Part shown: one piece after another, positions 1 to 64,000 of the stretch
Layout: every line of letters starts with the position of its first letter
How positions within the stretch are numbered: position 1 is the first letter of the stretch
Source: Escherichia phage vB_EcoP_ShWW44
Length of the DNA: 64,000 nt
Sequence record: PQ900156.1
Direction: 5' to 3' (one strand)
The notes under the pieces: model-generated
What the model saw: only the letters and a program-made list of their open reading frames with translations
The model's database searches: none
Told to the model about the DNA's origin: nothing
Made by a program: the position numbers and the translations under genes

Positions 1-5
1 GCTGG

Positions 6-56
6 GGCTACACCCTTACACTCAACTCCCCCCCCCGGTATGTTGACGGTGTAGCC
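6..56. repeat. 9-bp inverted repeat (GGCTACACC / GGTGTAGCC) enclosing a C9 homopolymer tract (28-36) at the window/genome left edge
   Basis: Perfect reverse-complement 9-mers at 6-14 and 48-56 read directly; nine consecutive C at 28-36. Confidence 0.5.
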
Positions 57-83
57 ACTACCCTACCCCACCTTACACGTTAC

Positions 84-98
84 ACATGCTCCGCATGT
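84..98 (+). promoter_or_regulatory. N4 vRNAP-type hairpin promoter (stem ACATGC / loop TCC / stem GCATGT)
   Basis: Inverted repeat with 3-nt loop; core GCTCCGC is the reverse complement of the N4 early promoter core GCGGAGC as recalled; followed by TATGGA; sits upstream of first ORF. Confidence 0.6.
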
Positions 99-140
99 TA
101 TGGACATGTCGTCCTATCATCAACTATTGGAGCTATCATC

Positions 141-464
141 ATGACTACTCAAGCTACTGTACGTATGACCGCAGGAACTTTACTTGGTACTGTTAACTCA
201 GCTGCTACTACTGTTGCAGATACCTTTGGTACAGCAACTAAAGCAGTAGGTATGCTTAATTCATATGTTAGTACTATGGCAGAGAAACAAGCCATTCGTA
301 CTAAATTAGAAATGCATACATTCGTAAACAAATTAGCTGAAGAAACAGCTATGAATGAGACTCTGCGTAAGAAAAGTATTGAGGAATTCTGCAAGGATTC
401 AGAGAACGCTCGTATCTATAACGCAGAATATTCCAAAGTAATTGACATCCTGACTAAAGACTAA
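141..464 (+). CDS. hypothetical early protein (107 aa)
   Basis: ORF with GGAG Shine-Dalgarno upstream of ATG; downstream of hairpin promoter; followed by terminator. Confidence 0.55.
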   Translation: MTTQATVRMTAGTLLGTVNSAATTVADTFGTATKAVGMLNSYVSTMAEKQAIRTKLEMHTFVNKLAEETAMNETLRKKSIEEFCKDSENARIYNAEYSKVIDILTKD

Positions 465-472
465 GTCACCTA

Positions 473-499
473 GGAGACTCTTCGGAGTCTCCTGTTTTG
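473..499 (+). terminator. rho-independent terminator (GGAGACTC-TTCG-GAGTCTCC + TGTTTTG)
   Basis: Perfect 8-bp stem, tetraloop, T-rich tail immediately after stop of 141..464. Confidence 0.7.
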
Positions 500-554
500 A
501 ACATTAGATAGATAATCAAAAGTAGATAACTATCTACTTTAGGAATAGAAAATC

Positions 555-884
555 ATGACTAAATTCCGTTGTATCAAAGGCAATTGTGACATTCCTGTTG
601 GAACAATTATTGAAGGAGAACTTAAGGGTGAATATATAATTCTCACTAAGGATTCTACTATTCTAATGGGAGAAAAGCCTATCTTTGAGAAAGGAGAACC
701 AGTTAAGTTAACTGGTTACGTATGGCAATGGGAAGCCTGTGAAGATAAGGAAGAACTACTGGAACGTTATGAGAAAGCTGTTCGTGCCCATGAAATGCTT
801 GGTGCTCAAGACCCGGAAGATTGGTCTGGAATTGAGGAAGAGTATGAATCTGCTAAGGCAGAATTGCTTAAACGTTTGTCTTAA
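555..884 (+). CDS. hypothetical early protein (109 aa, acidic C-terminus)
   Basis: ORF with AGGAA RBS; early-region context. Confidence 0.55.
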   Translation: MTKFRCIKGNCDIPVGTIIEGELKGEYIILTKDSTILMGEKPIFEKGEPVKLTGYVWQWEACEDKEELLERYEKAVRAHEMLGAQDPEDWSGIEEEYESAKAELLKRLS

Positions 885-890
885 AAACCG

Positions 891-903
891 GAAGCTCCGC
901 TTC
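891..903 (+). promoter_or_regulatory. N4 vRNAP-type hairpin promoter (GAAGC-TCC-GCTTC)
   Basis: 5-bp stem / 3-nt loop; reverse complement GAAGCGGAGCTTC matches the N4 early promoter hairpin as recalled; followed by TATTGGATAC. Confidence 0.7.
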
Positions 904-937
904 TATTGGATACATTTCAACCAATTAAGGAGCATCC

Positions 938-1153
938 ATGAACGTAAAATCTATCCGTATAATTGAGAATTGCTTTAGTGATAAACCAGTAGACCTCAGC
1001 AACTCAAGAAGGTCTACAGATAAAGAATATAAAGAGTTTCTATCCTTACTCGATGAATATCGTATGCAAGGGCATGTTGAATTACATGCCTTTCTGCATA
1101 ACTCAGGCTACTTCATGGACAAACTGGAAGCTAAAACAGGTTGTCCATTCTGA
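938..1153 (+). CDS. hypothetical early protein (71 aa)
   Basis: ORF with AAGGAG RBS just downstream of hairpin promoter. Confidence 0.5.
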   Translation: MNVKSIRIIENCFSDKPVDLSNSRRSTDKEYKEFLSLLDEYRMQGHVELHAFLHNSGYFMDKLEAKTGCPF

Positions 1154-1160
1154 AAACAAA

Positions 1161-1173
1161 GACGCTCCGCGTC
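1161..1173 (+). promoter_or_regulatory. N4 vRNAP-type hairpin promoter (GACGC-TCC-GCGTC)
   Basis: 5-bp stem / TCC loop, followed by TTATGGATGA similar to the other copies. Confidence 0.65.
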
Positions 1174-1281
1174 TTATGGATGATGTAAATGCATCCACTA
1201 ATCATTGAACTTTTATCTTTTTGTTTGGGTGTTCTCACCGACGAGTTCACCCGTAAATCACATAAATCTGGAGAGTACAAA

Positions 1282-1662
1282 ATGTCTATTCAAAAATTCA
1301 CTTTCGGTCAATCTAACAATGCTGCTACCACTGCTAAAGCTGACAAACCAAAAGCTCAGTTCTGGTTGAACATTGGTTATGTAGCTAATGAAGGCTCTGA
1401 TGATGAGAAATTCATCTCATTGCCTACTGGTATTCCACTGGATACTCAGGAACCGCTGCCTACTAATAGCAGCAATGCTGACTTCCGTGCTATGCGTTGT
1501 GCACAGAATGACTTGCTGGAACAGTTAATCGAATATGCTCAGAACCTGGAACCAGGTGAAGAAGGTATCATTAACCTGCAAGTTCAACTTCGTCGTGTGA
1601 AAGCAGAGGCTGCTGACATCCCAGCAGACGAGAATAAATATGCTCGTAAACTGACTTTCTAA
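1282..1662 (+). CDS. hypothetical early protein (126 aa); start moved to internal ATG with GGAGAG RBS
   Basis: Track ORF 1189..1662 starts inside promoter-proximal sequence without RBS; ATG at 1282 has strong SD. Confidence 0.5.
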
Positions 1663-1672
1663 TCAACTACTA

Positions 1673-1700
1673 GACTCCCTTCGGGGAGTCTTTTATTTTT
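1673..1700 (+). terminator. rho-independent terminator (GACTCCC-TTCG-GGGAGTC + T-run)
   Basis: Stem-loop plus TTTTATTTTT directly after stop. Confidence 0.7.
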
Positions 1701-1805
1701 AACTAGACGATAAGCTATTTCTACTTTTTGAGTCTCTTTAGACGAAGGGTACTGAAACAGTAACCAGATAGATATAGATTTATATTAGATGAAGGAGTAA
1801 CCATT

Positions 1806-2102
1806 ATGCGTACAATATGTAACCGTTATAACTCACAGAAGTTGATTGTTACGTTACAACCGTGGGGCAGCAAGATGTCACTAAATGCTCGTTGGCAAGT
1901 ATCTGTAAAAGATGAAAATGGTCAGTGTTATGACCACTTCTTTGCAGCTAAACCTACTCGTAAACAAATTAGTAAACTTCACAAAGTACGTAAGCATTAC
2001 TTACTTAGTAAATGCTACGAATGTGGCAAAAGGATAGAACTGGGTAAAGAATTTACCTTAGATGACTTAAACTATGCACACGCTGACTGCCTAAAAGGAT
2101 AA
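1806..2102 (+). CDS. small Cys/His-containing (zinc-binding-like) protein (98 aa)
   Basis: ORF with GAAGGAG RBS; CYECGK ... HADC motif. Confidence 0.5.
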   Translation: MRTICNRYNSQKLIVTLQPWGSKMSLNARWQVSVKDENGQCYDHFFAAKPTRKQISKLHKVRKHYLLSKCYECGKRIELGKEFTLDDLNYAHADCLKG

Positions 2103-2106
2103 GACT

Positions 2107-2325
2107 ATGTTGGACTTCATTGCGTTTGTAATACTCTGCTATGTGCTATATCGCCTACGTGGTTACATCCTCAATGGAGCCAAGTGGATAATTACTAAGC
2201 TGGTACTTATCTGTAAGTTACCAGTTGTATTAGTTAAGTGTTTGTTTGCTTCCATCATAGCTAAAGAGGTGCGTAAACAACTATGGGCTAAGGAAGCAGA
2301 AGACTATGTTAAGAGGAACCAGTGA
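2107..2325 (+). CDS. small hydrophobic membrane protein (72 aa)
   Basis: ORF; hydrophobic N-terminal half. Confidence 0.45.
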   Translation: MLDFIAFVILCYVLYRLRGYILNGAKWIITKLVLICKLPVVLVKCLFASIIAKEVRKQLWAKEAEDYVKRNQ

Positions 2326-2471
2326 TGAATTATTCAGAATTGTGGCTTAAGTTTTATGAAGATTGGCTTAGTGCTGTATCTGGTAGACGCACCGAAGGTG
2401 ATATGAACCGGGCAAAGGAATTTGCAGATAATTGTATAAAGTCACTGAAGGAACCAGATGATATTCACTAA
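2325..2471 (+). CDS. small ORF (48 aa), ATGA stop/start overlap with upstream gene
   Basis: Below the track length cutoff; read manually; coupling-type overlap. Confidence 0.3.
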   Translation: MNYSELWLKFYEDWLSAVSGRRTEGDMNRAKEFADNCIKSLKEPDDIH

Positions 2472-2634
2472 CATAGAAGATGCCATTGAAGAGTGTATCT
2501 TTCGTAGGACCACTGGTGTACAGAAAAGACACTACGGTGTTGTACAACAAGGCCATCAAATGGTTGTAAGAATTGTACGTAACAGTAAACCTTCACGTAT
2601 TATGTGGAGTACTAAATCATGCGTAAGTCATTAA
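2458..2634 (+). CDS. small ORF (58 aa)
   Basis: Manual read; AAGGA RBS upstream of ATG; fills otherwise ORF-free gap. Confidence 0.3.
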   Translation: MIFTNIEDAIEECIFRRTTGVQKRHYGVVQQGHQMVVRIVRNSKPSRIMWSTKSCVSH

Positions 2635-2750
2635 TCATGGGAACCAGAGAAGACGTACAAAAGATGAAAGAACGTCTGGCTGCAAAGAAACAGTCATCTG
2701 AACCAGTACGTAAGATTGTTACCTTCAATCATCCAATATTAGGAAACTAA
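2619..2750 (+). CDS. small ORF (43 aa)
   Basis: Manual read; fills gap before 2753 gene. Confidence 0.25.
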   Translation: MRKSLIMGTREDVQKMKERLAAKKQSSEPVRKIVTFNHPILGN

Positions 2751-2752
2751 TC

Positions 2753-2965
2753 ATGTATTTCGTAATCTTTGTAGCACTAATGTATCTGAACGTTTGGCTC
2801 ACTAATGTAGCAGGTAATATTACTAAAACTTTGTCTACTAATAATGATGCCAGAGGTTTTGCAATATTTGGTTATGTTACTGCATTAACCAAGGGATTGA
2901 GCATAGGCTATGGCTTATGGTTCATATACTATTGTGTAGTCAATTTCCCATATTCATTTATATGA
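2753..2965 (+). CDS. small membrane protein (70 aa)
   Basis: ORF with AGGAA RBS; two hydrophobic segments. Confidence 0.5.
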   Translation: MYFVIFVALMYLNVWLTNVAGNITKTLSTNNDARGFAIFGYVTALTKGLSIGYGLWFIYYCVVNFPYSFI

Positions 2966-3025
2966 ACTGGCCTATTTCAATAGCCATGTTTGTACTGTTA
3001 ACCTACAGTGCATTAGTAGAACTGG

Positions 3026-3057
3026 GAGTCCTCCATTAGGAGGGCTTCTATTTTTTA
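3026..3057 (+). terminator. rho-independent terminator
   Basis: CCTCC-ATTA-GGAGG stem-loop followed by TATTTTTTATT. Confidence 0.55.
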
Positions 3058-3099
3058 TTCTTGAATAGTTAGATATGTATTTAAACAGGAGAAATTATC

Positions 3100-3414
3100 T
3101 TGAATGAAATTGTTTGTATACTTCCTCATTCAGCTAAGATAGCTGACCGGAATATACGTATCCACTTACCATTTCCACTAAGCAATCCATTCACTCGTAA
3201 TGAAAGAACCACAGTAGAGGATGTAGAGGTAGCTTATGAAGCTTACCTTCGTAATCGTCTTATTAGTGGTGACAAACTAATTACAGCAGAGATGGAAAGG
3301 ATTGCATCCTTTGTAACAGATAGTACAGGTAAGCCTGTTGGCCTAATTGGTACTGAATCTGATGTTAACGTTATTCGTAAAATACTAATGGAGGCACTCG
3401 GTGAACAATCTTAG
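3100..3414 (+). CDS. hypothetical protein (104 aa), TTG start
   Basis: ORF; AGGAG 8 nt upstream of TTG. Confidence 0.45.
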   Translation: MNEIVCILPHSAKIADRNIRIHLPFPLSNPFTRNERTTVEDVEVAYEAYLRNRLISGDKLITAEMERIASFVTDSTGKPVGLIGTESDVNVIRKILMEALGEQS

Positions 3415-3646
3415 TGATGTCATCATAGATAAAACAATATTAGTGAATCCCAAAGGGTATGCCTGGTTCATGCTAAAGCATACCCGTAAGGTATATGTTA
3501 GAAAAGTATATATACGTAACTTTGGTAAGTTATCTTACAGAGAAGTACGTATTAATAATGAGATGTACTTTCTAGATGAGTCAGTGATTATCAAATCAAC
3601 CGAAGACAGAAAAGCCCCTTACTTTAACTATTACGGATTCAAGTAA
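3401..3646 (+). CDS. hypothetical protein (81 aa)
   Basis: ORF overlapping upstream gene by 14 nt. Confidence 0.4.
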   Translation: MNNLSDVIIDKTILVNPKGYAWFMLKHTRKVYVRKVYIRNFGKLSYREVRINNEMYFLDESVIIKSTEDRKAPYFNYYGFK

Positions 3647-3647
3647 A

Positions 3648-3869
3648 ATGCTGTTCAGCACTAATTATGGTATTTGCCCGATTTGCAATAAAGGAAGAGG
3701 AGTTGCTAATCATAAGAAGTGTAGTCGTATTCTACAGAAACAACGGAACCAGAAAGAATGGGCTAAGGTATTGGAAAACCAACACAAAGATGAGTTCAAG
3801 AAGACAGCTGTTAAGGCATCTACTCAGCTCATTCGTCGTACTAACTTCATAGAAGGCTACCAGAAATGA
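3648..3869 (+). CDS. small Cys-containing basic protein (73 aa)
   Basis: ORF; CPICNKG ... KKCSR motif. Confidence 0.45.
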   Translation: MLFSTNYGICPICNKGRGVANHKKCSRILQKQRNQKEWAKVLENQHKDEFKKTAVKASTQLIRRTNFIEGYQK

Positions 3870-4222
3870 AACTAATCATAGCCGGTGGAAGAGACTTCGT
3901 AGATACCAATCGTATGATTGAGGAACTACAGAAGTTAGTAAATTCAGGGAATATACCTGAATGCCCAGAATTAGTATGTGGTATGGCTCGCGGAGCAGAT
4001 ATATTAGCATTCCGTCTATGGAAATCTGCAAATATGCAGATACATGTATTCCCTGCTGAATGGGATACCTATGGCAAGTCTGCTGGATTCCGTAGGAATA
4101 AAGAAATGGGTGAATTTGCAGATGCTGCTGTATGTTTCTGGGATGGTAATTCCAAAGGAACCAAGCACATGATTGATATCATGAATAAGCTAAATAAACC
4201 TGTATACGTCGTGAGGTATTAG
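3866..4222 (+). CDS. SLOG/DUF2493-like Rossmann-fold nucleotide-binding protein (118 aa)
   Basis: Motifs IIAGGRDF, GMARGADILA, EWDTYGKSAGFRRN, WDGNSKGT resemble the SLOG (YspA/DprA/LOG-like) family as recalled; ATGA overlap with upstream ORF. Confidence 0.55.
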   Translation: MKLIIAGGRDFVDTNRMIEELQKLVNSGNIPECPELVCGMARGADILAFRLWKSANMQIHVFPAEWDTYGKSAGFRRNKEMGEFADAAVCFWDGNSKGTKHMIDIMNKLNKPVYVVRY

Positions 4223-4480
4223 ATGATTATTACATACCCTACAGGCAGACTGTGGAATTATATGAAGCATACTATTGCAATGCCTCATTGGGTTAAGTAT
4301 ATAGCGTTATTACTACGGACATATAAGAGTGCCAACACCTCACTGATAGGATTCTCAAGAAAGCCTAAGCTAACAGAAAACAATATTTGGGTATCCTCTG
4401 GGAGACAAGAAGAGATTGGTTTCTGTGATTATGAGTATGTCGATGACATAACTTATGGGACATTGGAGAAGGTGAAGTGA
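4223..4480 (+). CDS. hypothetical protein (85 aa)
   Basis: ORF in operon-like array. Confidence 0.45.
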   Translation: MIITYPTGRLWNYMKHTIAMPHWVKYIALLLRTYKSANTSLIGFSRKPKLTENNIWVSSGRQEEIGFCDYEYVDDITYGTLEKVK

Positions 4481-4791
4481 AAACTATTTTAGTAGTTCAT
4501 GATTCTACATTTACTGATGTAGATAAAATGATGCGTAATATTGATTATGTATCTCAAACAAGCCAAGCATTCAATGAAGAGTTTACTCTGTACTGCAATG
4601 CTGAATCTCCTCTGGTTCCTATTCTTAAGGAGTCAGGTCTACCATTCTCTACAGAGAACTTCCCGGAAGAACCAGACTATGTAATCTCATTTATCTATGA
4701 CTTACATGATGGTTCTGAAACCAGTGAATTAGCTATGAACCAGTGGCGTAGTAAACGTCCTGTGTTCGCATTTCAGGTACTTAAACCATGA
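4477..4791 (+). CDS. hypothetical protein (104 aa), GTG start overlapping upstream stop
   Basis: ORF. Confidence 0.45.
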   Translation: MKTILVVHDSTFTDVDKMMRNIDYVSQTSQAFNEEFTLYCNAESPLVPILKESGLPFSTENFPEEPDYVISFIYDLHDGSETSELAMNQWRSKRPVFAFQVLKP

Positions 4792-5168
4792 AGATTATGT
4801 CATTAGGTGACGACACCAATGCTTTACTTGGTGTATCTGCACGTCCAATCATCATTGTTAATAAACATCACGGTAAATCTGGTGAATATATTGGGCGTGG
4901 CTCACCATTAGGCAATCCATTCGTTATTGGTAAAGACGGTTCAAGAGAACAGGTTATAGCCAAGTATCGAGTATGGCTTAATGAACAAATCATGAGAAAG
5001 AATCCAGTTGTACTGGATGAACTTAATCGTCTTGGTAATAAAGCTATTGACGAAAAAGGATTAGCCTTACAGTGCTTCTGTTACCCAAAACCATGTCATG
5101 GTGAGGTTATTAAAGAGAAGCTAGTAAAAGCTATGTATAACTACTTTGTGGAGAATCCTAATGGATAA
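4788..5168 (+). CDS. DUF4326-like protein (126 aa)
   Basis: Motifs IVNKHH, YIGRGSPLGNPF, YRVWL, CFCYPKPCHG match the DUF4326 pattern as recalled; ATGA overlap. Confidence 0.55.
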   Translation: MKIMSLGDDTNALLGVSARPIIIVNKHHGKSGEYIGRGSPLGNPFVIGKDGSREQVIAKYRVWLNEQIMRKNPVVLDELNRLGNKAIDEKGLALQCFCYPKPCHGEVIKEKLVKAMYNYFVENPNG

Positions 5169-5346
5169 ACAATGCAAATGTGGTAAAGGCCATGTATCCC
5201 AATGGGATGGTAAATGTGGTCATTGCCGAACCAAGAAGGAACAGAAAGACCACGAACAAGCTCTTGATTATATAGAAGTAATCCGTGAATACTACAGTAT
5301 GACCAGACGCGATGCTTATATTTATAACAGAGAAGGGGGTAAGTGA
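5161..5346 (+). CDS. small zinc-ribbon-like protein (61 aa)
   Basis: CKCGKG ... CGHC motif; start moved to ATG with GGAG SD. Confidence 0.45.
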   Translation: MDKQCKCGKGHVSQWDGKCGHCRTKKEQKDHEQALDYIEVIREYYSMTRRDAYIYNREGGK

Positions 5347-5693
5347 AAGAAATCTTAGTATTCACTACCAATACACTTGGGCAGCATACTAATGCTGCTG
5401 CCAAATTAGCTTATAAGAAGCACGGTGCTCGTTGGGGTATGGCCTATGGTCATTATGGTAATAGCTTTGCTATTCCAGTAAAGGATGGCAATGGTAACCG
5501 AATTAAAGAAGGTGCTATCTATGGCTTCATTGAAGGCTTTATTGCATATGCATCTTCTAATCCACAGTGGGATTTCAAAGTCATGAGTAATGATTATCTG
5601 GATCCATACCAATTCATTAATGTCACAGGCAACGTGCTGTTACCGGAAGCATGGCGTAAACACTTAGGTGATGCTTACAACTACTGGAGTTAA
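5343..5693 (+). CDS. hypothetical protein (116 aa)
   Basis: ORF, GTG start overlapping upstream stop; Gly-rich motifs of unknown family. Confidence 0.45.
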   Translation: MKEILVFTTNTLGQHTNAAAKLAYKKHGARWGMAYGHYGNSFAIPVKDGNGNRIKEGAIYGFIEGFIAYASSNPQWDFKVMSNDYLDPYQFINVTGNVLLPEAWRKHLGDAYNYWS

Positions 5694-5695
5694 TA

Positions 5696-5956
5696 ATGAC
5701 TTATGAAGAATTATGGTCTGCTCAAGTCAGAGCCAGAGCACTTACACGACATGACATCTATTGTGCATTACAGAACGAATCAAAGAGTCGTACTAAGCTG
5801 GGTCACGTATCTGGTTTCATCAAAATACCTATGACTAGTCTAGTATGGCCTTATAAGAAGAAATGTAATGAGTTTAATGGTAATGGTTTGCATGTACGTA
5901 TTTATTACCTTGGCGATGAAAATAGTATTCGTATTAACTTTTGGACTAAGCGTTAG
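5696..5956 (+). CDS. hypothetical protein (86 aa)
   Basis: ORF. Confidence 0.45.
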   Translation: MTYEELWSAQVRARALTRHDIYCALQNESKSRTKLGHVSGFIKIPMTSLVWPYKKKCNEFNGNGLHVRIYYLGDENSIRINFWTKR

Positions 5957-5961
5957 GTAAT

Positions 5962-5976
5962 AGCTGCTCCGCAGCT
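5962..5976 (+). promoter_or_regulatory. N4 vRNAP-type hairpin promoter (AGCTGC-TCC-GCAGCT) upstream of the RNAP II genes
   Basis: 6-bp stem / TCC loop with the same GCTCCGC core; immediately upstream of the RNAP1 leader. Confidence 0.6.
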
Positions 5977-5978
5977 TT

Positions 5979-6004
5979 TGGTTATTAATCACATTTAGGA
6001 GAAT
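5979..6004 (+). promoter_or_regulatory. conserved leader motif TGGTTATTAATCAC..TTAGGAGAAT (copy 1, upstream of RNAP1)
   Basis: Near-identical to 31718-31744 upstream of the SSB-like gene. Confidence 0.4.
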
Positions 6005-6009
6005 ATGCG

Positions 6010-6828
6010 ATGTACTCATCTATTGAACATCAGAAGCGACTTGAAATCCTTTTCAACAAAAATCAATTACTACCTCGCATGAGGAAGGAATTCGAGGACT
6101 CCGAAGAAATTGACTTTAAGGCATTCGCTGCCTATTCGGAAATTGATTATAAGCTGCTCATTGATGCAATGGTGCAGATTGCCCTACATAAACGTGCTGA
6201 CATTCAGACTATGATTGGCTCTCTCATGAGTCACTCAGATGATGCTCAGTACATCGCTGACTGTCTGTATAAGATGGCAGAGAATGACTGCTTCAACTAT
6301 GACCCTACCATCGACAAGTTCGGTGTTATTTATGAGATTAGTGAAGATGTACAGATGGAACTGGAAGCATTCCAGTATCCATTGCCTATCGTAAGTGCTC
6401 CTAAGCCTGTTCTGTGTAACCGTGATACTGGTTACTACGAAAGCAGAGGTAGCATCATCCTCAAGAAGAACCATCATGAGATGGATGTCTGTCTTGATCA
6501 CATCAACCGTATGAACAATCAACGTCTCTGTATTAACTGGGACGTTGCTAACTATGTAAAAGACTCTCGTCCTAACATGGATAAACCCAAAGAAGGTGAA
6601 ACCCGTCAGGACTATGAGAAACGTGTTAAAGCCTTTGAGAAGTACAGTCGTACAGCTAAGGAAGTAATGGAGCTAGTGACCAAAGAAGGTAATAACTTCT
6701 CACTGGCTCACAAGTATGACAAACGTGGGCGTACCTATGCCTGTGGCTACCACATCAACTATCAGGGAACCAGTTACAACAAAGCTGTGCTGGAGTTCGC
6801 TGATAAGGAGCTAGTAAATGAAGACTAA
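6010..6828 (+). CDS. RNA polymerase II small subunit-like (N4 RNAP1-like), 272 aa
   Basis: Position directly upstream of the T7-like RNAP catalytic subunit, as in N4; no independent motif confirmed. Confidence 0.55.
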   Translation: MYSSIEHQKRLEILFNKNQLLPRMRKEFEDSEEIDFKAFAAYSEIDYKLLIDAMVQIALHKRADIQTMIGSLMSHSDDAQYIADCLYKMAENDCFNYDPTIDKFGVIYEISEDVQMELEAFQYPLPIVSAPKPVLCNRDTGYYESRGSIILKKNHHEMDVCLDHINRMNNQRLCINWDVANYVKDSRPNMDKPKEGETRQDYEKRVKAFEKYSRTAKEVMELVTKEGNNFSLAHKYDKRGRTYACGYHINYQGTSYNKAVLEFADKELVNED

Positions 6829-7036
6829 CATTGGCTCCTATGAACTATGGGTTAATGAAGAGTGTGTCTACTCAGGTACATATGTGAAGTGCTTATACTT
6901 TGAGAAGCTTTACAAGCTTCAAAACCCTAAGAGTAAAACCATTATTTATAAACTATCTGCCGACGTAGTAACTGGCTAATCCATCCAATAAGCAGGCTCT
7001 CCATAGTGGAGAGCCAAGAAGCAAAAGGAACATAAA

Positions 7037-8254
7037 ATGCAACTGTTAACCGCTCGTGAATACCTGAAAGTAGATATCGCTAATAACTATGGCTTAGATA
7101 AGAAGACATGGGATGAACGTATTGCCTGGTTCGATGAGAACGAAGCTAACCTGCTTAATCTGGTAGATGAAGCAGAGGATTCTGCTCTATTCTTTGCAGG
7201 CATAAATGCATGGAAAGATATGAAAGCTGGTAAGCCTATTGGTTATGCCGTAGCTCTGGATGCTACATCGTCAGGCTTGCAATTGCTGGCTTGTCTGACT
7301 GGTGACCGTTCTGCTGCTGAACTGTGTAACGTAGTTAACTACATGGGCGAGAATGGTAAGCCATTACGTCGTGATGCTTATACAGTCATCTACCATAAGA
7401 TGCTGGATATCCTTGGTGAAGCATCACGTATTAAACGTAGTGACACTAAGCAGGCAGTTATGACTGCATTCTACGGCTCAGAAGCCAAGCCTAAAGAAGT
7501 ATTCGGTGAAGGTATTCGTCTCAAGACTTTTGAGAATGTAATGGAAACTGTTGCTAGTGGTCCTTGGGCACTTAACAAGTTCTTACTGCAATGTGGTAAC
7601 CCGGACGCCAACCGTTACATATGGATACTGCCTGACAACTTCCACGCTGTCATTAAGGTCATGGTTCCAGAGGTACAGACTGTTAACTTCTTAGGTAAAC
7701 CGTTCGACATCACTCGTATGGTTCAGGGTACTGAAGAGAAGACTCGTATGCTCTCTGCTAATATCACTCACTCTATTGATGGGATGGTGGTACGTGAGAT
7801 GCTACGTCGTTGTAACTTCGACCGTGACTTAGTAGAAGCTGTGCGAGAACTCTGTGATGAAGGTCCATCAGAATATGGGGAGATTGCAGGTAATCTGGAG
7901 AAGGTACAAGAGCTATGGAGCCATTATGAGAAATCTGGCTTCTTATCCGTATCAATCCTGGATTATCTTGACCCATGCACTATTGCTTATGTAGACCGTC
8001 AGGTAGTAGCAGATATGATTGACACTATGCCTAAGAAGCCATTCCCTGTAATGACTGTACATGACTGCTTCCGTTGCCATCCTAACTACGGTAATGACTT
8101 GCGTCGTCAGTATAATCAGATTCTGTCTGATATTGCTAAGAGTGACTTGCTTGGATTCATTCTGTCTCAGGTACTGGGACAAGAGTTCTCTGCTGGTAAG
8201 CTGGATGACAGCCTCTGGCAGGACATTCTGGAGACTGATTATGCATTAAGTTAG
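7037..8254 (+). CDS. T7-like single-subunit RNA polymerase catalytic subunit (N4 RNAP2-like), 405 aa
   Basis: Motif A-like LDATSSGLQ, motif B-like RSDTKQAVMTAFYGS, motif C-like VHDCF. Confidence 0.85.
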   Translation: MQLLTAREYLKVDIANNYGLDKKTWDERIAWFDENEANLLNLVDEAEDSALFFAGINAWKDMKAGKPIGYAVALDATSSGLQLLACLTGDRSAAELCNVVNYMGENGKPLRRDAYTVIYHKMLDILGEASRIKRSDTKQAVMTAFYGSEAKPKEVFGEGIRLKTFENVMETVASGPWALNKFLLQCGNPDANRYIWILPDNFHAVIKVMVPEVQTVNFLGKPFDITRMVQGTEEKTRMLSANITHSIDGMVVREMLRRCNFDRDLVEAVRELCDEGPSEYGEIAGNLEKVQELWSHYEKSGFLSVSILDYLDPCTIAYVDRQVVADMIDTMPKKPFPVMTVHDCFRCHPNYGNDLRRQYNQILSDIAKSDLLGFILSQVLGQEFSAGKLDDSLWQDILETDYALS

Positions 8255-8261
8255 TAAACTA

Positions 8262-8294
8262 GCCTCATTCCTTCGGGAGTGGGGCTTATTTTTT
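8262..8294 (+). terminator. rho-independent terminator
   Basis: CCTCATTCC-TTCG-GGAGTGGGG hairpin (G-U pairs) + CTTATTTTTTC. Confidence 0.6.
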
Positions 8295-8494
8295 CTTTGG
8301 AGGTAGCAACTATGCTAATCACTTTTGAAGTAATCTTTCAGTTAATACTGATAGTTTTATCTGTACTGGTTCTGGCTACGATAGTCCGTGCCCACAAGTC
8401 TAAGTTTGCTTACTGCTACTATGGGGCATACTCACTAGGCTGCTTTGTAATGGCAGGATGGATAGCTTTTGCTATCTACTGTGTAAACAACTAA
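8279..8494 (+). CDS. small membrane protein (71 aa)
   Basis: Two hydrophobic helices; overlaps terminator tail, so uncertain. Confidence 0.35.
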   Translation: MGLIFSLEVATMLITFEVIFQLILIVLSVLVLATIVRAHKSKFAYCYYGAYSLGCFVMAGWIAFAIYCVNN

Positions 8495-8520
8495 CCCTCT
8501 TAACGGAGGGTTTATTTTTT
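8493..8520 (+). terminator. rho-independent terminator (AACCCTC-loop-GAGGGTT + T-run)
   Basis: Read directly. Confidence 0.6.
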
Positions 8521-8567
8521 ACATGTCATGTATACTAATCCTGCTATTTACTTATGAGGAAATTGAT

Positions 8568-9401
8568 ATGCCAACTTTGAAAGTAGGTTTTAACAAAACC
8601 ACTAATGTTGCAACTGTACTGGATGCAGGTGGTTCTATTCCAGGTGGTTCCGTAGAAGTAGGTACTTTTGTACACCCGGATGCCACTTACCCTGATAGCT
8701 TAGTTATCTATCATGGAGTTCGTGATCTGTTGTATAAACGCTCTGCTAAAAACCCTGCTGAAGAAGGCTTCTGGCCTAATAACATCGTGGATATGCAGTC
8801 TATCTCTATTGATATGAAAGCTACTCCACGACTGACTGTCGCTACCAAACTGTCTCGTGTAGTCTCCGCTATCGAAGGTGAAGACATTAACTGGCATGTT
8901 GATGTAGCAGGTGGTAAAGCACCATTTACTTATAAATGGCAATTCAAAGTTGATACCGTTGGTGCAGCATTCGCTGATATTAGTTCCAGTACTAACCCAT
9001 CTGCTGCTACTGCAACGCTGACTCTTAAAGACATAACAGCTGCTTCTGCTGGTACTTATAAAGTGATTGTTACTGATGCTAATGGAACCACTGTAGAAGA
9101 TGAGTCACTGCTGGCTGTAGGCTATTACGAAGCAAGCTCCCTGGTAGCTACTCCTGCTTCACTGGCTCTGTCTGTTGCTGACGATCTTGCTGCTGGTAAA
9201 ACCGTAACCATTGCTGCTATGCCTGTTGGTTCTTCTGCTGGTACTTTGTCTATCAAGACTGCTCCAGATTCTGCTCGTGCTACGGCTACCATTGCTGGTA
9301 ACGTACTGACAGTTAAACCAGTGGCTGCTGGTGAAGCTACTTCTGTAGTAGTTACCAATGGTACGGTCGATGTAACTATCCCTGTTACTGTTGCAGAATA
9401 A
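8568..9401 (+). CDS. Ig-like domain protein (possible N4 gp17-like capsid decoration protein), 277 aa
   Basis: Ig-like segments (FTYKWQFK ... AGTYKVIVTDANGTT; BIG2-like C-terminal part); position after RNAP2 as recalled for N4 gp17; start at ATG with GAGGA SD. Confidence 0.5.
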   Translation: MPTLKVGFNKTTNVATVLDAGGSIPGGSVEVGTFVHPDATYPDSLVIYHGVRDLLYKRSAKNPAEEGFWPNNIVDMQSISIDMKATPRLTVATKLSRVVSAIEGEDINWHVDVAGGKAPFTYKWQFKVDTVGAAFADISSSTNPSAATATLTLKDITAASAGTYKVIVTDANGTTVEDESLLAVGYYEASSLVATPASLALSVADDLAAGKTVTIAAMPVGSSAGTLSIKTAPDSARATATIAGNVLTVKPVAAGEATSVVVTNGTVDVTIPVTVAE

Positions 9402-9412
9402 GGGTATCCTTT

Positions 9413-9430
9413 TTTGGGGTTATAGCCCTC
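9413..9430 (+). repeat. TTTGGGGTTATA..CCCT motif, copy 1
   Basis: Same 12-mer TTTGGGGTTATA recurs at 9792-9809. Confidence 0.4.
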
Positions 9431-9450
9431 CTTAGCGAGGGCTTTCTTGT
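9424..9450 (+). terminator. rho-independent terminator (AGCCCTC-CTTAGC-GAGGGCT + TTCTTG)
   Basis: Read directly. Confidence 0.55.
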
Positions 9451-9468
9451 ATCTATAGGAGAGTAAAA

Positions 9469-9783
9469 ATGGCGCAAAAATTGCGTGTATGGCACATTCC
9501 CCAAGTGCCAATGAAGGCATTTCAAGTAGAGACTAATAGTCTTCAGGAAGCTGTTAAGATTAAGAATGCGTTAGCAGATTATGATCTATTCCAATATGAG
9601 AACAATGTCAAAGGCGATTATGCTAATGCTAACGGTATTGAGATGTGGGATGAGACTATCTCCGATCAAGAACTAGTGGAGATGGGTTTAGAAGACCGTT
9701 GGGTAGATTGGTATATTGAAACTGAAGATGGTTTCTTTGATGACCCAGAAGAGTATCTGAATTATCTAATCAAGCAAGTATGA
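9469..9783 (+). CDS. hypothetical acidic protein (104 aa)
   Basis: ORF with AGGAGAG RBS. Confidence 0.5.
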   Translation: MAQKLRVWHIPQVPMKAFQVETNSLQEAVKIKNALADYDLFQYENNVKGDYANANGIEMWDETISDQELVEMGLEDRWVDWYIETEDGFFDDPEEYLNYLIKQV

Positions 9784-9791
9784 TTGCTTTA

Positions 9792-9809
9792 TTTGGGGTT
9801 ATAAACCCT
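9792..9809 (+). repeat. TTTGGGGTTATA..CCCT motif, copy 2
   Basis: See copy 1. Confidence 0.4.
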
Positions 9810-9829
9810 GAAATGAAACCCTCAAGTTT

Positions 9830-9860
9830 GACCTCCCTATTAAAGGGAGGTCTTTTTTTG
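9830..9860 (+). terminator. rho-independent terminator (GACCTCCCT-ATTAA-AGGGAGGTC + T7)
   Basis: 9-bp perfect stem and TTTTTTT. Confidence 0.75.
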
Positions 9861-9884
9861 ACTTAAACATTCTGGAGCCGGGAA

Positions 9885-10097
9885 ATGTATAAAGAGATTG
9901 CATTCTTCTCATTCTTACTTGGTGGTTTAATAGGTGCAGGATTTGTAGCTATTTCTAATACCTACTTTGGTTCTACTCCAAACTCTGTAACTCAAACCCT
10001 CAAGCATGAATGTGAATTGAATATCCCTCGTAATCAAAAATGTGTAATGCAGTTCGTACCGGAGAAAAATGAATATCCACAATCTACGTTTGGTTGA
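9885..10097 (+). CDS. small membrane protein (70 aa)
   Basis: ORF; hydrophobic N-terminus. Confidence 0.4.
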   Translation: MYKEIAFFSFLLGGLIGAGFVAISNTYFGSTPNSVTQTLKHECELNIPRNQKCVMQFVPEKNEYPQSTFG

Positions 10098-10329
10098 GAA
10101 ACTGTATGAAGAATACAATGACAACCGACAGCAATTAGCTAGTTTGAAGAAGTCACCACATATGGTGAAAGTATCATTCAATGGTACGGATTTAGGACCG
10201 CAAGCCCGTACAAGAATACTTCCTGAACTACTGTCCTTTTATCAAAGGAGGGTTGCTGTTTTAGAGAAACGCTTTGAACATTTAGGTGTAGATTTATCAC
10301 ATCTTCCAGATGAAGGAGAAGATGAATGA
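10069..10329 (+). CDS. hypothetical protein (86 aa)
   Basis: ORF with GGAG SD. Confidence 0.45.
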   Translation: MNIHNLRLVEKLYEEYNDNRQQLASLKKSPHMVKVSFNGTDLGPQARTRILPELLSFYQRRVAVLEKRFEHLGVDLSHLPDEGEDE

Positions 10330-10511
10330 AAGTAACCCAGTCCCAAGCAATCTTCCTTCGTATGGTTCAAGGTGGCTCTGCCACCAGCAACCGTAATAAC
10401 AAAACCGCACAGTCCCTTAAGAAGCTGGGCTTAGTTCAGTTCAATGCTGGTCTTGGGTGGTCATTAACCCTTATCGGTGTACTTAAACTCAATGAAATGA
10501 AAGGTAAATAA
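10326..10511 (+). CDS. hypothetical protein (61 aa)
   Basis: ORF; ATGA overlap. Confidence 0.4.
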   Translation: MKVTQSQAIFLRMVQGGSATSNRNNKTAQSLKKLGLVQFNAGLGWSLTLIGVLKLNEMKGK

Positions 10512-10841
10512 ATGAAAACTTTACTTAAAGGTATTGCAGTAGCTGCGCTGATAGCTTTGGTTCCAAATGCACAAGCAGTTAAACCAGAACCAATTCTGGA
10601 AGGTGCTCAGGCTTACCTGGATGACACCCGTGATGCATTCGGACAAGGGTTCTTCATGGGCAGTATGATCTCTTACATCGAGAACACAGATAACTGTGTA
10701 CCGGATGGTATGAAGTATTCAGACATTCTGCCTAAGATTGCCAAAGTAGTTATTTATGACTCTGCAATCCTCAAATTGAAGAATACATCCCAAATTGTTG
10801 TGTACTCAGTACACAAGGCATATCCCTGCACCAAATCTTAA
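10512..10841 (+). CDS. secreted/periplasmic protein with N-terminal signal peptide (109 aa)
   Basis: MKTLLKGIAVAALIALVPNAQA signal-like N-terminus. Confidence 0.5.
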   Translation: MKTLLKGIAVAALIALVPNAQAVKPEPILEGAQAYLDDTRDAFGQGFFMGSMISYIENTDNCVPDGMKYSDILPKIAKVVIYDSAILKLKNTSQIVVYSVHKAYPCTKS

Positions 10842-10875
10842 TCAGTAATTCCATTAGCTTTAGGAGAGTAAGTAA

Positions 10876-11928
10876 ATGGCAAGCATCGACTCCTTGACCG
10901 TATGTAATACACGTCAAGCTCGTAACTTTATTATCCGTGCCCTTAGAGCAGGTAACGTACCGTTCCTGACTTCATCACCAGGAATGGGCAAATCTGCAAT
11001 TATTCGTTCTGTTGCAGAAGAATTTGGTATGAAGCTGATAGACCATCGTCTGTCTACTTCTGCCCCAGAAGATTTGTCTGGATTACCATTCCGTAATGGT
11101 GACCGTGCAGAGTTTATCCCATTCGCTGACCTATTCCCCATTGAAGGGGATGAAGTACCAGAAGGTTATAATGGTTGGCTCCTGTTCCTTGATGAGTTCC
11201 CGTCCGCTCGCAAAGAAGTAATAGCTGCTGCATACAAACTGATTCTAGACCGTATGACTGGTCAGAAAAAACTTCATCCTAACGTGATGATTGTCTGTGC
11301 TGGTAACAAAGCTACTGACCGTGCCATTGTTAACCCATTAGGTACTGCAATGCAGTCTCGTGTGGTTCACTTTGAGATGGAACTTAACTTCGACATTTTT
11401 GTTGAAGACGTAATGATTCCTCAGCAATGGGATGAACGTCTGGTTGCATTCTTACATGCTAACCCTGGTTATCTGCATGACTTCGACCCAGCTCATAAGA
11501 ACAAAACGTTCTGTTGTCCTCGTACTTGGGACTTTGTTAATAAAGACCTCAAGAACTTGCCAGAAGGTGCTCTGCCTGATGAGGATTCTATCTACTATGC
11601 AGGACACGTCACTGCTGGTAAGGCTACAGAGTTTGTTCAATTCACTCAAGTATACAATCGTATGATTACGATTGAGAAGGTAGTTAAAGACCCACTGGGC
11701 TGTGCACTACCGGAGGATAACAACCTGTGCTGGGCTACTGTTAACCATCTGGCTAACAAAACTACTGAAGAGAACTTTGCTGATGTTCTTCAGTACATTG
11801 AACGCTTTAAAACGTTCACCCATAAGATTCTGTACTTCCGTACAGTAGGCAATGCATTACCAGATCTTCTGGCTACCCCTGAATGGCGTAAGGCTGCTGC
11901 TAATATCTCTCGTTACATTCACGGATAA
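10876..11928 (+). CDS. MoxR-type AAA+ ATPase (N4 gp24-like), 350 aa
   Basis: Walker A SPGMGKSAI, Walker B LLFLDEF; AGGAGAG RBS. Confidence 0.8.
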   Translation: MASIDSLTVCNTRQARNFIIRALRAGNVPFLTSSPGMGKSAIIRSVAEEFGMKLIDHRLSTSAPEDLSGLPFRNGDRAEFIPFADLFPIEGDEVPEGYNGWLLFLDEFPSARKEVIAAAYKLILDRMTGQKKLHPNVMIVCAGNKATDRAIVNPLGTAMQSRVVHFEMELNFDIFVEDVMIPQQWDERLVAFLHANPGYLHDFDPAHKNKTFCCPRTWDFVNKDLKNLPEGALPDEDSIYYAGHVTAGKATEFVQFTQVYNRMITIEKVVKDPLGCALPEDNNLCWATVNHLANKTTEENFADVLQYIERFKTFTHKILYFRTVGNALPDLLATPEWRKAAANISRYIHG

Positions 11929-11935
11929 TCACAAC

Positions 11936-13111
11936 ATGAACCAATTTCCTCAGCACACACTTAGTGATGAACAACTCATGCGTGAGTATGACCGTATTCA
12001 GGCTCAGGCGTTTCTCGGAGGCAGTGCTGCGTTCTTTGGTTCATTACTGTGTAGTCTTAAATTCTCATGGAAACGCGAGGGTTGCCCCACTGCACGTACT
12101 GATGGGATAGAACTCCATTTCAATCCAGACTTCTTTATCTGGATGTGTCCAGATGCAAGAGAAACAGTGCTTATGCATGAATTATGGCATGTGGCATATC
12201 TACATGACATTCGTCGTGGAAGACGTGACCCAGAAGTCTGGAACCAGGCATGTGACCACTTCATTAACCTTCAGTTAGAAGAAGATGGCTACAAGTTCAC
12301 TGGCATTGATAAAGGTATTTGCAAAGACCCTCAATATAAAGGATGGGTCGAAGAAGACATCTACGATGACCTGATGAAGAACCCTCAGAAAAGGCAAAAG
12401 CCGTCGGGGGGTGCTGGAGCAGGTCTTGCTGGCGACATGAAATCCCCCACTTCGGGGCAGTCCCAGGGTGCTGTCGTCAACAACGTAGTACGTGCAATGC
12501 AGAGCCAGAAGATGGCTGGTGGACAGATGCCCGGTAAGGGTGCTGGTCGTATGGAAGAGGTTATTACCCAATTCCTTAAACCAGTAGTTCCCTGGCAGGA
12601 AGTTCTGATGAACTTCTTTACCGACATTGATGACACCCATTATACGTGGGCCAGACCTAATCGTCGTTACACTGACATCTATCTACCTTCCCTGGAAGAT
12701 GATGAAGGACGTTTACGTCACTTAGCATACTTTGAGGATGTATCTGGTTCTATTAGTGGTGCTGACTCTCTGCGTTTTAACTCAGAGGTTGCCTACGTTA
12801 AGAGCCAGTTCAATCCTAAGAAGATGTCCTTAATTACCTTCGACGATATTATCCAAGAAGAGATGGACATCACTGAAGAAGATACTTTCGAAGAAATTAA
12901 GATTACAGGTCGTGGTGGTACAAACCTTGAACCAGTACGTGAATGGATTATTAAGAATAAGCCAACCGCTGCAATCATATTCTCCGATATGTATGTTCGC
13001 CCAATGGAAGAATTGCCATTTGATATCCCTATCATCTGGTGTGTTCTAAATAATCCTAATGCTACCGTACCTTTTGGGGAGGTAGTTCATATCCCTAAAG
13101 GAATGAAATAA
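11936..13111 (+). CDS. VWA-domain protein with HExxH metallopeptidase-like motif (MoxR partner), 391 aa
   Basis: HELWH motif; pairing with the AAA+ ATPase; start moved from 11852 to ATG just after the upstream stop. Confidence 0.6.
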   Translation: MNQFPQHTLSDEQLMREYDRIQAQAFLGGSAAFFGSLLCSLKFSWKREGCPTARTDGIELHFNPDFFIWMCPDARETVLMHELWHVAYLHDIRRGRRDPEVWNQACDHFINLQLEEDGYKFTGIDKGICKDPQYKGWVEEDIYDDLMKNPQKRQKPSGGAGAGLAGDMKSPTSGQSQGAVVNNVVRAMQSQKMAGGQMPGKGAGRMEEVITQFLKPVVPWQEVLMNFFTDIDDTHYTWARPNRRYTDIYLPSLEDDEGRLRHLAYFEDVSGSISGADSLRFNSEVAYVKSQFNPKKMSLITFDDIIQEEMDITEEDTFEEIKITGRGGTNLEPVREWIIKNKPTAAIIFSDMYVRPMEELPFDIPIIWCVLNNPNATVPFGEVVHIPKGMK

Positions 13112-13617
13112 TGGTTGTTAATGGTAATTCCCTGTATCGTTCATCTCAACTGCTGGATGTCCCAGACCGTAAGGTATCTAAACACGGTGTAAGCTATGGA
13201 TTGGGGGAAGCTGGTTATGATATTCGCATCAAACAAGATATTACCTTCTATCGCTTATTTGGGTTGATTCCAATGGTGAAAGTCGTTGATGGAAATCAAG
13301 TATCACGCCATCTCGGTAAGTTCACATTGGCTTCAGCAATTGAGAAGTTCAACATGTCCCCATCCTGTGTAGCCATCGTTCACGATAAGTCTACTTGGGC
13401 AAGACGTGCATTATCTGTATTCAATACCGTAATAGAACCAGGATGGAAAGGGTATTTGACTCTTGAACTGGTCTATCATGGTCGTAAGAAATTGCATATC
13501 CCGGCTGGTTCTGGGATAGCTCAAGTATTATTTCATCTGGTTCAGGAACCTGCTAATTACAATGGCAAGTACATGAACCAGGAAAACCAACCAGTAGCTG
13601 CAAGAAGCAGTAAATAA
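13111..13617 (+). CDS. dCTP deaminase-like (dUTPase superfamily) protein, 168 aa
   Basis: IEPGWKGYLTLELVYHG and STWARRAL resemble E. coli Dcd motifs as recalled. Confidence 0.6.
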   Translation: MVVNGNSLYRSSQLLDVPDRKVSKHGVSYGLGEAGYDIRIKQDITFYRLFGLIPMVKVVDGNQVSRHLGKFTLASAIEKFNMSPSCVAIVHDKSTWARRALSVFNTVIEPGWKGYLTLELVYHGRKKLHIPAGSGIAQVLFHLVQEPANYNGKYMNQENQPVAARSSK

Positions 13618-13626
13618 GGAAAACTC

Positions 13627-13836
13627 ATGTCAGTATTTCAAGTAACTAATGCAACCTCAAATGTACGTGTAACCATTAATGCTGCAAACGTGATTGCAGT
13701 GGAACTGATTCCACTGTCTGATTGTGCACGTATCACATTCGTAAATGATGGTGCTATGGAAACCAAAGAAACCTATCGTTCTGTGCGTAATTATCTGAAG
13801 AAAGCTCTTGCTCCAGCAAGTAAAGATGCTGAGTAA
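13627..13836 (+). CDS. hypothetical protein (69 aa)
   Basis: ORF with AGGAAAA RBS. Confidence 0.45.
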   Translation: MSVFQVTNATSNVRVTINAANVIAVELIPLSDCARITFVNDGAMETKETYRSVRNYLKKALAPASKDAE

Positions 13837-13849
13837 GTAGCTGCCTAGA

Positions 13850-13876
13850 TAGCCCAACTATGTTGGGCTATTTGCG
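13850..13876 (+). terminator. rho-independent terminator (TAGCCCAAC-TATG-TTGGGCTA + TTTGCG)
   Basis: Read directly. Confidence 0.55.
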
Positions 13877-13909
13877 AAGAAACTAACTCAACCCCACATA
13901 GGAACCATC

Positions 13910-14161
13910 ATGGAATCTTTAGCAGCAATCCTTGTACTGTTGTTTGTATTAGCCGTATACCTTATCCCTACTATCATTGCTTTTGCACGAGGTCATGCCT
14001 CTAAGTGGGGTATTGGTGTGCTTAATATCGTATTAGGCTGGTCACTGGTATTTTGGGTAGTAGCACTTATTTGGGCACTGTCTAATAAAGGAACTACAAT
14101 CGTTAACGTTGGCAGTGGTAACCAGTACAACGTGTCTCAAACGAGCAGCAAAGCAGAGTAA
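13910..14161 (+). CDS. superinfection-immunity-like (Imm family) inner-membrane protein, 83 aa
   Basis: Two TM helices and motif IIAFARGH ... LNIVLGWSLVFWVVALIWA resembling the T4 Imm family pattern as recalled. Confidence 0.55.
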   Translation: MESLAAILVLLFVLAVYLIPTIIAFARGHASKWGIGVLNIVLGWSLVFWVVALIWALSNKGTTIVNVGSGNQYNVSQTSSKAE

Positions 14162-14233
14162 CTAATCTAAGCATCATTAATAGGGTGCTTGTGGAAGTTA
14201 CTTCCAGCTCATTGCTTATCCATCTCCTAACCC

Positions 14234-14260
14234 AAGCCCACCTAACCCGTGGGCTTTTTT
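14234..14260 (+). terminator. rho-independent terminator (AAGCCCAC-loop-GTGGGCTT + T6)
   Basis: Read directly. Confidence 0.65.
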
Positions 14261-14655
14261 AATTACAGGTACTTCTTATGACAAACAGACGAATGGTAAG
14301 TCTATCTTGTATGGGCTGGACTTAAGTAAGCTAGAACAAACAGCAATGCTTACTTTAGGTAAAACTATCCATGACCAAGTGGAGAATGAAAATGTATTAG
14401 ATCTTTACACAACAATGCAGGTTCTTGTTCAAAAAGATGGACTACTAGCAGACCTTTTCCTTCATACATTCCCCCAGAACCGCATCTGAAATCTAAGGTA
14501 GACCGTATCATAGATAAGTTCTGGCTTAGCCCGTGTTATGACGAAATGCATCTTTACTTGGCTCAAATACAAAAGAATCCTTATACCAAAGATGTATTTA
14601 AGGGTAAGAGTACTACTCACCACTACCCCTGGTATAGAAGAGGTAGCAAATACTA

Positions 14656-15099
14656 ATGCGTATCCCATTCCTGAGAAAAAGGGAACGAAATCCTGTTCTT
14701 TACAATAAAGGCATAGAGGATGAGTATGAACTCAATCGTAAAGCTCGTTCCTACACAACAGAATTATTCATAGGGACTAGAAATCCTGATAGATTATTGG
14801 ACTTTGTTTTTGAACAAGTCTTTATCATATACAGATTAGCTATGACTGCTGGTTCACAAGAAGTGGGTGATAAGGCAAGACATGCTCTCTGTATGCTCCG
14901 TAAAGAGTATGAAGCCCTCATGTATGAAGACTTGTACTCCTTTAAAGAAGAAACCGCTGTAGCGTGTTCTGTGGCTCTTACTGAAGGTGTAGCAGTATTA
15001 CAAGAACTACCTCGTAGTGAGTTTAAGCTGGTATACGCTCAGGTTAAGAGAATCACAGAGACGAGAAGTGGTATCACTAACTATCTAAGGTCATTCTAA
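14656..15099 (+). CDS. hypothetical protein (147 aa)
   Basis: ORF. Confidence 0.5.
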   Translation: MRIPFLRKRERNPVLYNKGIEDEYELNRKARSYTTELFIGTRNPDRLLDFVFEQVFIIYRLAMTAGSQEVGDKARHALCMLRKEYEALMYEDLYSFKEETAVACSVALTEGVAVLQELPRSEFKLVYAQVKRITETRSGITNYLRSF

Positions 15100-16043
15100 T
15101 GATTAAGGCATCAGTTATTGCAGATTCCGTTCATCCAGAAACAGGAACTCGTATCACAACCTTTGAATTGGTTTATCCCCGATTCATTCACAGTGAATTT
15201 ATGACTCACCGTGTATTCAACCGTAATGCTTCAAGTAGCCGTGCTATTCCTACTTCTAAATTAATTGAACAGGTTCGTAATGAACCAGTGATGCCAAGTC
15301 ACTGGGGCAAGAACCAGAAAGGTATGCAAGCAGAAGAAGAACTCACTCCTATGGAGATTGAGGATGCTAAGTTTATCTGGGATAACGCTGCATCTGCTGC
15401 TGCTGTGTACGCTGAACAGCTACGTCGTGGACAAGTACATAAGCAAATTGTTAACCGTATTCTGGAACCCTTCACACATATCCGTGTAGTAGTAACTTCA
15501 ACTAGCTGGGCTAATTTCTATGGACTGCGTGACCACAAAGATGCACAACCAGAGATTCGTGAACTGGCTCAAGCAATGCGTAAGGCACATGAAGAAAGCA
15601 CACCAAGAGCATTACCGTATGGGCATTGGCATTTGCCATATATTGCTCATATTGACCGTGTTGGGGCTTACAATTTCTGCAAACGTAATCGAGTTACACG
15701 CGATGAACCAAGTGATGCAGAAGTATATGGCTTACTTCTCAAAGTAAGTGCTGCACGCTGTGCTCGTGCTTCTTATAACAACTTTGAAGGACGACCTTCT
15801 ACTATCGAAGAAGACCTTGGCTTATTCGCTAAGTTAGTAGAAAACCAACCTATTCATGCTTCACCAACGGAACATCAGGCTACGCCTATGAACCTTGGTG
15901 AAAAATATGTGAATAACATGAACCCAGTTACATGGGAACAAGGTGTTACATCCATGGATAAAGAAGGGAATCTGTACTCAGGTAACCTGCTCCACTTTAT
16001 CCAATTCCGTAAATTAATTCCTGGTGAGACTATTACTGAATGA
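15099..16043 (+). CDS. thyX: flavin-dependent thymidylate synthase-like (ThyX-like), 314 aa
   Basis: HR-x7-SSR motif (THRVFNRNASSSR) resembling the ThyX RHR-x7-S signature. Confidence 0.55.
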   Translation: MIKASVIADSVHPETGTRITTFELVYPRFIHSEFMTHRVFNRNASSSRAIPTSKLIEQVRNEPVMPSHWGKNQKGMQAEEELTPMEIEDAKFIWDNAASAAAVYAEQLRRGQVHKQIVNRILEPFTHIRVVVTSTSWANFYGLRDHKDAQPEIRELAQAMRKAHEESTPRALPYGHWHLPYIAHIDRVGAYNFCKRNRVTRDEPSDAEVYGLLLKVSAARCARASYNNFEGRPSTIEEDLGLFAKLVENQPIHASPTEHQATPMNLGEKYVNNMNPVTWEQGVTSMDKEGNLYSGNLLHFIQFRKLIPGETITE

Positions 16044-16278
16044 AAAACTAGCTCTATACGCAATGCTAATTAGTACCCTACTAACACTGACCTACGCATA
16101 CAAAGTTGCCTTTGTCGTAGAAACAGATATGCAGTTCATTCGAGCTAGTATTCTGTTCTTTGTAAGTGAAATTGGTTTGTGGTGTATCTACTACTTTGCT
16201 CGTGACTACGAAGCAATTCGTGAGCAGGAAGAAGTAAAAAGACAAATGATACGATTTGTAGAACAAAATCGTAAGTAA
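16024..16278 (+). CDS. small membrane protein (84 aa), start uncertain (GTG 16024 or ATG 16063)
   Basis: Two hydrophobic helices. Confidence 0.4.
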   Translation: MRLLLNEKLALYAMLISTLLTLTYAYKVAFVVETDMQFIRASILFFVSEIGLWCIYYFARDYEAIREQEEVKRQMIRFVEQNRK

Positions 16279-16283
16279 ACCTA

Positions 16284-16310
16284 AGACCTCCTCCGGGAGG
16301 TCTTTTTTTG
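16284..16310 (+). terminator. rho-independent terminator (AGACCTCC-TCCG-GGAGGTCT + T7)
   Basis: Read directly. Confidence 0.75.
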
Positions 16311-16338
16311 GTTTCAATTAACTCTTTCAGGAGGGCAT

Positions 16339-16551
16339 ATGCCTGCTAAATACCGTATCAAAGACACACCAGTAATGTGTGAAGGTGAGAAGGGTGACAT
16401 TGTATATGCCTGTATTCAGGATGATTTCAATGCTGCTCTTATGTTAACCCAAATGACAAATACACTGCATGTATCAGTAACACTGGATCCTACTGGTGAC
16501 TATCCATGCTTTCCTATTCCTGCCCATAACCTGGAGCAAATCCATGATTAA
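16339..16551 (+). CDS. hypothetical protein (70 aa)
   Basis: ORF with AGGAGGG RBS. Confidence 0.45.
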   Translation: MPAKYRIKDTPVMCEGEKGDIVYACIQDDFNAALMLTQMTNTLHVSVTLDPTGDYPCFPIPAHNLEQIHD

Positions 16552-16858
16552 CCCTGAAGTAATTCATAGTAAAACCGGTAAGGCTGTCCCACTTAGTGAG
16601 ATTGCAGTTACAGGTGATATTGCTGCTTGTCCTGCAAATATCGCTTCCCTCTGTATGTGCATTGCCGCACTGGCAGAAGAACGTAAGTTATGGTTGGAAC
16701 CAAGCAAGGAAATGATTCAGGCTGGTTTGGCTGAAGTAAAAACACGTCTGAGAGAACTGGATGAAGAGAACGGCCCACTCCTTGGACCAACTGATAAACA
16801 AATATCAGATATGGCTGTGTTTGTATTGCAAGCAATGGCAGGTAAACGCAATGGCTAA
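16544..16858 (+). CDS. hypothetical protein (104 aa)
   Basis: ORF; start moved to ATG with GGAG SD. Confidence 0.45.
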   Translation: MINPEVIHSKTGKAVPLSEIAVTGDIAACPANIASLCMCIAALAEERKLWLEPSKEMIQAGLAEVKTRLRELDEENGPLLGPTDKQISDMAVFVLQAMAGKRNG

Positions 16859-17042
16859 TGTAAATATCGCCTCAGAGAAAACGTATAGCATTCAGATTAA
16901 CGGTTTAACCGAATATCAGGTCTTATTCCTAATGAATGCTTTTCAAAATAGTCCTGTAGGTCACCATCCTAATGATGAACCACGGGAAGAAGCTGAACTT
17001 CGTAAAGCTATTTTTGATAAGTGTAAACAAGTTCTAATGTAA
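16851..17042 (+). CDS. hypothetical protein (63 aa)
   Basis: ORF; start moved to ATG overlapping upstream stop. Confidence 0.35.
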   Translation: MANVNIASEKTYSIQINGLTEYQVLFLMNAFQNSPVGHHPNDEPREEAELRKAIFDKCKQVLM

Positions 17043-17069
17043 GCAACATTTAATCTGGAGAGTAAATAA

Positions 17070-19637
17070 ATGTTAGTTGCAGATACCAATGAAGTAGCTA
17101 CCTCAGCGACACTGGGTGGCAAAGAAACAATTGCCTTTGGCATCTCTGATGACCCGGCATTCTTTCGCGTATTAAGTACTTCCCTGTATAACAATCCTAC
17201 TCTGGCAGTAGTCCGTGAGACTATCTGTAACAGTTGGGATGCTCATATTGAAGCAGGTAAAACTGATACTCCTATTCGTATCACCATTGATACAGACAAC
17301 TTTATTACCTTCCGTGACTACGGTAATGGGATCCCGGATGAACTCATTGGTTCCATTTATGGTGTCTATGGTGCATCTACCAAGAAGTCCAACAGTAGTG
17401 TTACTGGTGGCTTTGGTCTGGGATGTAAATCCCCATTCGCTTATACAGATAGCTTCCAGGTTACTTCATGGAACCAAGGAAAGATGTCGGTATATAACGT
17501 AGCTAAGGCTGCGATTGAGAATGATGGTAAGCCGGGCATTGTTCCTATTGTTACCAATATTCCTACTGAGGAATCTGGTCTGGAAGTTAAATTCCAGTTA
17601 GGTAAACATGATGTAAATACCTTTGTGCATTACATCACATCAATCGTATTTAACGGTGAGATTAAAGCTGAACTTAGCATTCCTAAACTAGTTAAAACAG
17701 AAGCAGGCAATAGTATTCAGCAAGGTAACTACACTTTACTGAATACATTGGGTATGTCATTTGAACCTGGTTCATATGATATGTCTGATAGCTGGTATCA
17801 GGGTTATATGGGTAACAGTAACATATTCGTTCGTTACGGTAACGTAATGTACCCCATAGTATCCAGCCCGGCTAGTGAAGAAGCTGTGGGCCTTATCCTC
17901 AACTTCATGAATATTATCGGTGCTGATAATTTAGTAGTTCAGGCTGCACCAGACACCTTAGCTATTGCTCCTAGTCGAGAAACGCTGTCTAACCAGAAGT
18001 TAACCGACGATGGTATTACTACTCTATGTGTAGATTTAGCAGACCGTATGGAGAAAGAGATTAAGGCTAAGATTCCTGAAGCTATTAAACAGGTTGAAGA
18101 ATACGCCTCCAAATCCTCTACTCGCTTCTGGGAATATCCATCATTCCTGGGTGCTGTTACAGACAGAACTGTTCAACGCTATATGTCCTCTAGTTTGTGG
18201 GCTAAGCAACGTAAGCATTACATCAAGCACTGGCGTAACTTATCCAATAAGGCATTATTAGCTCGTCCTGAATATGCAGGTCTTAAAAAACTGTATGGTA
18301 AGGCTATGCGTGCTCTTAAGGATACTCGTGAAGAAAGTACATACTCCCCATTCTCGGAATTAGTATATCGCCATCTGCACTTACCTCAGCTTGCTGCTTT
18401 AAAACCTACTGGTATTAAGTGGTCTGGTTACATAATGAATCAAGGTAACCGTGTTGACTTGGTAAAAGGTAAACTTACTGACTACTTTAGGATATACAAT
18501 AACTCCCACCAAAGTATTGGCATATTCACTACCAAGAATGTTGTAGTTACCCGACGTTTATCTGATTGTGCAGACTCTTTCTCATACTTCCCTGAATACA
18601 ACCGAGGTGACCTGGAGCGTACAGCTTTTGTTCACGTCGTTGGTCCTAAGAAAGGTGCAGCAGAAGAAGCTGTAGCTAAGTTCACTGCTATGGGTTATCA
18701 GGTAATTGACCTTACTCAATACAATGAGTGGGACAAACCAACTAACTTCCGCAGAGAACAGGCTAAGTTAGTTGCTGAGAAACGTGCTAAGACAATAGCT
18801 GCTAATAAAACCAAAGCAGGAGGTAAAACTAATGCTCTGATTTCATTGAATGCAGTTCTTGGTGCTACCCAGGTGCGGAATAAAAATGGAGATTGGGAAC
18901 CCAAGCCGTATATTCAGAAAGAATTTGCTGACCCAAGCCGTCATGAGAAATATGGTTTCGTTGAGGTAGAGAAGCCTAAGTACTACGTACTAGCCAATCA
19001 GGTTGGTTCTGGTAGTCCTGTAACTGCCAGAATTGGAACTATGTGGAAATGGTATGAGTTATCTGATGAGATGAGAGCAGAGACTGTTGTCTGCCGTAAT
19101 CAAATCGAAGCTAACAAGGCCAAACGGAGAGGTGCTATCCACATTGATGATGTTCGCTTTATGGAGCTGATGCCAGTTATTACCAGTAAAGGCTTCAAGA
19201 AATATGTTACTGAACACCGTATTGGTATTCTGGAATACGTAGGACTGGATGACAGGGAATACTGGGAAATCCTCGACATACTGGGTCTAACATTCAAACC
19301 ATTACAGAATCTGATTTTTAAACCAGAGTATGAATGGGCATATGAATTTCTACGGAATCGTCTACTCAACAACAAAGAAAAACTTGTTGAAATGGGTTGT
19401 ATTAAGTCAGTGGATGACTTAGAGCCATATGCAATAATGACTAATCCGCGTAATCATAAGTACTTTAAAATACTTAATGATTACAAAGAATTATTCAGTT
19501 ATAGCTGGAATAAAAATGACATCCTACAGACGCTGGACTTAGGTAGTTTGGTCAAACACCTTAAGAAGAATCCAGAGGATATTCCTGGGTTTAAGTCCCT
19601 CTACCGTAATCGTCTAAATAAACTGAAAGGTAACTAA
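17070..19637 (+). CDS. rIIA: rIIA-like protein with N-terminal GHKL (HATPase_c) domain, 855 aa
   Basis: Bergerat-fold motifs (NSWDAH, RDYGNGIP, GGFGLG); size and adjacency to rIIB-like gene. Confidence 0.7.
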   Translation: MLVADTNEVATSATLGGKETIAFGISDDPAFFRVLSTSLYNNPTLAVVRETICNSWDAHIEAGKTDTPIRITIDTDNFITFRDYGNGIPDELIGSIYGVYGASTKKSNSSVTGGFGLGCKSPFAYTDSFQVTSWNQGKMSVYNVAKAAIENDGKPGIVPIVTNIPTEESGLEVKFQLGKHDVNTFVHYITSIVFNGEIKAELSIPKLVKTEAGNSIQQGNYTLLNTLGMSFEPGSYDMSDSWYQGYMGNSNIFVRYGNVMYPIVSSPASEEAVGLILNFMNIIGADNLVVQAAPDTLAIAPSRETLSNQKLTDDGITTLCVDLADRMEKEIKAKIPEAIKQVEEYASKSSTRFWEYPSFLGAVTDRTVQRYMSSSLWAKQRKHYIKHWRNLSNKALLARPEYAGLKKLYGKAMRALKDTREESTYSPFSELVYRHLHLPQLAALKPTGIKWSGYIMNQGNRVDLVKGKLTDYFRIYNNSHQSIGIFTTKNVVVTRRLSDCADSFSYFPEYNRGDLERTAFVHVVGPKKGAAEEAVAKFTAMGYQVIDLTQYNEWDKPTNFRREQAKLVAEKRAKTIAANKTKAGGKTNALISLNAVLGATQVRNKNGDWEPKPYIQKEFADPSRHEKYGFVEVEKPKYYVLANQVGSGSPVTARIGTMWKWYELSDEMRAETVVCRNQIEANKAKRRGAIHIDDVRFMELMPVITSKGFKKYVTEHRIGILEYVGLDDREYWEILDILGLTFKPLQNLIFKPEYEWAYEFLRNRLLNNKEKLVEMGCIKSVDDLEPYAIMTNPRNHKYFKILNDYKELFSYSWNKNDILQTLDLGSLVKHLKKNPEDIPGFKSLYRNRLNKLKGN

Positions 19638-19641
19638 TCTG

Positions 19642-21690
19642 ATGAAAATCGAACTGATTTCTATCATCGCACTGGCAGTTGACAGTCGTAACCTTACATT
19701 GTGGAAGCCCGATGGCTCCACGATTGTATATCCTCAGAGCGACCCACGGGTTGCTCGCATTGTATCTGAGGCTCAAACTAAAGGTCTGGGAACTACCAAA
19801 GACCAAATAGAAGTAAACATCGCACCAGAAGGAAACCTGCATACTGAATATCTGGAAGCAGAGAAGAACACTAACGGATTCGTCCGTTTCTTCAAGGTAG
19901 CTAAAGCTAAACTCAAAGAGTTCTTCCAGGATGGTACAGGTGTTCAACCTGCACACGTATTATCTGATATTAAGCTGGGTAATCCTACTAAGACACTGGT
20001 GTCTAAAGCTATGGATACCTTCCTGGCTGTACAGGCTAATGAACCAGAAGTAACTGTAACGAATGGTTGTTATGACAAACGTGACAACCTAATGTGGGTT
20101 ACTGGCTGGGACAAAGACCATAACCATCTTGCACTGGTTCGTTTTATTAACGACGTACTGGGTTGGGGTTATGACCATACTAATCGCATCCTTGCACGGG
20201 AATGGCCTATTGGAATCCGTGCAGTATCCGATGATGAAATGAGTGAGTTTGCTAAGCAAGCCAAGCACATCAAAGGAGTGCATATTGTATTTACCAGTCG
20301 TGATGTAACGCCATTTCCATATGTAGAAGTAGCTAAAACTACGAACCAGGATAAGCTGGCTGCTGCTTCTGAGAAGTTAGCTGCATTGGGGGCTATTAGC
20401 ACCGATGATGCTAACTTCCACACCGAAGTGAAAGAAGACGAAGTGGTTGTTGCTGTTACCAACAATGGGGTTATACCTGGAGTTGAAAACCTGCATCGTC
20501 ACTTGCGTCAGTCTGCCAAGCTGAAAGACTACAAGGGCTTTACTAAGTTCCTTGAGCGTCTGGCTCCGGTTATTAAAGACCGTCTGCACTCAGTAGAAGA
20601 CCTGATGAAGTTCATGGAAACTGCTGAATTACCTATTGCCGATGATGGTTCAATCCTGTTCCTTAAACGCCTTAAGTCTAGTGGTATAGAAAATGGTAAA
20701 CGTGTATTCGTTGACTGTCACTCAGGTAATATTCGTCAGTGGGTAGGCTGTAAAGTGCAGGTACGTGAAGACCTGGTAGACCCTGACCGCCGTCAGGATT
20801 GTTCTAACGGTCTGCACGTAGCATCCATGAGCTATATACGTGGCTTCGGTGGTAACGTAACTATCCTTGGTAAAGTAGCACCGGAAGATGTATTTGCTGT
20901 TCCTGAGTACAGCACTAATAAGATGCGTGTATCTGCGTATCACATTATTGCTGAACTACCGGAAGAGGAACGTAATAACGTTAACAATGGTATCTACCTG
21001 TCTAAGACAGAAGTAGGTAAGAAGCTACTTAATGATGCCATCGTTGGGAACCATAGCTCACCTACCACACTTATTATGGTTGGTGGTCATTATGGTACTA
21101 ACCTCAAATACACTAATCTAACGTCCGGCTCTGTAGAACAATTCCGTACAGTTGCTAGTAAGGAAGCACTAAACATGGAAGAGTCACTGAATGAAGCTGT
21201 AGCTGCTGAACCAGTGAAAGCTACCGACCTTAAACCTGTTATTAAGAAGGCTCCTACTGTGAAAGAACAAATCCAGGAACTGGTCAAAGAGTTCCTTAAT
21301 GCAACAACACCAGAAGATAAGTTAGCTGCTGCTGACCTTCTGGTAGAACTGCGTTCCAAAGCCAGAAAGCCTTGGGGTGCATTCGATGTAGGTAGTGATG
21401 TAGTAGCTAAGATTGCTGATGTACGTACTACCTATACAGCTAAGCCTATTGGTAAACCTAAAGCTGTTAAGCAGGATAAGACAGTTAAACCCACTAAATC
21501 TAAGCCTGCTATTAATGGTACTAATGCCAATATCATCAGAGGTTATCTAGCAGATAGTGGTATGTCCGATTATCAGAAAGCCCACTCCATTCATGACCTG
21601 AAACGTGCAGCTAAGAAGTCATACGCTGCTATGGGTCTTACTGAAGAAGAGTGCAAAGCCATTGATAAACTGAAGCACCATCTTAAGTAA
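19642..21690 (+). CDS. rIIB: rIIB-like protein, 682 aa
   Basis: Adjacent to rIIA-like gene as in N4; no specific motif verified. Confidence 0.45.
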   Translation: MKIELISIIALAVDSRNLTLWKPDGSTIVYPQSDPRVARIVSEAQTKGLGTTKDQIEVNIAPEGNLHTEYLEAEKNTNGFVRFFKVAKAKLKEFFQDGTGVQPAHVLSDIKLGNPTKTLVSKAMDTFLAVQANEPEVTVTNGCYDKRDNLMWVTGWDKDHNHLALVRFINDVLGWGYDHTNRILAREWPIGIRAVSDDEMSEFAKQAKHIKGVHIVFTSRDVTPFPYVEVAKTTNQDKLAAASEKLAALGAISTDDANFHTEVKEDEVVVAVTNNGVIPGVENLHRHLRQSAKLKDYKGFTKFLERLAPVIKDRLHSVEDLMKFMETAELPIADDGSILFLKRLKSSGIENGKRVFVDCHSGNIRQWVGCKVQVREDLVDPDRRQDCSNGLHVASMSYIRGFGGNVTILGKVAPEDVFAVPEYSTNKMRVSAYHIIAELPEEERNNVNNGIYLSKTEVGKKLLNDAIVGNHSSPTTLIMVGGHYGTNLKYTNLTSGSVEQFRTVASKEALNMEESLNEAVAAEPVKATDLKPVIKKAPTVKEQIQELVKEFLNATTPEDKLAAADLLVELRSKARKPWGAFDVGSDVVAKIADVRTTYTAKPIGKPKAVKQDKTVKPTKSKPAINGTNANIIRGYLADSGMSDYQKAHSIHDLKRAAKKSYAAMGLTEEECKAIDKLKHHLK

Positions 21691-21702
21691 TAGCCTGTTC
21701 AA

Positions 21703-21737
21703 ATAGCCTCACTTATAATAAAGTGAGGCTATCTTTG
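21703..21737 (+). terminator. rho-independent terminator (12-bp stem ATAGCCTCACTT / AAGTGAGGCTAT)
   Basis: Read directly. Confidence 0.6.
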
Positions 21738-21752
21738 AAGAGGAAATAAGCT

Positions 21753-22148
21753 ATGTCTAAAGTATTCAGAAGTAATCGCAAAGCAACTGATGAAGACATC
21801 ATTCGTATGAATGCTGTTGGTCTGTCCCTCGCAACTATCGCTAAGACGTTGGGGGTTCACCCCACTACGGTTACTTTGCGATTGCGTTCTCTAAACATTG
21901 AACCAGCCGATACACGTCGGACGTTCATGGAAAACGTATTACGACCTTTACCAACCCATGTGGCTGATTGGCTATCAGAACAAGTTGGTCCTGCTTATGA
22001 GATTCGTTCATATGTAAGAGACTTGATTCTGGAGGCATATAACAATCGTCACCTTAACCAAGAGAGTGAGCATGACAAGTTCATCCGTTTGTACGCTGGC
22101 AAATACGGAAGCCTGGTTCCGGAAAGCAGTACCAAATCCGACGAGTAA
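21753..22148 (+). CDS. helix-turn-helix DNA-binding protein, 131 aa
   Basis: HTH-like segment LSLATIAKTLGVHPTTVTLRL. Confidence 0.5.
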   Translation: MSKVFRSNRKATDEDIIRMNAVGLSLATIAKTLGVHPTTVTLRLRSLNIEPADTRRTFMENVLRPLPTHVADWLSEQVGPAYEIRSYVRDLILEAYNNRHLNQESEHDKFIRLYAGKYGSLVPESSTKSDE

Positions 22149-22164
22149 GAACATTAGTACCCAG

Positions 22165-22527
22165 ATGGGTTGCCATCTGGAAGAAGTAGAAGAAATGCTT
22201 CAGACCATTTATCCAAATGGTAGTTACGATGCAGAATTACTGCAACGTGCACAAGATGCCATTACAAATCTGGCAAACCATATGAAACGTAATGACGATG
22301 CTTATCGCATTGACGCTAGTACCAGTCTGCTGGATTCACTGGCAGATCAGATTGTTACAGCAACTGGCGTCGGTACTTTCCTTGGGATGAATGTCCCTGG
22401 AGCATTGGCTGAAGTCAATCGCTCAAACTATTCTAAGTTTGAAGATGGGGAACCTGTCTTCAATGAGAATAAGAAAGTTATGAAAGGGAAAGACTACACT
22501 CCCCCGGATTTAACCCCTTACATCTAA
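22165..22527 (+). CDS. hypothetical protein (120 aa; weak MazG-like NTP-pyrophosphohydrolase resemblance)
   Basis: Track ORF 22066..22527 overlaps upstream gene by 83 nt; internal ATG chosen. Confidence 0.35.
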   Translation: MGCHLEEVEEMLQTIYPNGSYDAELLQRAQDAITNLANHMKRNDDAYRIDASTSLLDSLADQIVTATGVGTFLGMNVPGALAEVNRSNYSKFEDGEPVFNENKKVMKGKDYTPPDLTPYI

Positions 22528-22547
22528 CCCTCTACGGAGGGTTTTTA
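22526..22547 (+). terminator. rho-independent terminator (AACCCTC-TACG-GAGGGTT + T5)
   Basis: Read directly. Confidence 0.65.
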
Positions 22548-22559
22548 CTGGAGATTTTA

Positions 22560-23870
22560 ATGTTTTCCAAACCTACCAAAGCCCCACTGAACAAGGGGCA
22601 AAAAGCGGTTGCGAAGGAGTTCTTCGACTTCCTGCTCAACCCTAATGCTACCGAATTCAATATTAGTGGCCCTGGGGGAACTGGCAAGACATTCCTGATG
22701 TCGCACCTCATTGATGACACTATGCCTGCATATATGGAAACTTGCTCCCTTATGGGAACCAAGCCCCTGTATAACGAAGTTGTTATGACTGCGACCACGA
22801 ACAAGGCTGCTGAAGTTCTGGCTCAGGCTACTGGACGTCCAACATCTACCTATCATTCCTTTCAGGGACTGATTGTTAAGAATGACTTTAAGACTGGTGA
22901 GGCTAACGTCGTACCATCTAAATCATTCAATATTAAGAAGAACAAAATCATCTTCGTAGATGAAGCATCCATGATTGACCGTCAGTTACTTAAGTATGCT
23001 CGTGAAGGTACTCACCAGTGTAAGCTGGTATTCGTAGGAGATGCTTCTCAGCTTCTGCCTGTTAAAGAGAATAAGTCTCCGGTATATGCAGGTAATATCC
23101 CAACACACTATCTGACTGAACAGATGCGTACCGATGCACCGGAACTCAAAGCATTGCACCAACAATTGCGTGATACGGTGGAAGGTAAGACGGGCTTCCT
23201 GCCTATTAAGTGTATTCCAGGCATTATTGACTGGGTACAAGAGGAAGAGATGGAGAAATTGGTTCTCAGTCACTTCACTCAACCTACTAATAGCCGTATT
23301 GTTGCTTATACGAATGACCAGGTTATTAATTACAATAACTACATTCGTGAGGCCAACGGATACGTAGGTGAGTACTCCATTGGTGAACAGCTAGTCTCTA
23401 ACTCTGCTGTTCGTTTAGGTGTGGATAATCGTCTGTCTATCGAACAGGATGTAAAACTCATCGACCAGGATAGTAGTACTCGCATGATTAAGGTTACAGG
23501 TGACCTGGAACTGGAAGTTCGTGATAGTACTCTGGACCTTGGTTATGGTGGTATTGTAAGTGAAGTTCCTGTTCCTACTGACCCAGACTACTTCAACCGT
23601 TTGGTTAAGTGGCTTGGTAAAGAGAAGAACTGGGAACCTTACTTCCGTCTTAAAGAAACCATTCCAGACCTGCGTGCTACTCATGCATGTACTGTCCATA
23701 AATCACAAGGCTCTACTTACGACACAATCTTTATTGATGCGAATGACCTCTCAAGCTGTCGCCAACCTGATATGGTTGCTCGCCTGCTTTACGTCGGTGT
23801 GTCACGTGCCCGTAAGCGAGTAGTGTTCTATGGCAATCTTGCCAGTAAGTATGGTGGTCTAACTTTCTAA
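22560..23870 (+). CDS. Dda/RecD-like SF1 DNA helicase, 436 aa
   Basis: Walker A GPGGTGKTF, Walker B VDEASMI, VHKSQGSTYDTIFID motif. Confidence 0.8.
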   Translation: MFSKPTKAPLNKGQKAVAKEFFDFLLNPNATEFNISGPGGTGKTFLMSHLIDDTMPAYMETCSLMGTKPLYNEVVMTATTNKAAEVLAQATGRPTSTYHSFQGLIVKNDFKTGEANVVPSKSFNIKKNKIIFVDEASMIDRQLLKYAREGTHQCKLVFVGDASQLLPVKENKSPVYAGNIPTHYLTEQMRTDAPELKALHQQLRDTVEGKTGFLPIKCIPGIIDWVQEEEMEKLVLSHFTQPTNSRIVAYTNDQVINYNNYIREANGYVGEYSIGEQLVSNSAVRLGVDNRLSIEQDVKLIDQDSSTRMIKVTGDLELEVRDSTLDLGYGGIVSEVPVPTDPDYFNRLVKWLGKEKNWEPYFRLKETIPDLRATHACTVHKSQGSTYDTIFIDANDLSSCRQPDMVARLLYVGVSRARKRVVFYGNLASKYGGLTF

Positions 23871-23880
23871 GGGAGGATAT

Positions 23881-24411
23881 ATGCCTCAGATTGGTTCAGC
23901 GACTATTGGTCAGGTTGCCAATAGCAGTGAGATAGTCAAACACCTGTTCTTAGCAGAACTGGTTCGTCTTGATAGTGTGTTAAACGGTATCATTGATAAG
24001 AACGACCGTATCAATGGTATAGATGTATCGGCTGGATTCCTTTATCAAGGGGAGTTCTATCAGCGTTCTAATGCTGCCAGACCTCCAACCTACGGTGAAC
24101 GACTAACCCTTAATCCAGAACTATGGCCTGCAATGGACAAGTATCTGAAAGCCTCCAGTCGTCTGATTATGGAAGTACACCTTGTGAACCAGACTGTATA
24201 TCGCCTGGTTCGAGGTTGTATGTCTTATCAGGATGTACGTGATGCTTTACCTGAATGCCTGGTAGCTCAAGACCAGACTGGTAAGTACAAGGAACTACCA
24301 CGTACTCGTGAAGCAGCCTGGACACTTGCTGGTGATCCCATGGCAATAAAACAATATGAGAAGATTCTTCCCTCTATTGAGTATTATGCAGCTTCCCATC
24401 TGATTTTCTAA
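23881..24411 (+). CDS. hypothetical protein (176 aa)
   Basis: ORF with GGGAGGA RBS. Confidence 0.5.
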   Translation: MPQIGSATIGQVANSSEIVKHLFLAELVRLDSVLNGIIDKNDRINGIDVSAGFLYQGEFYQRSNAARPPTYGERLTLNPELWPAMDKYLKASSRLIMEVHLVNQTVYRLVRGCMSYQDVRDALPECLVAQDQTGKYKELPRTREAAWTLAGDPMAIKQYEKILPSIEYYAASHLIF

Positions 24412-24420
24412 GGTAAAGCT

Positions 24421-27000
24421 ATGCGTTACATCACCTCTCAAGATACGGGTAAGTATCCTATTGCTATCCTCGGTCATCAAATCCGAAGGGAGGAGATAAT
24501 TAAAACCTACCTGCTGCCTAATGACCTAAGCATGGAAGATTTTATCTTCATTGAACTTCATTCTGCCCCAGGTAAAAAGAAGACCCCTGCAAGGGAAATT
24601 AAAGAGTTCATACAGCAGGAACTGCAACAAGTACTGGATGATGCAGAGACTCAATACATAATCTGTACCGATTCTGATTACTTTAAAATACTGACTAAAG
24701 AAGCTAAAGCAGAGGCTAACCTCGGCTATGTTTGTGACTCAGTATGGGGTAAGCAGAAGGTTATCTATGCACCTAGCTACAGGCAGGTCTTTTATAACCC
24801 ACCTGTAGTGAAATCCAAGATTGCTCAGGGTATGGATGCATTACTTAACCACATACGTGGTCAATATGCTGAACCAGGTCAAGGAATCATTGAGTTTGAA
24901 GCCTACCCGGATACCCCAGAAAAGATTAAAGCCTGGTTAGACCAGTTGCTTGAGATGAATAAGCCTCTGGCTATAGACATTGAAGCATTCGGTTTAAAGC
25001 ACTATAACGCAGGCATAGGAACAATTACATTCTGTTGGAGTAAGACACAAGGCATAGCCTTTAATGTGGACTACGAGCCGATTCCTGGGGCTACTGAAGC
25101 ACCTTACGGGCGTATCAACAGAAATGATATTGTTCGAAATCTTCTACGTGAGTTCTTCATTAAGTACACCCAACGGCAGATGTATCACAATATTAGCTAT
25201 GACGTGTACGTACTCATCTATCAGTTATTCATGGATAACCTGATTGATACAGAAGGCTTATTACATGGCATGGAAATCATGCTACGTAACTGGGATTGCA
25301 CTAAGTTAATCACCTACCTGGCTACTAATAGTTGTGCTGGTAATCACCTTAGTCTGAAAGACCAGGCCCAGGAGTATGCTGGTAACTATGCTCAGGATGA
25401 TATTAAAGACATTCGTCTTATTCCTAATGAGCAACTGTTACGTTACAACCTCATTGATGGTTTATGTACGTGGTACACATATGAGAAGCACTGGGATACT
25501 CTCGTTGCTGATGACCAATTGGATGTTTACAACAACATCTTTAAGCCAGCTTGTGAAGATATTATCCAGATGCAGTTAACCGGTATGCCCATGAATATGG
25601 ATACCGTTAACCAAGTAGCTAAGGAGATGGAAACTGACAGGAACCAGGCTCTGAAAACTATTCGCGAGTCCAAGCTCATGAAGAACTTCACCCTGATGCT
25701 TCGTCAGGAATGGGTAGATGATAAGAATGCTAAGCTGAAGAAAAAACAAGTAACGCTTGCTGACTGTGACATCGAGTTTAATCCAAACTCTGGTCCACAA
25801 CTACAGAAGCTGTTATTTGATTATATTGGCTTACCAGTTCTTGGTCTTACTAAGAGCAAGCAACCTGCTACTGATGGTGACACCATTAAAACACTGCGTA
25901 CACATACGCAGAGTGAAGATGTTAAGGAACTGCTCAATGCACTTATCGACTATAAGCTCGTGGATAAAATTATCACTTCATTCATCCCGGCTTTCCGTAA
26001 TGCACAACCTGGGCCAGATGGATGGTACTACCTATTCGGCAACCTCAATCTGGGGGGAACGGTTTCTGGTAGATTATCTGCCTCCGAGCCAAATCTGCAA
26101 ACCATTCCGTCTGGCTCCAAATACGCCAAGAAGATTAAAAAATGCTTCGAAGCACCACCAGGTTGGATCTTTTGTGGGCTGGACTTTGCAAGCCTTGAAG
26201 ACCGTATCTCAGCTTTAACTACTAAAGACCCACAGAAGCTTAAGGTATATACCGATGGCTATGATGGTCACAGTCTCCGTGCATATGCTTACTTCGGTGA
26301 GCAGATGCCAGACATAGAAGACACGGTAGAATCCATTAACTCCATTCAACACAAGTACAAATCATTACGTAGTGACTCGAAGGCTCCAACCTTCTTGCTT
26401 ACCTATGGTGGTACGTATATGGGCTTAATGAAAAACTGTGGCTTCTCTGAAGAAAAGGCCAAGACTACAGAGAAACGTTATCACGACCTCTATGTAGTTA
26501 GCGACATGTGGGTTCAGGCTAAGCTAGACGAAGCTGCCAAAACTGGTTATGTTACTGCCGCATTCGGTTTGAGAGTGCGTACTCCTTTACTGGCTCAAGT
26601 ATTACGTGGGACATGTAAGACTCCGTATGAAGCAGAAGCAGAAGGCAGAACTGCTGGTAATGCTTTAGGGCAAAGCTGGTGTCTACTGAATAACCGTGCT
26701 GGTTCAGAATTTATGCGTAAAGTCAGAGCCAGTGAGTTCAGGTTAGATATTCGTCCTAGTATTCATATTCACGATGCTCAGTACTTCATGATTCGTGACA
26801 ACATGGATACCTTGCAATTCACGAACAAGCACTTGGTTGAAGCCGTTAACTGGCAAGACCATCCTGATATTGCTCATCCAGAAGTTGGTTTGGGTGGGGA
26901 ACTATCCTTGTTTTACCCAACGTGGGCTAACGAGATTGAAATTCCAAATCACGCTACCCCAGAAGAAGTTCATCAAATAATTCAAAAGGCATTCGCATGA
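24421..27000 (+). CDS. family A DNA polymerase with 3'-5' exonuclease domain, 859 aa
   Basis: Exo motif DIEAFGL; GRLSASEPNLQTIP; LDFASLEDR motif A; IHIHDAQY motif C. Confidence 0.9.
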   Translation: MRYITSQDTGKYPIAILGHQIRREEIIKTYLLPNDLSMEDFIFIELHSAPGKKKTPAREIKEFIQQELQQVLDDAETQYIICTDSDYFKILTKEAKAEANLGYVCDSVWGKQKVIYAPSYRQVFYNPPVVKSKIAQGMDALLNHIRGQYAEPGQGIIEFEAYPDTPEKIKAWLDQLLEMNKPLAIDIEAFGLKHYNAGIGTITFCWSKTQGIAFNVDYEPIPGATEAPYGRINRNDIVRNLLREFFIKYTQRQMYHNISYDVYVLIYQLFMDNLIDTEGLLHGMEIMLRNWDCTKLITYLATNSCAGNHLSLKDQAQEYAGNYAQDDIKDIRLIPNEQLLRYNLIDGLCTWYTYEKHWDTLVADDQLDVYNNIFKPACEDIIQMQLTGMPMNMDTVNQVAKEMETDRNQALKTIRESKLMKNFTLMLRQEWVDDKNAKLKKKQVTLADCDIEFNPNSGPQLQKLLFDYIGLPVLGLTKSKQPATDGDTIKTLRTHTQSEDVKELLNALIDYKLVDKIITSFIPAFRNAQPGPDGWYYLFGNLNLGGTVSGRLSASEPNLQTIPSGSKYAKKIKKCFEAPPGWIFCGLDFASLEDRISALTTKDPQKLKVYTDGYDGHSLRAYAYFGEQMPDIEDTVESINSIQHKYKSLRSDSKAPTFLLTYGGTYMGLMKNCGFSEEKAKTTEKRYHDLYVVSDMWVQAKLDEAAKTGYVTAAFGLRVRTPLLAQVLRGTCKTPYEAEAEGRTAGNALGQSWCLLNNRAGSEFMRKVRASEFRLDIRPSIHIHDAQYFMIRDNMDTLQFTNKHLVEAVNWQDHPDIAHPEVGLGGELSLFYPTWANEIEIPNHATPEEVHQIIQKAFA

Positions 27001-27302
27001 CCAAAAGTACTAAAGAAACTGTTGTCAGAAAATATCATTGGATGGTAGCAGCACAGGTAGTATTCCAACTTCCTAAAGTGGATGATGGTTCCCTGCTTAC
27101 CATGAACACAATGTTGCTCACTGATGAACCTTATGTGACCTATAAAGATTTGGCCCGTGCCAATCACTCTCTGAAGATTAGTCTGGACCAGCGTTTCGAT
27201 ACCTCGGTTGACCTGAAAGACATCGTTTATCTGTCACTCAGCAATCTGGGTCTGATGTCTGAACCAGAGTTCCAGGCAAACATGATTCCCAAGGGGGAAT
27301 AA
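26997..27302 (+). CDS. hypothetical protein (101 aa)
   Basis: ORF; ATGA overlap with polymerase stop. Confidence 0.45.
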   Translation: MTKSTKETVVRKYHWMVAAQVVFQLPKVDDGSLLTMNTMLLTDEPYVTYKDLARANHSLKISLDQRFDTSVDLKDIVYLSLSNLGLMSEPEFQANMIPKGE

Positions 27303-27769
27303 TGACTAAGCTCTCCGGTGGTCTTAATAACTACTATGTAGTTTCAGTTAAGAATCCCCAACGGAAAGAGCAAGAGCCATATCAAGCAGAGTGTGAGGAT
27401 ATTATCCAAGCACTGGGCATGACCTTCGATGAAGGTTGTGCCTTTAAAGCTCTGTGGCGAAATGCTGCTGCCCGTATGGGTAATGGTAAACCCGGTAATA
27501 GTGCTGTATATGATGCTGAGAAAATGGTTCATTATACGAACCGAATTCTAGCTAAGGAGAAGTTAGTAGATGAATTGCCTGCCACAGATACCACTGCTAT
27601 TGGGAGATGCTGGCATTACCCAGGAAATGGGAAGCCTTATATAACAACAAACTTTCAGTTCATTGAGGTAGCCTACAAAGGTGAGCTAGATAATATAGTC
27701 AGCTATAACTTCGATGAGGTAGAGGGTATTCGCTGGAACCAGGTGCATAAATATAGGATTACCTACTAA
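27302..27769 (+). CDS. hypothetical protein (155 aa)
   Basis: ORF; 1-nt stop/start overlap. Confidence 0.5.
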   Translation: MTKLSGGLNNYYVVSVKNPQRKEQEPYQAECEDIIQALGMTFDEGCAFKALWRNAAARMGNGKPGNSAVYDAEKMVHYTNRILAKEKLVDELPATDTTAIGRCWHYPGNGKPYITTNFQFIEVAYKGELDNIVSYNFDEVEGIRWNQVHKYRITY

Positions 27770-28749
27770 TGAAAATAACCAACAATCATGATGTCTCACT
27801 GGCTCTGGCTGTATGGCTATTACATGACGAGTATGATTACGTAGACAATCCTAAGTATCTGTCTGTTACTACATTGCTTAAGCCCATTAAGCAAATCGTC
27901 ATGAAACATCGTGTAGATTTAAGTGACCAGTCAATTGATGTTATGGATTTTGTCTCCACATCAATGGGTACTGGTTTGCATGACTCTATCGAGAAAGCCT
28001 GGAAGCTGGGTCATAAGACTGCATTGAAGAAGTTGGGGTATCCTCAGCGAGTAATTGATGCAGTAGTCATTAACCCAACCAAAGCAGACTTTGATGCTAA
28101 CCCTGACCTTATCCCAATCTACATTGAACAGCGTGGAACCAGGGTAGTTAAGGGTTGGACTATCGGTGGTAAGTTCGACATCGTAACAGAGGGTCTGTTG
28201 CAAGACTTTAAGTCCACCTCAACCTATTCCTGGGTTGCTGGTTCCCGTGATGATGAACACAAGATGCAAGGCAGCTTGTACCGTTGGATTCATAACGACA
28301 TCATTACCGAGGATGTAATTCGTATTAACTACATCTTCACTGACTTCATGAAGCATATGGCTAATAGCAATCCAAACTATCCTGCTAATCGTATTATGCA
28401 TAAGGATATTCCGTTGCTATCTGTCGATAAGACTGAACGTTGGGTAGAAGAGAAGATTCACCTCATTGAGAAGTACTGGAATGCCCCTGAAGAGGAAATT
28501 CCTGAATGTACTGACGAGGAGTTGTGGCGAACAGAACCACAGTTCAAATACTTCTCTGATGCTTCTAAGGTAGATGTACCTGGAGCCAGAAGTACCAAAA
28601 ACTTTGACGATATGGCATCTGCTCGTATCTTCATGGCTGAAAAAGGTGGCAAGGGTGCTATCAAGGTCGTGGAGGGGCAGGTTAAGCGTTGTCTGTACTG
28701 CCCTGTCGCATCCATTTGCAAACAAAGAGAGAGATATTTTCCATCATGA
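27769..28749 (+). CDS. putative PD-(D/E)XK (RecB/Cas4-like) nuclease with C-terminal Cys cluster, 326 aa
   Basis: GKFDIV ... QDFK (D ... D-x-K), QGSLY (QxxxY) and C-terminal CLYCPVASIC (C-x2-C-x5-C). Confidence 0.45.
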   Translation: MKITNNHDVSLALAVWLLHDEYDYVDNPKYLSVTTLLKPIKQIVMKHRVDLSDQSIDVMDFVSTSMGTGLHDSIEKAWKLGHKTALKKLGYPQRVIDAVVINPTKADFDANPDLIPIYIEQRGTRVVKGWTIGGKFDIVTEGLLQDFKSTSTYSWVAGSRDDEHKMQGSLYRWIHNDIITEDVIRINYIFTDFMKHMANSNPNYPANRIMHKDIPLLSVDKTERWVEEKIHLIEKYWNAPEEEIPECTDEELWRTEPQFKYFSDASKVDVPGARSTKNFDDMASARIFMAEKGGKGAIKVVEGQVKRCLYCPVASICKQRERYFPS

Positions 28750-30899
28750 GTATTGACCTTACCGGAGTAGTGCATCATCCGGCGATTGAAGAAATCGTAG
28801 ATGTGCTCTGCAATAAAACCCAGAATAATGACCGGGGATTTTTCCGTGTCGAAGTAGCCTACTTCTTGGCTAAAATGGCATCCTGCATGGGTGCAACCAT
28901 CGTAACTAAAGATCGTGGTGACCTGCCGGTAAACATCTACGCTATAGCGTTGGCTACATCTGGTTTCGGTAAAGGTCACTCAGTAAATATCATTGAAGAC
29001 GGGTTCATGACTGGCTTCCGTAAACGCTTTATGGAAGACACCATGCCCGTCATTGCAAATGATCGTCTATGGAAGATTGCTAACGAACGCTCTGCACGGC
29101 AGGGTACTGACCAGCAGGAAGAGTTTGATAAAGTTGAGGCAGAGTATAAACGTGCAGGGGCATATCCGTTTACGTTTGACTCAGGTACTCCACCAGCAGT
29201 TAAACAACTACGCCATAAACTATTAATGGCTGGATGTGGTTCAATCAATCTTCAGATTGATGAAATTGGTTCGAACCTGTTGGCTAACATGGATGTACTA
29301 ACCTTGTTCCTGGAGTTATATGACCAGGGAAAAGTAAAACAGAAGCTAACCAAGAATACTGCTGAAAGCGTTCGTGGTGAAGAATTGGATGGCAAAACTC
29401 CAACTAACCTGCTGCTGTTTGGTACACCAAGTAAGCTACTGGATGGTGGTCAGACTGAAGACCAGTTCTATGGCTTTCTTGATATAGGGTATGCACGTCG
29501 CTGTCTGTTTGCCACTGGTCACTTAGACAAAAGAGCACATGCAACACTAACCCCGGAAGAAATCTACCGTAACTTGATTAAACAAGATAACGTACAGACC
29601 CTTGGTAAGTGGGCTAACCATTTCCATAGTCTGGCTGATCCAAACCTGTTTGGTTTTAAGATGGTTGTGGAAGATGCAGTGGGTATTGCTCTGATTGCTT
29701 ACAAAATTGATTGTGAGAAACAAGCAGAAGCTATGGCTGACCACGAAGAAATTCGTAAAGCTGAAATTTCCCACCGTTATTTCAAAGCACTTAAACTGGC
29801 AGGAGCACTGGCGTTTGTTGACCAGAGTTCATTCATTGAGATGACTCACCTTAAACAAGCAATTCTGCTTGTAGAAGAATCTGGAGCAGCATTCCAGACA
29901 ATCCTCAATCGTGAGAAGGCTTATGTGAAGCTGGCTAAATACATTGCTTCTGTAGGTAAAGAAGTAACTCATGCTGACTTGGTGGAGTCATTGCCTTTCT
30001 ATAAGAGCGGCAATGCAGCTCGTAATGAGATGATGACTCTTGCTACAGCATGGGGATATAAACAGCACATCATCATTAAGAAAACCTTCAATGAAGGTAT
30101 TGAATTCTTTCGTGGGGAAACTCTGAAAGAGACTGACATCAATGAGATGATAGTGGCATATAGTGATAGCTTTGCTTATGACTACATTGGTGAACGTGTA
30201 CCGTTCGACCAGTTGCATGTATTAACCCAAGCTCCCGGTATGCATTGGGTAAACCATCACATGAAGAATGGGCATCGTTCTGAAGAGAACGTTATTCCAG
30301 GATTTAACATGATTGTTATTGACTGTGATGGAGGAGTACCACTGCATACGTGCCATGAACTGATGAAGGAATATAAGTTCATGACCTATACCACTAAGCG
30401 TCATTCTGATGAAGAGAACCGATTCCGACTGATTATTCCAATGAACTATGAGTTACATCTCGATACTGAGGAATACAAAGAGTTCATGAATAACGTTATG
30501 TCTTGGCTACCGTTTGAAACGGATGAATCTGCTAACCAACGGGCCAAGAAGTGGATGTCCTGTGAGACTGGTTCCTATCATTACAATCTTGAAGCAAATC
30601 TGCTGGATGTGCGTGACTTTATTCCTCGTACTAGTAAGAACGAGCAGTTCCAGAACCAGATGAAGGAAGTACAGTCGTTGGATAATCTGGAGCGTTGGTT
30701 CGCTAGTCGTATTGCTACCGGTAATCGTAATAATCAAATGATTAAGTACGCACTGGCATTGGTTGACAGTGGTTGGGACTTTGCTCAAGTACAGCAAGCC
30801 GTCCACTCATTCAATAAGAAACTGGCTAATCCATTACCAGATGATGAATTGAATGCAACCGTAATGGTCACCGTGGCTAAACGCTTCGCTGGCAAGTAA
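28746..30899 (+). CDS. replication protein, primase/helicase-like (N4 primase-region homolog), 717 aa
   Basis: Large replication-module ORF; degenerate P-loop-like SGFGKGHS; IVIDCDGG segment; start moved to ATGA-coupled ATG at 28746. Confidence 0.45.
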   Translation: MSIDLTGVVHHPAIEEIVDVLCNKTQNNDRGFFRVEVAYFLAKMASCMGATIVTKDRGDLPVNIYAIALATSGFGKGHSVNIIEDGFMTGFRKRFMEDTMPVIANDRLWKIANERSARQGTDQQEEFDKVEAEYKRAGAYPFTFDSGTPPAVKQLRHKLLMAGCGSINLQIDEIGSNLLANMDVLTLFLELYDQGKVKQKLTKNTAESVRGEELDGKTPTNLLLFGTPSKLLDGGQTEDQFYGFLDIGYARRCLFATGHLDKRAHATLTPEEIYRNLIKQDNVQTLGKWANHFHSLADPNLFGFKMVVEDAVGIALIAYKIDCEKQAEAMADHEEIRKAEISHRYFKALKLAGALAFVDQSSFIEMTHLKQAILLVEESGAAFQTILNREKAYVKLAKYIASVGKEVTHADLVESLPFYKSGNAARNEMMTLATAWGYKQHIIIKKTFNEGIEFFRGETLKETDINEMIVAYSDSFAYDYIGERVPFDQLHVLTQAPGMHWVNHHMKNGHRSEENVIPGFNMIVIDCDGGVPLHTCHELMKEYKFMTYTTKRHSDEENRFRLIIPMNYELHLDTEEYKEFMNNVMSWLPFETDESANQRAKKWMSCETGSYHYNLEANLLDVRDFIPRTSKNEQFQNQMKEVQSLDNLERWFASRIATGNRNNQMIKYALALVDSGWDFAQVQQAVHSFNKKLANPLPDDELNATVMVTVAKRFAGK

Positions 30900-30955
30900 G
30901 CAAACAGGAGTCTTTCTTTGGTTTGAAGGACTCCTAAATTAAATGAGGAAAAATA

Positions 30956-31708
30956 ATGTCCGAAGTAATTCCCAATGATATGAACACTCAGCTAATCCTG
31001 ATTGCAGGATTCTCAGCGAGTGGTAAATCAGCATCACTGCGTAACATCCGGAACCAGGAACGCTGGCTCTATCTGAATACTGAAGCAGGTAAACGTCTGC
31101 CTTTCCGTAATAAGTTCAATACCTACAACATTGAAGACCCATACCAAATCTGGGAAGCATTTGATGTTGCATCTCCTGGTGGAGAAATGGCAGATGATGT
31201 TGATGGTATCATCATTGACTCAGCAACCTTTATGATGGATATGCTGGAATCTCAGTATGTACTGCCTTCTGCAAACACACAAAAGGCATGGGGTGACTTT
31301 GCACAGTTCTTTAAGATACTGCTGCAACAGAAAGTCGTTAAGTTTGGTAAGCCAGTGATTATTACTGCTCATGCTAAAGACGAACTGGATGAAGCTGCTG
31401 GTGTGATGAAAACGTTCATCCCAGTGAAAGGCTCTCTGAAGAATAACGGGCTTGAAGCCTACTTCTCTACTGTGGTTTACGCAGAACGTGTAGACATCAA
31501 AGAACTGGAGAAGTATGGGAACAAGATGTTAGAAATTACGGAAGAGGAACGTGACTTAGGATATAAGCACGTATTCCAGACCCGTCCAACTAAGAAGTCG
31601 GTTGGTAAACGACTTCGTTCCCCAATGGGTATGTTCGATAAGTCCGAGACTTACATTGATAACGATGCCCAGAAACTCTTAGACCATCTGGCTGAATACT
31701 ACGCTTAA
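30956..31708 (+). CDS. P-loop ATPase (AAA_24/Sak4-like), 250 aa
   Basis: Walker A GFSASGKS, Walker B IIIDS. Confidence 0.55.
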   Translation: MSEVIPNDMNTQLILIAGFSASGKSASLRNIRNQERWLYLNTEAGKRLPFRNKFNTYNIEDPYQIWEAFDVASPGGEMADDVDGIIIDSATFMMDMLESQYVLPSANTQKAWGDFAQFFKILLQQKVVKFGKPVIITAHAKDELDEAAGVMKTFIPVKGSLKNNGLEAYFSTVVYAERVDIKELEKYGNKMLEITEEERDLGYKHVFQTRPTKKSVGKRLRSPMGMFDKSETYIDNDAQKLLDHLAEYYA

Positions 31709-31717
31709 GCGTTTGCC

Positions 31718-31744
31718 TGGTTGTTAATCACTTATTAGGAAAAT
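31718..31744 (+). promoter_or_regulatory. conserved leader motif TGGTTGTTAATCAC..TTAGGAAAAT (copy 2, upstream of SSB-like gene)
   Basis: Matches 5979-6004 with one mismatch and one indel. Confidence 0.4.
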
Positions 31745-31747
31745 CAT

Positions 31748-32551
31748 ATGTCATTGTTCAGTAATCTGAAAGAAAAAACCAAAAACGTTGAAGCTGTTAA
31801 AGACTCCCTGGGTGGTGGTGGCTTCGGTGCAAAAGAGTCCGATATCTACACTGGTACTGTAAAAGTAGCTTACGTAGGCAAAGCTGACTCTGGTGCAGAC
31901 TGGATGCAGTTAATCATCGAAGACCTGAAGAACTCAGATAGCGTACCTGCCGGTGAGTTCCGTGCTCAGGTGTACTTCACTTCTGGTAATGCTAAAGGTA
32001 ACAAGCCGACTTACGAGAAGAACGGTAAAGAATACTTCCTGCCTGGCTACACTGTCATTAATGACATGATGCTGATGGCTACTGGTACTGAACTGCCTGA
32101 AGCAGACTTCGAAGAGAAGATTGTTAAAGTCTACGATTTCGATGCTAAAGCAGAAGTTAATAAGTCTGTCATGGTTCCAGTTGAACTGGTTGGGCAGACT
32201 GTTACCTTCGCTCTGGAAAAGGTTCTGGAATCCAAGCAGGTTAAGGGTGACAACGGTTACGTTGATTCCGGTGAAACTCGTGAAGTAAACGAGATTCAGA
32301 AAGTGTTTCACCCGGAACTGCTGGTCACAGTCGTCGAGGCTCAGGAAGCAGAGAAGGCTGAGAAAGAACTGACCCCAGAACTGGCTGTATTCTATGCAGC
32401 ATGGTTAGAGAAGAACAAAGGCAAGACTCGTGATAAGACCAAGGGTTCTGCTGGTGGTAATGGTAAAGGTGGCTTACCTCCTAAACCAGGTGCAGGTGCT
32501 GGCACGGGTACTGCTCCTGCTGGTGGTAAATCACTGTTCGGTAAACGTTAA
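31748..32551 (+). CDS. single-stranded DNA-binding protein-like (N4 SSB-like), 267 aa
   Basis: Size and position as recalled for N4 gp45; Gly-rich flexible C-terminal tail; no OB-fold motif verified. Confidence 0.45.
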   Translation: MSLFSNLKEKTKNVEAVKDSLGGGGFGAKESDIYTGTVKVAYVGKADSGADWMQLIIEDLKNSDSVPAGEFRAQVYFTSGNAKGNKPTYEKNGKEYFLPGYTVINDMMLMATGTELPEADFEEKIVKVYDFDAKAEVNKSVMVPVELVGQTVTFALEKVLESKQVKGDNGYVDSGETREVNEIQKVFHPELLVTVVEAQEAEKAEKELTPELAVFYAAWLEKNKGKTRDKTKGSAGGNGKGGLPPKPGAGAGTGTAPAGGKSLFGKR

Positions 32552-33105
32552 TGAAAATCCCAATTGTCGGTGCAGACATTAGTCTCCGCAATTGGGGTTT
32601 AGCTCGTGGGATGCTGGACATTGAGTCCGGCGTCTTTGAGCAGGTCGAACTTAAGCTGGTTCAAACTGGAGTTGACCACAACAAACAAGTTCGAACCAAC
32701 TCCAAAGATATACAAGCCGCTCACGATTTGTTTCTTGGTTGTGAGGAATGGATACGATCTGCTAAAGCAGTATTCGTAGAAGTACCGGTAGGCTCTCAGT
32801 CTGCTAACGGTATGAAATCCTACGGTGTATGCGTAGGATTAATAGGTGCATTTCGTGCATTGGGTTGTCCAATCTTTGAAGTATCCCCAATTGAAAACAA
32901 ACTTGCACTGGTAGGTGATAAAACTGCAGCCAAGGACACGATGATTCGTGCTGCTCATGCCATCTATCCTGAAGCCAACTGGCTCACTGATAAGAAAGGC
33001 AAACTTCTGAATAAGAATGAGCACTTAGCTGATGCAATCGGTGCAATCCATGCTGGTGTAAATCTCCCAGCTTTCCAGAACCTTATTAAGTTATTAAAGG
33101 CGTAA
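32551..33105 (+). CDS. RuvC-like Holliday junction resolvase, 184 aa
   Basis: N-terminal IVGADISLRNWG, central FVEVP, C-terminal HLADAIGAIHAG pattern. Confidence 0.65.
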   Translation: MKIPIVGADISLRNWGLARGMLDIESGVFEQVELKLVQTGVDHNKQVRTNSKDIQAAHDLFLGCEEWIRSAKAVFVEVPVGSQSANGMKSYGVCVGLIGAFRALGCPIFEVSPIENKLALVGDKTAAKDTMIRAAHAIYPEANWLTDKKGKLLNKNEHLADAIGAIHAGVNLPAFQNLIKLLKA

Positions 33106-33106
33106 T

Positions 33107-33550
33107 ATGCAAATCATTTTGAACCAGTCCGAAGTAGAAGCTGCTGTACAGGCTTATGTAGATGATCAAATCAATCTTGCTGGTGACATTAATATTGTCA
33201 TCAATGCAGATGGTACTGCCTCTGTTGGTATCAACGAAGAGGTAAGTCACGAAGATGACTCCCCACCCGTGGTAGAGAAGAAAACTCGTCGTTCTCGTAA
33301 GAACCCACAAGAAGCTAAACACCGTCCGGTAGAACCAGAGCCGGAAGAAGTAGTTGGAGAGCTAAAGGTGGAAGAAACCCAGACCTCTACTGGTGGTCCG
33401 AACGAGAGTTCTACGCCGGAACCTGAAGAAGAAGCAGTAGCTGAACCAGAAGCACAAGAAGAAGTTGTGCAGGAAGAGGTTAAGGCTGAAGAACCGGCAG
33501 AGAAACCTGCTACTAAGCCTTCACTGTTCGCTGGCCTAAAACGTAGTTAA
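33107..33550 (+). CDS. acidic, Glu/Pro-rich low-complexity protein, 147 aa
   Basis: ORF; compositional bias. Confidence 0.45.
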   Translation: MQIILNQSEVEAAVQAYVDDQINLAGDINIVINADGTASVGINEEVSHEDDSPPVVEKKTRRSRKNPQEAKHRPVEPEPEEVVGELKVEETQTSTGGPNESSTPEPEEEAVAEPEAQEEVVQEEVKAEEPAEKPATKPSLFAGLKRS

Positions 33551-33558
33551 TCTGGTAG

Positions 33559-33720
33559 GTGGCTCAGAAGCTGCTGCTAGGTGTGGTAGTGTTTATAGTC
33601 CTGATGCTACTACTGGTCAGGATTATAGACGTGTCGGCTCCATACATAGCTTTTATCATCACTGTCATTATCCTGTGGAAATGCAGTGGTAAACACGGTG
33701 GTGACAAGCCGCCAGAGTAA
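33559..33720 (+). CDS. small hydrophobic peptide (38-53 aa depending on GTG 33559 or ATG 33604 start)
   Basis: Manual read; single predicted TM helix. Confidence 0.25.
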   Translation: MAQKLLLGVVVFIVLMLLLVRIIDVSAPYIAFIITVIILWKCSGKHGGDKPPE

Positions 33721-34352
33721 CAACAACCGAACCAGTGTGCAGGAATACTCTCCCCTGTGCATTGGTTCAACTGAAGCTAATATGAACAAATTTACTATTC
33801 ACTGGCTCAATGGAAAGGTTAGTTCTTTCATGGGTGAAGAACCCGTTGAAGGAAAGAAAGTATTTCACATTGAATCGGAAGGATGCAAAATCTTAGTACC
33901 GTATGCTTGGTATAAAGAAGGTGAAGTAGAAGCATTAAAAAAGAGTAGTTAATATCGTGAAGGGTTCTGTTAGAATCCTTTGAGATAGGAACTCCTATCA
34001 TAACCTTTCTTAACTTAATCCTTGCCGTATGGCACTGACGCTAGGGTTTATGCCCATCCGTCAGGTAGACTATTTTAAGAATGGGTTATCACAGAAAATG
34101 TAAAGCAACATTCGGGTTAATCAATGGCCTCTCTCTATAGGGGCCATTTCTGAATCTTAGGCTATATCCCAAAGGTTAGTATCTTTGGGATAAGGCTTCA
34201 GATCCCTTATAAACTAACGCTCATGTTGAGCATAACACTAACCCCTACTGGCGGGTAATTCGATACGCTAGTCCTACAGCATCGAATTGTTAGGTCTTAC
34301 ATGCAACATAGGGTATAAAGGGAGGATTCGTCCCCTCCCTCCTATTATAATG

Positions 34353-34422
34353 GTCGGGGTAGCACGTAGGCATGTGCAGAAGGTCGCTACTTCTCTCGCT
34401 GGTTCGAATCCAGCCCCTGACC
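34353..34422 (+). tRNA. tRNA-like element 1 (non-canonical; isotype not assignable by hand)
   Basis: T-arm GCTGG-TTCGAAT-CCAGC; 7-bp acceptor pairing GTCGGGG/CCCTGAC with one G-U; D-stem GCAC/GTGC; short variable region; anticodon loop ambiguous. Confidence 0.35.
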
Positions 34423-34878
34423 TACTGACATCCTATCAATGAGTACATTAGGCTAACGTGCGGAGGTTTACACTGTAGCCGGTGTAGGTGGAGAAGACGG
34501 CAGGGTAGCTACCTGTGCTTAGTGTACTCTTTGATAGTTTTCGTAAGCGATTATGCGGTTTTTTAGAAATGAACCAATAACATAAATGCAAACGATGATG
34601 TTGTTCTGATGGCGGCGTAATAGCCTGTAAGTCAGCAAGGTCTTCCTATTCCTTGTAAATAAATTCGGCGCAGTGGCCCGCTGTAATTAATAATGGGCAC
34701 ACAACAGGTAAGAGCATTGGGTAATGTCAGCCTTGGTTCGAAGTCGAAAGACATGCGGTAATACCCAGCCAAAGTTCCAGTGCTCTTTCCGTTGTGGAAA
34801 TGCAAGCACAACAAGTCCAGACGATATCTGAGTGACTTTAAAAACAGATGGAGCCAGGTGGAATCCCTGGCAATCTAT

Positions 34879-34944
34879 TCCGGTGTAGGTACTAGTGTCG
34901 TGCACGGCATGAGTGTTCTGGTTCGAGTCCAGACGCCGGAACCA
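34879..34944 (+). tRNA. tRNA-like element 2 (T-arm + acceptor stem + encoded CCA; body too short)
   Basis: T-arm TCTGG-TTCGAGT-CCAGA; acceptor TCCGGTG/CGCCGGA; discriminator A then CCA; only about 63 nt before CCA. Confidence 0.3.
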
Positions 34945-34946
34945 AT

Positions 34947-35070
34947 TACCAGTTGCACGAGATGGCTTGGCATGTTCAAGTTTGGACTAAGTGTGACACC
35001 GCTAGATTGGAGGGCTGCTGCGGTAAGCTATAGACTCCAACCGGGGGTTCGAATCCCTCACTGGTAACCA
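34947..35070 (+). tRNA. tRNA-like element 3 (T-arm + acceptor + CCA, about 124 nt, possibly with insertion)
   Basis: T-arm GGGGG-TTCGAAT-CCCTC; acceptor TACCAGT/ACTGGTA perfect 7 bp; CCA encoded; starts 2 nt after element 2. Confidence 0.25.
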
Positions 35071-35172
35071 ATTCAAAGTAGCATTGCACTAATCCATCCC
35101 GGAGTTCAAAGACCAAACATGGAGCAGTGCTACTTTGAATTAGAAGAATTAAGGTGGGTCTGGTGAAGTAGA

Positions 35173-35265
35173 TAGGGTTCGATTCCCTCCGGTAGAGTAA
35201 TCTACTAGCGTGCTTGGTGCATGAATAAGACTTAATACTGGTGGTTCGATTCCATCCCCCACTAC
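35173..35265 (+). ncRNA. two further tRNA T-arm-like motifs (GGGTTCGATTCCC and GGTTCGATTCC, the latter followed by CCCCACT-A-CCA) without an identifiable 5' acceptor partner
   Basis: Read directly; spacing 67 nt, too close for two full tRNAs. Confidence 0.2.
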
Positions 35266-35794
35266 CAATTTGAGGTGTAACAGTTAAATCCAGTTGCCGG
35301 AAGTGCTATTCTAGATACGCTGCCAATGTGTGAACGGTAAGGCTGTACAGGACTCGGACTCCCACCTCAAACCAAAGTCGCCAGGTACTTATGGCAAACG
35401 GGTAGTAACGAACTAGTCATTCGTCAAACGCCCAACCTATTACGAGTCAGCAAGAACGCCTTCACTTAAACTTAAACAATATGAAAGCTTAACGCAGATA
35501 ATATGTAGGGGTATGTAAGGATTGCGAAGAAGGAGCCAGTTAAAGCCTGGCATGACTCACCTATTAATAGAGAACATAGTCCTGATTGCATTGCACTCTA
35601 AAGACAATGCCGGTGAGACAGTCCGGCACTCTAATTATTGTAAACATACCCACTGACGAGTGGGTATGAGTATGAGCAGACTATAATGCTCAAGTACAGT
35701 TATCTATTATCGGACTATCAATCCTGTTTGCTGGTACAAGCACCGGTGGTAATAGTTAACTGGCCTAGTCTCGTTAGCTGCGTTAAAGCTACTG

Positions 35795-35820
35795 AGTCCC
35801 TCTTCGGAGGAACTTTTTTA
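35795..35820 (+). terminator. rho-independent terminator (AGTCCCTC-TTCG-GAGGAACT + T-run)
   Basis: Read directly; ends the ORF-free region before the next gene. Confidence 0.55.
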
Positions 35821-35841
35821 TTTGAAAGTAGGAGAAATACT

Positions 35842-36117
35842 ATGGCTAAATATCGTAAAAAACCTGTTGAGATTGAAGCTTTTCAATGGGACGGTAGTCT
35901 TAATCTGAACAAAGAACCAACTTGGATAGTAGATGCTCTTCATAATGGGGTAGTCTGGTTCTCTGGGAAGGATAATAAATTATGTATCAGAACTCTGGAG
36001 GGTATCTTAACTGCTTCCCCCAATGACTATATTATCCAAGGTATACATGGGGAGCTATATCCGTGTAAACCAGATATATTCCTGGAAACCTATATCAAAT
36101 CAACAACCGTAAGCTGA
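35842..36117 (+). CDS. hypothetical protein (91 aa)
   Basis: ATG with strong AGGAG SD directly after terminator; track ORF start 35686 rejected. Confidence 0.5.
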   Translation: MAKYRKKPVEIEAFQWDGSLNLNKEPTWIVDALHNGVVWFSGKDNKLCIRTLEGILTASPNDYIIQGIHGELYPCKPDIFLETYIKSTTVS

Positions 36118-36263
36118 AACTATGATTGACCTAATTTCTACTCCGTATGCCTATGAGGTAACGGATAACCGAGGACATAAGTACTTGGTATTTGCAGGTA
36201 GCGTAGCCTATAACAACGCAGTCATGTTTAAGCACACACTAAAACCACTCTATGAGGTTAATA

Positions 36264-36644
36264 ATGGCAACAGTAAGTAAAGAAACAATCGAAGCTAAGA
36301 TTAAGAGCGTTTACTATTTTAACGGTGCTGATGCAGTGAAGTCTGCATTCGTTGACCCTTCTGCACTACCGGCAGATGATTTGGCTAACCTGGGTCTAAC
36401 AACCCATTGCATTATAATCCTGGAAAACGGATTCAAAATTGAAGGCGTATCTGCCTGTGTAGACCCAACTATCTATGATGAACAGAAGGGTCGTCAGTAT
36501 GCATATGAAAATGCATTCAATAAGATTTGGGAATTAGAAGGTTACCTACTACGTCAGGCACTGCATGAGAAAGAGGAGACTGCTAAAGATCTAGCTTCCT
36601 TTGCAGAAAACAACACCTGTGATGGTGGTGGTTGTACAATCTGA
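36264..36644 (+). CDS. hypothetical protein (126 aa)
   Basis: ORF; ATG at 36264 has GAGG SD; track start 36252 is an alternative. Confidence 0.5.
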   Translation: MATVSKETIEAKIKSVYYFNGADAVKSAFVDPSALPADDLANLGLTTHCIIILENGFKIEGVSACVDPTIYDEQKGRQYAYENAFNKIWELEGYLLRQALHEKEETAKDLASFAENNTCDGGGCTI

Positions 36645-36725
36645 TCCAAAGGTGTAAGGTAGTTTTTACCGAAAGGTACTGAACTACCCGACAAAGTAGC
36701 AAGGCTCAAAAAGCCAAAACAAAAC

Positions 36726-36753
36726 AAGCCCTCCTAGTGAGGGCTTTCTCATT
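36726..36753 (+). terminator. rho-independent terminator (AAGCCCTC-CTAGT-GAGGGCTT + TCTCATTT)
   Basis: Read directly. Confidence 0.55.
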
Positions 36754-36777
36754 TAATGGAAAGACTCTAGGAGCACT

Positions 36778-37071
36778 ATGGAACTCTTTAAGAAGGGTCA
36801 GCTTATACCAAAGCGTATTGGTGGATTACATGTCCATCGTAAAGCCCGACACCGTTTAACCTTTGGTTGTGATGTACAAATTGATGGTAATAGCTGGATT
36901 GCTGTACCGGATACAGGAATTGCAATGGTTCTCTGTAAGAAGTTAGGTATTCGCAGAAACAACGGTACTTACCAAAACGTAGATGCAGATTTTGTAGATA
37001 TTTACTTTGAAGCTAACAAGATTGATTATGTAATCAAGACTGGCAAAAAGATTCTTGTAGTTAAGAAATAA
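36778..37071 (+). CDS. hypothetical protein (97 aa)
   Basis: ORF with AGGAG SD; last rightward gene. Confidence 0.5.
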   Translation: MELFKKGQLIPKRIGGLHVHRKARHRLTFGCDVQIDGNSWIAVPDTGIAMVLCKKLGIRRNNGTYQNVDADFVDIYFEANKIDYVIKTGKKILVVKK

Positions 37072-37075
37072 AACA

Positions 37076-37102
37076 GAAGCCCCTCATTAGAGGGGCTTTT
37101 TC
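37076..37102. terminator. bidirectional terminator at the convergent junction of rightward and leftward gene blocks
   Basis: AGCCCCTC-ATTA-GAGGGGCT with T/A runs on both sides, between stops at 37071 (+) and 37105 (-). Confidence 0.65.
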
Positions 37103-37104
37103 AT

Positions 37105-40100
37105 TTAGTTAGTAAGATTGAGCCAAGGGTTCAGGTTATGGGCACGCAAGCCTTGACCAAAACCGAAGGAGTAACCGAGGTTGCCCTGTGCAGCAATACT
37201 AAAGATGTTGTCCTGAATAGGCAAACCAACATTACCAAACATGGTAGGGGTTGGTGCTAACATAGCCATAGCAGCATGTACTGGGTTATTACGAATCATG
37301 GACACTGCAACTTTTGCAGAACGAATCTTAAAGTTGTAGAACCACATCAGACCAACACTTTCCATATATCCACGGAAGCGACCAGGTAAACGGTCATAGT
37401 TAATGAACTCTTCTGTTACACGTCCCAGTGCCTCTTCACGAGTCTTACCTTTACGCTGAGTCAGTTCATCATAGATGATTGCTTTAGCAATAAAGTCAGA
37501 GTACTCAACTGTCTTCTGGATACCCTGGAAGAGAGCAGTATCCTTAGGGATAAGTGCATAACGACCTGCGTTACGTACAGACTTAGGCAGCTTATCAGCC
37601 AGCTTATCCATGTACTCGTGAAGTTTACCTTCAGTAATCAGGATGTCATCACGTCCAATACCTGCGTCTGCAATTGAGGAGAACTCGCCAGCTTCCAGCA
37701 GAGGCCAGATACTTAAACGCTTATGGCTATCCGTGATGGACTGAATCTCGGCCTTCAGCTTACGAATCTGGTTCGGGTTAGTAGCTGCACGTAATTCTGC
37801 TTCTGCATCTACCTGACGCAGACGAGATTTCAGGTACTGGTTAATCTCAGCAGTCTTCTGTGGAATGCTCTTAGCAATGTTCTTAACAGGCACACCACGA
37901 GCAACCATCTGGTAAAGGTTAGCCAGGAAGTTAACAGCAGGTACAACTACTGACTTAACCACAATCAGAGTCTTAGCTTCTTTAACTAAGTTCTGAACCA
38001 GGTTCTCACCACCCATTACATACTTATAGGCACGGTTACCAAATACACCCATCATAGCTTTCTTGAAGGTATCCAGTGTTTCTGGGGACCAGCGAGAATT
38101 ACCAGACCAGGCATCACCAACAGAAGCTGCACGATAACCCAGAGCATCATTGAGCATGTCACGACGTACCCACAACTCACCTGGGCCAAACAGACTTTCT
38201 GCTTTCTGACGAGTTTCACTGTTCATCAGTTTAAGAGCATCAGCAGTCACTGGGTCCAGTTTAGAACCAAGAAGGTTAACGTACTGGGACTTATTAGATG
38301 CAGACATCTTAATGTCGTTCTCATACATGCTATGCAGGTTCTCAATCAGCATATCGTTGAAACGCTGAGCCTTAGCTTCTTCCACCTGGCGACCACGCCA
38401 TACACCGATTGCACGAGCAAGATGGTTCTCACCCTCAATATGCTTCAGCATGTTAGGGTCAATAGATTGCTCATAAGCAACTACATTACCATTGGCATCA
38501 TATACAGGCAGCAGTGGTTCATTGCCACGTTCACCACGAGCCTGTGCTTTAGTGATACGGTCTACGGAAGGCTTGTCAGTAATACGACCAGCTACCATGG
38601 TTCCCATCGTAAAGCCTGTACCAAGGTCTACACCACCAGCAGTATTTCGAACGTTCTGCAGGATACCTTGTGAGAACGGAGCCTGTGCCTGTACTGGTGC
38701 AAAGTAGTAGCTACGTGCTGGTCCACGGTTAGCAGAGCTACCTTGATATGTACCCAGACGTACATAGGATTTCTCAATCAAATCAGCAAACTGACTATCT
38801 TCAGCAACAATCAGGTTAACACCTTGCTTGCTATCACTAGGTATATATCCTTTGTACTGGTTCAAGGTTGCACGACTATCAGACTTAGCTTTAGCCATTT
38901 CATCTTTACGCTGACCAACCAGGTAAGAAGTAGCAAAGTCCATGCCTTCAATTTCTGTCTGAGCCAGTGAAGATAACACCTCACGGTCAGTCTTATTCAT
39001 TGCTTCCAGTGCATACAGCGTAATGAGTTTATCCAGTTGAGCTACATCTACAACGGAACGTGTAGTCTTACGTTCACCCAGTAAACGAGAAATTGCAGTA
39101 GCATTACGCAGCAGGTTATTACCAACCGTACCATTAATCATGTACTGAGCCAGTTGCTTAGATTTACGATTAATCAGAGGCCAGTTACGTCCAGCTTGTT
39201 TCTGCAAATCTGCTTCCAGTTTATTAACCTCACGGTCAACAATCTTTTGGTCAGTCAGCAGGTCACGGATTTCATCCAGAGACATAGTATCTCGCAGAAC
39301 AGCTAAGTCAGTTTTACCCATACCAGTATGCATTGCTTTCCACTCATCATTGGTCAGCTTACGGCTGAACTTAGATGCGATAGTGGTAGGCAAATGTTCA
39401 CGGAACTGTTGACGGTCAGCCTGTACCTGTGCACGTACTGCTTTAATCAAATCATATACAGAAGCATTGCTCTTAGTACGTCCGATTATGTCATTAACCA
39501 GGTCATGGAAAGGCTGCCATACTTTACCCTGGTTCATTGCAGCCATAACACCTTCAGCTACGATTGAACCATTCTTCTCTGTAGCAATAGCAGCTACCAA
39601 TTGTGCAGCATGAGCAGCACCTTTAACCAATGGGTTCTTGGTATTAGCTGCAACTTCACGAGCACCTTCCAAAGCACGGGTAGACAGTACATCAATAGAG
39701 TCCACCAGATACTGGTTAGCACGGTCGATAGCATTACCAGTAGGTGTAGCAACGGAATCATAGAAGGACTCTGCATTAAGACTGGTCTGCATGATTGTCT
39801 GAGCCAGTGCATCCATACCTTCCTGTACGTTAGTAGCTTTAGTATCACCTGCTACACGAGCATTCAGACTAGCCATTGCAGCAGTACCGATGTTAGTCAG
39901 CATTGCGTCAACAGTATTGCCAGATTTCTTATCTGCTTTCATAACAGGAATGTCAGCCAGTACCTTACGTACTTCTTCACTTACCATTGCCAGACCAACA
40001 AAGGTAGGCAATAAAGAAGAGCGACCCTGTGCATCAAACTCAATGTTGTTAGCACCCATGATGGTATCGAACTTCTGCTGTGCATAGTAACGGTCAGCAG

Positions 40101-43100
40101 GGTTAGTACTATCTGGGTCAGCCATGAACGATTCAACAGTTAGGTTCTTAGTAACATGTGTGTAGTATTCCTGTGCACGAGCCATAGCAGCAGGGTTAAT
40201 AGCAGCCTCAGTAGCCAGTGCAGCAACGATGTTAGTGAAGAGACGCTGTTCCTGCATATTCATGGTGAAGCCATGGGCCTGAACATCACGGGTTACTTTG
40301 GTTGCATTTACTACTGCATCAGAGAACTTACCTTTACGAATTACTTGCTGTACTGGTTCTGAACCAATGTAGTCAGTAATCAGCTTATCAAAGGTCTTAC
40401 CTAACTCTTCCAGACGAGTATTGTCACCATATGCTTTGTTATGGAACAGGGTAGTGTCTTTGGCTACAGCAGCAGTAGGAGCTTGTCCACGCATTACTAC
40501 AGCAGAGTTAAACAGTAGGCCAGAGAACATATCATCTGCATTAGCCGGAGCTTTCTTACGTCCAAATACCAGACGCTTGATTGCTTCATATACAGCCTGA
40601 ACCATAGCTTTAAGTGCAGTGGTTTTCTTCTGCTTACCAATCAGTTCACGGTTGGTTAAACCCCAGGCCATGTACTCATTTAGTGCAGCAGCTTTAGCCA
40701 TTGCTGGTTCAATAAAGCCATTGGACAGGTGACCGTTAATGGTATTGAGTGCATCAGCATATGCTTCACGTACTGCCGGAGATTCATCCTTAACATCCAG
40801 AGCACGAAACTGGTTCATCAGGTCTTCAATATTCTGAACTGCTTCATTAGGAGTACCTTCATAATGAGCCAGTACAGATTCAAAAGTAGAGGCATGTACC
40901 AACTCATGAACCAGAGTCTCTAAGGAAGGGGTAACTAAATAGATGGTCTTATCTTCAAAGTTAGTCCAGCCGTATGCATTACCAGCTTCAGCAGCTTCAA
41001 TATCTTCCGGTGCTGGGCGAGTAATATTCTTCTCAATAGCATAGGCATCCAATTGAGCAGGTGTACCATAAACAACCTTATAGTCTTTAGCAGCGAGAGA
41101 TTTCTGTATTTCTTTCAGTACTGCTTGCTGTTCAGGAGACATCTCTTTAGCCAGCTTAGAGATAGCAGTATTAGACAGCAGACGTACACCAGACTTCAGT
41201 ACACGACCAACCTGTTCCATTGCTGGTACTTCTTTCACTGGTTCTGCTTTAGTAGCACGTACTGCATCACGACGCTTGTTTAATTCAGCATCAAACAGTT
41301 CGTTTAGCTTAGCTACTTGCTGGTCTACAGTAAGACCTTCCAGAGAGATTTTACCGTTGTTCACATAAGGAGCACCAACAGCAGCCATCTGGTCAACGGT
41401 GACTTGTACCTGGTCCATTACCTTGTGACGAATATCTACACCCAAAGCAATGTTACGCAGATTGCGTTCAATTAATGCAATACCAGAATCTTTAATCATA
41501 GAAATTTTATAATCTCTATCACCATCTACTCTGGTAATCTGAGCACGCTGGTCATACTCCAGAGCAGATTTAGCGATAGCCTGTTTGGTTTCATCAGACA
41601 GTTTGCTGAAATCTACGTTCTTATGAAACTTAGCAAAGGAGTCATAAACATTCTTGATAGGATTACCCTGCCAGGAAGTATATACAGCCTCATTAGCTTT
41701 ACGACTTGCGTCAGTGATGTCATTGATACCAATGTTCATACCATCAAAGATTTTCAGGGTATTCTTCGGAGCACCTTTCATAGTAGAAAGGGTCTGCATC
41801 ATCATGCCATCACCAGTACCGATGGTCATAAACGGAATACCTGCAACACCTGCCTGTGAAGGAGCATAGATGCTCATTGGCACACGCATACGGTCATCTA
41901 AGTTGGTAGCCAATACTTGGTTAGCAACATCAGTATTCTCGCTACCAGCAATGTAGAAAGTCTGGGAACCAGTCTCAATCATTGGAGCCAGTGGAGATAA
42001 GTGATTCTGAATTTCATTCAGTTCTTTCTGAGTTAAGAAATCACCTTTCTTCCATGTTGGGTCTTTTTCTTTTTCTGCCAGTTTAGCCTGTACTGCCTGT
42101 TGGAACATATCCTGCAATACCAGTGATTGAATCTGAGTAGCCTTCTGCAAATTTTCAGTAGAGTACATCAGACCTTCACCAACAGTATTTCGGATACCAT
42201 GTCGCATTGGCTCAACGAACAAGTGAAGCATGTTCTCTTGTAAGTTCTTCAGAGCATTACCGGATACAGTAAACTTCTGAGGGTCTAATTTACCGGTCAG
42301 AGCACCTTCTACCTGCTGAATAGACAACTCACCTTTACGCATAACTGGAACATTGCCAGTTAGTGCTTCCATAGAAGTAAGGAAAGTATCCAGCATAGCC
42401 TGAGCATCGGCCTCAGACGCAGCCTCCTTACCAAACATAGCCATAGCCGGGGAAATGCTAGGGTCAGCAGCACGGGCTTGCAGAACGTCACTGAAGCGTT
42501 CATAGATGGTATCAGTAATTGCACTAACCATTTTGCCAGCAATACCACGAGCACCTGAACCATAAATGGTAATGGTCAGTGGGTTTTTAGCGATACCGCG
42601 TTTCAGGTCCAGAGTACCATCTTCCTTAAGATTGAAGTCTTTAATGAATAGGTCCATTAACTTCTGGAGATGCTTCATCTGGTTCGTAACAGGAACGTTG
42701 TTACGATAAGTATTACGCAATTCATTCAGATGCCTTTGTAGACTATTAGTGGATGCTTCATACAGGTCAACGCTGTCCTCATGCGAATGATGCTCGTTCA
42801 TAGTCTTGCCAGCTTTACCGAAGAACAAGCCACCTTTAGCAGTATTCTTAATCCAGTCTGGAGTGAACTTACCACCCGTCATTAATACCATTGCGTTGAT
42901 TGGTCCGTTGGTTACACCATCAGCTTCAACGTACAGTGGGGTATTAAAGTTGGCACGGTCATCACTGTTAAGATAACAGGCATACTCCATCAGAGCCATG
43001 AGAGCTACAAATGATTTATCATTACCCAAAGGGGTCTTCAGAATATCCACAGCATCAGTAGGTAAGTGCCCAGACTTATCAAACTCAACCATCATATCAA

Positions 43101-46100
43101 CGGCAGGTTTCAATTTACCTTCCAGAGCTTTAGTCAGCTCATCCGACATAACTTCACGGGACATTTTATGAACTTTGATACCCAATGCCTGAGCCAGTCC
43201 AAGCTGGAAGTCAGAGAAGTCTTGACTGTTTTCATTACTTAAGTCGATGGTAGAGAAAGTTGGTAGGATTGCTTCACGTACCAGCTTAGCTGATTGTGGG
43301 TTGTTCTTACCAAGCATCTGCATACGACCTACACGGGTCATGTTGTAGCCGTAGTGAATAGGTGTAGTGCCAATGTCTTCTCTCTGTTCCTTAATCTGAT
43401 TGATAACACCAAACAATGGAATCTTTGCATGGACTACGGACAGGTTCTTACCTTCCAGAGATTTAGCAGTATTCACATTCAGCAATTCTGGGGTAAGAGC
43501 ACCAGCACCCATCAGTTCCAGAATGTTGTCACGACCCATTGCTTCATAGAAGTTAACCATAGGCATATGTACACGGAACTCTGTAGCCTGTTCTGCCTTA
43601 AGGGCAGCTTTCTGTTCCGGGGTATTCTTAACAGCCGGGTTACGTAACTGAGTTTGAGCCACAGAAGGGATATCATCACCCAGGTACAGTTTCTCTTCTG
43701 GTTCTAAAAGGACAGCTTCCTCAATAGCAGTAGGGAATTTGTTAATGGCATCGTTATCATCTAACTTCTCAATGGTATACAGACCAACAGTCTTATTAGA
43801 TTCTGGGTCAATCTCAGACACATCCAGCATAGACTCTTTAACTTCACCCATCTCAATGAGAGAAGACAGAATCTCTGTAGCCATTGCCATTGGGATACCC
43901 TTGGTATAACCCAGAGGTGCATTAGGATTACGATTAAGTCCCCAGTAAGATTCAATCTTTTGAGCCAATGAGTTAGTAGCTTCAACCAGAGTCTGAGCAT
44001 TCTCGAAGTCAGCCAGAATACCTTCAGGTAACAGGGATGCTTCTACACCAGTAATAGCAGCTACGTCTTTCATGTCTTTAATGGCAGCATTCTGTGTAGC
44101 AGTTAATCGCCATTGCAGACCAGCAAGTACAGCAGTCTCTAACAACTGGTCATTGAACTTAAAGGTGTCACCATCTTTCTCTACGATGTTAAGTAACTTA
44201 CCACCTACCCAACGGTTGGCCTCAGTACCTTCTGCAAAACGTTTACCAACGTTCTTGTTAGAAAGGAACTTAGCAAGACGGTCAGACAGAGTAGTCTTCA
44301 GAGTTTCACCAAAATCAAACAAGTCCTGATAACGCTTAATCACATCACTTGTGAGAGCGTTATTTTCTTTTTGAGTAAATGCTTCAAAGCGAGCAGCAGA
44401 AGACAGTGCTTTCTTAACATCAGTCAAAGGAGACACAGAACCAATGGTACGAGACTTAGGTTCTTCTGGCAGAGAAAATGCTTTAAGGAACTGGTTCGGT
44501 GTCTTGTCATTGTTATAGACAGGGAACACTGTTTCCATTTCCGATAGAGGTTTACCACCAACAGTATAGTCTGCTTTCAGTTGAGCCAGTGATACTTCTT
44601 CTTTCTCAACGTTATTGGTATTAAGCCCAGATGTATCTACACCAATCTGAATCAGTGCATTGTTTGCTTCTACGAATGATTGAACAGTATTGAATTGTTC
44701 AGCAGTTAGCTTCTGATTATCAAACAATTGCAGAGATACGAACGGTTGCTCACTACCTTTATAGAAAGTAGAACGTACAGCACCAGTATCCAGAGACATG
44801 TCACGATAACCATCATGACCAAATACGTCAGACAGACTGATATGGTCGCCATTGGAACCAACAACAGTACCATCAGCGAATAGCCATGGACTATCTCTAC
44901 GGTCACCATACTTATTAAGAGTATCTTGTGAAATAGTATTCTCTTTCACATAAGAATCTCTTTCAGATTCAGTAGGCTGTTCAACGATATCCTGTTTTTC
45001 AGACTGGTTCTCAGGTTCTTTTACAGTCTGTGGTTTAGACTCTTTAATAGTAGGTTCTGTTTTAACAGCTTCACTAACAGAGGGTTTAGTCTGTACAGTA
45101 GGGGTAACTGGTTCCTGTTTCGTAACAGGAGTTTCATCAACCTGATTCACTGGTTCATTAGTCTGTTGGGATTGAGCAGCATCAAGATTGCCCTGACGGA
45201 ACTCTTTAACTACCTGGGCAGCAGGTTTGTCCAGACGTGAATCCAATGGGGTAACTTTCACATGAGAAACATTAAGCTCCGGGTAAGCCGTAGCAAGTGC
45301 GTTAGCAATATCAGCTACGGTTTTGGCCTCCAGTCCTACTTGCTGGGCAAACTTAACAGACTTGGTATCATACGGATTGACACCGAGGCCAGTACGACTA
45401 CGTACCCATTCACGCGAGGGAGTAAGAGCCTGATAATGGACAGACTTATTCTTATCCGCATTCCCAGAAATCAGATGCTCATTCAACGCTCCGACCTTAT
45501 TCTGCATGTGCTGGGCGAACTTCATAAAGTCGTCGAGATAAGCGGAGGCCAAATCGAAGTTACCAGAGTTGTACGCAGAACGAATGCGTTTAGCATGTTG
45601 CAACGCAGAGTACTGGCCTTCATTAGAACGAGATTCGTCGGTTTTAATCTGTTTACTAACAATGTCTTGAGGACGTAAGCCTAGTTCTTCTGCTTTAGCG
45701 TCAAATTCTCGTGCTCCTTGCAATAGAGCAGCAGCAGATTGCAGGGCAGCACGCTGACGATTCCCCAGTGTAATCTTACCTTCACTTGCATGTTTCAGAA
45801 CCATGTTCACTGAATCTGCATCCAGTACTTCTGGAGACATATCAGCAGCCATAGCAATGTTGTTTGCCTGGGCTTGGTTAGCTTCTTCGGTAGCTTTCAG
45901 TTTACCTGCTTCAGCCTGTTCCTGAATCATGGAATGGATGGCACGGAATGCACGGAGTACCTTCGGTGTATTCTGTACATTAGCCATCAGACCAGAGAAC
46001 TGGTCAACGATATTAGCAGCAGGAGAACCCTGTTCCAGATTAGCCAGAGCACCCGGGTCACGGTTAATGAAGCTATCCATAGACATAATGTTGTCATACA

Positions 46101-47892
46101 TCTGGATTGCAGCTTCCATTTGAACGTTAGGGTCTTCGGCAGTATTAACCAGGTCAGCCATCTTCTGAATAGCTTCAACACGGTTAGTGGAACCAGAAAC
46201 AGCTTCACGGATTGCTGGACTAGCTTGCTCCAGTTCTACTGGGTCAAACTTCATTACCTGAGTTAAGTCAGCAGCATACTGTGTAGCAGCAGCTTTCTCT
46301 TCAGGAGAAATATCCATTGCATCCACTGCTTCCTGAACAGTTGCTTGTGCTTGTTCTGCCTGAGCAGTAGCTTCTTGTGCAGCAGCGTTAACCGTAGCGT
46401 CTGATACAGGGGATGCTTGTTCGTTACGCTTAGCAACTTCTTCACCACGCTGAACCAGGATGTTAGTAATAGGAGAAGCTACTTTTGCTAGTGCCTTACC
46501 AGCCAAAGAAGCACCAGCCAGGGTAGTACGTACAGCAGGACCAACGGCAGCACCAGCAGCCTTAACAGTTGCACCAGGAGCTTGAGCAACTCCAGCAGAA
46601 CCAAAGCCATACAATGCACCAAGACCAGTTTGTTCACCCACACCTTTAAGCAAATCACGCTTAGCATCTACATTACCCTGAATTGCCTTGTTCTGTGCGA
46701 ACTGACTTGTACCAGACTGGATACCTTCTTCTACAGTCTCACGCAACATGTTAGAACCAGCACCAACCAGTGAACCTACCTTAAGTGGGTTAAGTTCAAA
46801 CTTGGATACCAGTGGACCAGTAAGAGCAGCAACCGGAGCAGTTAAGCCAGCAGCAGTGATACCTGTTTCAGACGCAGTTTGACGACGTGCTTCTTCAGGA
46901 GATAAACCATCTTTAATATGCTGTTGGTATACAGGGGATTTAGCAGCCAGTTCACTGAACGGCATTTCCATAATTTCATTAGCAGTCTGTTGGTATGCTC
47001 CACCAGCTTCCATTCCACCAATTGCTATAGCAGGCGCAGCAACACGACCAGTAGCCATTGCAACCTGTGCAGGACGTGAACCTAACTCAGCAGCTAGGGT
47101 AATACCCTTAACAGCTTTATCACCACCTACCATTACTTTACCGAGAGCAGATACACCACGGATAAGTGGACCACCGGTAAACAGAGAACCAACACCCTCA
47201 GCCAGACCATCTGTAGCAGCCATGCCATTGGACAAAGTGTTAGCAACTGAATCGTAAGCATCACGACCAATGCGAGACAGAGAAGCAACGAGTTCACTTT
47301 CTCCTTTATCAATATCCTGCTTATAGAGTTTCTCGTTTTCCTGAGCAGATATTACGTTCTGGTTCTGTACTACATTACGACGAGCATTCAGTGCATCAGA
47401 CTGTAGGTTGTGTACACCTTTATTCAACCAGTCAAGACCGGAAGCAATGGATGCCCCGGCATTATCATTGACCAAACCTGTACCAAGAGCAGCAATGCCC
47501 CCAAGGGTATTAGCAACACCAAGACCAACACCAGAAAGGGTATCACCAAGTGCTTCACCATATGTACGACTCTTAGTTAAATCACGACGAACAGCATTAG
47601 CTGCATTGACACGAGCATTGAGAATATCCATTCCTTGCTCATTGCCATACTTGTTTATGATTTCAAGAGGGGAGGCATTAGTAAAATCTGCCTGAATAGA
47701 ACCTGGTTCAAATGCACCAGCACCTAAATCACCGGCACGGCCTGCCTGTAACTGGTAGGCGTTCTGTGGGGTTAATTGGAAAGGGCTTTGCCCTTGTTCA
47801 GCTTGTTTCCGAGAGGTTGCAGTAGAGACATCGACTTGCTTAGCAGTAGTGATGCTGTCTGCGAAACCTGCCAGACGGTCAAATGTTGACAT
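37105..47892 (-). CDS. virion-encapsidated RNA polymerase (N4 vRNAP-like), about 3,595 aa
   Basis: Single ORF of about 10.8 kb, diagnostic for N4-like phages; motif-A-like DGVTNG; track start is TTG at 47910, ATG at 47892 has AGGAA SD. Confidence 0.9.
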   Translation of the reverse strand: MSTFDRLAGFADSITTAKQVDVSTATSRKQAEQGQSPFQLTPQNAYQLQAGRAGDLGAGAFEPGSIQADFTNASPLEIINKYGNEQGMDILNARVNAANAVRRDLTKSRTYGEALGDTLSGVGLGVANTLGGIAALGTGLVNDNAGASIASGLDWLNKGVHNLQSDALNARRNVVQNQNVISAQENEKLYKQDIDKGESELVASLSRIGRDAYDSVANTLSNGMAATDGLAEGVGSLFTGGPLIRGVSALGKVMVGGDKAVKGITLAAELGSRPAQVAMATGRVAAPAIAIGGMEAGGAYQQTANEIMEMPFSELAAKSPVYQQHIKDGLSPEEARRQTASETGITAAGLTAPVAALTGPLVSKFELNPLKVGSLVGAGSNMLRETVEEGIQSGTSQFAQNKAIQGNVDAKRDLLKGVGEQTGLGALYGFGSAGVAQAPGATVKAAGAAVGPAVRTTLAGASLAGKALAKVASPITNILVQRGEEVAKRNEQASPVSDATVNAAAQEATAQAEQAQATVQEAVDAMDISPEEKAAATQYAADLTQVMKFDPVELEQASPAIREAVSGSTNRVEAIQKMADLVNTAEDPNVQMEAAIQMYDNIMSMDSFINRDPGALANLEQGSPAANIVDQFSGLMANVQNTPKVLRAFRAIHSMIQEQAEAGKLKATEEANQAQANNIAMAADMSPEVLDADSVNMVLKHASEGKITLGNRQRAALQSAAALLQGAREFDAKAEELGLRPQDIVSKQIKTDESRSNEGQYSALQHAKRIRSAYNSGNFDLASAYLDDFMKFAQHMQNKVGALNEHLISGNADKNKSVHYQALTPSREWVRSRTGLGVNPYDTKSVKFAQQVGLEAKTVADIANALATAYPELNVSHVKVTPLDSRLDKPAAQVVKEFRQGNLDAAQSQQTNEPVNQVDETPVTKQEPVTPTVQTKPSVSEAVKTEPTIKESKPQTVKEPENQSEKQDIVEQPTESERDSYVKENTISQDTLNKYGDRRDSPWLFADGTVVGSNGDHISLSDVFGHDGYRDMSLDTGAVRSTFYKGSEQPFVSLQLFDNQKLTAEQFNTVQSFVEANNALIQIGVDTSGLNTNNVEKEEVSLAQLKADYTVGGKPLSEMETVFPVYNNDKTPNQFLKAFSLPEEPKSRTIGSVSPLTDVKKALSSAARFEAFTQKENNALTSDVIKRYQDLFDFGETLKTTLSDRLAKFLSNKNVGKRFAEGTEANRWVGGKLLNIVEKDGDTFKFNDQLLETAVLAGLQWRLTATQNAAIKDMKDVAAITGVEASLLPEGILADFENAQTLVEATNSLAQKIESYWGLNRNPNAPLGYTKGIPMAMATEILSSLIEMGEVKESMLDVSEIDPESNKTVGLYTIEKLDDNDAINKFPTAIEEAVLLEPEEKLYLGDDIPSVAQTQLRNPAVKNTPEQKAALKAEQATEFRVHMPMVNFYEAMGRDNILELMGAGALTPELLNVNTAKSLEGKNLSVVHAKIPLFGVINQIKEQREDIGTTPIHYGYNMTRVGRMQMLGKNNPQSAKLVREAILPTFSTIDLSNENSQDFSDFQLGLAQALGIKVHKMSREVMSDELTKALEGKLKPAVDMMVEFDKSGHLPTDAVDILKTPLGNDKSFVALMALMEYACYLNSDDRANFNTPLYVEADGVTNGPINAMVLMTGGKFTPDWIKNTAKGGLFFGKAGKTMNEHHSHEDSVDLYEASTNSLQRHLNELRNTYRNNVPVTNQMKHLQKLMDLFIKDFNLKEDGTLDLKRGIAKNPLTITIYGSGARGIAGKMVSAITDTIYERFSDVLQARAADPSISPAMAMFGKEAASEADAQAMLDTFLTSMEALTGNVPVMRKGELSIQQVEGALTGKLDPQKFTVSGNALKNLQENMLHLFVEPMRHGIRNTVGEGLMYSTENLQKATQIQSLVLQDMFQQAVQAKLAEKEKDPTWKKGDFLTQKELNEIQNHLSPLAPMIETGSQTFYIAGSENTDVANQVLATNLDDRMRVPMSIYAPSQAGVAGIPFMTIGTGDGMMMQTLSTMKGAPKNTLKIFDGMNIGINDITDASRKANEAVYTSWQGNPIKNVYDSFAKFHKNVDFSKLSDETKQAIAKSALEYDQRAQITRVDGDRDYKISMIKDSGIALIERNLRNIALGVDIRHKVMDQVQVTVDQMAAVGAPYVNNGKISLEGLTVDQQVAKLNELFDAELNKRRDAVRATKAEPVKEVPAMEQVGRVLKSGVRLLSNTAISKLAKEMSPEQQAVLKEIQKSLAAKDYKVVYGTPAQLDAYAIEKNITRPAPEDIEAAEAGNAYGWTNFEDKTIYLVTPSLETLVHELVHASTFESVLAHYEGTPNEAVQNIEDLMNQFRALDVKDESPAVREAYADALNTINGHLSNGFIEPAMAKAAALNEYMAWGLTNRELIGKQKKTTALKAMVQAVYEAIKRLVFGRKKAPANADDMFSGLLFNSAVVMRGQAPTAAVAKDTTLFHNKAYGDNTRLEELGKTFDKLITDYIGSEPVQQVIRKGKFSDAVVNATKVTRDVQAHGFTMNMQEQRLFTNIVAALATEAAINPAAMARAQEYYTHVTKNLTVESFMADPDSTNPADRYYAQQKFDTIMGANNIEFDAQGRSSLLPTFVGLAMVSEEVRKVLADIPVMKADKKSGNTVDAMLTNIGTAAMASLNARVAGDTKATNVQEGMDALAQTIMQTSLNAESFYDSVATPTGNAIDRANQYLVDSIDVLSTRALEGAREVAANTKNPLVKGAAHAAQLVAAIATEKNGSIVAEGVMAAMNQGKVWQPFHDLVNDIIGRTKSNASVYDLIKAVRAQVQADRQQFREHLPTTIASKFSRKLTNDEWKAMHTGMGKTDLAVLRDTMSLDEIRDLLTDQKIVDREVNKLEADLQKQAGRNWPLINRKSKQLAQYMINGTVGNNLLRNATAISRLLGERKTTRSVVDVAQLDKLITLYALEAMNKTDREVLSSLAQTEIEGMDFATSYLVGQRKDEMAKAKSDSRATLNQYKGYIPSDSKQGVNLIVAEDSQFADLIEKSYVRLGTYQGSSANRGPARSYYFAPVQAQAPFSQGILQNVRNTAGGVDLGTGFTMGTMVAGRITDKPSVDRITKAQARGERGNEPLLPVYDANGNVVAYEQSIDPNMLKHIEGENHLARAIGVWRGRQVEEAKAQRFNDMLIENLHSMYENDIKMSASNKSQYVNLLGSKLDPVTADALKLMNSETRQKAESLFGPGELWVRRDMLNDALGYRAASVGDAWSGNSRWSPETLDTFKKAMMGVFGNRAYKYVMGGENLVQNLVKEAKTLIVVKSVVVPAVNFLANLYQMVARGVPVKNIAKSIPQKTAEINQYLKSRLRQVDAEAELRAATNPNQIRKLKAEIQSITDSHKRLSIWPLLEAGEFSSIADAGIGRDDILITEGKLHEYMDKLADKLPKSVRNAGRYALIPKDTALFQGIQKTVEYSDFIAKAIIYDELTQRKGKTREEALGRVTEEFINYDRLPGRFRGYMESVGLMWFYNFKIRSAKVAVSMIRNNPVHAAMAMLAPTPTMFGNVGLPIQDNIFSIAAQGNLGYSFGFGQGLRAHNLNPWLNLTN

Positions 47893-47958
47893 AGCAAGAT
47901 TCCTGTTCAAACTTATATCGTATAAGAAGATTCACTGTACAGTAAGTGAATGTAAGAG

Positions 47959-47980
47959 AAAAGCCCCGGATGGGGCTTTA
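47959..47980 (-). terminator. hairpin (AAGCCCC-GGAT-GGGGCTT) between virion-protein gene and vRNAP start; possible terminator/attenuator
   Basis: Read directly; U-run on minus strand is weak. Confidence 0.4.
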
Positions 47981-47995
47981 TTAGTATGTAAGATT

Positions 47996-49942
47996 TTATC
48001 GAGGTTGCATATAGGGAGGTAAACCCTCTGCTAATTTTCGATAACGTTTAGCTCGTTCTTCATCTTCACGACTACGCTCACGTTCTACTGAAACATTAGA
48101 ACGGAAGTTCTGTGGAACCAGGTTTCCTTGGTTAGCTACCACAGTATTAACAGCAGCATCGAGTGCAGCTCGTGCCCTTGCTAACTCAGCCTCACGAGCA
48201 GGGATAGTAGCAGCAAGCCCACTTTGACCAGCAGCTACACGACGACGGGTATCAGCGAGTAAGGCTTCTGCTTGTGTTACCTGGTTCTGAGCGTTTTCAA
48301 TATTACCCTGTACCTGAGTAAGAACATTATCACGAGCAGTAGCTTCAATACCTTCCCCACGTCGTACTGAACGTGCTAGTTCTCTGGCAACGGTATCGTC
48401 AATACGAATACCTCCTCCACCTTCATTGGAGATGAATGGGTTAAGTGCATCAAGTGCTCGACTAATCATACCTTCCGGTACGTTGGTAGTAGATTGTTTA
48501 AGAATCTCGGCAGCTACAGCAGGAGACTGCCCGGATTCCTGCATAACATCATTCAGTCGAGCTATCATCCATCCTTTCTCAGAACCTTTGAAAGCATCCT
48601 TAAGAAGACGGTCTGCTACTTCACCAATGGTAGAGTTGTCACGCAATGCACGGGCATAGTTAGCAGTAATGGTTCCAGTATTATCTTCAGACTGACGTGC
48701 GGCAACTGTATTGCCTGCCATGTTTGAGACTACTTGTTGGGTCTGTAACTGATCAATAGGAGCACCTACTTCTGCCTGTGCAATTAACTGACGTGCTTCA
48801 CTCCATGGCATATCCTTATAACCACCTACACCCAAGTCAGGCAATGCAGCCCAAGTCTTGGAAAGGTTACCATTCTTACGGTCATTGAAGATTGCTTCAG
48901 CTATTTTGTCCTGTACTTCAGGAGTCATTTGCTGATTACGCCAATCCGAACCAAGTACCTTGGGAGCATAGTCTTCCAGAGTAGCTTTATTAATCTGGAA
49001 TGCTCCTACAGGAGAATGACCTTGCGACGGGTTATTAATCATAGTTTGCTGATGATTGGTAACCTCACCAAGGGTCATCTCGGTAATAGGCTTATCAGTA
49101 GCAGCAAAGGTATAGGTTGCATCGTAAGGTGATCCAGAACGAGTACCAGCAGTGCCTGGAGCAGAACCAGAAGCAGACGTTGCATAAGTACCTGGGAATC
49201 TCTGGTTCACACCTCGCATGATTGCAGCACGTACACCAGGGGAAGCATTCTGCATAGCAGACTCTGCCAATGTAAGAGCATCCATAGGAGTGGAAGCACT
49301 ACGGAAAATATCCGTCAGTATACCGGATGCAGCTTGTGAATCAGCATCATTACGTTGAGTCACACCCAAATCAAAGCGGTTCTGTGCTTGGTTAATAGCC
49401 TGACCACCTTGACCTTGCAGACGACTTAACATATCCAGTTGTTGGTCAGCAGGAAGTGCAGACAGTGCATCACGAGTCTGACTCAATGCAGCATTAATAC
49501 GATTCTGGTCACCAGACTGATAAGCCTCAGACAATAAACGAATAGCTGGAGATGCATTATCTAATGCAGAGTCAGTATTCTGTAAACGACCAAACGTATA
49601 AGCATTGAAGTCATTAATTCCCTGTTGCCCTTGCTGAGTCAGAAGTGTACTTGCTCGCTCATCCAGATTCTGAAGGGTATGTTGGTTTACCAATGAAGGG
49701 TCAACCCCCTGAAATAGTGCACCGGATGCCAAAGCATTACGGTATTCAGTAGGGTCTTGATACTGCATAGCATTCATCATGACGGCATTGCCAGCCTCCT
49801 GCTTGGCAGCGTTCTGGAAATTACCCAGTGCATCACTTAAGCCGGAGGTGGCGTTACCAATCATGTTGCCAAATGTGCGAATGCTGTCACCAACTCCAGA
49901 GAAGTTAGGTGCATCAACATTACGCCATGTAATTTGAGCCAT
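47996..49942 (-). CDS. virion protein (N4 gp51-position), 648 aa
   Basis: Position upstream of vRNAP in the late operon; AGGAAA SD. Confidence 0.55.
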   Translation of the reverse strand: MAQITWRNVDAPNFSGVGDSIRTFGNMIGNATSGLSDALGNFQNAAKQEAGNAVMMNAMQYQDPTEYRNALASGALFQGVDPSLVNQHTLQNLDERASTLLTQQGQQGINDFNAYTFGRLQNTDSALDNASPAIRLLSEAYQSGDQNRINAALSQTRDALSALPADQQLDMLSRLQGQGGQAINQAQNRFDLGVTQRNDADSQAASGILTDIFRSASTPMDALTLAESAMQNASPGVRAAIMRGVNQRFPGTYATSASGSAPGTAGTRSGSPYDATYTFAATDKPITEMTLGEVTNHQQTMINNPSQGHSPVGAFQINKATLEDYAPKVLGSDWRNQQMTPEVQDKIAEAIFNDRKNGNLSKTWAALPDLGVGGYKDMPWSEARQLIAQAEVGAPIDQLQTQQVVSNMAGNTVAARQSEDNTGTITANYARALRDNSTIGEVADRLLKDAFKGSEKGWMIARLNDVMQESGQSPAVAAEILKQSTTNVPEGMISRALDALNPFISNEGGGGIRIDDTVARELARSVRRGEGIEATARDNVLTQVQGNIENAQNQVTQAEALLADTRRRVAAGQSGLAATIPAREAELARARAALDAAVNTVVANQGNLVPQNFRSNVSVERERSREDEERAKRYRKLAEGLPPYMQPR

Positions 49943-49954
49943 GATGGTTTCCTA

Positions 49955-50398
49955 TTAACGAGTTAGCTTGTTAGCTGCAATGTAAGCATCAGCAGTAGAT
50001 TGGTCACGGTTCTCTGCTGTAGCACGGCTACGAGCACGGTCTTCCAGCGCAGTGTTATAAGACTTAATCTGGTTGTTCAGGTTAGTGTTAGTAACACTCT
50101 TAGTAAAGTTCAACTGGTCTTTGGCTAACTTATTGGCCTGAAAACCACCATAGATATTAGCTAATGAACCAATAGCACCTAGTCCTAACTGGAAGGTTGG
50201 TACGTTCAGACCCAACTGATTAGCTGAACCAGACAGGAAAGAAGTAGGGGTAGATGCACCCAAATTAGTACCCATACCAATAGCTGCACCTGGGTTATAG
50301 TTCATAGCTGGGGTATTAAAGTTCTGATTGTTATTAGACATCCAAGACATAGCAGCTGGCTGTGGGGTTTGGTTGCCTGTTAAGAATGACAAATCCAT
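49955..50398 (-). CDS. virion protein (N4 gp52-position), about 147 aa
   Basis: ORF; start moved from TTG 50419 to ATG 50398 with AGGAG SD. Confidence 0.5.
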   Translation of the reverse strand: MDLSFLTGNQTPQPAAMSWMSNNNQNFNTPAMNYNPGAAIGMGTNLGASTPTSFLSGSANQLGLNVPTFQLGLGAIGSLANIYGGFQANKLAKDQLNFTKSVTNTNLNNQIKSYNTALEDRARSRATAENRDQSTADAYIAANKLTR

Positions 50399-50411
50399 GG
50401 GGATTCTCCTG

Positions 50412-53066
50412 TTAAACAAGGTCAGTATTAAGGGTCATGTCAGAGAAGCTGCCAACCATGTTTAAAGACATGTCAGCTATATCTGAACCAGTCATGAGAG
50501 TACGTGACAGGAATGAATCCATTGACTCCATTGACACGAATTGCATTGGGTCAATTACACCCTGTCCAGCAGTACCAAACATTTCTTCATACTGCTTATT
50601 GATTGCCATCATATCAGTATTGTACTGCTGCATTACACTCTCTGCTTTCTGAATAGTAGCAGCCGTAGATGCATTAATATACTGACTAATACCATTACCT
50701 ACTGAACTGGTAAGCTGCATGATGTTTTGGGCATTCATCATTTCACCGGCTAAGGTAGATAATGATGTACCAGTAGACATAGCAGTACCAACATTCATAG
50801 CTACCATTGAAGCAATTGCAGCAATAATAAAGCCTAGTTTGTCGCCAAACAGTGAAGTGGATACTTTAGTAATAATGGATATCAGAATCATTGCAGCAAT
50901 GGCATTTGCTACAGCACCAACTATCACGGCAGCTAATCCAGCAAACCCAAGAGATGCACCAACTGCACCATATGCTCCAAGTATACCTGCACCACCAGTA
51001 CCCATAGTGAATACGGATACAACGACTGCAACTACAACCACCACAATCTTAAAGGCAGATGTTTGATACCACTTCTGCTTAACCTTCTTATATGAGTTCA
51101 TCACTAAGTAGGAACAGGCAGTAGATAATTGAGTACTTCGAACCAGTGACATTGAACGGTAGATGTTAGTGTGCAGTGGAATAATAAATCCACTCTCTTC
51201 TGCATCACCCATTGCCTCAGCAACATCAATGTGCACTGACTTATTCTTATATACCCAGTTATTGTGGTTTAAACCTAGTACTCTGAGTTTACGGTAAGTG
51301 TTATTACCATCCTGCCAGAGTAACTCATACTCCTGCATAGAGTAGAATGTATATGTAACCTCCAGCTTCTTAACTGAACCTGAGTTACTAGCAGTATGTA
51401 TGTTCTTGCGAGTAAGGGTTATATCTCCTGCATATCTGGCTCGAAGTTGTCCCTGCTTAGCACCAGACCATGCTTGCCCTGAGTGAGTAGTTTCAGATAC
51501 ATAGTTCCAGCCAATAGTCATGTCATACTTGTACTGCTTATTACTATGTACCCTAAACTCTCGCTTAGGTATGACTGGGTATTCTGGTAGTGGAGGAGGT
51601 GTTCCAACAATCTGACCTTCCTGCCTGTTCCACCATTCTACATAAGCATCGACTGCATCATTAGCTGCCTGATAGCCTGCAATTACTGCTTCCAGTGTCG
51701 GGTAGGTTGGGTCAGGTGGAAATGCTTCAGTAGCCATCTGAAAGAAACGGTAGATGTATTCTTTAGCAGTATCCTCTGGGGTATTAAGAGATACACCGAA
51801 TGTGCCATAAATGTACTGAATATCACCTATGTGATCATTCTTCTTAAGCTCTGTCACTACCTTATCGATTTTTCCACCAGTAGCTTTATAAAGAGCCTTT
51901 TTACAGTGAGGGTAGATTGAGTCATTCTCTACCCACTGTTTATCGTTCCTGATTGGAATGAATGGGTAGAATCGGTTATCAGTAGCCTCAGTATTAAACA
52001 GTGAGTCTAGAGCAACGTTACCAGAGTTCTGCTTATAGATAAGCATCTTAGGTGTACCTACAGCAGTCATCTCAGTATCAGTACGAGTAGTCTGGGATGA
52101 GTACTTACGAACCAGTGTCTCTGTAGTTGTAGTAATTGTATCGGTACGGGTAACACCACCACCTATATCAACTACATTAGTTGTTACAGTAGTACTGGAC
52201 TGAACCTCACCAAACTTTTTATGGGTCATTACCCTGTCAGATACAACTACAGTTACATCATCAGGTTTCTCAGTGAATCCCTTACGGTAAACCTTAACGT
52301 AAGAGTTCCAGTTATCCACACTTGGTTCGGTGACAGTACTATCTTCATCCGGTCTACCATCAGAGTAAACAGAATGAGTATGTATAGTCTTAGTAAGATT
52401 GGTTGTATTAGCTGTTGTATCACTTGATACGGTAGTCCATAGCAAAGTGGAGGGTAAGTCATCCTCACTATCATAGACAGTAGTCGGTCCTACTACAGGT
52501 GGATTAGTAGATGGGGACTTATAGAATGAGTAATCAGCATAGAGATACAAAGCACCTGGTTCAAAGTTAGTAGGTGTGAATTTAATAGTGGAACCTCCAT
52601 CCAGAGAGGTCATAGTAATTTCATTGGTATCTTCATCAATGTCTATGTCGAATCGTTCCATGATTCGACTTGGAGCATTCTCATAAAGATACTGGTCACA
52701 CCATTGCTCAAAGTCAGCAAAGCCTATCTCTGCTGCCTGAACATAAACGGATTCCCCAGCAGGTGGTGTAATTTGACCCTCTATTACAGTAGGGTCAATC
52801 TTAGCCAGTACACCTAATGAAGAACCAGCCATACCAACTTCTGAATCATAGTGGTTCTTACTCCAGCTGGAGAACAGTCGCATACGAATACCCGGCCCAT
52901 TCAGATAACTATCAGAGATAGTGTCTGCCATAGTGAATCCTGTATTGGAAACAATGTTACCAATGACTACAGTCTTCATATAGTTTGGGCGTTTGTGTAT
53001 ATCCCCTGCCATGTTATAGACAGAGGATGCTACGTATACTTTAGTCTTCCCACTGAATAAGCCCAT
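50412..53066 (-). CDS. large virion protein with multi-TM hydrophobic C-terminal region (ejection/membrane-interacting candidate), 884 aa
   Basis: ORF; several Gly/Ala-rich hydrophobic helices near the C-terminus. Confidence 0.55.
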   Translation of the reverse strand: MGLFSGKTKVYVASSVYNMAGDIHKRPNYMKTVVIGNIVSNTGFTMADTISDSYLNGPGIRMRLFSSWSKNHYDSEVGMAGSSLGVLAKIDPTVIEGQITPPAGESVYVQAAEIGFADFEQWCDQYLYENAPSRIMERFDIDIDEDTNEITMTSLDGGSTIKFTPTNFEPGALYLYADYSFYKSPSTNPPVVGPTTVYDSEDDLPSTLLWTTVSSDTTANTTNLTKTIHTHSVYSDGRPDEDSTVTEPSVDNWNSYVKVYRKGFTEKPDDVTVVVSDRVMTHKKFGEVQSSTTVTTNVVDIGGGVTRTDTITTTTETLVRKYSSQTTRTDTEMTAVGTPKMLIYKQNSGNVALDSLFNTEATDNRFYPFIPIRNDKQWVENDSIYPHCKKALYKATGGKIDKVVTELKKNDHIGDIQYIYGTFGVSLNTPEDTAKEYIYRFFQMATEAFPPDPTYPTLEAVIAGYQAANDAVDAYVEWWNRQEGQIVGTPPPLPEYPVIPKREFRVHSNKQYKYDMTIGWNYVSETTHSGQAWSGAKQGQLRARYAGDITLTRKNIHTASNSGSVKKLEVTYTFYSMQEYELLWQDGNNTYRKLRVLGLNHNNWVYKNKSVHIDVAEAMGDAEESGFIIPLHTNIYRSMSLVRSTQLSTACSYLVMNSYKKVKQKWYQTSAFKIVVVVVAVVVSVFTMGTGGAGILGAYGAVGASLGFAGLAAVIVGAVANAIAAMILISIITKVSTSLFGDKLGFIIAAIASMVAMNVGTAMSTGTSLSTLAGEMMNAQNIMQLTSSVGNGISQYINASTAATIQKAESVMQQYNTDMMAINKQYEEMFGTAGQGVIDPMQFVSMESMDSFLSRTLMTGSDIADMSLNMVGSFSDMTLNTDLV

Positions 53067-53067
53067 A

Positions 53068-53910
53068 TTAGTTCAGCCCGTTGTTAGACTTCAGCTTGGT
53101 CAAAATGGTATCAATACTTGCGTTAGTGAAACCATTAGGTGGATTCAAGCCTTCATCAATAGTTTTCTGAGTAATCCATGCATCAGTAAACAGCTTAGAT
53201 GCTTTAACTTCTGCATCCCGTTGATAAGAAGTAATCTGTTGAGAGTACAACTCTTTCTGTTTACCTACAGAACCAGTAACTAGTGTTCCATCACTACGGG
53301 TATCCAGTGTCTGTGCACGTTGTGCTTCGGTCTGCTCAGTAACCAGCTTAAGCTGTTGAGGTAACATCTGACTGGCGTTAAACAATGCAGCACAGTATGT
53401 CTCAGACTCAGTAGCAATTTTCATCTTAGTAAGAGCATATTCACTCTTAGCAGACAGTGCCTGAATCTTAGCCAATACAAACTGTGCTTTAGAAGTTGCC
53501 AGTGTGACACGAGCAGTAACTGCTTGAATCTGTGCCATAGCAGCAGCCCAGTATGCTTGGTCACGACCAAGTAAGAACTGAACAGCATTACTCATGCAGG
53601 ATTCCATCATAGCAATATATGCTTTGGTATATTCACCACCTGTAATACGGTTAGCCTTAAACTCAGCTTTAAGGTGATTATGTGCAGATTCCATTAATGC
53701 ATCAAACGTACCACTACCACCTACTTCACGGGTAGTAAGTGATTCATTGGATATTTTATCAATAGCACCAAAGATTGGAGAATCATCCCCACCAGGGATA
53801 TCCCATTCAGGGCCAGACATATCAATATCAGGAAGGGTAAAGTCATCACCCTTAGTTAACTCTTCTAGGAGTCGGTTAGCTTCTACCTCAGCAGAACAAG
53901 ACATAATCAT
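53068..53910 (-). CDS. structural protein (N4 gp54-position), 280 aa
   Basis: ORF in structural module. Confidence 0.5.
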
Positions 53911-53980
53911 TCCTCTTGGTTCAAAAAGAAACGGCCCACGGAGTTACCCCAGTGAGCCGTGTTGAACTGTAGCTTATACG

Positions 53981-54622
53981 TTAATCGTTAAGGCTACCAG
54001 CAGCAATCTGTGCTTGAGCCAGTTGAGCTAATTCTGCTTCAGTCAACGGAGGCAGTACTTCAATGGAGAACTCACGTGCTTCTGTTGCACGGATATCTGG
54101 TAAGCCATTCTTACCTTTACGAGTGGTAATGTTAATGAACTTACGCTCTTTAAGGAACTCGTAGATACAGTACGGAATATGATAACCATTGTCGGTTACT
54201 TCACCGAATGGAACAAACTTACGCACAGTACCCATATATTCGTTAGCTACGGTGATAATCTCACCCGGCAGGTCTTTCTTCTTGGGGTCAAGGTTCTGGA
54301 TACGTACACGAATCAGTCGAGTCTGTTCTGCACGAATCTTCTGACCCAGGGTCATCTTCTTAACGCCAGCTTCTTGATTAGCACCTAGTGGGTTAACAGC
54401 AGCTTCTTCTACTACTGGTTCATCTTTTACTTGTGCAGCTTCAATCTTCTCACGAAGCTTCTCAACGGAAATGTTGTTAGAGAACTTGATATTCATCAAC
54501 GTTGCACGTTGCTTAAGAACTTCAAGTTCACTAGGCATTGCAATATCGTTAACGGTATCTTCGTTGCCCTGTACGTTCACTTCTACGTCAGTGGTCGGTT
54601 TATCGTTAATGCTCATGTTCAT
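53981..54622 (-). CDS. structural protein, 213 aa
   Basis: ORF in structural module downstream of the MCP. Confidence 0.5.
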   Translation of the reverse strand: MNMSINDKPTTDVEVNVQGNEDTVNDIAMPSELEVLKQRATLMNIKFSNNISVEKLREKIEAAQVKDEPVVEEAAVNPLGANQEAGVKKMTLGQKIRAEQTRLIRVRIQNLDPKKKDLPGEIITVANEYMGTVRKFVPFGEVTDNGYHIPYCIYEFLKERKFINITTRKGKNGLPDIRATEAREFSIEVLPPLTEAELAQLAQAQIAAGSLND

Positions 54623-54652
54623 ATTTCCTGTGGTTCATTTAGTTTTATTAAG

Positions 54653-54683
54653 AGGGGGACATAAGTCCCCCTTGTTTTATTTC
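54653..54683 (-). terminator. strong hairpin (AGGGGGAC-ATAA-GTCCCCCT) immediately downstream of the capsid gene
   Basis: 8-bp GC-rich stem read directly; T-run is on the plus side. Confidence 0.45.
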
Positions 54684-54689
54684 GGACTA

Positions 54690-55892
54690 TTACAGAGGAG
54701 CAACAGTCTTAATCAGAGCCAGACGTTCTGGGCGTTTAACCAGGATACCATAGTACCACTTGATAGAACTGAAGCCAGTTTCACCATACGGGTCATTACG
54801 GTCAGCAGTTTCTTTACCAGGCATCTTAGTCATGATGGTGAACTTAACAGACTTACCATCAGTCTGGAAGCCAATGGTAGAGAAGGAATCATCACCAACT
54901 ACCAGCATCGGGAACACATCGTAGTGCTCCTGACCAGATACCATAGAAGTACGGTAACCTGGGTTAGTAGTAACCTGTGCACCAGCACCTGCCCAGTGCA
55001 GCATTTCAGGAACCTGGATAATACGGAACTTATCAATACAACCGATTTCACCATTCATCAGAGTACCAGCATCAGCATAGTGCTGAACTTCGATGAATGC
55101 TTTGTTACCGAACAGGTCTTTCATCGCTTTCAGTTCTGGAACCAGCTCAGAACCAACGTACATTACACGAGTACCACCAAGTACTTTGGTATCTGTCAGT
55201 TTAGAACCAGTGATGATAGTAGTCTGGGTCGGAGTACGGTTCTCAGTAAGAATCTGGTCAAGACGCATCAGGTTCTTATAAGAAACTACAGACGGGGTAG
55301 AACCTTCACCGGTGATGGTTGCATCAGAGACAGCAGCACCTGCATACAGTACAGTACCAGCAGCAGCCAGCAGGTCTTTTTGGAGAACAGCTTCAGTCAA
55401 CTGTACAGCACCGTTCATCAGTTCACGAGACAGGTGTTCTTTCAGTTGATCATCGGAATCAAAGTCCAGAGACTCTTGAGTAAATTCGTAGAAGAAGCCG
55501 AACTTATGAATAGAACCTTCACGAGCCAGACGAGTAAAGCCTACACGGTTAACACGACCACCATTCTCTGACAGCAGAGGCAGTTTAGAAGTAATGTTAC
55601 CTACGTCTTTGGAAGAACCGTACAGGTTACCGTTAACGATGGTAGCACCATTAGCATCAATACCCTGGTCGTTAATGTTCTTATCGTCGAGCAGAGGAAC
55701 GTACTCATATACCTTAACAGTCTTACCGTAGTTCTTCGGCATGTTAACGGTGTTAGCCAGAGGCATAAAATACTGATCTTTACGGGACTGAATAATAGCT
55801 TTCTTCAGCCAGTAATAGGTATTCATCTGGTCGGAACCAGCACCATCAATGCTAGATTTCTGACCGTCAATTGGAGCGTTATAGTTTAACAT
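54690..55892 (-). CDS. major capsid protein (N4 gp56-like), 400 aa
   Basis: Size and position as recalled for N4 (portal, scaffold-like, capsid order); followed by strong hairpin. Confidence 0.7.
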
Positions 55893-55908
55893 ATCATCTC
55901 ATTCCTGT

Positions 55909-57129
55909 TTAAAGACTACCCGGTACTGGGAGTTTAGCGAAATCTTCATCACTCATAGCGAGTGGGTTTACAATAGGTGTTGCTTTACGTGTAGCAGCCC
56001 GATTAAGGGAAGCTGCTTTAGCTTGCTCGTTGTTAGCCAGAGTCTGCTTAGGTTGTGCCACACGCACTACCGGCTGAACTGCTGGTTTAACTGCTTGTAC
56101 TGGTTCAGGCTTAGCCACTTGGTTAAATGCTCCCTGTTGTGCAAGGAGGTTACCAACGTAGTTATAAGCCTGAATGAACGGAGTACCTACCGGAATCTGA
56201 CCTAACACCTGAAGACGATTCACTTCATTAGCAATGGTGTCATAAATACCATTCTCACGTTGTTCGTGAATGGTGTGGAGTAAGCCACGATTCTGATAAA
56301 GAGCATCTTTACTGGCAGCATCCCATGTCGAGCTAATAACACCTAATGTAGCTTGTCCTTCTTGAGTAGACTTTAAGTCGTCAATTTCGGTTGCAAAATC
56401 TGCTTCGGTGTCTGTAACACGGTGTTTGCCACCCTGGTAGTTAATCTCCTCTTCTGGATTAAAGTCCAGAGGATCTGTACCAGAGTCTTTCAACAACTTT
56501 TTAATGGCTTCAGGATTCTTCTTATCCAGGTCAATCAGGAAAGAAAGTTTATCCTCATCCATTAAACCGTTGTTCTGTAGCATCAGCATTACCTTACGGT
56601 ACGGCTGAAGTTCTTGCATCTTACGAGTATAGTTAGCACCCATCTGCATCAGGCTAATGGCCTCCTCCGGTGAACGGGGAGTAATCATTTTGCCGTTAGC
56701 TTTAAAAGGAGCCATCAACTTCTCATAACCTTCCTTATAGTTGAAGTCAGCAGGCAGACCTTCAGACTGTTTGCCTTCTTCTTTCTGTTCCTGGCCTGGT
56801 TCAGCAGTAGAAGGTTCAGCTTCAGTAATCGGCTTACCGTTACTATCAACTTCTGTGTCAACAACTTTATCATCAACTTTATCAGAAGTTAAAGAATTTG
56901 CTGAATCATCTTCATCTGGGTCAGGTTCAGTGGGGGTTTCTTCAGTTGGTAGGTCTTCAACAGCAGAGGGGTCAACTTCTTCATCAGGAGTCTGTACGCC
57001 GTTGGTTTCTGGGTTGTTCTGAGTGGAAGTATCTTCCTCAGCAATAATAGCTGGGGCTTCCATATTCAGAATCTCATCATCCGACATTGCGAGAATGTCG
57101 GAAGCTGTGGTTGCAGCTTCCGTAGTCAT
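55909..57129 (-). CDS. putative scaffolding protein (acidic, Glu/Asp/Pro-rich N-terminus), 406 aa
   Basis: Composition and position between portal and capsid genes. Confidence 0.45.
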   Translation of the reverse strand: MTTEAATTASDILAMSDDEILNMEAPAIIAEEDTSTQNNPETNGVQTPDEEVDPSAVEDLPTEETPTEPDPDEDDSANSLTSDKVDDKVVDTEVDSNGKPITEAEPSTAEPGQEQKEEGKQSEGLPADFNYKEGYEKLMAPFKANGKMITPRSPEEAISLMQMGANYTRKMQELQPYRKVMLMLQNNGLMDEDKLSFLIDLDKKNPEAIKKLLKDSGTDPLDFNPEEEINYQGGKHRVTDTEADFATEIDDLKSTQEGQATLGVISSTWDAASKDALYQNRGLLHTIHEQRENGIYDTIANEVNRLQVLGQIPVGTPFIQAYNYVGNLLAQQGAFNQVAKPEPVQAVKPAVQPVVRVAQPKQTLANNEQAKAASLNRAATRKATPIVNPLAMSDEDFAKLPVPGSL

Positions 57130-57148
57130 AGGAAATATCTCCGGTTAA

Positions 57149-57493
57149 TTATTCGTCTTCAGGTTCAGCACGAACTGCATCGAGTTCTTCTTCTACCTGA
57201 AGAATAACGTCAGCTTCATTCTCACCCATACGAATGGCGAGGTCGAGCCAACGACGTAAGTGACCAGCAGCTTGGGCCATATTCAGTGCATCTGCACGGT
57301 TATTAGGTTCAAGCAGTGGGTCACCAGACTCCTGCACGTAACGTGCACAATCTTCCACACAGAACTGGCGAAGGATTACTTTACGGAACAGTGGGTTCTC
57401 CAGAAGTTTACGTACATCTTCTGCATGTGCAACTGCACCTTTAGCAGCTTCCAGTCGATGTTCCAGTCCTGCGATTGTTGATTCTTTACTCAT
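57149..57493 (-). CDS. hypothetical structural-module protein, 114 aa
   Basis: ORF. Confidence 0.45.
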   Translation of the reverse strand: MSKESTIAGLEHRLEAAKGAVAHAEDVRKLLENPLFRKVILRQFCVEDCARYVQESGDPLLEPNNRADALNMAQAAGHLRRWLDLAIRMGENEADVILQVEEELDAVRAEPEDE

Positions 57494-57506
57494 GTGAAGG
57501 TCTGCC

Positions 57507-59777
57507 TTATAAGTTCATACCAAGAGCCGATGCTGGGTCTTGGCTAGGGTCATAAAACTGGGAACTAAGTGAATAAGTCGGGTCTTGCTGTGCAGCTAAG
57601 TCACGTTCCTGTAAAGAGTTCCCGTTAGTCAAAGCATTATATCCGACAGCAGCAGATATGTTGGGGGTAGTTTCACCTTCTTTAGTAGGTGTTGTCAACG
57701 CCTTAGTTATTTGAAGGTTCTGGTTTCCTTGAGATTGTGCTTTTTGTTTCTCCATATCACGAGCATGTTTAGTACCAGATTCCTGTTCCAGATAATCCAG
57801 GTCTTTGAGGTCACCGCTAGAAATAGCTTCTTTAGCCTTAGCATTATTGAGTGCAATCTTACTTTTCAACTCTTCATTCTCAAGCTGTGCTTTCTGAATT
57901 GCTAATTGCTTAAGCTGTTCTTCCATAGGGTCTGGTTGTGGTTTCCAGGTACGTAATTCATGAGCAAGGTCTGGCATACGTTTAAGTTCTGCAATCTTAG
58001 CTACAAGAGATAACGTAATAGTCTGGTCAACTGTATTACCTAACGTTTGAACCATGAAGCTCAAATCCTGAGATTTCTGGTTATCAATTTCAGCAGTATT
58101 AATATCAACCTCAATATCGAAGTTACCTTTAAGGTCTTCACGGTTAATTTCTACATACTGCTCATTAGTAATACGTACTACTTCCTTCTCAGATAAGAAC
58201 ACAGCATTCATTGCACAAATCTTAGTACCAATGTCTGCCATACCCTTAGCTAATCGGCGAAGGATTGCCATCTCACGTTTGGATGCTGCATCAAGTGCAC
58301 CGCGGATACCAGCAGCTACATCTCCATAAGCTGCACCAGTTACACCACCAGAAAATGCTTTAACACCAGTTAGTGCCTCTGCTTCCTGGTTCTGCATCTG
58401 AGTCATTACTATTGCCGACTGAGGTAACTCAGGGAACTTGTGTTCCATAATGGCCTGACTAGGATTCCCCTGCATTGGGTTGTATTCATAGTCTTGCCCA
58501 TCATCATATCGACGACGGTTTAGAGTATCTAACATCCCTTTAGGATAACCACGTTGCCCGTTTGCACTTCGACCCAACAGGTCAATCATCCCACGCATTG
58601 TTGCACCAAGAATTGCTTGGTTATCCCCTAGTAGTTCAGCGTCAGCTTCACCAAAGAGTTCACGTTTACGTGGCATGTAAGGGACAACTACCAGAGGTAA
58701 CTTACCATCTGGGAATGGGTTCTTCTCCATACGAATAAGAGTAGAACCAATCCAGGTAGCAACAATTGGTTCCAGTGAACCGTCATCATTAATGTCGTAA
58801 AATCCCCAGTACTCATAAGCAACTACTTTCTTACGTAATGCATCTTTAAACTGGAAATCACCAGGAGTTTTACTTTCATGGTCTGGGTCAGTCATAGGGC
58901 TAGAACTTTCCCAGTCAATTTTATCCAGATTGTGATAGCGGTCTTTGTTCTTCATGAGGTCTGCTTTGCAAGTCTCAAATGAGATAACTGCATAAAGAGC
59001 CTTATCCAAATCACCATTACAGCTTGGGTCAATAACTACGTTGTTGGGGTTAAGCATTTCAACAGTAGGTCTGTTAACCAGTGCTTTTTCTACTTCTACT
59101 TCAGTAACACCCGTCTGGATTGCATAGGTAGCTTCCCCAGTTTCATTGAAGTAGTTAACAGCTTCCTTAATATCTTCTGGCATCGTTTCGTCATATTCAC
59201 GAGGATTCTCTGCCTGAAGCTGTAAAGCCTGCTGAAGAATATCTGCTTGTTCCTGGTTCTCAATTGGATACAACTGGAAGACTGGGGTTTCTGTTTTAAT
59301 CTTAACAGTCTTACGTTCCCAACCAATACGAGCAATGCCAGTACCATCGTCTACGACACTGTGTACGTAATCATCCACCAGTTTTACTTTATTAAGCTGG
59401 GTACGGAATTGGTAGTTAAGCACTAGTTCATTCTGACGTGCAGCTAACTCATCCTCAAAAGTAACAGGGGTTACTTTAAAAAGTTTGTTAGACGAGAGGA
59501 ATGGTTCTGACAATGGTGCATAACGCCATTCTGCCTGACGGCGAACCAGTCTAGGCTGGACTTGGGAACGGCCCTTAACCTTTGGGGGTTTAGCCTTACC
59601 CTTAACTTCCATCAAGTCATTCCACTCACGAATCTGAGCCATGATTGCATCGTGAGCAGGTTTAGCTGATTCCAAATCACCTTTCAGTAATTGGATACTT
59701 GGTTCCTTCTTCCAGTCCGTTAACTTCTCTGATTGAGCCGGGTCTGGTAAAGGCTTAAAAGTGTCTTGGTGTTCCAT
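57507..59777 (-). CDS. portal protein (N4 gp59-like), 756 aa
   Basis: Size and position. Confidence 0.7.
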
Positions 59778-59779
59778 AG

Positions 59780-60286
59780 TTATTCCTGTTCAAAAAGTTT
59801 ACGGTCAGCCTGAATCTGTTTACCCAACTCAATTAGTTGGCTGTCACGGAGTCTAACAGTTGCCCGGAGTTCTTCAACCAAACGTCTGCCTTCTTCAAGA
59901 CTGTTGTCGAGTCTGGCTGCATGGCTTGCAAGACTTCTGCACTCAAGGGTTCCGGCTTCGGCTTGACGTTTATATACCGATGCTCGCCTTTCAGACTGTT
60001 GCATCCGGCTGTCGTAATCACTGCTAACGCGAGCAAGCTCGCTTGCGTAATTACTCTCAGCCGTCTGCAACCGGGAAGTGAGTAACCCGACTTCATAACT
60101 ATGGTTTCTTTGGAGAGCATTGTATTTGTCCTGTAATTTTTGTATTGCCTTTTGGTCTTCAACCTTTTGGTCATCCCATTTCTTTTGAACAGTAGACTGT
60201 CCATTGGAATTACCCCAAAAGTAAATGGTGGCCCCTAGGACCACCACCAGAAGATAAGGCCAACCTTTAGAGATTAGCATCTTCAT
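59780..60286 (-). CDS. i-spanin (Rz-like): N-terminal TM plus coiled-coil periplasmic domain, about 168 aa
   Basis: [20 protein letters not shown] then charged helical region; adjacent to endolysin; start at ATG with GGAGG SD. Confidence 0.5.
59833..60120 (-). CDS. o-spanin (Rz1-like lipoprotein) fully embedded in the i-spanin gene in another frame
   Basis: Signal-like [22 protein letters not shown] with Cys at a lipobox-like position; Pro-rich mature part KPKPEP; start ambiguous (60120 or 60096). Confidence 0.4.
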   Translation of the reverse strand: MLSKETIVMKSGYSLPGCRRLRVITQASLLALAVITTAGCNSLKGEHRYINVKPKPEPLSAEVLQAMQPDSTTVLKKADVWLKNSGQLLDSVTAN

Positions 60287-60902
60287 TACATGCCTCCAGT
60301 GGCACATTGCCTATTCGGTTAGCTACCCAACCATATGTAAAGTCTGGCATGTTTAATGAGGTGTAGTGGTTCAGTTGTTTGGCATCAAGTAACTTAATCA
60401 TTACCTTACATGCTGCAACTTTGCCTCGTTTTTTCTGTAATGCTTTATATGCATTAACAGTACTTGCACCGACTTTACCATCAACCTGTATTTTAGGGTA
60501 GTCTTTGCCATCACGGGACATTTCATTAAGAGATTGCTGTAACCACTTAGCCGGACGAGTTACACCAGTGTTAACACCAGCATCTACCAGCTTGTGTGTT
60601 ACAGCAGGAGATATATCAGCGAAGGCTACGAAGTTAGGCTTAAGTACATAGTCATCAATGTATATCTCAGCAGCCATCTCTTTAGATAAACCTTTCATAG
60701 AACCATCCCAACCATACTCAGTAGCCAGAACTTCTTTGTGAGATTTAGCTACAGATTGAGTAATGCCATGATTAGTTTCCCCACCTGGGTCACGAGGATT
60801 GTTTACATATCCCCCTTCCATATAGAACACTGCCCCCAGGATAGCAGCGACAACTCCTCCCACTGTACCACCTTTCGCAGCAAGTTTCTGTTTAGCTTTC
60901 AT
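60267..60902 (-). CDS. endolysin, GH108 N-acetylmuramidase with N-terminal SAR-like segment, 211 aa
   Basis: GH108 signature EGGYVNNPRDPGGETNHGIT; Gly/Ala-rich weakly hydrophobic N-terminus; AGGAAG SD. Confidence 0.75.
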   Translation of the reverse strand: MKAKQKLAAKGGTVGGVVAAILGAVFYMEGGYVNNPRDPGGETNHGITQSVAKSHKEVLATEYGWDGSMKGLSKEMAAEIYIDDYVLKPNFVAFADISPAVTHKLVDAGVNTGVTRPAKWLQQSLNEMSRDGKDYPKIQVDGKVGASTVNAYKALQKKRGKVAACKVMIKLLDAKQLNHYTSLNMPDFTYGWVANRIGNVPLEACNEDANL

Positions 60903-61152
60903 GTGAATCTTCCTTTGGTCGGAATCGTATCAATCTGCCTATGATGTTTAAGGCAAACAGTGCGATTGCAATATTGGAACCATGGGGAATATCTTCCAGG
61001 ATGTGACGAGGTAGTCCTGTCAGCATTGGTTGAATAATATCTATGGCAGAAAACATAATTAACCCAAATGTACTAATCTGAATGGATGCCCACTTCCAGC
61101 ATCTTTTCCAGTTAGGTACTAACTCAATCTTTCTTTTTAACCTGCGAACCAT
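60892..61152 (-). CDS. holin/pinholin candidate (two TM helices), about 86 aa
   Basis: Two hydrophobic helices; immediately upstream of endolysin; start moved to ATG with GGGAG SD. Confidence 0.4.
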   Translation of the reverse strand: MVRRLKRKIELVPNWKRCWKWASIQISTFGLIMFSAIDIIQPMLTGLPRHILEDIPHGSNIAIALFALNIIGRLIRFRPKEDSHES

Positions 61153-61466
61153 GCGAATATCTCCCGTCTTGCAGCAGCCAATACACCAATAATTGCACCT
61201 GCTCCAGCCCACACCCACTTACCAAAAATTCCAGCACCAACAACTTTATGCTTAATGGTGATGAACTCTTCAATAGTAGGTTCATTTTTAGCTAAGCTAT
61301 CCTCCACATTTTTCAGCCTATTGCCTATGTCATTGATTGAATCCCGTAGTTCCACCAGAGTTTCCTCCAGTTTCTCACGGTCCTGCCTGTCCCTTGTCTG
61401 GTTCTCAAACAGAGTCTTCAATCGTTCCTCCAGTCTGACTAGAAGCAGTTCACCCGATTCATTCAT
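61137..61466 (-). CDS. coiled-coil protein with C-terminal TM helix (holin/antiholin candidate), 109 aa
   Basis: Charged helical N-terminal part and C-terminal VVGAGIFGKWVWAGAGAIIGVLAA. Confidence 0.4.
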   Translation of the reverse strand: MNESGELLLVRLEERLKTLFENQTRDRQDREKLEETLVELRDSINDIGNRLKNVEDSLAKNEPTIEEFITIKHKVVGAGIFGKWVWAGAGAIIGVLAAARREIFAWFAG

Positions 61467-61643
61467 AATATTACCGTAGTTGTGTAGTTAGATTCCCCAA
61501 TAGGGCCATATCATAAGATGACTCTTAGATAATACTTAGTATGATGGGGTACATCCAGACATAGTGTCTGCCTTAGACATTATTGTAAGAAGTGCAGGTA
61601 CAGTGAGAGAATGGGGAATGCAAACAGTAAACTCTATATAGGA

Positions 61644-61669
61644 AAAGCCCCCTTAATTGGGGGCTTTTA
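61644..61669 (-). terminator. terminator hairpin (AAAGCCCCC-TTAATT-GGGGGCTTT) downstream of tailspike gene
   Basis: 9-bp stem with T-runs on both strands. Confidence 0.55.
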
Positions 61670-61682
61670 GTAATGTCACATG

Positions 61683-63590
61683 TTATACAAAGTAAACCAA
61701 TGTACCTATGATACGTGAATTATTCCCCAGTGCTGCAACAGAACCAGAAATACCCACTGCTGAGGCTGTAGATGCAGAGATCATGATATTGGAGTTCAGT
61801 GCTTCTGCTCGGATATACAAGCCATAAACAGGTAAGGCAAGTTCAGCATAGTAGCCTACACTACCTGTACCTGTGGTATCACCACACGCAAAAGGCAGAC
61901 CTAAAATTGCTGACTGATTCCCTGTACCAATAGTATTGATATGAATATCAAACTCTACTGTTACCTTACGACCTTCTTTACGGTACTTACCCTTCTGAAT
62001 GTTATAAGTAGCATTACCACCTACAGAAGGGGTCCATGTACCTTCTATAACATCAGAGGATGTCCATGCATTTGGTGATAATGGTGGGTTATTGACAACA
62101 GTGAATTTAGCACCAGCACCTGAGTTGTAGGGGATGAATACAGGATTAATACGAGCAAAGGTGTTATTAACCTGTTCATCAAGGTTGTTCATATCAATCA
62201 GAACCTGTCCATTAGCAAATGTACTAACAGCAATATCCTCTACTACCCAATCACGTAGCTTAACGTTACCATCCATCATTCCGATGATGCGACCATTATT
62301 CCCTATCTTCTCACTATGCATGTTGATGTAACAGTTACGGATTCGTACACTCTGTGGGAAAAGGTAGTTTGCAGGATTAGTCTTGTCACTAAGTACTGAA
62401 ACCATCCAAGGTCGTACAGCTGTACTCACCTCTGTGTAGTATCCATCAATAATAGCACCGTGAGCATTTGGCCCAAGAAGAATACCTCCAGTACAGTGGT
62501 GTGCGTTACCTCCAATTACACGGCACATTGTAGAGTTGATATATGCAAAGTAACCTAAGTCTTGGTTATCGTATGCACCCATTGAGCAATCACGTATGGT
62601 AAATCGTGAGTTACCGCCATCATAGGCACTACCATCAGTCTTCTTGCCAAGGAGAGCTATGAAACTACCAGTTGCTACTGTACTGAAGTAGGTATGTTTC
62701 TCACAACACTCAATGATCCCATCCCAGTTCTCATACTGAGAATAGATGTCATAGGTTGCAGAGTTACCATAGTCCATAAAGATGCAGTATCTGATTCTAG
62801 GTGTGAATACGAAGGACTTAATGAAAATACCGAAACCTGCTTGCACACCACCAGTGAATCGCAGACCCTCTATAGTGTATTCAGACTGATAGAAGTTATC
62901 AGCAGTAGGTGCATCTTCTGGAGTTGGGTCACCTAAGTACATTGCTGCACCAGTACCTGAGTAGTCCAGAGTAGCTGACTGAAAACCATATACTGCTACA
63001 GGGCGTGTAAAGTTTATACCAGTAGTATACTTATAATGACCAGCAGGAAAGATAACAGAAATGGGTGCAGAGTATTTGGCTCGGGAGTTTACCCAAGCAA
63101 CCATAGCCTGAATAGCAGCAGTGTCATCGGTAATCCCATCACCTACTGCACCAAAGTCCTTCAGACTTACCCAATCACCTAATGCAGCCTGTACAGTGCG
63201 AGCAACTTCACCAACACGTCCGGTAATGTGACCAACCTTACTAGAGCCAGTGTTAGAAGCCAGTTCGTCATATACTGCTGTAATGGCTTCATTGACTCGT
63301 ACAGCAATGTCATTTGGTGCAGGAAGTAGACTAACGGTAATACCCCCTGGGTTATAGGTTAATTGGTCACCATTTACATTAGCAATGGTTGCCCCGGAGG
63401 GGAGAGTAGGTAAAGTCCATATCTTCTTAGCATTACGATCGAAGAGTATAGTCTTATCATCTAGCAATGTATTAGTATTCGTACTGAGAATAACTTTACC
63501 TTCTGCTACGTTACATGCACGAGCAATGGCTTGTATATTGGTAAGAATACCCGTAGAGCCTTTACCACCTTGAGAGAACATCTCGTTCAT
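61683..63590 (-). CDS. tailspike/tail fibre with pectate-lyase-like right-handed beta-helix (putative polysaccharide depolymerase), 635 aa
   Basis: LKDFGAVGDGITDDTAAIQAMV signature typical of the pectate lyase superfamily; AGAGG SD. Confidence 0.7.
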   Translation of the reverse strand: MNEMFSQGGKGSTGILTNIQAIARACNVAEGKVILSTNTNTLLDDKTILFDRNAKKIWTLPTLPSGATIANVNGDQLTYNPGGITVSLLPAPNDIAVRVNEAITAVYDELASNTGSSKVGHITGRVGEVARTVQAALGDWVSLKDFGAVGDGITDDTAAIQAMVAWVNSRAKYSAPISVIFPAGHYKYTTGINFTRPVAVYGFQSATLDYSGTGAAMYLGDPTPEDAPTADNFYQSEYTIEGLRFTGGVQAGFGIFIKSFVFTPRIRYCIFMDYGNSATYDIYSQYENWDGIIECCEKHTYFSTVATGSFIALLGKKTDGSAYDGGNSRFTIRDCSMGAYDNQDLGYFAYINSTMCRVIGGNAHHCTGGILLGPNAHGAIIDGYYTEVSTAVRPWMVSVLSDKTNPANYLFPQSVRIRNCYINMHSEKIGNNGRIIGMMDGNVKLRDWVVEDIAVSTFANGQVLIDMNNLDEQVNNTFARINPVFIPYNSGAGAKFTVVNNPPLSPNAWTSSDVIEGTWTPSVGGNATYNIQKGKYRKEGRKVTVEFDIHINTIGTGNQSAILGLPFACGDTTGTGSVGYYAELALPVYGLYIRAEALNSNIMISASTASAVGISGSVAALGNNSRIIGTLVYFV

Positions 63591-63885
63591 AGCAACCTCT
63601 TTGTTTTTCTAGAAGACCTCGCTTCAGCGGGGTCTTATAACTAGGTAAGTACACGGTAGCGTAGGCCAGTATGCATTATCTTATCTAGACTTTTCCTCTT
63701 ACTAGATACAATAACCATCCATTCCCTCCTACAATGTTACACCAACCTTTCATATTAATACTTGGAATACACTAAGAGCAAACCTAGATAGTCAGGGAAC
63801 AAGTCATAGACTCCAGAGCGGCACTCATAGGTGTGCTGTGAGCTATCATAGGTCTGCCCTTGTGTACACTAAGATATTAACCTGC

Positions 63886-64000
63886 TTACGCAGAAGATAC
63901 AGAAGGTTTCTTCATTGCACGACGTTGTACATCCTTAGCAATGGCGTAAGCCTGCTTAGGGTCACACTCTTCCTTGATGAGTTCTTCTGTGTTCCGGCGT
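63886..64000 (-). CDS. 3' end of an upstream late gene (partial; continues beyond the window)
   Basis: Open frame from the window edge to a TAA stop at 63886-63888 on the minus strand. Confidence 0.3.
   Translation of the reverse strand, partial: RRNTEELIKEECDPKQAYAIAKDVQRRAMKKPSVSSA

Follow-up and report, generated by a model that had tools for sequence, protein, structure and literature searches.

Four short inverted repeats near the left end of an N4-like phage genome are, with a probability of roughly 0.9, promoters for vRNAP, the RNA polymerase that the phage packages in its virion and injects together with its DNA. By analogy with N4, three of them (sites 1, 3 and 4) would correspond to promoters P1, P2 and P3, and site 2 would be an extra copy. 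The window, i.e., the whole 64-kb stretch of DNA analysed, comprises the left end and most of the genome of a Gamaleyavirus, an N4-like coliphage of the G7C group; it is 94-95% identical to phage St11Ph5, and its first position corresponds to base 1 in the record of that phage. Positions 1-9000 are poor in sigma-70-like promoters (4 found versus 27 expected). In the public records of N4, G7C, St11Ph5 and Mimir124, the four inspected, the early hairpin sites are not annotated.

When both strands of the window were scanned, perfect hairpins of the form NNNGC-TCC-GCN'N'N', followed by four A/T bases and GG, were found exactly four times, all on the + strand, in intergenic positions inside the first 6 kb and co-oriented with the early genes (Table 1). 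Such a placement, in the end of the genome that is injected first, is the one expected of N4-type early promoters. A relaxed scan of both strands, requiring at least four of five pairs, GC/GC closing pairs and a loop of any base, then C/T, then C, yielded no further site in the 64 kb. The two other hairpins with a TCC/GGA loop, at 10300 and 23508, have neither GC closing pairs nor a GG start. Taken by itself, the heptamer GCTCCGC shows no significant enrichment (5 found versus 2.55 expected); four of its five copies have perfectly complementary flanking triplets, followed by NNNN-GG. First-order Markov simulations gave a chance expectation of 0.042 hairpins versus the four observed (Poisson P ~1e-7).

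A sequence-only reading of this DNA had placed all four hairpins, including their TCC loops, correctly; the stems, which it put at 5-6 bp, reach 7 bp at site 3 (1159-1175). The signature T(A/T)TGGA that it saw after three sites is present after sites 1 and 3 (TATGGA), whereas TATTGGA stands at site 2 and TTTTGGT at site 4. Common to all sites is a 4-nt A/T spacer (TTAT, TATT, TTAT and TTTT at sites 1-4) and then GG, extended to GGA at sites 1-3 and to GGT at site 4. On folding of the template-strand DNA, the hairpins are the minimum-energy structure at site 1 (6 bp, -4.7 kcal/mol), site 3 (-6.3 kcal/mol, z -3.3) and site 4 (-5.7 kcal/mol, z -3.5); at site 2, a register displaced by one base (-4.7 kcal/mol) is favoured in the nearest-neighbour model.

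Table 1. Putative early promoters and associated features of the window
Feature	Position	Strand	Description
Site 1, P1 orthologue, putative early promoter	84..98	+	ACATGC-TCC-GCATGT; 6-bp stem, 3-nt loop; core GCTCCGC 88-94; predicted start G102, upstream of gp1
Site 2, additional putative early promoter	891..903	+	GAAGC-TCC-GCTTC; 5-bp stem, 3-nt loop; predicted start G908, upstream of ORF 938-1153
Site 3, P2 orthologue, putative early promoter	1159..1175	+	AAGACGC-TCC-GCGTCTT; 7-bp stem, 3-nt loop; predicted start G1178, upstream of gp2
Site 4, P3 orthologue, putative early promoter	5962..5976	+	AGCTGC-TCC-GCAGCT; 6-bp stem, 3-nt loop; predicted start G5980, upstream of gp15/gp16 (RNAPII)
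gp1 orthologue, first early gene	141..464	+	Downstream of site 1; 67% identity to N4 gp1
Terminator-like hairpin after gp1	472..498	+	AGGAGACTC-TTCG-GAGTCTCCT, then GTTTT; read directly from the sequence
gp2 orthologue	1189..1662	+	Downstream of site 3; 68% identity to N4 gp2 over 161 aa
Terminator-like hairpin and T-run after gp2	1672..1700	+	Terminator scan
gp15 and gp16 (RNAPII subunits)	6010-6828, 7037-8254	+	Downstream of site 4; 65% and 67% identity to N4
Terminator-like hairpin and T-run after gp16	8261..8294	+	Terminator scan
vRNAP, gp50 orthologue	37105..47892	-	Proposed reader of the four hairpins

According to the published determinants (PMC4496689), an N4 vRNAP promoter has a 3-nt loop on a stem of 5-7 bp and, centred at -11, a GC-rich heptamer; the template strand carries -11A/G, -10G, -8G and, eight bases after -8, +1C. 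In the window, GCTCCGC at all four sites corresponds to a template 5'-GC-GGA-GC-3'; each site carries the full set of these determinants, with template -11G, -10G, -8G and +1C eight bases past -8. On the non-template strand, G(-9) and C(-8) are found at four of four sites, and GG follows exactly 8 nt after -8. The left 9 kb of N4 contains exactly three such sites (90-102, 559-571 and 4548-4560), located before gp1, gp2 and gp15 and matching the mapped promoters P1-P3. The sequence-only reading had given the template-strand hairpin of N4 correctly as GAAGCGGAGCTTC: the P2 template oligonucleotide of a 2026 cryo-EM structure contains CCAAAAGAAGCGGAGCTTC (PMC13492108). Reverse complementation of GAAGCTCCGCTTCTTTTGG gives this oligonucleotide, whose own reverse complement is located at N4 559-577, just before gp2. 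The sequence before N4 gp15 is GCTGC-TCC-GCAGC-TTTT-GG at 4548-4566.

Sites 1, 3 and 4 precede the orthologues of gp1, gp2 and gp15 and have homologous flanks; judged by these features, they are the positional orthologues of N4 P1, P2 and P3, and the earlier placement of the fourth site upstream of the RNAPII genes holds. Site 1 shares its position and flanks with its counterpart at N4 90-102 and is present in 10 related loci; it is probably located inside the terminal repeat, which is annotated at 1-403 in Mimir124 and within 1-1160 in G7C. The leaders downstream of site 3 and of N4 P2 are homologous. The predicted P1 and P2 transcripts each begin, exactly at +1, with a hairpin; the P2 leaders show a single compensatory change, and the ATG of gp2 lies inside the P2 leader hairpin. 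Compared with N4, the true addition is site 2 (891-903) and not site 4: there is no N4 counterpart at the same position, and site 2 is situated between two ORFs without N4 homologues, as an extra copy in a two-ORF insertion that N4 does not have.

The proposed reader of the hairpins is encoded by the only ORF of more than 900 aa in the window. The mechanically delimited ORF reaches 47910; the start at 47892 follows from alignment to the N4 N-terminus. Identity to N4 vRNAP amounts to 67.5% overall and 70% in the mini-vRNAP domain, and eight of the nine promoter-contact residues are kept (K114, R119, W129, K268, K849, K850, D901 and R904), the exception being K267, which is N. Along with the same element in N4 and the orthologous genes downstream, these contacts support the earlier assignment to N4 vRNAP-type promoters. 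In N4, two lysines, K267 among them, melt long stems at the base.

The middle-transcription machinery of N4 consists of gp1, gp2 and gp15/gp16; gp15 and gp16 are the two subunits of RNAPII, the middle RNA polymerase, and gp2 is its ssDNA-binding cofactor. In the window, gp16 matches the Pfam family RNA_pol (PF00940, E 6e-14), and a small ORF (6818-6979) is located between gp15 and gp16. ORF 555-884 lacks a separate hairpin, as do the genes at 1806-5956; expression of the early region in its entirety is therefore not explained by the four sites alone.

Absence of the hairpins from the early regions of related phages, which had been named as an outcome that would speak against the promoter reading, is not what was found. 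Eight loci were retrieved by homology to the gp15 protein, i.e., independently of the motif, and all eight have a hairpin upstream of gp15; each contains three or four such hairpins in one orientation, the core being invariant and the stems covarying (one of these loci, L007, begins downstream of P1). When the pattern left the outer stem free to pair or not, 22 of 97 hits showed perfect 3/3 outer pairing versus ~1.5 expected, with five different outer-stem sequences. Neither the core GC-T.C-GC nor the GG varies among 35 distinct sites, whereas each of the four Watson-Crick pairs occurs at the two variable stem positions; only sites with a perfect 5-bp stem were admitted to this alignment, which makes the inner-pair counts partly circular. 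Between site 3 and its St11Ph5 equivalent, a compensatory double change at 1163/1171 converts GACGC/GCGTC to GATGC/GCATC. Recognition would seem to be structure-based: the identity of the stem is free as long as it is paired, and the core is fixed.

The most serious alternative concerns one site: only sites 1, 3 and 4 may be active, and site 2 may be a silent or very weak relic of hairpin-promoter recombination at the insertion of ORF 938-1153. Besides the missing N4 counterpart, the minimal stem and the alternative register favoured by the folding model fit a relic, as does the situation in G7C and pSb-1, where homologues of ORF 938-1153 have no canonical hairpin directly upstream. A decaying relic would, however, be expected to lose pairing, whereas the hairpin of site 2 matches that of N4 P2 in 13 of 13 nt and has the correct spacer and GG. 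Site 2 is also conserved in St11Ph5 and in locus L009, and no determinant has been lost from the equivalent extra sites in L007, L019 (KP8) and L072/L083; inactivity of site 2 is considered unlikely.

Alternatively, the hairpins might not be DNA promoters and might instead function in the RNA, be it as intrinsic terminators of low strength or as elements for processing or stability. They follow stop codons, and a consensus scan lists terminator-like elements at 5962-5976 on the + strand and at 1175-1159 and 903-891 on the - strand. On the + strand, site 4, with its 6-bp stem, is the only one of the four listed by the terminator scan, and it alone has four T after the stem. A GC-rich stem directly followed by a T-run, the hallmark of an intrinsic terminator, is not seen; the tails read TATGGA, TATTGG, ATGGAT and TTTGGT. 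Much stronger terminator-like hairpins are located near sites 2-4 (Table 1), of which the one after gp1 was missed by the scan, apparently since its extended stem shortens the T tail. Site 1, at genome base 84, has nothing upstream to terminate, and no Rfam family matches the hairpins. Terminators, moreover, have no requirement for the loop and GC closing pairs that are invariant in the 35 sites, and a function as RNA is very improbable.

Slightly less credible still is a role as palindromic operators that are bound as duplex by a dimeric phage or host regulator. Inverted repeats in front of genes would suit such a role, but the outer half-sites vary freely provided that they remain complementary (four pair types at two positions), which is the signature of a structure rather than of a duplex operator recognised by its sequence, and the asymmetric TCC loop and the downstream GG keep one polarity relative to the genes at more than 60 sites. 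That the sites are chance inverted repeats, to which the unremarkable frequency of GCTCCGC alone might point, is refuted by the motif scan, the Markov simulations and the shared fixed spacer and GG, co-orientation, intergenic location and conservation in relatives.

Promoters for vRNAP thus remain the preferred reading, and the four sites could function in the following manner, the individual steps being carried over from N4: Host DNA gyrase would supercoil the DNA, causing the inverted repeats to extrude as cruciforms. Host SSB would then melt the non-template arm, while the template hairpin, 5'-N3-5 GC-GGA-GC N'3-5-3', would stay intact. This hairpin may be bound by vRNAP at the purines -11G and -10G of the loop and at -9C and -8G of the stem; the polymerase would measure eight bases from -8 over the A-rich template spacer, and the RNA would start with GG. 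For N4 only, vRNAP has been described to initiate at +1 in a rifampicin-resistant manner that depends on hairpin extrusion driven by gyrase and on host SSB (PMC4496689). The four units would express gp1, the accessory ORF 938-1153, gp2 and the RNAPII subunits gp15/gp16, with site 2 as an extra copy tied to the inserted gene module.

More tentatively, the vRNAP hairpins may also serve as junctions at which small early-gene modules are shuffled among Enquatrovirinae. Such a role, if real, would explain why relatives have three or four copies and why one hairpin stands before different genes. An analogy for the mosaic gp1-gp2 interval is provided by the PeSL (promoter-early stem-loop) cassettes of T4-type phages, in which sigma-70 promoters and terminator stem-loops form short conserved regulatory elements on either side of small early ORFs, apparently acting as junctions for modular gene shuffling. 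Separately, and equally tentatively, the +1 leader hairpins may be functional RNA elements that help the nascent RNA to leave the single-stranded template, protect the 5' end or gate translation of gp2.

The closest known system is N4 itself. P1-P3 share with the window sites the 5-7 bp stem, the 3-nt loop, the non-template core GC-T(C/T)C-GC, the 4-nt A/T spacer, the GG start and the placement before gp1, gp2 and gp15; the inner stem of P3 is identical to that of site 4. N4 differs in having three copies instead of four, in the P1 loop (TTC versus TCC in the window) and in the outer stems of P1 and P2, and promoter function has been mapped experimentally in N4, whereas it is predicted in the window. 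The N4 promoter rules appear to carry over unchanged to Gamaleyavirus: core and GG are invariant, stems are free and the polymerase contacts are conserved. An annotation of four putative early transcription units, with the starts predicted in Table 1, is ready for this genome and its close relatives.

T7-type single-subunit RNAPs are homologous to vRNAP and have the specificity loop, intercalating hairpin and upstream element in common with it (PMC4496689), but T7 promoters are ~23 bp of duplex sequence, whereas the window elements would be read as extruded single-strand hairpins (by means of gyrase and SSB in N4). In Pseudomonas phage LUZ7, nine early start sites were mapped by ONT-cappable-seq (PMC9163698). 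Its hairpins likewise have a loop of 3 nt, transcripts start with G at a constant distance from the hairpin centre, and the number per genome is variable; LUZ7 belongs to a distant N4-like genus, however, with a different core, stems of at least 4 bp and some early starts without a hairpin. Klebsiella phage KP8, recovered here with sites at 91, 964, 1227 and 5965, has four published putative hairpin promoters, P1-P4 (PMC6950046, Table 1). They occupy the same four positions, before ORF1, an accessory ORF, the gp2 homologue and the gp15 homologue; stems, accessory genes and genus differ, and the KP8 promoters are predicted, as are those of the window. Because the promoter kind is well known and its four-copy layout has already been reported in KP8, the finding, almost certainly correct, is ordinary, and it leaves the understanding of N4-type transcription unchanged, three such promoters having been described in N4, four in KP8 and nine in LUZ7.

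Four putative early promoters of the hairpin type used by the virion RNA polymerase (vRNAP, gp50 in N4) are found in the window, and they appear to add new examples to a promoter class that is already well characterised, an assignment supported by the recognition determinants, by position and orthology, by covariation of the stems and by a cognate polymerase with its contact residues. Reading of nucleotides 1-6600 bore out the four hairpins that the sequence-only reading had proposed; its stems of 5-6 bp and its downstream consensus T(A/T)TGGA needed minor corrections, as site 3 has a 7-bp stem and every site is followed on its 3' side by four A/T bases and GG. All four sites are intergenic and lie on the strand of the flanking ORFs.

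Hairpin sites and related genes of the window, with the N4 sites obtained by the same hairpin scan
Feature	Position	Strand	Sequence or match to N4	Predicted start or context
Site 1	84-98	+	ACATGC-TCC-GCATGT, then TTAT-GG	predicted start 102
Site 2	891-903	+	GAAGC-TCC-GCTTC, then TATT-GG	predicted start 908
Site 3	1161-1173 (7-bp stem possible at 1159-1175)	+	GACGC-TCC-GCGTC, then TTAT-GG	predicted start 1178
Site 4	5962-5976	+	AGCTGC-TCC-GCAGCT, then TTTT-GG	predicted start 5980
N4 site	90-108		GTTGC-TTC-GCAAC-TTAT-GG	before gp1
N4 site	559-577		GAAGC-TCC-GCTTC-TTTT-GG	before gp2
N4 site	4548-4566		GCTGC-TCC-GCAGC-TTTT-GG	before gp15
gp1 orthologue			67% to N4 gp1	downstream of site 1
gp2 orthologue			68% to N4 gp2	downstream of site 3
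gp15 and gp16 orthologues			65% and 67% to N4 gp15, gp16	downstream of site 4
vRNAP	ORF 37105-47910	-	67.5% to N4 vRNAP	only giant ORF

N4 promoters are conserved from -17 to +1, with a GC-rich heptamer centred at -11 between inverted repeats (Lenneman and Rothman-Denes review, PMC4496689). Template -11A/G, -10G, -8G and +1C are recognised by vRNAP, and four template A's serve as a ruler that sets initiation eight bases from -8 (PMC4496689). Under these rules, non-template T(-12) C(-11) C(-10) G(-9) C(-8) is present in all four sites of the window, and +1 is the first G of GG, which gives the predicted starts. The N4 genome, put through the same scan, yielded three sites; judged by flanking homology and downstream gene, sites 1, 3 and 4 are the counterparts of N4 P1, P2 and P3, the comparison that the sequence-only reading had proposed. 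The N4 template hairpin that it named is correct: it matches the P2 template oligonucleotide (...CCAAAAGAAGCGGAGCTTC...) of a 2026 cryo-EM paper (PMC13492108), whose reverse complement stands at N4 559-577. Site 2 is extra relative to N4 and lies between two ORFs, 555-884 and 938-1153, for which no N4 homologue was found; over its 13 nt, the hairpin agrees with that of N4 P2 at every base. That site 2 is a silent recombination scar is improbable.

The presumed cognate polymerase is encoded on the minus strand and retains the catalytic aspartates. In N4 vRNAP, K114, R119 and W129 contact the hairpin loop, D901 and R904 the stem, K849 and K850 the backbone, and K267 and K268 the base of the stem (PMC4496689). 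Alignment with N4 gp50 showed eight of these nine residues to be identical, with identical local motifs; K267 is replaced by N. A single-subunit RNA polymerase Pfam domain was detected in gp16, which together with gp15 makes up the middle RNA polymerase, RNAPII.

Absence of the hairpins from related phages, named by the sequence-only reading as evidence against it, was not observed: eight loci fetched by gp15 protein similarity alone have three or four like hairpins each, all co-oriented (one locus, L007, begins downstream of P1). In 8/8 loci a hairpin lies upstream of gp15, its inner stem being GCTGC/GCAGC or GGTGC/GCACC, a compensatory difference. A scan of IMG/VR with GCTCCGCNNNTTATGGA, which imposed no outer-stem pairing and was filtered by stem pairing only afterwards, gave 97 matches, of which 22 have perfect outer pairing (~1.5 expected), with five different outer stems among the paired matches; the remaining 75 fit a random distribution. 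When all loci are pooled (35 distinct sites), G6, C7, T8, C10, G11, C12 and GG never vary, 33 sites have G-C as their third stem pair, and the sixth pair, which was unselected, forms in 27. All four Watson-Crick combinations are used at the fourth and fifth pairs of this set, in which the inner five pairs were selected for pairing, so that only the IMG/VR scan, the gp15-anchored set and the comparison with phage St11Ph5 are free of circularity; in the latter, site 3 differs from the window at exactly the partner bases 1163 and 1171. If the hairpins were terminators, their tails should be T-runs, which they are not; the invariance of loop and core also speaks against this function, as do far stronger terminator-like hairpins near sites 2-4. 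Duplex operators, in turn, are disfavoured by the fixed polarity and by half-sites that covary rather than stay conserved.

An exhaustive scan of the window for a perfect 5-bp stem and a 3-nt loop returned 111 hairpins, and among those with a TCC/GGA loop only sites 1-4 combine GC/GC closing pairs with GG. No fifth site emerged in 64 kb, on either strand, from a relaxed scan in which 4/5 pairs were tolerated, GC/GC closing pairs were obligatory and the loop was any base, C/T, C. Two other hairpins with a TCC/GGA loop (10300-10312 and 23508-23520) were discarded for want of GC closing pairs, -8G and a GG start. Three of the four sites were recovered as one family, D6, by an independent repeat finder. 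When the template strand is folded as ssDNA, sites 1, 3 and 4 each have the expected hairpin as their fold of lowest energy. At site 2 a register one base off is favoured by the model, which leaves out the special stability reported for such loops (sheared G:A pair). No known RNA family was matched: an Rfam search of 1-9000 (E up to 1) returned a chance snoRNA match as its sole result. The GCTCCGC heptamer alone is not enriched (5 copies vs 2.55 expected). Chance is excluded as the origin of the hairpins: with complementary flanks the heptamer is observed four times, and a first-order Markov model predicts 0.042 such copies in the window.

Sigma-70-like matches in 1-9000 are strongly depleted (4 vs 27.0 ± 5.3 in shuffles) and terminator-like hairpins enriched (19 vs 5.0 ± 2.2), which fits an early region unread by host RNA polymerase; the gp1, gp2 and gp16 units are each closed by a terminator-like hairpin. 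By analogy with N4, the promoter hairpins may be extruded by the action of gyrase and their non-template arm melted by SSB; vRNAP would then bind the hairpin and start RNA with GG, and early transcription would be coupled to genome entry. A strong terminator-like hairpin with a T-run (hairpin at 3023-3050, region 3023-3056) lies midway through the early region. Approximately ten ORFs at 3100-5956 are without a hairpin promoter of their own and must be transcribed by read-through or from another promoter type. ORF 555-884 is also without a hairpin promoter; between the gp1 terminator and this ORF, four TAGATA words occur within 32 bp (505-536), including the inverted repeat TAGATAACTATCTA, and this cluster might be part of an AT-rich middle promoter. 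As a second motif after terminators, TAGATA was rejected, not being enriched window-wide (52 vs 47).

The gp1-gp2 interval (window 465-1175, compared with the related loci L003, L005, L006, L008 and L009) is mosaic. In L003 and L005, P2 comes directly after the homologue of ORF 555-884, a place that the extra hairpin takes in the window, St11Ph5 and L009. G7C and pSb-1 have homologues of ORF 938-1153 with no canonical hairpin of their own. Most non-P1 hairpins are immediately preceded by a stop codon and AAAAC(C)A. That hairpins bound interchangeable ORF modules in this interval is a mildly new lead. So are the conserved hairpins located exactly at +1 of the predicted P1 (102-114, GGAC-ATGTC-GTCC) and P2 (1178-1196, GGATG...CATCC) transcripts; no +1 hairpin was seen in the P3 and extra-site leaders compared. 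The P2 leader changes in a compensatory manner from GGATGC..GCATCC to GGATTC..GAATCC in relatives (L010 at 2704 and L072 at 4681 compared). The gp2 ORF starts at ATG 1189, only 11 nt past the predicted start; this codon lies in the +1 hairpin and lacks a Shine-Dalgarno sequence. A good one (GGAGAG) accompanies an in-frame ATG at 1283, yet the 31 N-terminal codons are kept as protein in all relatives, N4 included. Two isoforms of gp2 or an unusual initiation are possible.

Compared with St11Ph5, a Gamaleyavirus (Enquatrovirinae, Schitoviridae), the window aligns at the same coordinates as single gapless pieces over 1-8000 (94.1%) and 39001-64000 (95.0%); since the match begins at base 1, the start of the window is the left end, as deposited, of a phage that is G7C-like and related to N4. 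The lack of indels in these segments is unusual at 94-95% identity. The differences look like natural divergence: the gapless match as a sign of an artificially mutated sequence was considered and is countered by third-position bias (283/438 coding mismatches), by patchiness (0-65 substitutions per 250 bp) and by the compensatory stem change. Non-coding differences are few, and two of them, at 28-29, fall within a nine-C run at 28-36, close to the very left end (ctcaactccccccccccggt). Annotation places the terminal repeat at 1-403 in Mimir124 and within 1-1160 in G7C, whose record has the P1 hairpin a second time close to its right end; from this, a second copy of site 1 would be expected beyond the window.

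Left ends in the subfamily normally have three or four sites: three in N4, ECBP1, IME11 and pSb-1, and four in the window, St11Ph5, L009, Klebsiella phage KP8 (L019) and L083, of which L072 is a partial duplicate showing the first three sites. L007, cut before P1, has an extra site too. The last 12.4 kb of St11Ph5 contain no further site with any loop allowed and GC/GC closing pairs required. G7C has a fourth, variant hairpin at 503-521 upstream of gp1.1 (AACGC-TCC-GCGTT-GTTT-CG), with a canonical core and a predicted start of CG in place of GG. In the literature searched, no paper was found to state how many promoters G7C or St11Ph5 has. In LUZ7, nine early start sites have been mapped (PMC9163698). 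The four-copy layout is already published for KP8, for which four putative promoters P1-P4 are tabulated, P3 and P4 preceding the gp2 and gp15 homologues; their published sequences are those of the sites found at 91, 964, 1227 and 5965 in its locus (PMC6950046).

Follow-up and report, generated by a model that had tools for sequence, protein, structure and literature searches.

A translationally coupled block orthologous to N4 gp9-gp14 in an N4-like Escherichia phage encodes SLOG, DUF4326 and predicted macrodomain-type proteins

Results

Gene content and layout of the block

We have analysed a window of 64,000 nucleotides, the whole stretch of DNA under study, from Escherichia phage vB_EcoP_ShWW44 (PQ900156.1), an N4-like phage of the Gamaleyavirus group. 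Positions 3100-5956 hold a translationally coupled block that is orthologous to N4 gp9-gp14 and that carries in addition an accessory YAcAr SLOG gene in a variable slot (Table 1). As in N4, where these are gp15/gp16, the RNAPII genes follow immediately downstream of the block, and the proteins shared by the two phages (gp9, gp11, gp12, gp13 and gp14) are collinear, with 47-92% amino acid identity (46-89% by tblastn). N4 differs in being devoid of the SLOG gene and of the small ORFs found in the window at 3401-3646, 3648-3869 and 4223-4480. Every ORF of the block matched a PHROG family. A1S_2505 was the sole named family that NCBIfam returned for the block, PADLOC gave no match for any part of it, and a PDB sequence search with the three main proteins yielded nothing meaningful. 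No functional study of N4 gp9-gp14 was found in our literature search.

Table 1. Features of the block and its flanks in the window
Position	Strand	Feature	Basis or remark
3023..3050	+	Terminator-like hairpin and T-run	12-bp stem, 6 GC pairs, TTTTTTATTC tail; immediately 5' of the block
3100..3414	+	Degenerate DUF4326 paralogue, N4 gp9 orthologue	phrog_464, alignment
3401..3646	+	Small ORF, variable slot, phrog_10124	ORF list, PHROG
3648..3869	+	gp9.1, small Cys/His-containing ORF, variable slot, phrog_6887	ORF list, PHROG
3866..4222	+	YAcAr-family SLOG protein, accessory	Pfam PF10686, phrog_289
4223..4480	+	gp9.2, small ORF, phrog_1972	ORF list, PHROG
4477..4791	+	N4 gp11 orthologue, predicted SLOG-like Rossmannoid fold, no canonical Gly-rich motifs	Predicted fold
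4788..5168	+	DUF4326 protein, N4 gp12 orthologue, intact GRGSPLGNPF and Cys/His motifs	Pfam PF14216, alignment
5161..5346	+	Zinc-ribbon-like peptide, N4 gp13 orthologue, CxC...CxxC	phrog_13804
5343..5693	+	Degenerate TARG1/DarG/AdfM-type macrodomain (predicted), N4 gp14 family, NCBIfam A1S_2505	Predicted fold, hhalign
5696..5956	+	Small ORF, phrog_14487, final gene ahead of the RNAPII genes	ORF list, PHROG
5962..5976	+	vRNAP early-promoter-like hairpin AGCTGC-TCC-GCAGCT	Loop reads GGA on the template strand; 5' of the RNAPII genes

Four of these genes (3866-4222, 4788-5168, 5161-5346 and 5343-5693) had been listed in an earlier note on this DNA, and the ORF check confirmed their coordinates, with products of 118, 126, 61 (counted from the ATG) and 116 amino acids, respectively. 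Two further ORFs that the earlier note had left undescribed, 4223-4480 and 4477-4791, sit among them. The ATGA overlaps to which the coupling had been ascribed could be read from the sequence at positions 3866 and 4788, but the other junctions are of different kinds: GTGA overlaps at 4477 and 5343 (start codon GTG, not ATG), an 8-nt overlap between gp12 and gp13 (5161-5168), and a TAG stop directly abutting an ATG start at 4222/4223.

We infer early expression of the block from two observations, its synteny with the left-end early region of N4 and its position between vRNAP-type promoter-like hairpins, of which others similar to the one in Table 1 lie at 84-96, 891-903 and 1159-1175.

The distribution of the genes was followed across 36 N4-like loci, by HMM search with domain-trimmed seeds; an untrimmed iterative search crossed from DUF4326 into a DprA-like SLOG family by way of a fusion protein, and so brought the fusion to light. 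Homologues of gp9.1, gp9.2 and the ORF at 5696-5956 were present in 7, 11 and 8 of the loci, respectively, and that of the ORF at 3401-3646 in none of the 36 scanned, although it was found in phage St11Ph5, a close relative. With its St11Ph5 counterpart gp9.2 shares just 68% amino acid identity, compared with 98-99% for the neighbouring genes.

DUF4326 proteins and zinc-ribbon-like peptide

The DUF4326-like character attributed earlier to 4788-5168 was borne out by Pfam PF14216, with a score of 81.1 bits against a curated cut-off of 25 (E 9.2e-23). In the alignment of this protein, gp12, the GRGS motif begins at G36 and the Cys/His motif reads C96-x-C98-x4-C103-H104-G; GRGSPLGNP and C-x-C-x-P-x-x-C-H-G, the putative active site, are kept in all gp12-type homologues aligned. 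The protein is identical (100%) to its DUF4326 counterpart in phage HK2 and 89-92% identical to N4 gp12 (dN 0.067, dS 0.82), and the best 120 matches of a word-indexed search for DUF4326 homologues were all near-identical.

A second member, gp9, scored under the Pfam DUF4326 cut-off (16.7 bits, E 0.012) and matched phrog_464 (E 1.9e-17), the PHROG to which gp12 also belongs. In alignment, gp9 and the gp9-type orthologues are without the GRGS and CxCxPxxCHG motifs, and gp9 shares 72-75% amino acid identity with its N4 counterpart. Aravind's group (in work of Burroughs and Aravind from 2023) is said to have assigned DUF4326 a rhodanese-phosphatase-superfamily fold; DUF4326-containing proteins, together with SLOG relatives, matched DUF488-N3a/DUF488, weakly to clearly.

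The zinc-ribbon-like gp13 matched phrog_13804 (E 3.7e-29) and occurs in 11 of the 36 loci. Its cysteine pairs, C5-x-C7 and C19-x-x-C22, are conserved, and the peptide matched no Pfam or NCBIfam model.

SLOG protein and gp11

The SLOG assignment of 3866-4222, also made earlier, was upheld by Pfam PF10686, which the protein matched over the whole profile (positions 1-66 of 66; 35.4 bits, curated cut-off 28.2, E 9.7e-9), and it also matched phrog_289 (E 4.9e-31). The family-invariant residues G7, G43, W66, A73, R77 and N78 are all kept. The motifs G7-G8-R9 (the GGR after strand 1), G39-M-A-R-G43-A-D45, R77-N78 and W92-D-G94-N-S96-K-G98-T99 are intact and coincide with invariant and near-invariant columns of two family alignments (A3 and A4). 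Against the PDB, the family profile gave a weak match to DprA (E 0.02). At the site of the LOG-type catalytic Glu the family shows no conservation, with H101 in the window protein and D or S in relatives of ORF83 (see below), which leaves hydrolysis by the SLOG protein uncertain.

Within the block, the SLOG gene alone behaves as an accessory gene. It was found in 7 of the 36 loci, present or absent between conserved neighbours, and in about 25 Escherichia/Shigella records, compared with the 77 phage records in which the block region is conserved. Among Gamaleyavirus pairs its dN/dS was 0.15-0.29, and it evolves faster than its neighbours. Longer relatives of the protein (n=52) combine the SLOG domain with DUF4326 in 12 cases, a DUF488-type domain in 7, NADAR in 4 and Macro in 3.

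The gp11 protein is predicted to adopt a SLOG-like fold, with GT-B glycosyltransferase domains scoring almost as high in the fold comparison. Since hhalign returned no significant link to SLOG families (E 0.013, 0.0056 and 0.37), we call gp11 SLOG-like by fold only.

A predicted macrodomain fold for gp14

The ORF at 5343-5693 is real, but the earlier description of its product as an uncharacterised Gly-rich protein is replaced here by a new assignment, a TARG1/DarG/AdfM-type macrodomain fold supported by the predicted structure. The Poa1p-type macro clade (ADP-ribose-1''-phosphate phosphatase) was among the structural neighbours. In hhalign comparisons, the N4-gp14 family matched human TARG1 with a probability of 70-82% (best E 1.1e-5), IPTK aligning with ITKK (K84) and TRIGCGLAG with PRIGCGLDR. 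Similarity to AdfM was marginal: with the PhiKZ protein all three motifs were weakly in register (E 0.013), and with that of T4 the similarity was confined to a local RIGxG stretch (E 0.065). Pfam Macro had no match in any of the 35 gp14-family members scanned, and no macrodomain was found when the family profile was compared with the PDB by HMMER. A Pfam match of the family to 5-FTHF cyclo-ligase (E 0.0036) was judged spurious.

In the window protein, K47 (in I-P-V-K) aligns to TARG1 K84, the catalytic Lys position (K80 in DarG), and N10 to PhiKZ AdfM N23, both in register with weak statistics. The GAG motif is lost, with H15-T-N-A-A-A replacing H-G-A-G-A-A, and an 8-residue deletion takes out the RIGCGLAG ADP-ribose loop, which N4 gp14 retains intact. 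Both loops are missing in the Gamaleyavirus relatives as well, whereas N4 and more distant homologues have kept them. As both ADP-ribose-contacting glycine loops are gone, AdfM-like activity is probably absent in the window phage.

Conservation, fusions and selection

The gene order of the N4 block is also found in 14 related loci, and distant N4-like loci again show SLOG(-like), DUF4326 and macro genes in this succession directly 5' of their RNAPII genes. Fusions join the same domains: the zinc ribbon is fused N-terminally to DUF4326 in one N4-like locus (L029, 3978-4433), and DUF4326 is fused to SLOG in another (L032). A macro gene occurs with neither a DUF4326 nor a SLOG gene in 6 of the 36 loci.

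All block genes tested are under purifying selection, with pairwise dN/dS of 0.03-0.29 among Gamaleyaviruses, and gp9, gp11 and gp12 belong to the core gene set of the N4-like coliphages. Between N4 and the window phage, dN was 0.07 for gp12 and 0.13 for gp11, compared with 0.24-0.28 for the RNAPII subunits; the value for gp9 (0.22) was about equal to the latter. The corresponding amino acid identities were 92%, 80% and 65-68% for gp12, gp11 and the RNAPII subunits, while synonymous sites had diverged substantially.

Discussion

Precedents in other phages

Two phage ADP-ribose erasers are pertinent to the block. AdfM (T4 Tk.4 and PhiKZ gp104) is a DarG2-like macrodomain that strips ADP-ribose from DNA, and its shielding of T4 and PhiKZ from DarTG2 has been experimentally validated (10.1101/2025.11.20.689424; PMC13309987). 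AdfN, an orphan phage NADAR antitoxin, confers protection from DarTG1 (PMC11825919) and constitutes a precedent for stand-alone phage ADP-ribose erasers serving as early counter-defence. Its NADAR domain is a recurrent fusion partner of the SLOG family of the window; in the block ORFs, a Pfam scan detected neither NADAR nor Nudix domains, and no NADAR is annotated in St11Ph5 (stretches 1-57,000 of 72,444).

The SLOG/LOG-like protein ORF83, annotated as DprA/Smf, inhibits Avs3 (Gao et al. 2022, as relayed by the preprint 10.1101/2025.06.06.658234), and it has relatives fused to a C-terminal DUF4326 (10.1101/2025.06.06.658234). Like the window SLOG protein, ORF83 is small and stand-alone, with a DprA-like annotation and DUF4326-fused relatives. 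The R-N pair and the Thr reported to contact AMP correspond to the family-invariant R77-N78 and to T99, and the proposed acidic residue D114 to H101, the comparison being one of annotation, fusion partners and motif spacing only.

Viral sets of SLOG, DUF4326 and Macro/NADAR domains have been predicted to process ADP-ribose derivatives (Iyer, Burroughs, Aravind; PMC7824862, PMC9503650). The block resembles these assemblies in domain families, early-region deployment and fusion partners, which were recovered independently in our analysis, and differs from them in having its domains as separate coupled genes, with several degenerate paralogues and neither NADAR nor Nudix. ADP-ribose counter-defence as a hypothesis is not new, having been published in those studies as a computational prediction, and the finding itself is an annotation refinement of it.

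Possible role of the block

The recognisable block proteins all come from NAD+/ADP-ribose-type nucleotide families. The nucleotide theme of the earlier note is thereby reinforced, with the predicted macro fold of gp14, the SLOG-like fold of gp11, the second DUF4326 protein (gp9) and the domain fusions adding to it. Its more specific idea, the sequestering of host immune nucleotide signals, agrees with an ADP-ribose theme but becomes one among several ADP-ribose-related options, and for the ancestral block it is no likelier than the reversal of DNA ADP-ribosylation. An anti-defence role is plausible.

Our preferred reading, which we hold tentatively, is that the block would be an early enzymatic toolkit, made while infection is in its first minutes, for processing the ADP-ribose-linked products of host immunity. 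Candidate substrates are phage DNA bearing DarT-type ADP-ribosylation, TIR/SIR2-type soluble signals or toxic metabolites derived from ADP-ribose, or both. Family precedents and fusions suggest a division of labour in which the SLOG protein would bind the adenine-nucleotide/ADP-ribose moiety or cut its N-glycosidic bond, and gp12, the DUF4326 protein with the Cys motif, would take off a ribose-linked terminal phosphate or related group. The gp14 macrodomain may ancestrally have removed ADP-ribose from a macromolecule in an AdfM-like manner, and the gp13 zinc ribbon could be an accessory module of DUF4326. Because gp9 and gp14 have lost their motifs and those of the SLOG protein and gp12 are intact, the gp9 paralogue and the macrodomain of the window phage are probably non-catalytic partners.

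Alternatively, the block could serve a core function of N4-like infection and not counter-defence (nucleotide/NAD+ metabolism, replication-linked DNA-end/modification chemistry or host takeover), its ADP-ribose-type domains acting on phage or housekeeping substrates. We consider this somewhat unlikely. The core status of gp9, gp11 and gp12 and the low dN of gp11 and gp12 mean that an essential life-cycle role fits too, and such a role would also accord with the occurrence of gp9, gp11, gp12, gp13 and gp14 homologues in N4 and throughout its coliphage relatives, with the closer identity of gp12 and gp11 to N4 than that of the RNAPII subunits, with the labels of DNA repair or NrdA-like borne by PHROG families containing DUF4326, with the fusions of DUF4326 to replication and R-M components (Iyer et al., PMC7824862), and with the Poa1p-type clade among the structural neighbours of gp14. 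However, the six loci that have the macro gene without DUF4326 and SLOG indicate that these partners are dispensable in some lineages, the nearest experimentally characterised relatives (AdfM, AdfN and ORF83) are non-essential anti-defence factors, and small-molecule enzymes may be strongly conserved despite their use in conflict. Another reading, unlikely in our view, limits the role to the SLOG protein, which would inhibit Avs (type 3) like ORF83 by a mechanism unrelated to its neighbours, the adjacency being due to insertion in a permissive slot of the early region. The presence/absence polymorphism of the gene between conserved neighbours, its faster evolution and the DprA/Smf-type annotation shared with ORF83 are all consistent with this, as are the invariant R77-N78 and the placement of T99 at the spacing reported for the ORF83 relatives (10.1101/2025.06.06.658234), but the SLOG family is often covalently fused to DUF4326, NADAR and Macro domains, which points to joint action with partners of this kind.

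It is also conceivable, if distinctly unlikely, that gp9-gp14 form a single multi-protein machine, and not a loose collection of erasers, in which the catalytically degenerate paralogues (gp9, gp11 and the Gamaleyavirus gp14) regulate or scaffold the intact DUF4326 and SLOG enzymes; in one variant, the loop-less macrodomain would bind a DarT-like toxin or ADP-ribosylated DNA, or act as a decoy for either, without catalysis. Such a pseudoenzyme machine, if true, would represent a new mode of phage counter-defence or DNA handling on which N4-like phages depend. That there is no functional module at all, with unrelated small early genes packed together and a coincidental or vestigial ADP-ribose theme, seems very unlikely to us. 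Start/stop codon overlaps are generic in phages, gp9, gp11 and the gp14 of this lineage lack their families' catalytic or binding motifs, and four ORFs of the block have no recognisable family; yet the independent fusions (zinc ribbon-DUF4326, DUF4326-SLOG and SLOG-DUF4326/NADAR/Macro), the gene order kept across distant N4-like phages and the purifying selection on the degenerate members all speak for a module. Most improbable is a phage that manipulates its host through an ADP-ribose-derived signal of its own making, which it later degrades, with SLOG as generator and the macro and DUF4326 proteins as erasers, the "toggle" of Iyer et al. 2021. It was proposed for jumbo-phage combinations of YAcAr SLOG, Macro and NADAR (PMC7824862), and the YAcAr SLOG and Macro families are both represented here. 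Yet YAcAr has no known NAD+-cleaving or cyclase activity, the macro "eraser" is degenerate in the window phage, and no ADP-ribosyltransferase (ART), TIR or SIR2 gene is annotated in the close relative St11Ph5 (stretches 1-57,000 of 72,444). On this annotation, a phage-encoded ADP-ribosyltransferase was considered and rejected.

If the toolkit reading is true, it would give a function to the conserved early genes gp9-gp14 of N4 in the Schitoviridae, a family used in therapy research, provide the first biochemical role for DUF4326, and show how separately encoded SLOG, DUF4326 and macrodomain activities cooperate. The intact macrodomain of N4, the loop-less one of Gamaleyaviruses and the isolates that carry or lack the SLOG gene make up a natural control series, which could help to assign the target defence of each part, with DarTG2, Thoeris-type signalling and Avs3 as candidates.

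Several labels attached to these proteins in public records, namely "ribonucleotide reductase NrdA-like", "antirepressor", "endonuclease", "GTP-binding domain" and "DNA processing protein DprA", were set aside as transfers from fusions or from superfamily-level similarity.

Gene layout and candidate expression signals of the putative early block

Over the 4 kb around the block, identity to Escherichia phage St11Ph5 (Schitoviridae, Gamaleyavirus), whose left genome end coincides in coordinates with the window, was 93%, and 77 N4-like phage records matched this stretch. The block is located in an N4-type early region. The four ORFs claimed in the earlier note (the SLOG gene, gp12, gp13, and gp14) were all present and in place. 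Of the ATGA overlaps that it had also claimed, those at 3866 and 4788 were confirmed, whereas the junctions at 4477 and 5343 read GTGA. Reading of the junctions further revealed an 8-nt overlap (5161-5168) and a TAG/ATG abutment (4222/4223). Thus, the genes are tightly coupled, though two of the overlaps have GTG starts. Every ORF within 3100-5956 matched a PHROG family, and the pairwise dN/dS values among Gamaleyaviruses were 0.03-0.29 for the genes tested. The block ORFs are real genes under selection.

Features of the early block and its surroundings (window positions)
Feature	Position	Strand	Remark
TCC-loop hairpins, 5-7-bp stem (GGA on template strand)	84-96, 891-903, 1159-1175, 5962-5976	+	
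gp2	1189-1662		upstream flank of block
Strong terminator-like hairpin	3023-3050		precedes block
gp9	3100-3414	+	putative second DUF4326
SLOG gene	3866-4222	+	YAcAr SLOG
gp11	4477-4791	+	predicted SLOG-like fold
gp12	4788-5168	+	DUF4326
gp13	5161-5346	+	putative zinc ribbon
gp14	5343-5693	+	predicted macrodomain
Two RNA polymerase II (RNAPII) subunit genes	6010-6828, 7037-8254		downstream flank of block

The four TCC-loop hairpins are GC-rich and confined to the left end of the window. We take them to be similar to the hairpin-type early promoters that the N4 virion RNA polymerase uses, and they would define early transcription units, one of them lying right before the RNAPII genes. Based on synteny, on these hairpins, and on the terminator-like hairpin ahead of the block, we infer that the block is expressed early. 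Across positions 1-9000, sigma-70-like promoter matches were strongly depleted (4 vs 27 ± 5.3 in shuffles) and terminator-like hairpins were enriched (19 vs 5 ± 2.2 in shuffles). For 8523-9401 and the sequence downstream, after the RNAPII genes, synteny with St11Ph5 predicts a Hoc-like gene for head decoration together with genes whose annotation is superinfection exclusion/immunity.

SLOG, DUF4326, and putative zinc-ribbon proteins

The domain assignments of the earlier note were borne out by Pfam, with the SLOG gene matching YAcAr SLOG (PF10686) at 35.4 bits (curated threshold 28.2) and gp12 matching DUF4326 (PF14216) at 81.1 bits (curated threshold 25). The putative zinc-ribbon peptide gp13 carries a CxC...CxxC pattern and has a PHROG family of its own. 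The gp9 product matched Pfam DUF4326 with an E-value of 0.012 and phrog_464, the same PHROG as gp12, with an E-value of 1.9e-17, and is predicted to be a second DUF4326 protein. The alignment revealed that the gp9-type paralogue lacks GRGS and CxCxPxxCHG, both invariant in the gp12 type.

The SLOG gene is an accessory element of the block. Some Gamaleyaviruses carry it and others lack it, the flanking genes being conserved and identical in kind (locus L005 vs L003, L004, and L006 of the contig scan described below), and it was found in ~25 Escherichia/Shigella records, the region being common to 77. It is also faster-evolving (dN/dS 0.15-0.29). An exhaustive search (E <= 1e-3) yielded 15,737 cluster representatives of the SLOG family, with relatives in 1,029 of 50,697 phage records. 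Among the relatives longer than ~150 aa (n = 52), DUF4326 was also found in 12, DUF488-N3a in 5, NADAR in 4, Macro in 3, and DUF488 in 2. These domain associations independently reproduce those of Iyer et al. (PMC7824862, PMC9503650). A YAcAr SLOG-like segment of Vibrio phage ICP1 (MW794190.1, 89431-89775), 40% identical to the SLOG protein of the window, is annotated as "helB accessory helicase" and exemplifies the SLOG-helicase fusions known from the literature.

A predicted degenerate macrodomain in gp14

The gp14 protein belongs to NCBIfam NF049995 ("A1S_2505 family phage non-structural protein") and had no match in Pfam. The alignment of 35 homologues gave the consensus FGSNxAGxHGAGAA ... 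SFAIPTKD ... TRIGCGLAG and a confident AlphaFold2 model (pLDDT 93.3). When compared with the PDB using Foldseek, this model matched the designed hydrolase OSH55 as top hit, followed by TARG1 and DarG (probability 0.92-0.97, E only ~0.07). In profile comparisons, the canonical gp14 family matched human TARG1 (sequence verified against PDB entry 2lgr) with 82% probability and an E-value of 1.1e-5, the probability being 70% with the full family; human TARG1 itself matches 2dx6/TTHA0132 by sequence (E 7.7e-6). The alignment pairs IPTK with ITKK, which holds the catalytic K84, and TRIGCGLAG with PRIGCGLDR. The match to the PhiKZ anti-DarT factor AdfM was statistically weak (E 0.013); its full-length alignment had the catalytic Asn, the GAG motif, PTKD, and the GC-G loop in register. 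T4 Tk.4/AdfM also has this loop, as PRIGAGIG. Based on the fold and profile evidence, and although HMMER-level searches did not detect the relationship, the gp14 family is predicted to be a divergent TARG1/DarG/AdfM-type macrodomain that is not a Pfam Macro member.

In gp14 of the window and its Gamaleyavirus relatives, an 8-residue deletion removes RIGCGLAG and HTNAAA replaces HGAGAA; N10 and K47 are kept in the window protein. In one intermediate relative, P0008, the first motif is still there but the loop is already gone, suggesting that the loop was lost before the first motif. Purifying selection on the gene continues (dN/dS 0.05-0.22), so that gp14 of the window is probably not a pseudogene but a non-catalytic derivative.

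Comparison with N4 and other N4-like loci

The scan of viral contigs for the macro-like family returned 36 loci, N4 (70,153 bp) among them and every one on a contig about as large as an N4-like genome. The gene content of these loci was scored with domain-trimmed HMMs. In the N4 annotation, gp9 is the DUF4326 paralogue, gp11 the homologue of 4477-4791, gp12 DUF4326, gp13 the zinc ribbon, and gp14 the macro-like gene, then followed by gp15/gp16. At every locus the macro-like gene preceded the RNAPII genes, either next to them or separated from them by a single small ORF. DUF4326 was found in 22/36 loci and YAcAr SLOG in 7/36. A second, DprA-like SLOG (~180 aa, GIGSRxTP...RSGxAxGAD...GGTGQAIRIA) was present in 12 of the 36, all in early regions of distant N4-like phages (L017, L018, L021-L024, L026, L027, L031, L032, L036, and L038). 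It is related to YAcAr (hhalign E 1.5e-4), matched Pfam below threshold only, and never shared a locus with gp11 homologues, which were restricted to L003-L016. Two fusions were found, each with its DUF4326 part confirmed by Pfam: DUF4326 with the DprA-like SLOG in one 287-aa protein (L032), and the zinc ribbon with DUF4326 in one 151-aa protein (L029).

Divergence of block and RNAPII genes from N4
Gene	Amino acid identity	dN	dS
gp12 (DUF4326)	92%	0.067	0.82
gp11 (predicted SLOG-like)	80%	0.128	1.06
gp9 (putative DUF4326 paralogue)	72%	0.221	saturated
gp13 (putative zinc ribbon)	66%	0.265	1.16
RNAPII subunits (gp15, gp16)	65-68%	0.24-0.28	2.2-2.8
gp14 (macro-like)	47%	0.449	1.87

The identity and dN figures against N4 showed that the block core is under strong constraint. 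Among the genes compared, the macrodomain diverged most. Relative to St11Ph5, the ORFs at 3648-3869, 4223-4480, 5161-5346, and 5696-5956 had 68-87% protein identity beside flanking genes at 98-99%, which suggests exchange of small early ORFs by recombination.

Possible roles of the block

The earlier proposal of an anti-defence module acting on host immune nucleotide signals was partly supported, and the literature had already anticipated it. According to a prediction by Iyer et al., SLOG, Macro, NADAR, and DUF4326 of viruses, the last described as a rhodanese-phosphatase clade, jointly process ADP-ribose derivatives that host immunity produces (PMC9503650). AdfM proteins, DarG2-type stand-alone phage macrodomains, strip DarT2-made ADP-ribose off DNA and protect T4 (Tk.4) and PhiKZ (gp104) (10.1101/2025.11.20.689424; PMC13309987), and stand-alone NADAR proteins (AdfN) act in the same way against DarTG1 (PMC11825919). 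The SLOG/LOG-like "DprA/Smf" protein ORF83 is a type 3 Avs inhibitor whose mechanism is not known, and some of its relatives are fused to DUF4326 (10.1101/2025.06.06.658234). Our literature search turned up no functional work on N4 gp9-gp14. The block thus belongs to a kind already known, mostly from prediction. What is new is the macrodomain identity predicted for gp14 and its degeneration in this phage lineage, the SLOG-like fold predicted for gp11, gp9 as a degenerate DUF4326 paralogue, the two fusions seen among N4-like phages, and the distinction between core and accessory genes within the block.

The best-supported reading, to which we give slightly less than an even chance, is an early ADP-ribose-centred processing toolkit directed against ADP-ribose-based host immunity. 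In vB_EcoP_ShWW44, the SLOG protein and gp12 would be its intact enzymes, with gp9, gp11, and the loop-less macrodomain as non-catalytic partners. Candidate substrates of this toolkit are ADP-ribosylated DNA and soluble signals, or else something related to Avs3. That gp11 and gp12 are unusually conserved speaks for the main rival, a core life-cycle function of the block, which we consider unlikely. That the SLOG protein acts alone, like ORF83, seems quite unlikely, and we give little credence to there being no module at all. A signal toggle made by the phage is hardly credible.

The public records of related phages (H2, H6-H11, H18, and H21-H31) annotate the same genes inconsistently and mostly misleadingly. 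They label the SLOG gene "GTP-binding domain" in some cases and "DNA processing protein DprA" in others, and list DUF4326 as "ribonucleotide reductase NrdA-like", gp11 as "antirepressor", and the macro-like gene, in two records, as "ADP-ribosylglycohydrolase".

What the first reader, a model, noticed from the sequence alone, without database searches (positions are those of the whole stretch)
10876..13111. MoxR-type AAA+ ATPase with VWA/HExxH partner
Walker A/B AAA+ protein followed by a protein carrying an HELWH zinc-peptidase-like motif, a pairing typical of cellular MoxR-VWA chaperone systems. Its role in phage infection is not established to my knowledge.
Basis: partly seen in the sequence, partly recalled or inferred. 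Interest (0 to 1): 0.45.

Follow-up and report, generated by a model that had tools for sequence, protein, structure and literature searches.

The report
N4-type MoxR ATPase–VWA protease pair
These two adjacent genes are the counterparts of phage N4 genes 24 and 25, an ATP-driven motor protein and a partner that combines a zinc-protease-like domain with a protein-gripping domain; the pair is real and highly conserved but already catalogued, and nobody yet knows what it acts on.

Summary
The window is a G7C-like (Gamaleyavirus) N4-family phage. ORF1 (10876-11928) is a divergent MoxR/dynein-midasin-clade AAA+ ATPase. ORF2 (true start 11936, end 13111) is a DUF2201_N HExxH domain, a flexible linker and a VWA domain with a complete MIDAS site. 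They are orthologues of N4 gp24 and gp25 (62% and 61% identity). The literature lists these as core, middle-phase genes of N4-like phages with unknown function. The same architecture was described in jumbo phages in 2021.

All catalytic residues are conserved in every full-length homologue checked. The ATPase gene lies upstream on the same strand in 71 of 80 viral loci. Homologous ATPase plus DUF2201 modules also occur on conjugative and non-conjugative bacterial plasmids, where PGAP names the ATPase 'MoxR family'.

Most likely mechanism, inferred and not shown: the VWA adaptor grips a target through MIDAS, the ATPase ring pulls on the adaptor, and the zincin domain cuts. The plasmid homologues and the position among middle genes argue for a non-virion target. 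Virion maturation, the published proposal, remains a live rival.

Verdict: correct, already known, moderate-to-low interest.

The parts
10876..11928 (+). ORF1, 350 aa: divergent MoxR/dynein-midasin-clade AAA+ ATPase, orthologue of N4 gp24
10978..10995 (+). Walker A / P-loop PGMGKS (G38 K39 S40)
   Evidence: Coordinates. Invariant in 40/40 and in all 85 aligned homologues, including those of plasmids and jumbo phages.
11041..11139 (+). Segment between beta2 and beta3 (residues 56-88), interpreted as the helix-2 insert or pore loop. It is dense in invariant residues: D56 H57 R58 S62 P64 D66 G69 P71 A78 F80 F83 F87 P88.
   Evidence: Invariant columns. The model shows a beta-hairpin at 72-78, but pLDDT is below 50 for 64-72. 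In NorQ the H2 insert binds the VWA 'finger'. Assigning that role here is an inference.
11179..11196 (+). Walker B LLFLDE (D106 E107)
   Evidence: In relative U1G a roughly 880-nt insertion carrying an HNH homing endonuclease sits exactly before the D106 codon.
11251..11307 (+). Pre-sensor-1 beta-hairpin (about residues 126-136) followed by strand beta4 ending in sensor-1 N144
   Evidence: Secondary structure of the model: strands at 127-128 and 131-133 precede strand 137-144. N144 is invariant.
11353..11364 (+). Arginine finger R162, immediately N-terminal to strand beta5
   Evidence: R162 is invariant in 85/85. Strand 163-168 follows it. The position matches the MoxR arginine finger as described in PMC7159879.
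11386..11925 (+). All-helical C-terminal half (residues 171-350): lid plus extension, with the invariant CCPRTW motif (R216, candidate sensor-2)
   Evidence: The PR(T/S)W motif also aligns in the pSYSA MoxR-family ATPase. The sensor-2 role is inferred.
11936..13111 (+). ORF2, 391 aa: zincin-like domain, flexible linker and VWA domain; orthologue of N4 gp25
   Evidence: Pfam PF13203 (E=4e-55) and PF09967 (E=1e-34). 61% identity to N4 gp25, E=4e-177. Start codon supported by homologue lengths.
11984..12694 (+). DUF2201_N putative metallopeptidase domain (Pfam envelope, residues 17-253; the structured core is about residues 11-148)
   Evidence: The model shows a three-stranded sheet (42-62), then the active-site helix 72-87 and helix 99-116, which is a zincin-like order. 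No PDB relative was found by sequence.
12170..12205 (+). HExxH motif (LMHELWHVAYLH; H81 E82 H85)
   Evidence: Invariant in 40/40 and in 96-97 of 98 homologues, the rest being gaps.
12239..12268 (+). Helix WNQACDHFIN carrying invariant D107, the candidate third zinc ligand, 22 residues after H85
   Evidence: The ligand role is inferred from gluzincin-like spacing.
12383..12715 (+). Gly/Gln-rich low-confidence linker (residues 150-260), ending in the conserved W-x-R-P-N-R-R-Y motif (12647-12688)
   Evidence: pLDDT 36-57 across much of 160-256. W238 R243 R244 Y249 P251 are invariant. Composition.
12722..13093 (+). VWA domain with a complete MIDAS site: D268-x-S270-x-S272 (12731-12754), T329 (12908-12925), D351 (12971-12991)
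13111..13617 (+). Context: dCTP deaminase gene, whose start overlaps the ORF2 stop (TAATG)
   Evidence: The gene order is the same in N4 (gp24-gp25-gp26).
9830..9852 (+). Context: terminator-like hairpin upstream; putative 5' boundary of the transcription unit that holds ORF1 and ORF2
   Evidence: Consensus scan only. The operon boundary is inferred.
14234..14256 (+). Context: terminator-like hairpin downstream; putative 3' boundary of the same unit
   Evidence: Consensus scan only. Inferred.

Best explanation
ORF1 and ORF2 are the N4 gp24/gp25 orthologues of a G7C-like N4-family phage. I propose they form a two-component, ATP-driven remodelling and cleavage machine.

Proposed mechanism:
- The MoxR-like ATPase (ORF1) assembles into a ring.
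- The partner (ORF2) docks on the ring through its VWA and linker region, as the NorD and CbbO VWA proteins dock on NorQ and CbbQ ('finger in pore').
- The MIDAS site of ORF2 grips an acidic residue of a target protein.
- ATP hydrolysis twists or stretches the long linker between the VWA domain and the N-terminal zincin domain.
- The HExxH...D site then cuts the target, or the adaptor itself.

The genes lie in the early/middle block and are probably co-transcribed with nucleotide-metabolism genes. Clearly homologous modules with intact catalytic residues exist on plasmids that make no virions. I therefore favour a cytoplasmic, non-virion target: a conserved host protein, or a protein complex tied to establishing or replicating incoming mobile DNA.

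Shown here: identity, domain composition, conservation, linkage and distribution. Inferred: complex formation, protease activity, and above all the target.
For: Orthology and synteny with N4 gp24/gp25.

MoxR/dynein-midasin structural neighbours, and transitive homology to PGAP-named MoxR family ATPases that pass the Pfam AAA_5 cutoff.

VWA fold.

Conservation across phages, jumbo phages and plasmids:
- Walker A and B, sensor-1 and the Arg finger are invariant in 85/85.
- HExxH, D107 and all five MIDAS residues are invariant in 96-98 of 98.

Linkage: an ORF1 homologue lies upstream on the same strand in 71 of 80 IMG/VR loci, and 8 of the other 9 are truncated.

Homologous modules on plasmids:
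- Beside T4SS genes, a toprim/DUF3991 gene, or ssb and parB-N genes on Burkholderia, Rhodovastum and Meiothermus plasmids.
- On non-conjugative plasmids such as Synechocystis pSYSA.

Position in the plus-strand early/middle block, with the stop overlapping the dCTP deaminase start. N4 gp24 and gp25 are reported as middle transcripts.

Mechanistic framework for MoxR/VWA pairs from the NorQD cryo-EM work and the Aravind-lab analyses.

Homing-endonuclease insertions in relatives sit in the ATPase's invariant motifs, which fits a functionally constrained gene.
Against: - There are no experimental data for any member. I found no study of gp24 or gp25 function.
- ORF1 itself is below the AAA_5 cutoff.
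- The model shows no obvious NorD-like finger.
- Strict core-gene status in phages of very different hosts argues against a variable anti-defence role. It is equally compatible with a phage-encoded target.
- In jumbo phage PBECO4 the pair sits next to virion structural genes.
- In the window the Hoc-like decoration gene is only 1.5 kb upstream.
- In roseophages a second structural module lies near the gp24/25 homologues.
- The published proposal is virion assembly.
Confidence: 0.45

Rival explanations
1. Virion-morphogenesis chaperone-protease. The MoxR/VWA pair assists assembly of a large virion component, and the zincin domain trims structural proteins. This was proposed for the same architecture in group 2.2 jumbo phages, and resembles the MoxR/VWA pair p618/p892 of Acidianus two-tailed virus.
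For: - The published proposal and the ATV precedent.
- In PBECO4 the pair is immediately downstream of virion structural genes.
- A Hoc-like decoration gene lies 1.5 kb upstream in the window and in N4.
- A second structural module lies near the gp24/25 homologues in roseophages.
- Core-gene status fits a phage-intrinsic target.
Against: - Homologous modules with all catalytic residues intact occur on plasmids that make no virions, including non-conjugative ones.
- The genes lie in the middle (replication and nucleotide-metabolism) block, not the late structural block on the other strand.
- The ORF2 stop overlaps the dCTP deaminase start.
Confidence: 0.25
2. Metallochaperone or enzyme activase like NorQD, CbbQO, CoxDE or the chelatases. 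The pair remodels a phage or host enzyme, for example in nucleotide metabolism or replication, to insert a metal or release an inhibitor. Under this view the HExxH site is a metal-handling site rather than a protease.
For: - All characterised bacterial MoxR/VWA pairs of this size act this way.
- 5 of 40 ORF2 relatives hit VWA_CoxE.
- The genes are co-located with dCTP deaminase and ThyX in N4-like phages, and with ThyA in PBECO4.
Against: - The plasmid modules are not next to such enzymes.
- HExxH with an invariant Glu plus a downstream Asp is a catalytic zincin signature, not a known metallochaperone motif.
- No conserved candidate client is shared by all elements.
Confidence: 0.12
3. Dedicated counter-defence protease. 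The pair recognises and destroys a host immune protein, as an accessory anti-defence system.
For: - It is present on several kinds of invading mobile elements.
- On two plasmids it lies beside genes typical of conjugative establishment regions: a toprim/DUF3991 gene (Rhodovastum) and ssb and parB-N (Meiothermus).
- ArdC is a precedent for a plasmid zincin that overcomes restriction (title and abstract of PMC7213743, listed).
Against: - Anti-defence genes are usually patchy and fast-evolving. This pair is a strict core gene of all N4-like phages across distant hosts.
- There are no PADLOC hits.
- pSYSA and the Streptomyces plasmids carry the pair without conjugation genes nearby.
Confidence: 0.1
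4. ORF2 is an HNH endonuclease, as PHROG 1314 and many RefSeq records name it.
For: Only the database label.
Against: - No HNH-family hit in any of 40 members, even at E<=1. All 40 match DUF2201_N plus DUF2201.
- The fold is VWA.
- The label probably spread from genuine HNH homing endonucleases inserted in or beside these genes in some relatives.
Confidence: 0.01

Closest known systems
Escherichia phage N4 gp24 (AAA+ ATPase) and gp25 (vWFA-domain protein), core middle genes of N4-like phages (Schitoviridae)
   Same: Direct orthologues: 62% and 61% identity over the full length. The gene order is the same: Hoc-like, sie, small ORFs, ATPase, VWA, dCTP deaminase, thymidylate synthase. They are listed as core genes of unknown function.
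   Different: Nothing of substance. The window phage belongs to Gamaleyavirus rather than Enquatrovirus. N4 has a 167-nt gap between the two genes, against 7 nt here.
MoxR AAA+ / metallopeptidase-vWA pair of group 2.2 jumbo phages (Iyer et al. 2021, PMC7824862)
   Same: Same architecture: a MoxR-like ATPase plus a vWA protein with an N-terminal metallopeptidase domain. Jumbo-phage homologues of both window proteins were found, adjacent in PBECO4.
   Different: That paper proposes virion assembly and processing, and as quoted it does not mention N4-like phages or plasmids. I did not check whether its example proteins are the same clade as PBECO4's.
NorQ/NorD and CbbQ/CbbO (bacterial MoxR/VWA remodellers)
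   Different: NorD and CbbO have no HExxH domain, and those systems insert a metal or release an inhibitor rather than cleave. ORF1 has an extra helical C-terminal half of about 180 residues. No finger is evident in the ORF2 model.
Plasmid and bacterial 'MoxR family ATPase' plus 'VWA-like domain-containing protein' (DUF2201) modules
   Same: Both partners are homologous. The A1 and A2 profiles hit the Burkholderia and Rhodovastum plasmid proteins at E=1e-40 to 1e-59. ORF1 matches the pSYSA and Streptomyces ATPases by BLASTP at 1e-30 and 2e-16. Catalytic residues are identical except that the Burkholderia plasmid ATPase has Asp at the Walker B Glu position.
   Different: Burkholderiales and Rhodovastum plasmids carry a third gene of about 300 aa between the two. 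It has no counterpart in the window. The order is reversed in Fulvitalea. None of these modules has a known function.
Acidianus two-tailed virus p618 (MoxR) / p892 (VWA)
   Same: A viral MoxR/VWA pair, reported to be needed for tail development (as cited).
   Different: It has no peptidase domain and belongs to an archaeal virus. I made no sequence comparison here.
Rea1/midasin and dynein AAA modules
   Different: Those are giant single-chain eukaryotic hexa-AAA proteins. ORF1 is a 350-aa single module.
FtsH (AAA+ fused to an M41 HExxH protease): functional analogy only
   Same: It combines an AAA+ motor with an HExxH zincin.
   Different: It belongs to a different AAA+ clade, is a single polypeptide, is membrane-anchored and has no VWA domain. 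No homology is claimed.

Membership tests
MoxR-type AAA+ ATPases (helix-2-insert clade; Pfam AAA_5 / AAA_3) | Intact Walker A, Walker B and sensor-1, and an arginine finger just before strand beta5 | tested here: met
   GKS38-40, DE106-107, N144 and R162 are invariant in 40/40 and 85/85. R162 precedes strand 163-168.
MoxR-type AAA+ ATPases (helix-2-insert clade; Pfam AAA_5 / AAA_3) | Helix-2 insert and pre-sensor-1 beta-hairpin | tested here: met
   Seen on the AlphaFold model only: a hairpin at 72-78 between beta2 and beta3, and strands at 127-133 before beta4. The H2 region has low pLDDT (64-72 below 50) but is dense in invariant residues.
MoxR-type AAA+ ATPases (helix-2-insert clade; Pfam AAA_5 / AAA_3) | Scores above the curated cutoff of a MoxR-lineage profile (AAA_5 22 bits, AAA_3 27 bits) | tested here: inconclusive
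   The window protein scores AAA_5 14.6 bits and bpMoxR 13.1 bits, both below cutoff. 37 of 40 relatives hit AAA_5 at E<=1. BLASTP-linked plasmid homologues pass (25.3 and 36.8 bits; AAA_3 28.6).
MoxR-type AAA+ ATPases (helix-2-insert clade; Pfam AAA_5 / AAA_3) | Closest solved structures belong to the MoxR/dynein/midasin clade | tested here: met
MoxR-type AAA+ ATPases (helix-2-insert clade; Pfam AAA_5 / AAA_3) | Genomic pairing with a VWA-domain protein | tested here: met
   71 of 80 viral loci, same strand, ATPase upstream. The pairing also holds on plasmids.
MoxR-type AAA+ ATPases (helix-2-insert clade; Pfam AAA_5 / AAA_3) | Hexameric ring with ATPase activity stimulated by the VWA partner | not testable with these tools
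   Needs biochemistry or multimer modelling.
DUF2201_N + DUF2201 proteins ('VWA-like domain-containing protein'; putative metallopeptidase-VWA) | Both Pfam domains above their gathering thresholds, in this order | tested here: met
   PF13203 187.7 bits (cutoff 23.2) and PF09967 119.5 bits (cutoff 26.4). All 40 relatives show the same.
DUF2201_N + DUF2201 proteins ('VWA-like domain-containing protein'; putative metallopeptidase-VWA) | HExxH plus a downstream acidic ligand | tested here: met
   H81, E82, H85 and D107 are present in 96-97 of 98 homologues, the rest being gaps.
DUF2201_N + DUF2201 proteins ('VWA-like domain-containing protein'; putative metallopeptidase-VWA) | Zincin fold of the N-terminal domain | tested here: inconclusive
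   The secondary-structure order (sheet, HExxH helix, ligand helix) fits. No structural or sequence match to a solved zincin was obtained. A domain-only fold search was not possible.
DUF2201_N + DUF2201 proteins ('VWA-like domain-containing protein'; putative metallopeptidase-VWA) | VWA fold with a complete MIDAS site (DxSxS, T, D) | tested here: met
DUF2201_N + DUF2201 proteins ('VWA-like domain-containing protein'; putative metallopeptidase-VWA) | Peptidase activity | not testable with these tools
   To my knowledge no member has been assayed, and none was found in the literature searches.
N4 gp24/gp25 core gene pair of Schitoviridae | Full-length orthology to N4 gp24 and gp25 | tested here: met
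   62% identity (E=1e-173) and 61% identity (E=4e-177).
N4 gp24/gp25 core gene pair of Schitoviridae | Conserved position in the early/middle block upstream of dCTP deaminase | tested here: met
   Window order compared with N4 order.
N4 gp24/gp25 core gene pair of Schitoviridae | Middle-phase transcription by RNAPII | not tested
   Reported for N4. Only consensus terminator scans were run here.
HNH endonuclease (database label of ORF2 homologues) | HNH/His-Me finger domain | tested here: not met
   No HNH family hit in 40 of 40 members at E<=1. The fold is VWA.
Known anti-phage defence system components (PADLOC) | Match to a defence-system profile | tested here: not met
   No hits for either protein.

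The most novel reading that the evidence does not exclude
The MoxR-like ATPase plus zincin-VWA module is a pan-mobile-element 'establishment protease'. It would be a two-component ATP-dependent protease, shared by virulent phages (N4-like, rV5-like, several jumbo lineages) and plasmids, that captures a conserved host protein through MIDAS and cleaves it so that the incoming DNA can replicate. That would make it a new class of ATP-dependent protease and would give the N4 core genes 24 and 25 a function.
Probability: 0.15. Interest if true: 0.7.

Novelty: already known. Interest (0 to 1): 0.3.

Why it matters
gp24 and gp25 are two of the roughly fourteen genes shared by all N4-like phages, a family used in phage therapy and as a model for transcription. 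They are among the few of those core genes still without a function. The DUF2201 partner family is large: about 21,500 clusters at 50% identity. The module is also present on plasmids.

A target would therefore explain a widespread mobile-element function. It might also define a new kind of ATP-dependent protease.

For this window, though, the finding only re-identifies a catalogued gene pair. The practical outputs are:
- a corrected annotation (not an HNH endonuclease);
- a precise list of catalytic residues to mutate;
- the argument from plasmid homologues that the published virion-assembly idea should not be taken for granted.

Tried and rejected
- NCBIfam and PADLOC scans of both proteins gave no hits.
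- PDB sequence and profile searches for ORF2 gave nothing usable. For ORF1 they gave only midasin and PspF at marginal E-values.
- The genome-contig scan reached only close, N4-like relatives, not distant cellular ones. Cellular context was obtained from the plasmid collection instead.
- I tested whether the roughly 300-aa middle gene of the plasmid modules has a counterpart in the window or in viral loci. phmmer found nothing, and hhalign gave probability 0.4% against the recurrent roughly 310-aa viral intervening gene. The intervening genes are variable inserts, and the idea of a conserved third component was dropped.
- The HNH endonuclease label was rejected.
- Literature searches for a functional study found none: N4 gp24/gp25, DUF2201, vWA-MoxR, Schitoviridae plus MoxR/VWA, and the CRISPRi-ART paper. 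A search of the CRISPRi-ART paper's text found no mention of N4, gp24, MoxR or VWA.
- An Rfam scan of 9400-14400 found no structured RNA.
- The sigma-70 promoter scan was below the shuffled expectation and is uninformative, as expected for RNAPII-transcribed middle genes.
Full report
**What the window is.** The 2,236-base finding matches 58 phage genomes by megablast. The best is Escherichia phage St11Ph5, at identical coordinates and 94.6% identity. Almost all are Gamaleyavirus (G7C-like) members of the N4-like family Schitoviridae. The ORF map fits:
- a plus-strand early/middle block with RNAPII, rIIA/B, DNA polymerase and related genes;
- a minus-strand block that begins with a 3,601-aa virion RNA polymerase.

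**Observation check.** ORF1 (10876-11928, 350 aa) has a good ribosome-binding site. It carries Walker A PGMGKS and Walker B LLFLDE. ORF2 is listed mechanically from 11852, but it starts at the ATG at 11936, 7 nt after the ORF1 stop. Homologues of 390-391 aa cover 100% of that product. It ends at 13111, and its stop overlaps the dCTP deaminase start. Pfam gives AAA for ORF1 (E=3e-5). For ORF2 it gives DUF2201_N 'putative metallopeptidase domain' (E=4e-55) plus DUF2201 'VWA-like domain' (E=1e-34). The HELWH motif is residues 81-85.

**Identity.** Direct comparison with phage N4 shows that ORF1 is the orthologue of gp24 (62% identity, E=1e-173) and ORF2 of gp25 (61%, E=4e-177). The gene order is the same: Hoc-like decoration protein, superinfection exclusion, small ORFs, ATPase, VWA protein, dCTP deaminase, thymidylate synthase. 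The literature lists gp24 ('AAA+ ATPase' or 'unknown') and gp25 ('vWFA domain') among the core genes of all N4-like phages. Their function is given as unknown, and they are said to be middle transcripts in N4. The N4 record already notes similarity to two adjacent Streptomyces coelicolor proteins.

**The ATPase.** In a 40-sequence alignment (50-87% identity to the window protein), the following are invariant: Walker A G38-K39-S40, Walker B D106-E107, N144, R162 and R216. They remain invariant in all 85 aligned homologues from viral contigs, jumbo phages and plasmids.

The AlphaFold model (pLDDT 86) shows the core AAA+ sheet and three further features:
- a hairpin between beta2 and beta3, in a low-confidence but highly conserved stretch (residues 56-88);
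- a hairpin before the sensor-1 strand;
- an all-helical C-terminal half.

**The partner.** HExxH (H81, E82, H85), D107 and the full MIDAS set (D268, S270, S272, T329, D351) are invariant in 40/40. They are present in 96-98 of 98 homologues, the rest being alignment gaps.

The model (pLDDT 78) has these parts:
- a structured N-terminal domain, in which a small sheet precedes the HExxH helix and a second helix carries D107 22 residues later, a gluzincin-like layout;
- a Gly/Gln-rich low-confidence linker of about 100 residues, ending in an invariant W-x-R-P-N-R-R-Y motif;
- a compact VWA domain.

**Linkage and distribution.** Of 80 IMG/VR loci that encode an ORF2 relative (29-97% identity), 71 have an ORF1 relative upstream on the same strand. 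Thirty are adjacent and 35 lie within 150-1500 nt. Eight of the nine exceptions have under 1.3 kb of upstream sequence. The genes that sometimes sit between the two are variable and unrelated to each other.

tblastn finds ORF2 relatives in 767 phage records, and not only in Schitoviridae. They also occur in rV5-like phages, Asteriusvirus jumbo phages (PBECO4), Arenbergviridae, Bacillus phage G and others. An ORF1 relative is adjacent or nearby in three of the four I inspected. A profile search of 1.84 billion cluster representatives finds 21,501 relatives at E<=0.001.

**Plasmids.** 119 plasmid records carry an ORF2 relative.
- On Burkholderia, Cupriavidus, Variovorax and Rhodovastum plasmids the module is ATPase, an unknown protein of about 300 aa, then DUF2201. 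It lies beside T4SS genes or a toprim/DUF3991 gene.
- On a Meiothermus plasmid the DUF2201 gene sits between ssb and a ParB-N gene.
- On Synechocystis pSYSA and a Streptomyces plasmid a 'MoxR family ATPase' directly precedes it.
- In Fulvitalea the order is reversed.

Both plasmid partners are clear homologues of the window proteins and keep the catalytic residues, apart from one Walker B Glu-to-Asp change in the Burkholderia ATPase.

**What is known about such systems.** MoxR ATPases generally work with VWA co-factors. The VWA MIDAS site captures a peptide or acidic residue of a client, and the ring transmits force to it. The 2026 NorQD structures show a VWA 'finger' in the pore lined by the helix-2 insert. 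[quoted passage not shown]

Iyer et al. (2021) described a MoxR plus vWA pair with an N-terminal metallopeptidase in group 2.2 jumbo phages. They proposed virion assembly and processing, citing the Acidianus two-tailed virus pair. In phage 0305phi8-36 a deletion spanning a MoxR/vWA pair and other genes was viable but reduced growth. I found no functional work on N4 gp24 or gp25.

**Mechanism proposed.** The pair most likely forms an ATP-driven remodelling and cleavage machine, with MIDAS-mediated capture, ring-driven pulling on the adaptor's linker, and cleavage at the zincin site. Everything beyond domain identity, conservation and linkage is inference.

On the target, three points weigh against a purely virion-directed role:
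- plasmid homologues with intact active sites, on elements that make no virions;
- the position in the middle block;
- the stop of ORF2 overlapping the start of dCTP deaminase.

I therefore favour a cytoplasmic, non-virion target (confidence 0.45 for the whole statement). I keep virion maturation at 0.25, a NorQD-like activase at 0.12 and a dedicated anti-defence protease at 0.10. Strict core-gene status across hosts argues against a typical anti-defence gene.

**Novelty and score.** The feature is real and correctly read, but it is a catalogued core gene pair in a phage closely related to many sequenced ones, and the architecture has been described in phages. I rate it 'already known', interest 0.3. 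The open question of what gp24 and gp25 do is genuine and testable.

Noticed in passing
window 11072-11086 and 11190/11191 (compared with L102 = Shigella phage pSb-1 and L103 = Escherichia phage U1G): In close relatives the ATPase gene is split by insertions of about 880 nt that carry an HNH homing endonuclease (annotated 'Phage intron' in U1G). In pSb-1 the insertion falls at codons 66-70, inside the invariant D66..G69 motif. In U1G it falls exactly before the Walker B D106 codon. The pSb-1 insertion has a sub-threshold Rfam group I intron match (26.8 bits, cutoff 50, E=0.0014); U1G has none. The window copy is uninterrupted. The split ORFs explain the fragment families phrog_16335 and phrog_21479 and the 224-268-aa hits.
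   Followed up: partly
window 11936-13111, and RefSeq records of relatives including N4 gp25: PHROG 1314 and many RefSeq phage records name this protein 'HNH endonuclease', and some rV5-like records name it 'anti-sigma factor'. No HNH domain is present in any of 40 relatives; it is a DUF2201_N plus VWA protein. This is a propagated mis-annotation.
   Followed up: yes
L003 (Mesorhizobium yinganensis CN2-181, 727-kb contig, 435974-447110) and L104 (Mesorhizobium MAG, 153-kb contig): An N4-like middle-gene block lies directly beside bacterial housekeeping-type genes. The block runs ATPase, DUF2201 and a dCTP or dCMP deaminase in both loci, and in L104 continues with ThyX, a helicase and PolA. The flanking genes are chorismate synthase 1.6 kb upstream in L003, and LysR, NmrA, glycosyltransferase and DUF982 genes in L104. 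This suggests an integrated N4-like element or remnant in rhizobia, which would be unusual for a family regarded as strictly lytic; the MAG contig could instead be an assembly chimera.
   Followed up: partly
L014 (Acinetobacter baumannii pRBH2-3, NZ_CP110465.1, 75,126 bp circular): A record filed as a non-mobilizable plasmid carries an N4-type RNA polymerase gene, the ATPase and the DUF2201 gene, and has the size of an N4-like genome. It is probably a phage genome, or a carrier-state or pseudolysogenic form, deposited as a plasmid.
   Followed up: no
L013 6013-6942, L015 6066-6965, L099 5106-5993, L100 5058-5984: Burkholderiales and Rhodovastum plasmids have a conserved unknown gene of about 300 aa, with no Pfam match, between the ATPase and the DUF2201 gene. 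This makes a three-gene module. The gene has no counterpart in the window or in the viral loci.
   Followed up: partly
window 9830-9852 and 14234-14256 (+): Two strong terminator-like hairpins bracket a run of plus-strand genes: four small ORFs, the ATPase, the VWA protein, dCTP deaminase and two small ORFs. No comparably strong terminator lies between them, which suggests one transcription unit.
   Followed up: no
window 10512-10841 (+): The ORF just upstream of the ATPase (109 aa) begins with a signal-peptide-like sequence (MKTLLKGIAVAALIALVPNAQA). In N4 a 'lipoprotein' (gp20) and a 'membrane protein' (gp19) occupy the same region. These may be envelope-directed early/middle products.
   Followed up: no
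L016 (Synechocystis sp. PCC 6803 plasmid pSYSA, 26352-28630): The MoxR plus DUF2201 pair on pSYSA is surrounded by toxin-antitoxin genes (GNAT/DUF1778, HepT, PIN-like) and a DUF262 protein. This is a defence-island-like neighbourhood, so cellular versions may take part in conflict systems.
   Followed up: no

Follow-up and report, generated by a model that had tools for sequence, protein, structure and literature searches.

The question raised by this locus is whether a very small membrane protein of a virulent phage, which in outline resembles the superinfection immunity protein Imm of T4, also does what T4 Imm does, namely keep the genome of a second phage out of the infected cell. The gene lies in Escherichia phage vB_EcoP_ShWW44 (record PQ900156.1), of which a stretch of 64,000 nucleotides, referred to below as the window, was analysed; an earlier, sequence-only reading had described its product as a two-transmembrane, Imm-like protein encoded by a stand-alone unit flanked by terminators. 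Our preferred answer, to which we assign a probability of about 0.55, is that this small inner-membrane protein of the Imm_superinfect family (PF14373) serves a virulent G7C-like coliphage to block the entry of a second phage's genome. The features of the locus, in window coordinates, are as follows:

13847–13873, + strand: hairpin 1, AGATAGCCCAAC-TAT-GTTGGGCTATTT, with a stem of 12 bp, located 3' of the stop codon of the gp27 homologue
13871–13889, + strand: upstream copy of a junction repeat, degenerate, TTTGCGAAGAAACTAACTC, recognised by comparison with the repeat of phage Moo19
13900–13903, + strand: Shine-Dalgarno-like AGGA, 6 nt 5' of the ATG, read directly from the sequence
13910–14161, + strand: imm-like coding sequence, ATG start, 83 codons plus stop, from the open reading frame list and translation
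14169–14190, + strand: small hairpin AAGCATC...GGTGCTT just 3' of the stop codon, from the alignment
14188–14205, + strand: downstream copy of the junction repeat, CTTGTGGAAGTTACTTCC, which contains the mini-palindrome GGAAG-TTA-CTTCC
14234–14262, + strand: intrinsic terminator, AAGCCCAC-CTAACCC-GTGGGCTT followed by TTTTTT (scan call at 14234–14256 plus the T6)

The window belongs to a Gamaleyavirus, that is, a G7C-like, N4-related podovirus (Schitoviridae), and its bases 1–24998 align in one piece with bases 1–24998 of phage St11Ph5 (MG208881) at 94.1% identity; start and end coordinates are identical over these 25 kb, with no net indel. The imm-like frame (hereafter imm) is a real gene under strong purifying selection and not a chance ORF, since its ω value against St11Ph5 is 0.02 (dN 0.005, dS 0.251) and since 79 homologues with 61–99% identity were retrieved from 5.8 billion proteins, many of these homologues being encoded on contigs of phage size (~72 kb). 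The differences of imm from its St11Ph5 counterpart are almost all synonymous, so that the divergence between the two phages looks natural. Against more distant relatives, the ω of imm ranges from 0.07 to 0.4, with similar values for the flanking genes, and the region of the AGGA is conserved among the relatives in the alignment. The complete translation is MESLAAILVLLFVLAVYLIPTIIAFARGHASKWGIGVLNIVLGWSLVFWVVALIWALSNKGTTIVNVGSGNQYNVSQTSSKAE; the 83-aa frame that the sequence-only reading had placed at 13910–14161 matches it exactly, and the motifs quoted there are both present (PTIIAFARGHASKWGIGVLNIVLGWSLVFWVVALIWALSNKG). The ShWW44 protein is 98.8% identical to gp27.1 of St11Ph5 (ATS92498.1), which has the same coordinates and already bears the annotation "putative membrane immunity protein". 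A compositional test gave no sign of a recent foreign origin of imm: its GC content (~0.42) equals that of its surroundings, with no anomaly.

To which family does the protein belong? A Pfam search for the Imm_superinfect profile, which the sequence-only reading had proposed as a check, was positive: PF14373 is matched with 61.5 bits (gathering score 27.9; E 6.9e-17), the domain spanning residues 16–57 and covering profile positions 1–42 of 42. PHROG 1039, "immunity to superinfection", is matched over residues 1–80 (101.6 bits, E 9.5e-29). T4 Imm itself (83 aa, from NC_000866) matches PF14373 at 58.2 bits, and BLASTP aligns it with the ShWW44 protein at 31% identity over 45 residues (E 4e-9, composition-corrected); the resemblance to the T4 Imm family, which the sequence-only reading had noted, is thus borne out by two profile matches and a direct alignment. 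When the ShWW44 protein and 24 homologues (25 G7C-like sequences) are aligned with the Imm proteins of T4 and Bp7, residues P20, A24, R27, G28, S31, G34, I35, W44, W49 and I54 are invariant, and an N-terminus of the form ME(S/T/A)L is common to the T-even and G7C-like proteins. On these sequence matches, the membership of the 83-aa protein in PF14373 is firm. Orthology with T4 Imm, as judged from sequence scores, is not firm, and a test for a close relationship to T-even Imm was negative: when the best 150 representatives and the T-even proteins, 155 in all, are ordered by BLASTP score to the ShWW44 protein, T4 Imm comes 153rd and Bp7 Imm 140th, so that ~150 representative clusters stand closer to the ShWW44 protein than T4 Imm does.

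The family as a whole is very broad. A profile of the G7C-like proteins retrieves 12,681 clusters (at 50% identity) at E ≤1e-3 and 920 at E ≤1e-10; lengths among the best 150 matches listed range from 57 to 348 aa, and many members of the PF14373 family are longer, multi-domain proteins with a TPM domain or zinc-ribbon-like C-termini. The same annotation is given to proteins of several phage groups that are unrelated to one another and have genomes of ~42–180 kb, among them T4-like phages (Bp7, and Klebsiella and Cronobacter phages of ~165–180 kb), ~43-kb Salmonella phages and ~45-kb Acinetobacter phages. NCBIfam gave no match for either the ShWW44 protein or T4 Imm; PADLOC gave none for the ShWW44 protein and, for T4 Imm, a meaningless 12-bit hit to "2TM-TIR" only. 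A profile search of PDB sequences returned chance hits to PsaM alone (E ~0.3), so the family has no solved structure. Weak, sub-threshold Pfam hits to other transmembrane families (DUF3302, DUF3810) were also seen.

The proposed two-transmembrane character of the protein agrees with both analyses of its layout. In a Kyte-Doolittle plot (19-residue windows, threshold 1.6), two hydrophobic spans, residues ~1–25 and ~34–59, exceed the threshold and are separated by a polar, positively charged loop containing R27, H29 and K32. An AlphaFold2 model built on 15 homologues has helices at residues 2–27 and 32–60 and a disordered tail at 61–83, with a moderate mean pLDDT of 66.7. The predicted layout is the following:

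residues ~2–27: transmembrane helix 1
between the helices: loop A-R-G-H-A-S-K-W-G
residues ~32–60: transmembrane helix 2
residues 61–83: polar tail

Sequence variation follows this layout. Across 80 sequences, the core (residues 17–61) is nearly invariant, with a mean column entropy of 0.32; residues 1–16, which form the N-terminal half of helix 1, and the tail are more variable (0.84 and 0.73, respectively). The tail exists in a few discrete forms: an 86-aa form (SNKGQSQTTIVNVGSGNQYNVSQTS), the 83-aa form and an 80-aa form ending in QNQVTNVTVVQTNGGSKAE. The copies of ShWW44 and St11Ph5, with 83 residues, lack the QSQ that follows SNKG in most relatives, whose proteins have 86 residues; other relatives carry the 80-aa allele. 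In the record of phage Bp4 (NC_024142; 3383–3640 of the segment compared), imm is annotated at 67 aa only, and the usual C-terminal tail, QNQVTNVTVVQTNGGSKAE, is encoded in another frame, so that one nucleotide must have been gained or lost near codon 61 of the record, whether by a true truncation of the gene or by an error in sequencing.

The position of the gene is as constant as the core of its product. The imm gene is encoded on the rightward strand, ~19% of the way into the genome; around it are homologues of N4 genes 24–32, in a neighbourhood of nucleotide-metabolism genes (dCTP deaminase, ThyX). It is found, under the same annotation, between the gp27 and gp28 homologues of 24-32N, Moo19, Bp4, IME11, PhAPEC5 and RudolfBernhard Bas96, and at the corresponding position of the unannotated record of AN24P2, by sequence match; altogether, all G7C-like and Moo19-like relatives examined have it at the same site. 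In gene, locus, flanking hairpins and terminator, ShWW44 imm is the same as gp27.1 of Gamaleyavirus and Moovirus phages, which is annotated either as "putative membrane immunity protein" or as "immunity to superinfection". The identification made from the sequence is correct, and its novelty is low, the gene being already annotated in near-identical published genomes.

Comparison with N4 delimits the unit that carries the gene. In N4, both flanking hairpins are present, but only ~52 nt separate them and this spacer contains no ORF; imm is therefore a discrete cassette of ~0.32 kb lying between two conserved hairpins that are neighbours in N4. When N4 bases 1–68999 were searched with the profile in six frames, no Imm/PF14373 homologue was found (best E 0.13), and the same search of the ShWW44 window returned exactly one match (E 1.9e-40). 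N4 gp28 was considered as a counterpart of Imm and rejected, being hydrophilic and unrelated in sequence. The borders of the cassette are marked by a short repeat, which is best seen in Shigella virus Moo19, where a perfect 16-nt direct repeat, TTGTGGAAGTTCCTTC, brackets imm, the copies being 324 nt apart (1113–1128 and 1437–1452 of the Moo19 segment compared). The empty site of N4 has a single similar sequence, the spacer sequence GGAAATTCCTTTC, which is homologous to the downstream copy. This arrangement suggests that the cassette either entered the G7C/Moo lineage or disappeared from N4 through short-repeat recombination; the GC content being the same as that of the neighbouring genes, the event was probably not recent. 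As a separate observation on N4, its record annotates gp18 (7668–7982 of the N4 segment compared) as "superinfection exclusion, similar to P22 gp17".

The two ends of the cassette differ in how well they fit the earlier description of a unit flanked by terminators. On the downstream side that description holds: the terminator is called by the scan, folds at -12.5 kcal/mol, runs into the AT-rich TTTTTTAATTA 5' of the gp28 homologue, is conserved in all relatives and in N4 according to the alignments and has at the homologous place of the PhAPEC5 record an ARNold-predicted terminator. On the upstream side it does not: hairpin 1 is followed by UAUUUGCG, with GCG directly after the stem and no clean U-run, and was not called by the terminator scan, so that any termination there would be weak or leaky at best. 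As a structure, hairpin 1 is nonetheless well supported. Its fold energy is -18.2 kcal/mol (z = -4.2), and it is conserved with covariation, 97.6% of the cells being paired and four pairs changed on both sides, a result that none of 500 shuffles equalled. It is kept in the G7C-like phages, in Moo19 and in N4 (~4050–4080 of the N4 segment compared), and its stem is fully replaced with compensation, reading GCCC/GGGC in G7C-like phages and GGGG/CCCC in N4. Possibly it acts as a weak terminator, an RNA 3'-end, a processing site or a stability element. The small hairpin at 14169–14190, which belongs to a folded 3' UTR, also has a compensatory change, from C-G to T-A, between ShWW44 and St11Ph5. 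Early promoters of the N4 vRNAP type have a stem of 5–7 bp and a 3-nt loop; hairpin 1 and the palindrome GGAAG-TTA-CTTCC were considered as such promoters and rejected, as the loops (TAT, ATT, ACA, TTA) vary between relatives.

The label "stand-alone unit" likewise stands in part. A good terminator follows the gene and a conserved hairpin precedes it; no promoter of its own was identified, a promoter scan of 13837–13909 finding no sigma-70-like site. For this reason, imm is probably expressed by read-through of hairpin 1 within rightward middle-gene transcription. The middle transcripts of N4 run rightward, overlap and come only from the left half of the genome, and the promoters of RNAPII are short and AT-rich (PMC4496689). 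By analogy with N4, the phage RNAPII would probably transcribe imm together with the middle genes, a few minutes into the infection.

How would such a protein exclude a second phage? The two predicted helices would form a helical hairpin in the cytoplasmic membrane; by the positive-inside rule, its loop A-R-G-H-A-S-K-W-G would then probably lie on the cytoplasmic face, with the N-terminus and the polar tail on the periplasmic side. If the homology to T4 Imm extends to function, the second phage would be kept from opening or using the path by which its genome is translocated across the inner membrane, and the superinfecting DNA would stay outside the cytoplasm and be degraded, leaving the cell to the first phage. 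T4 Imm is one of two exclusion proteins of T4, together with Sp (PMC7677548), and blocks DNA injection by altering the injection site (PMC4737114, PMC11436027); according to the note in the T4 RefSeq record, it leaves superinfecting DNA in the periplasm for degradation. Its topology was reported to be "unusual" (Lu, Stierhof & Henning 1993), and an exclusion phenotype of the T4 Imm type includes protection against ghosts. A search of the literature on Imm in N4-like or G7C-like phages, on PF14373 and on Imm_superinfect found no experimental report. A block of genome entry by the ShWW44 protein may reasonably be inferred from remote homology, with the proviso that both the exclusion function and the "immunity" label rest on one distant characterised member, T4 Imm.

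The likeness to T4 Imm (gene imm, NP_049660) goes beyond the PF14373 domain and the length of 83 aa. Both proteins have (i) two long predicted hydrophobic helices with a short basic loop between them; (ii) the N-terminus ME(S/T)L; (iii) the motif P-x3-A-x2-R-G-x2-S-x2-G-I ... W-x4-W-x4-I-W; (iv) a short beta-prone hydrophobic run in the tail, TIVNV in ShWW44 and VIII in T4. Both come from virulent phages and have pre-late neighbours in nucleotide or DNA metabolism, T4 imm lying between genes 43 and 42 and ShWW44 imm between the genes for dCTP deaminase and ThyX. The differences concern the shortness of the region of 31% identity, with T4 Imm among the most distant members; the loop, which reads RGHASKWG in ShWW44 but RGSKSTVG in T4; the tail, which is polar and rich in N, S, T and Q in ShWW44 but charged in T4; and the carrier, an N4-like podovirus, whose apparatus for ejection is of another kind. 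The proposed step is also the one ascribed to SieA of P22, gp15 of HK97 and Sim, phage-encoded inner-membrane proteins that are said to block the passage of DNA into the cytoplasm (PMC11436027, PMC13434031). Unlike the ShWW44 protein, which is made by a virulent phage, these three are expressed from prophages, and there is no sequence relationship, none of them figuring in the Pfam or PHROG results.

Members much closer than T4 Imm are found in bacteria. The PF14373 proteins P0240/P0083 (84 aa) are 48–49% identical to the ShWW44 protein over 71 aa and have in common with it the signature PTIIA-x2-RGH-x-SK-x-GI ... LGW ... ALIWS and the tail motif V-x-I-I-N-V. Unlike ShWW44 imm, the bacterial gene lies in a housekeeping setting (dnaE, groES/groEL, nadC, tilS), and no phage genes were found within 6 kb on either side of it on its 2.07-Mb contig. 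It is a stand-alone 84-aa gene at 6001–6255 of the segment examined (ENA contig, 2.07 Mb). The "superinfection immunity" family clearly has cellular members, and since such a chromosomal member lies without phage genes nearby, the presence of a PF14373 module need not mean exclusion.

Several other readings have to be weighed against genome exclusion. One of them, a spurious hydrophobic ORF whose composition alone would make it match a low-complexity transmembrane profile, draws on the fact that short hydrophobic proteins can match falsely, as the weak hits to DUF3302 and DUF3810 illustrate; it is effectively refuted by the coverage of the full PF14373 profile at 61.5 bits against 27.9, the composition-corrected BLASTP alignment with T4 Imm (E 4e-9), the invariance of polar and aromatic residues (R27, G28, S31, W44, W49), the ω of 0.02 at a dS of 0.25, a proper Shine-Dalgarno sequence and conservation in 79 homologues. 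A more serious competitor, which we consider unlikely but far from negligible, is that the protein is a PF14373 membrane module of a generic kind whose role is not exclusion (it might, for example, modulate a process at the host inner membrane, stabilise the infected cell's membrane or adjust the timing of lysis), and that "immunity" is merely a label inherited from T4. The very large size of the family, which is mostly uncharacterised and has many members fused to other domains, speaks for it, as does the homologue with 48% identity over 71 aa whose gene lies between dnaE and groES/groEL on a 2.07-Mb bacterial contig; moreover, the signature "RGH...SNKG...V-I-V-N" is common to the ShWW44 protein and non-phage proteins and absent from T4 Imm. 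What counts against a generic module is that the phage members are consistently short and stand-alone, that the one tested member is an exclusion protein and that imm lies outside the lysis cassette; we know of no alternative activity for any PF14373 member. A holin or lysis role in particular was considered and rejected: the Pfam and PHROG hits include no holin family, and the N4 lysis genes gp60–63 are far off, in the late leftward region, which makes a role of imm in lysis unlikely.

Exclusion could also be directed at phages of other types. That imm blocks the genome entry of other coliphage types, e.g. T-even-like myoviruses, and not that of G7C-like phages is a distinctly unlikely alternative in our estimation, although it has several points in its favour. 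T4 Imm, the sole characterised member, reportedly acts on T-even-type phages (work attributed to Lu & Henning, 1989 and 1994); the family is present in unrelated phage groups; the cassette, which may have been gained at a repeat-bounded site and is absent from N4, looks as expected of an accessory competition gene; and the annotators of the Bp4 record noted a similarity to Imm of the T-even-like phage JS98. On the other side, the ShWW44 protein is much closer to uncharacterised members of the family than to T-even Imm, so that an interface specific for T-even phages need not be conserved, and the variable tail alleles in Gamaleyavirus fit self and non-self targeting alike. Against the preferred reading, a block of genome entry by an inner-membrane Imm protein, stand the remoteness of T4 Imm, the breadth of the family with its chromosomal member, the searches of PADLOC, NCBIfam and PDB that gave it no support and the moderate confidence of the structure model, and two further points: T4 Imm is not known to exclude any but T-even-type phages, and these inject their DNA with an apparatus unlike that of an N4-like podovirus, from which a virion RNA polymerase of ~3,500 aa is ejected; and N4, which is closely related and whose lysis inhibition depends on superinfection, has no imm.

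Two wider ideas may be added, which we regard as a long shot. The Imm module might act on a host inner-membrane step of entry that is common to myo-, sipho- and podoviruses, which would make it a portable exclusion gene against unrelated competitors, with the tail alleles setting specificity; or else superinfecting DNA diverted to the periplasm might be the signal for the rII-linked lysis inhibition of N4-type phages. If imm does bring about exclusion, it would affect G7C-like phages in mixed infections and in therapeutic cocktails, because a second phage would get no further in a cell that is already infected. The protein would, in addition, be a very small and tractable system in which to study a mechanism that is unsolved even in T4, namely how a membrane hairpin of 83 residues stops genome translocation across the inner membrane, and the contrast of presence and absence with N4, together with the natural tail alleles, provides ready-made comparisons. 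What the present analysis adds is modest: the anatomy of the cassette, the alleles of the tail and a warning that the name "immunity" has been transferred by remote homology, a useful correction in that the family label depends on a single distant characterised member.

A further observation concerns the gene immediately downstream of the cassette. The gp28 homologue (14279–14656, + strand), which is intact in Bp4, IME11, 24-32N and PhAPEC5 (127–130 aa), is split into three reading frames in ShWW44 by two 1-nt deletions, GACG-AATGG near 14292 and CAAAAA-GATGG near 14433. Both deletions are also present in St11Ph5, although the two genomes differ at ~6% of bases; the split gene looks like a lineage-specific pseudogene or a gene that needs frameshifting, rather than a sequencing error. 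Its final 36 codons (14546–14656) are still open and end in a TAATG overlap with gp29.
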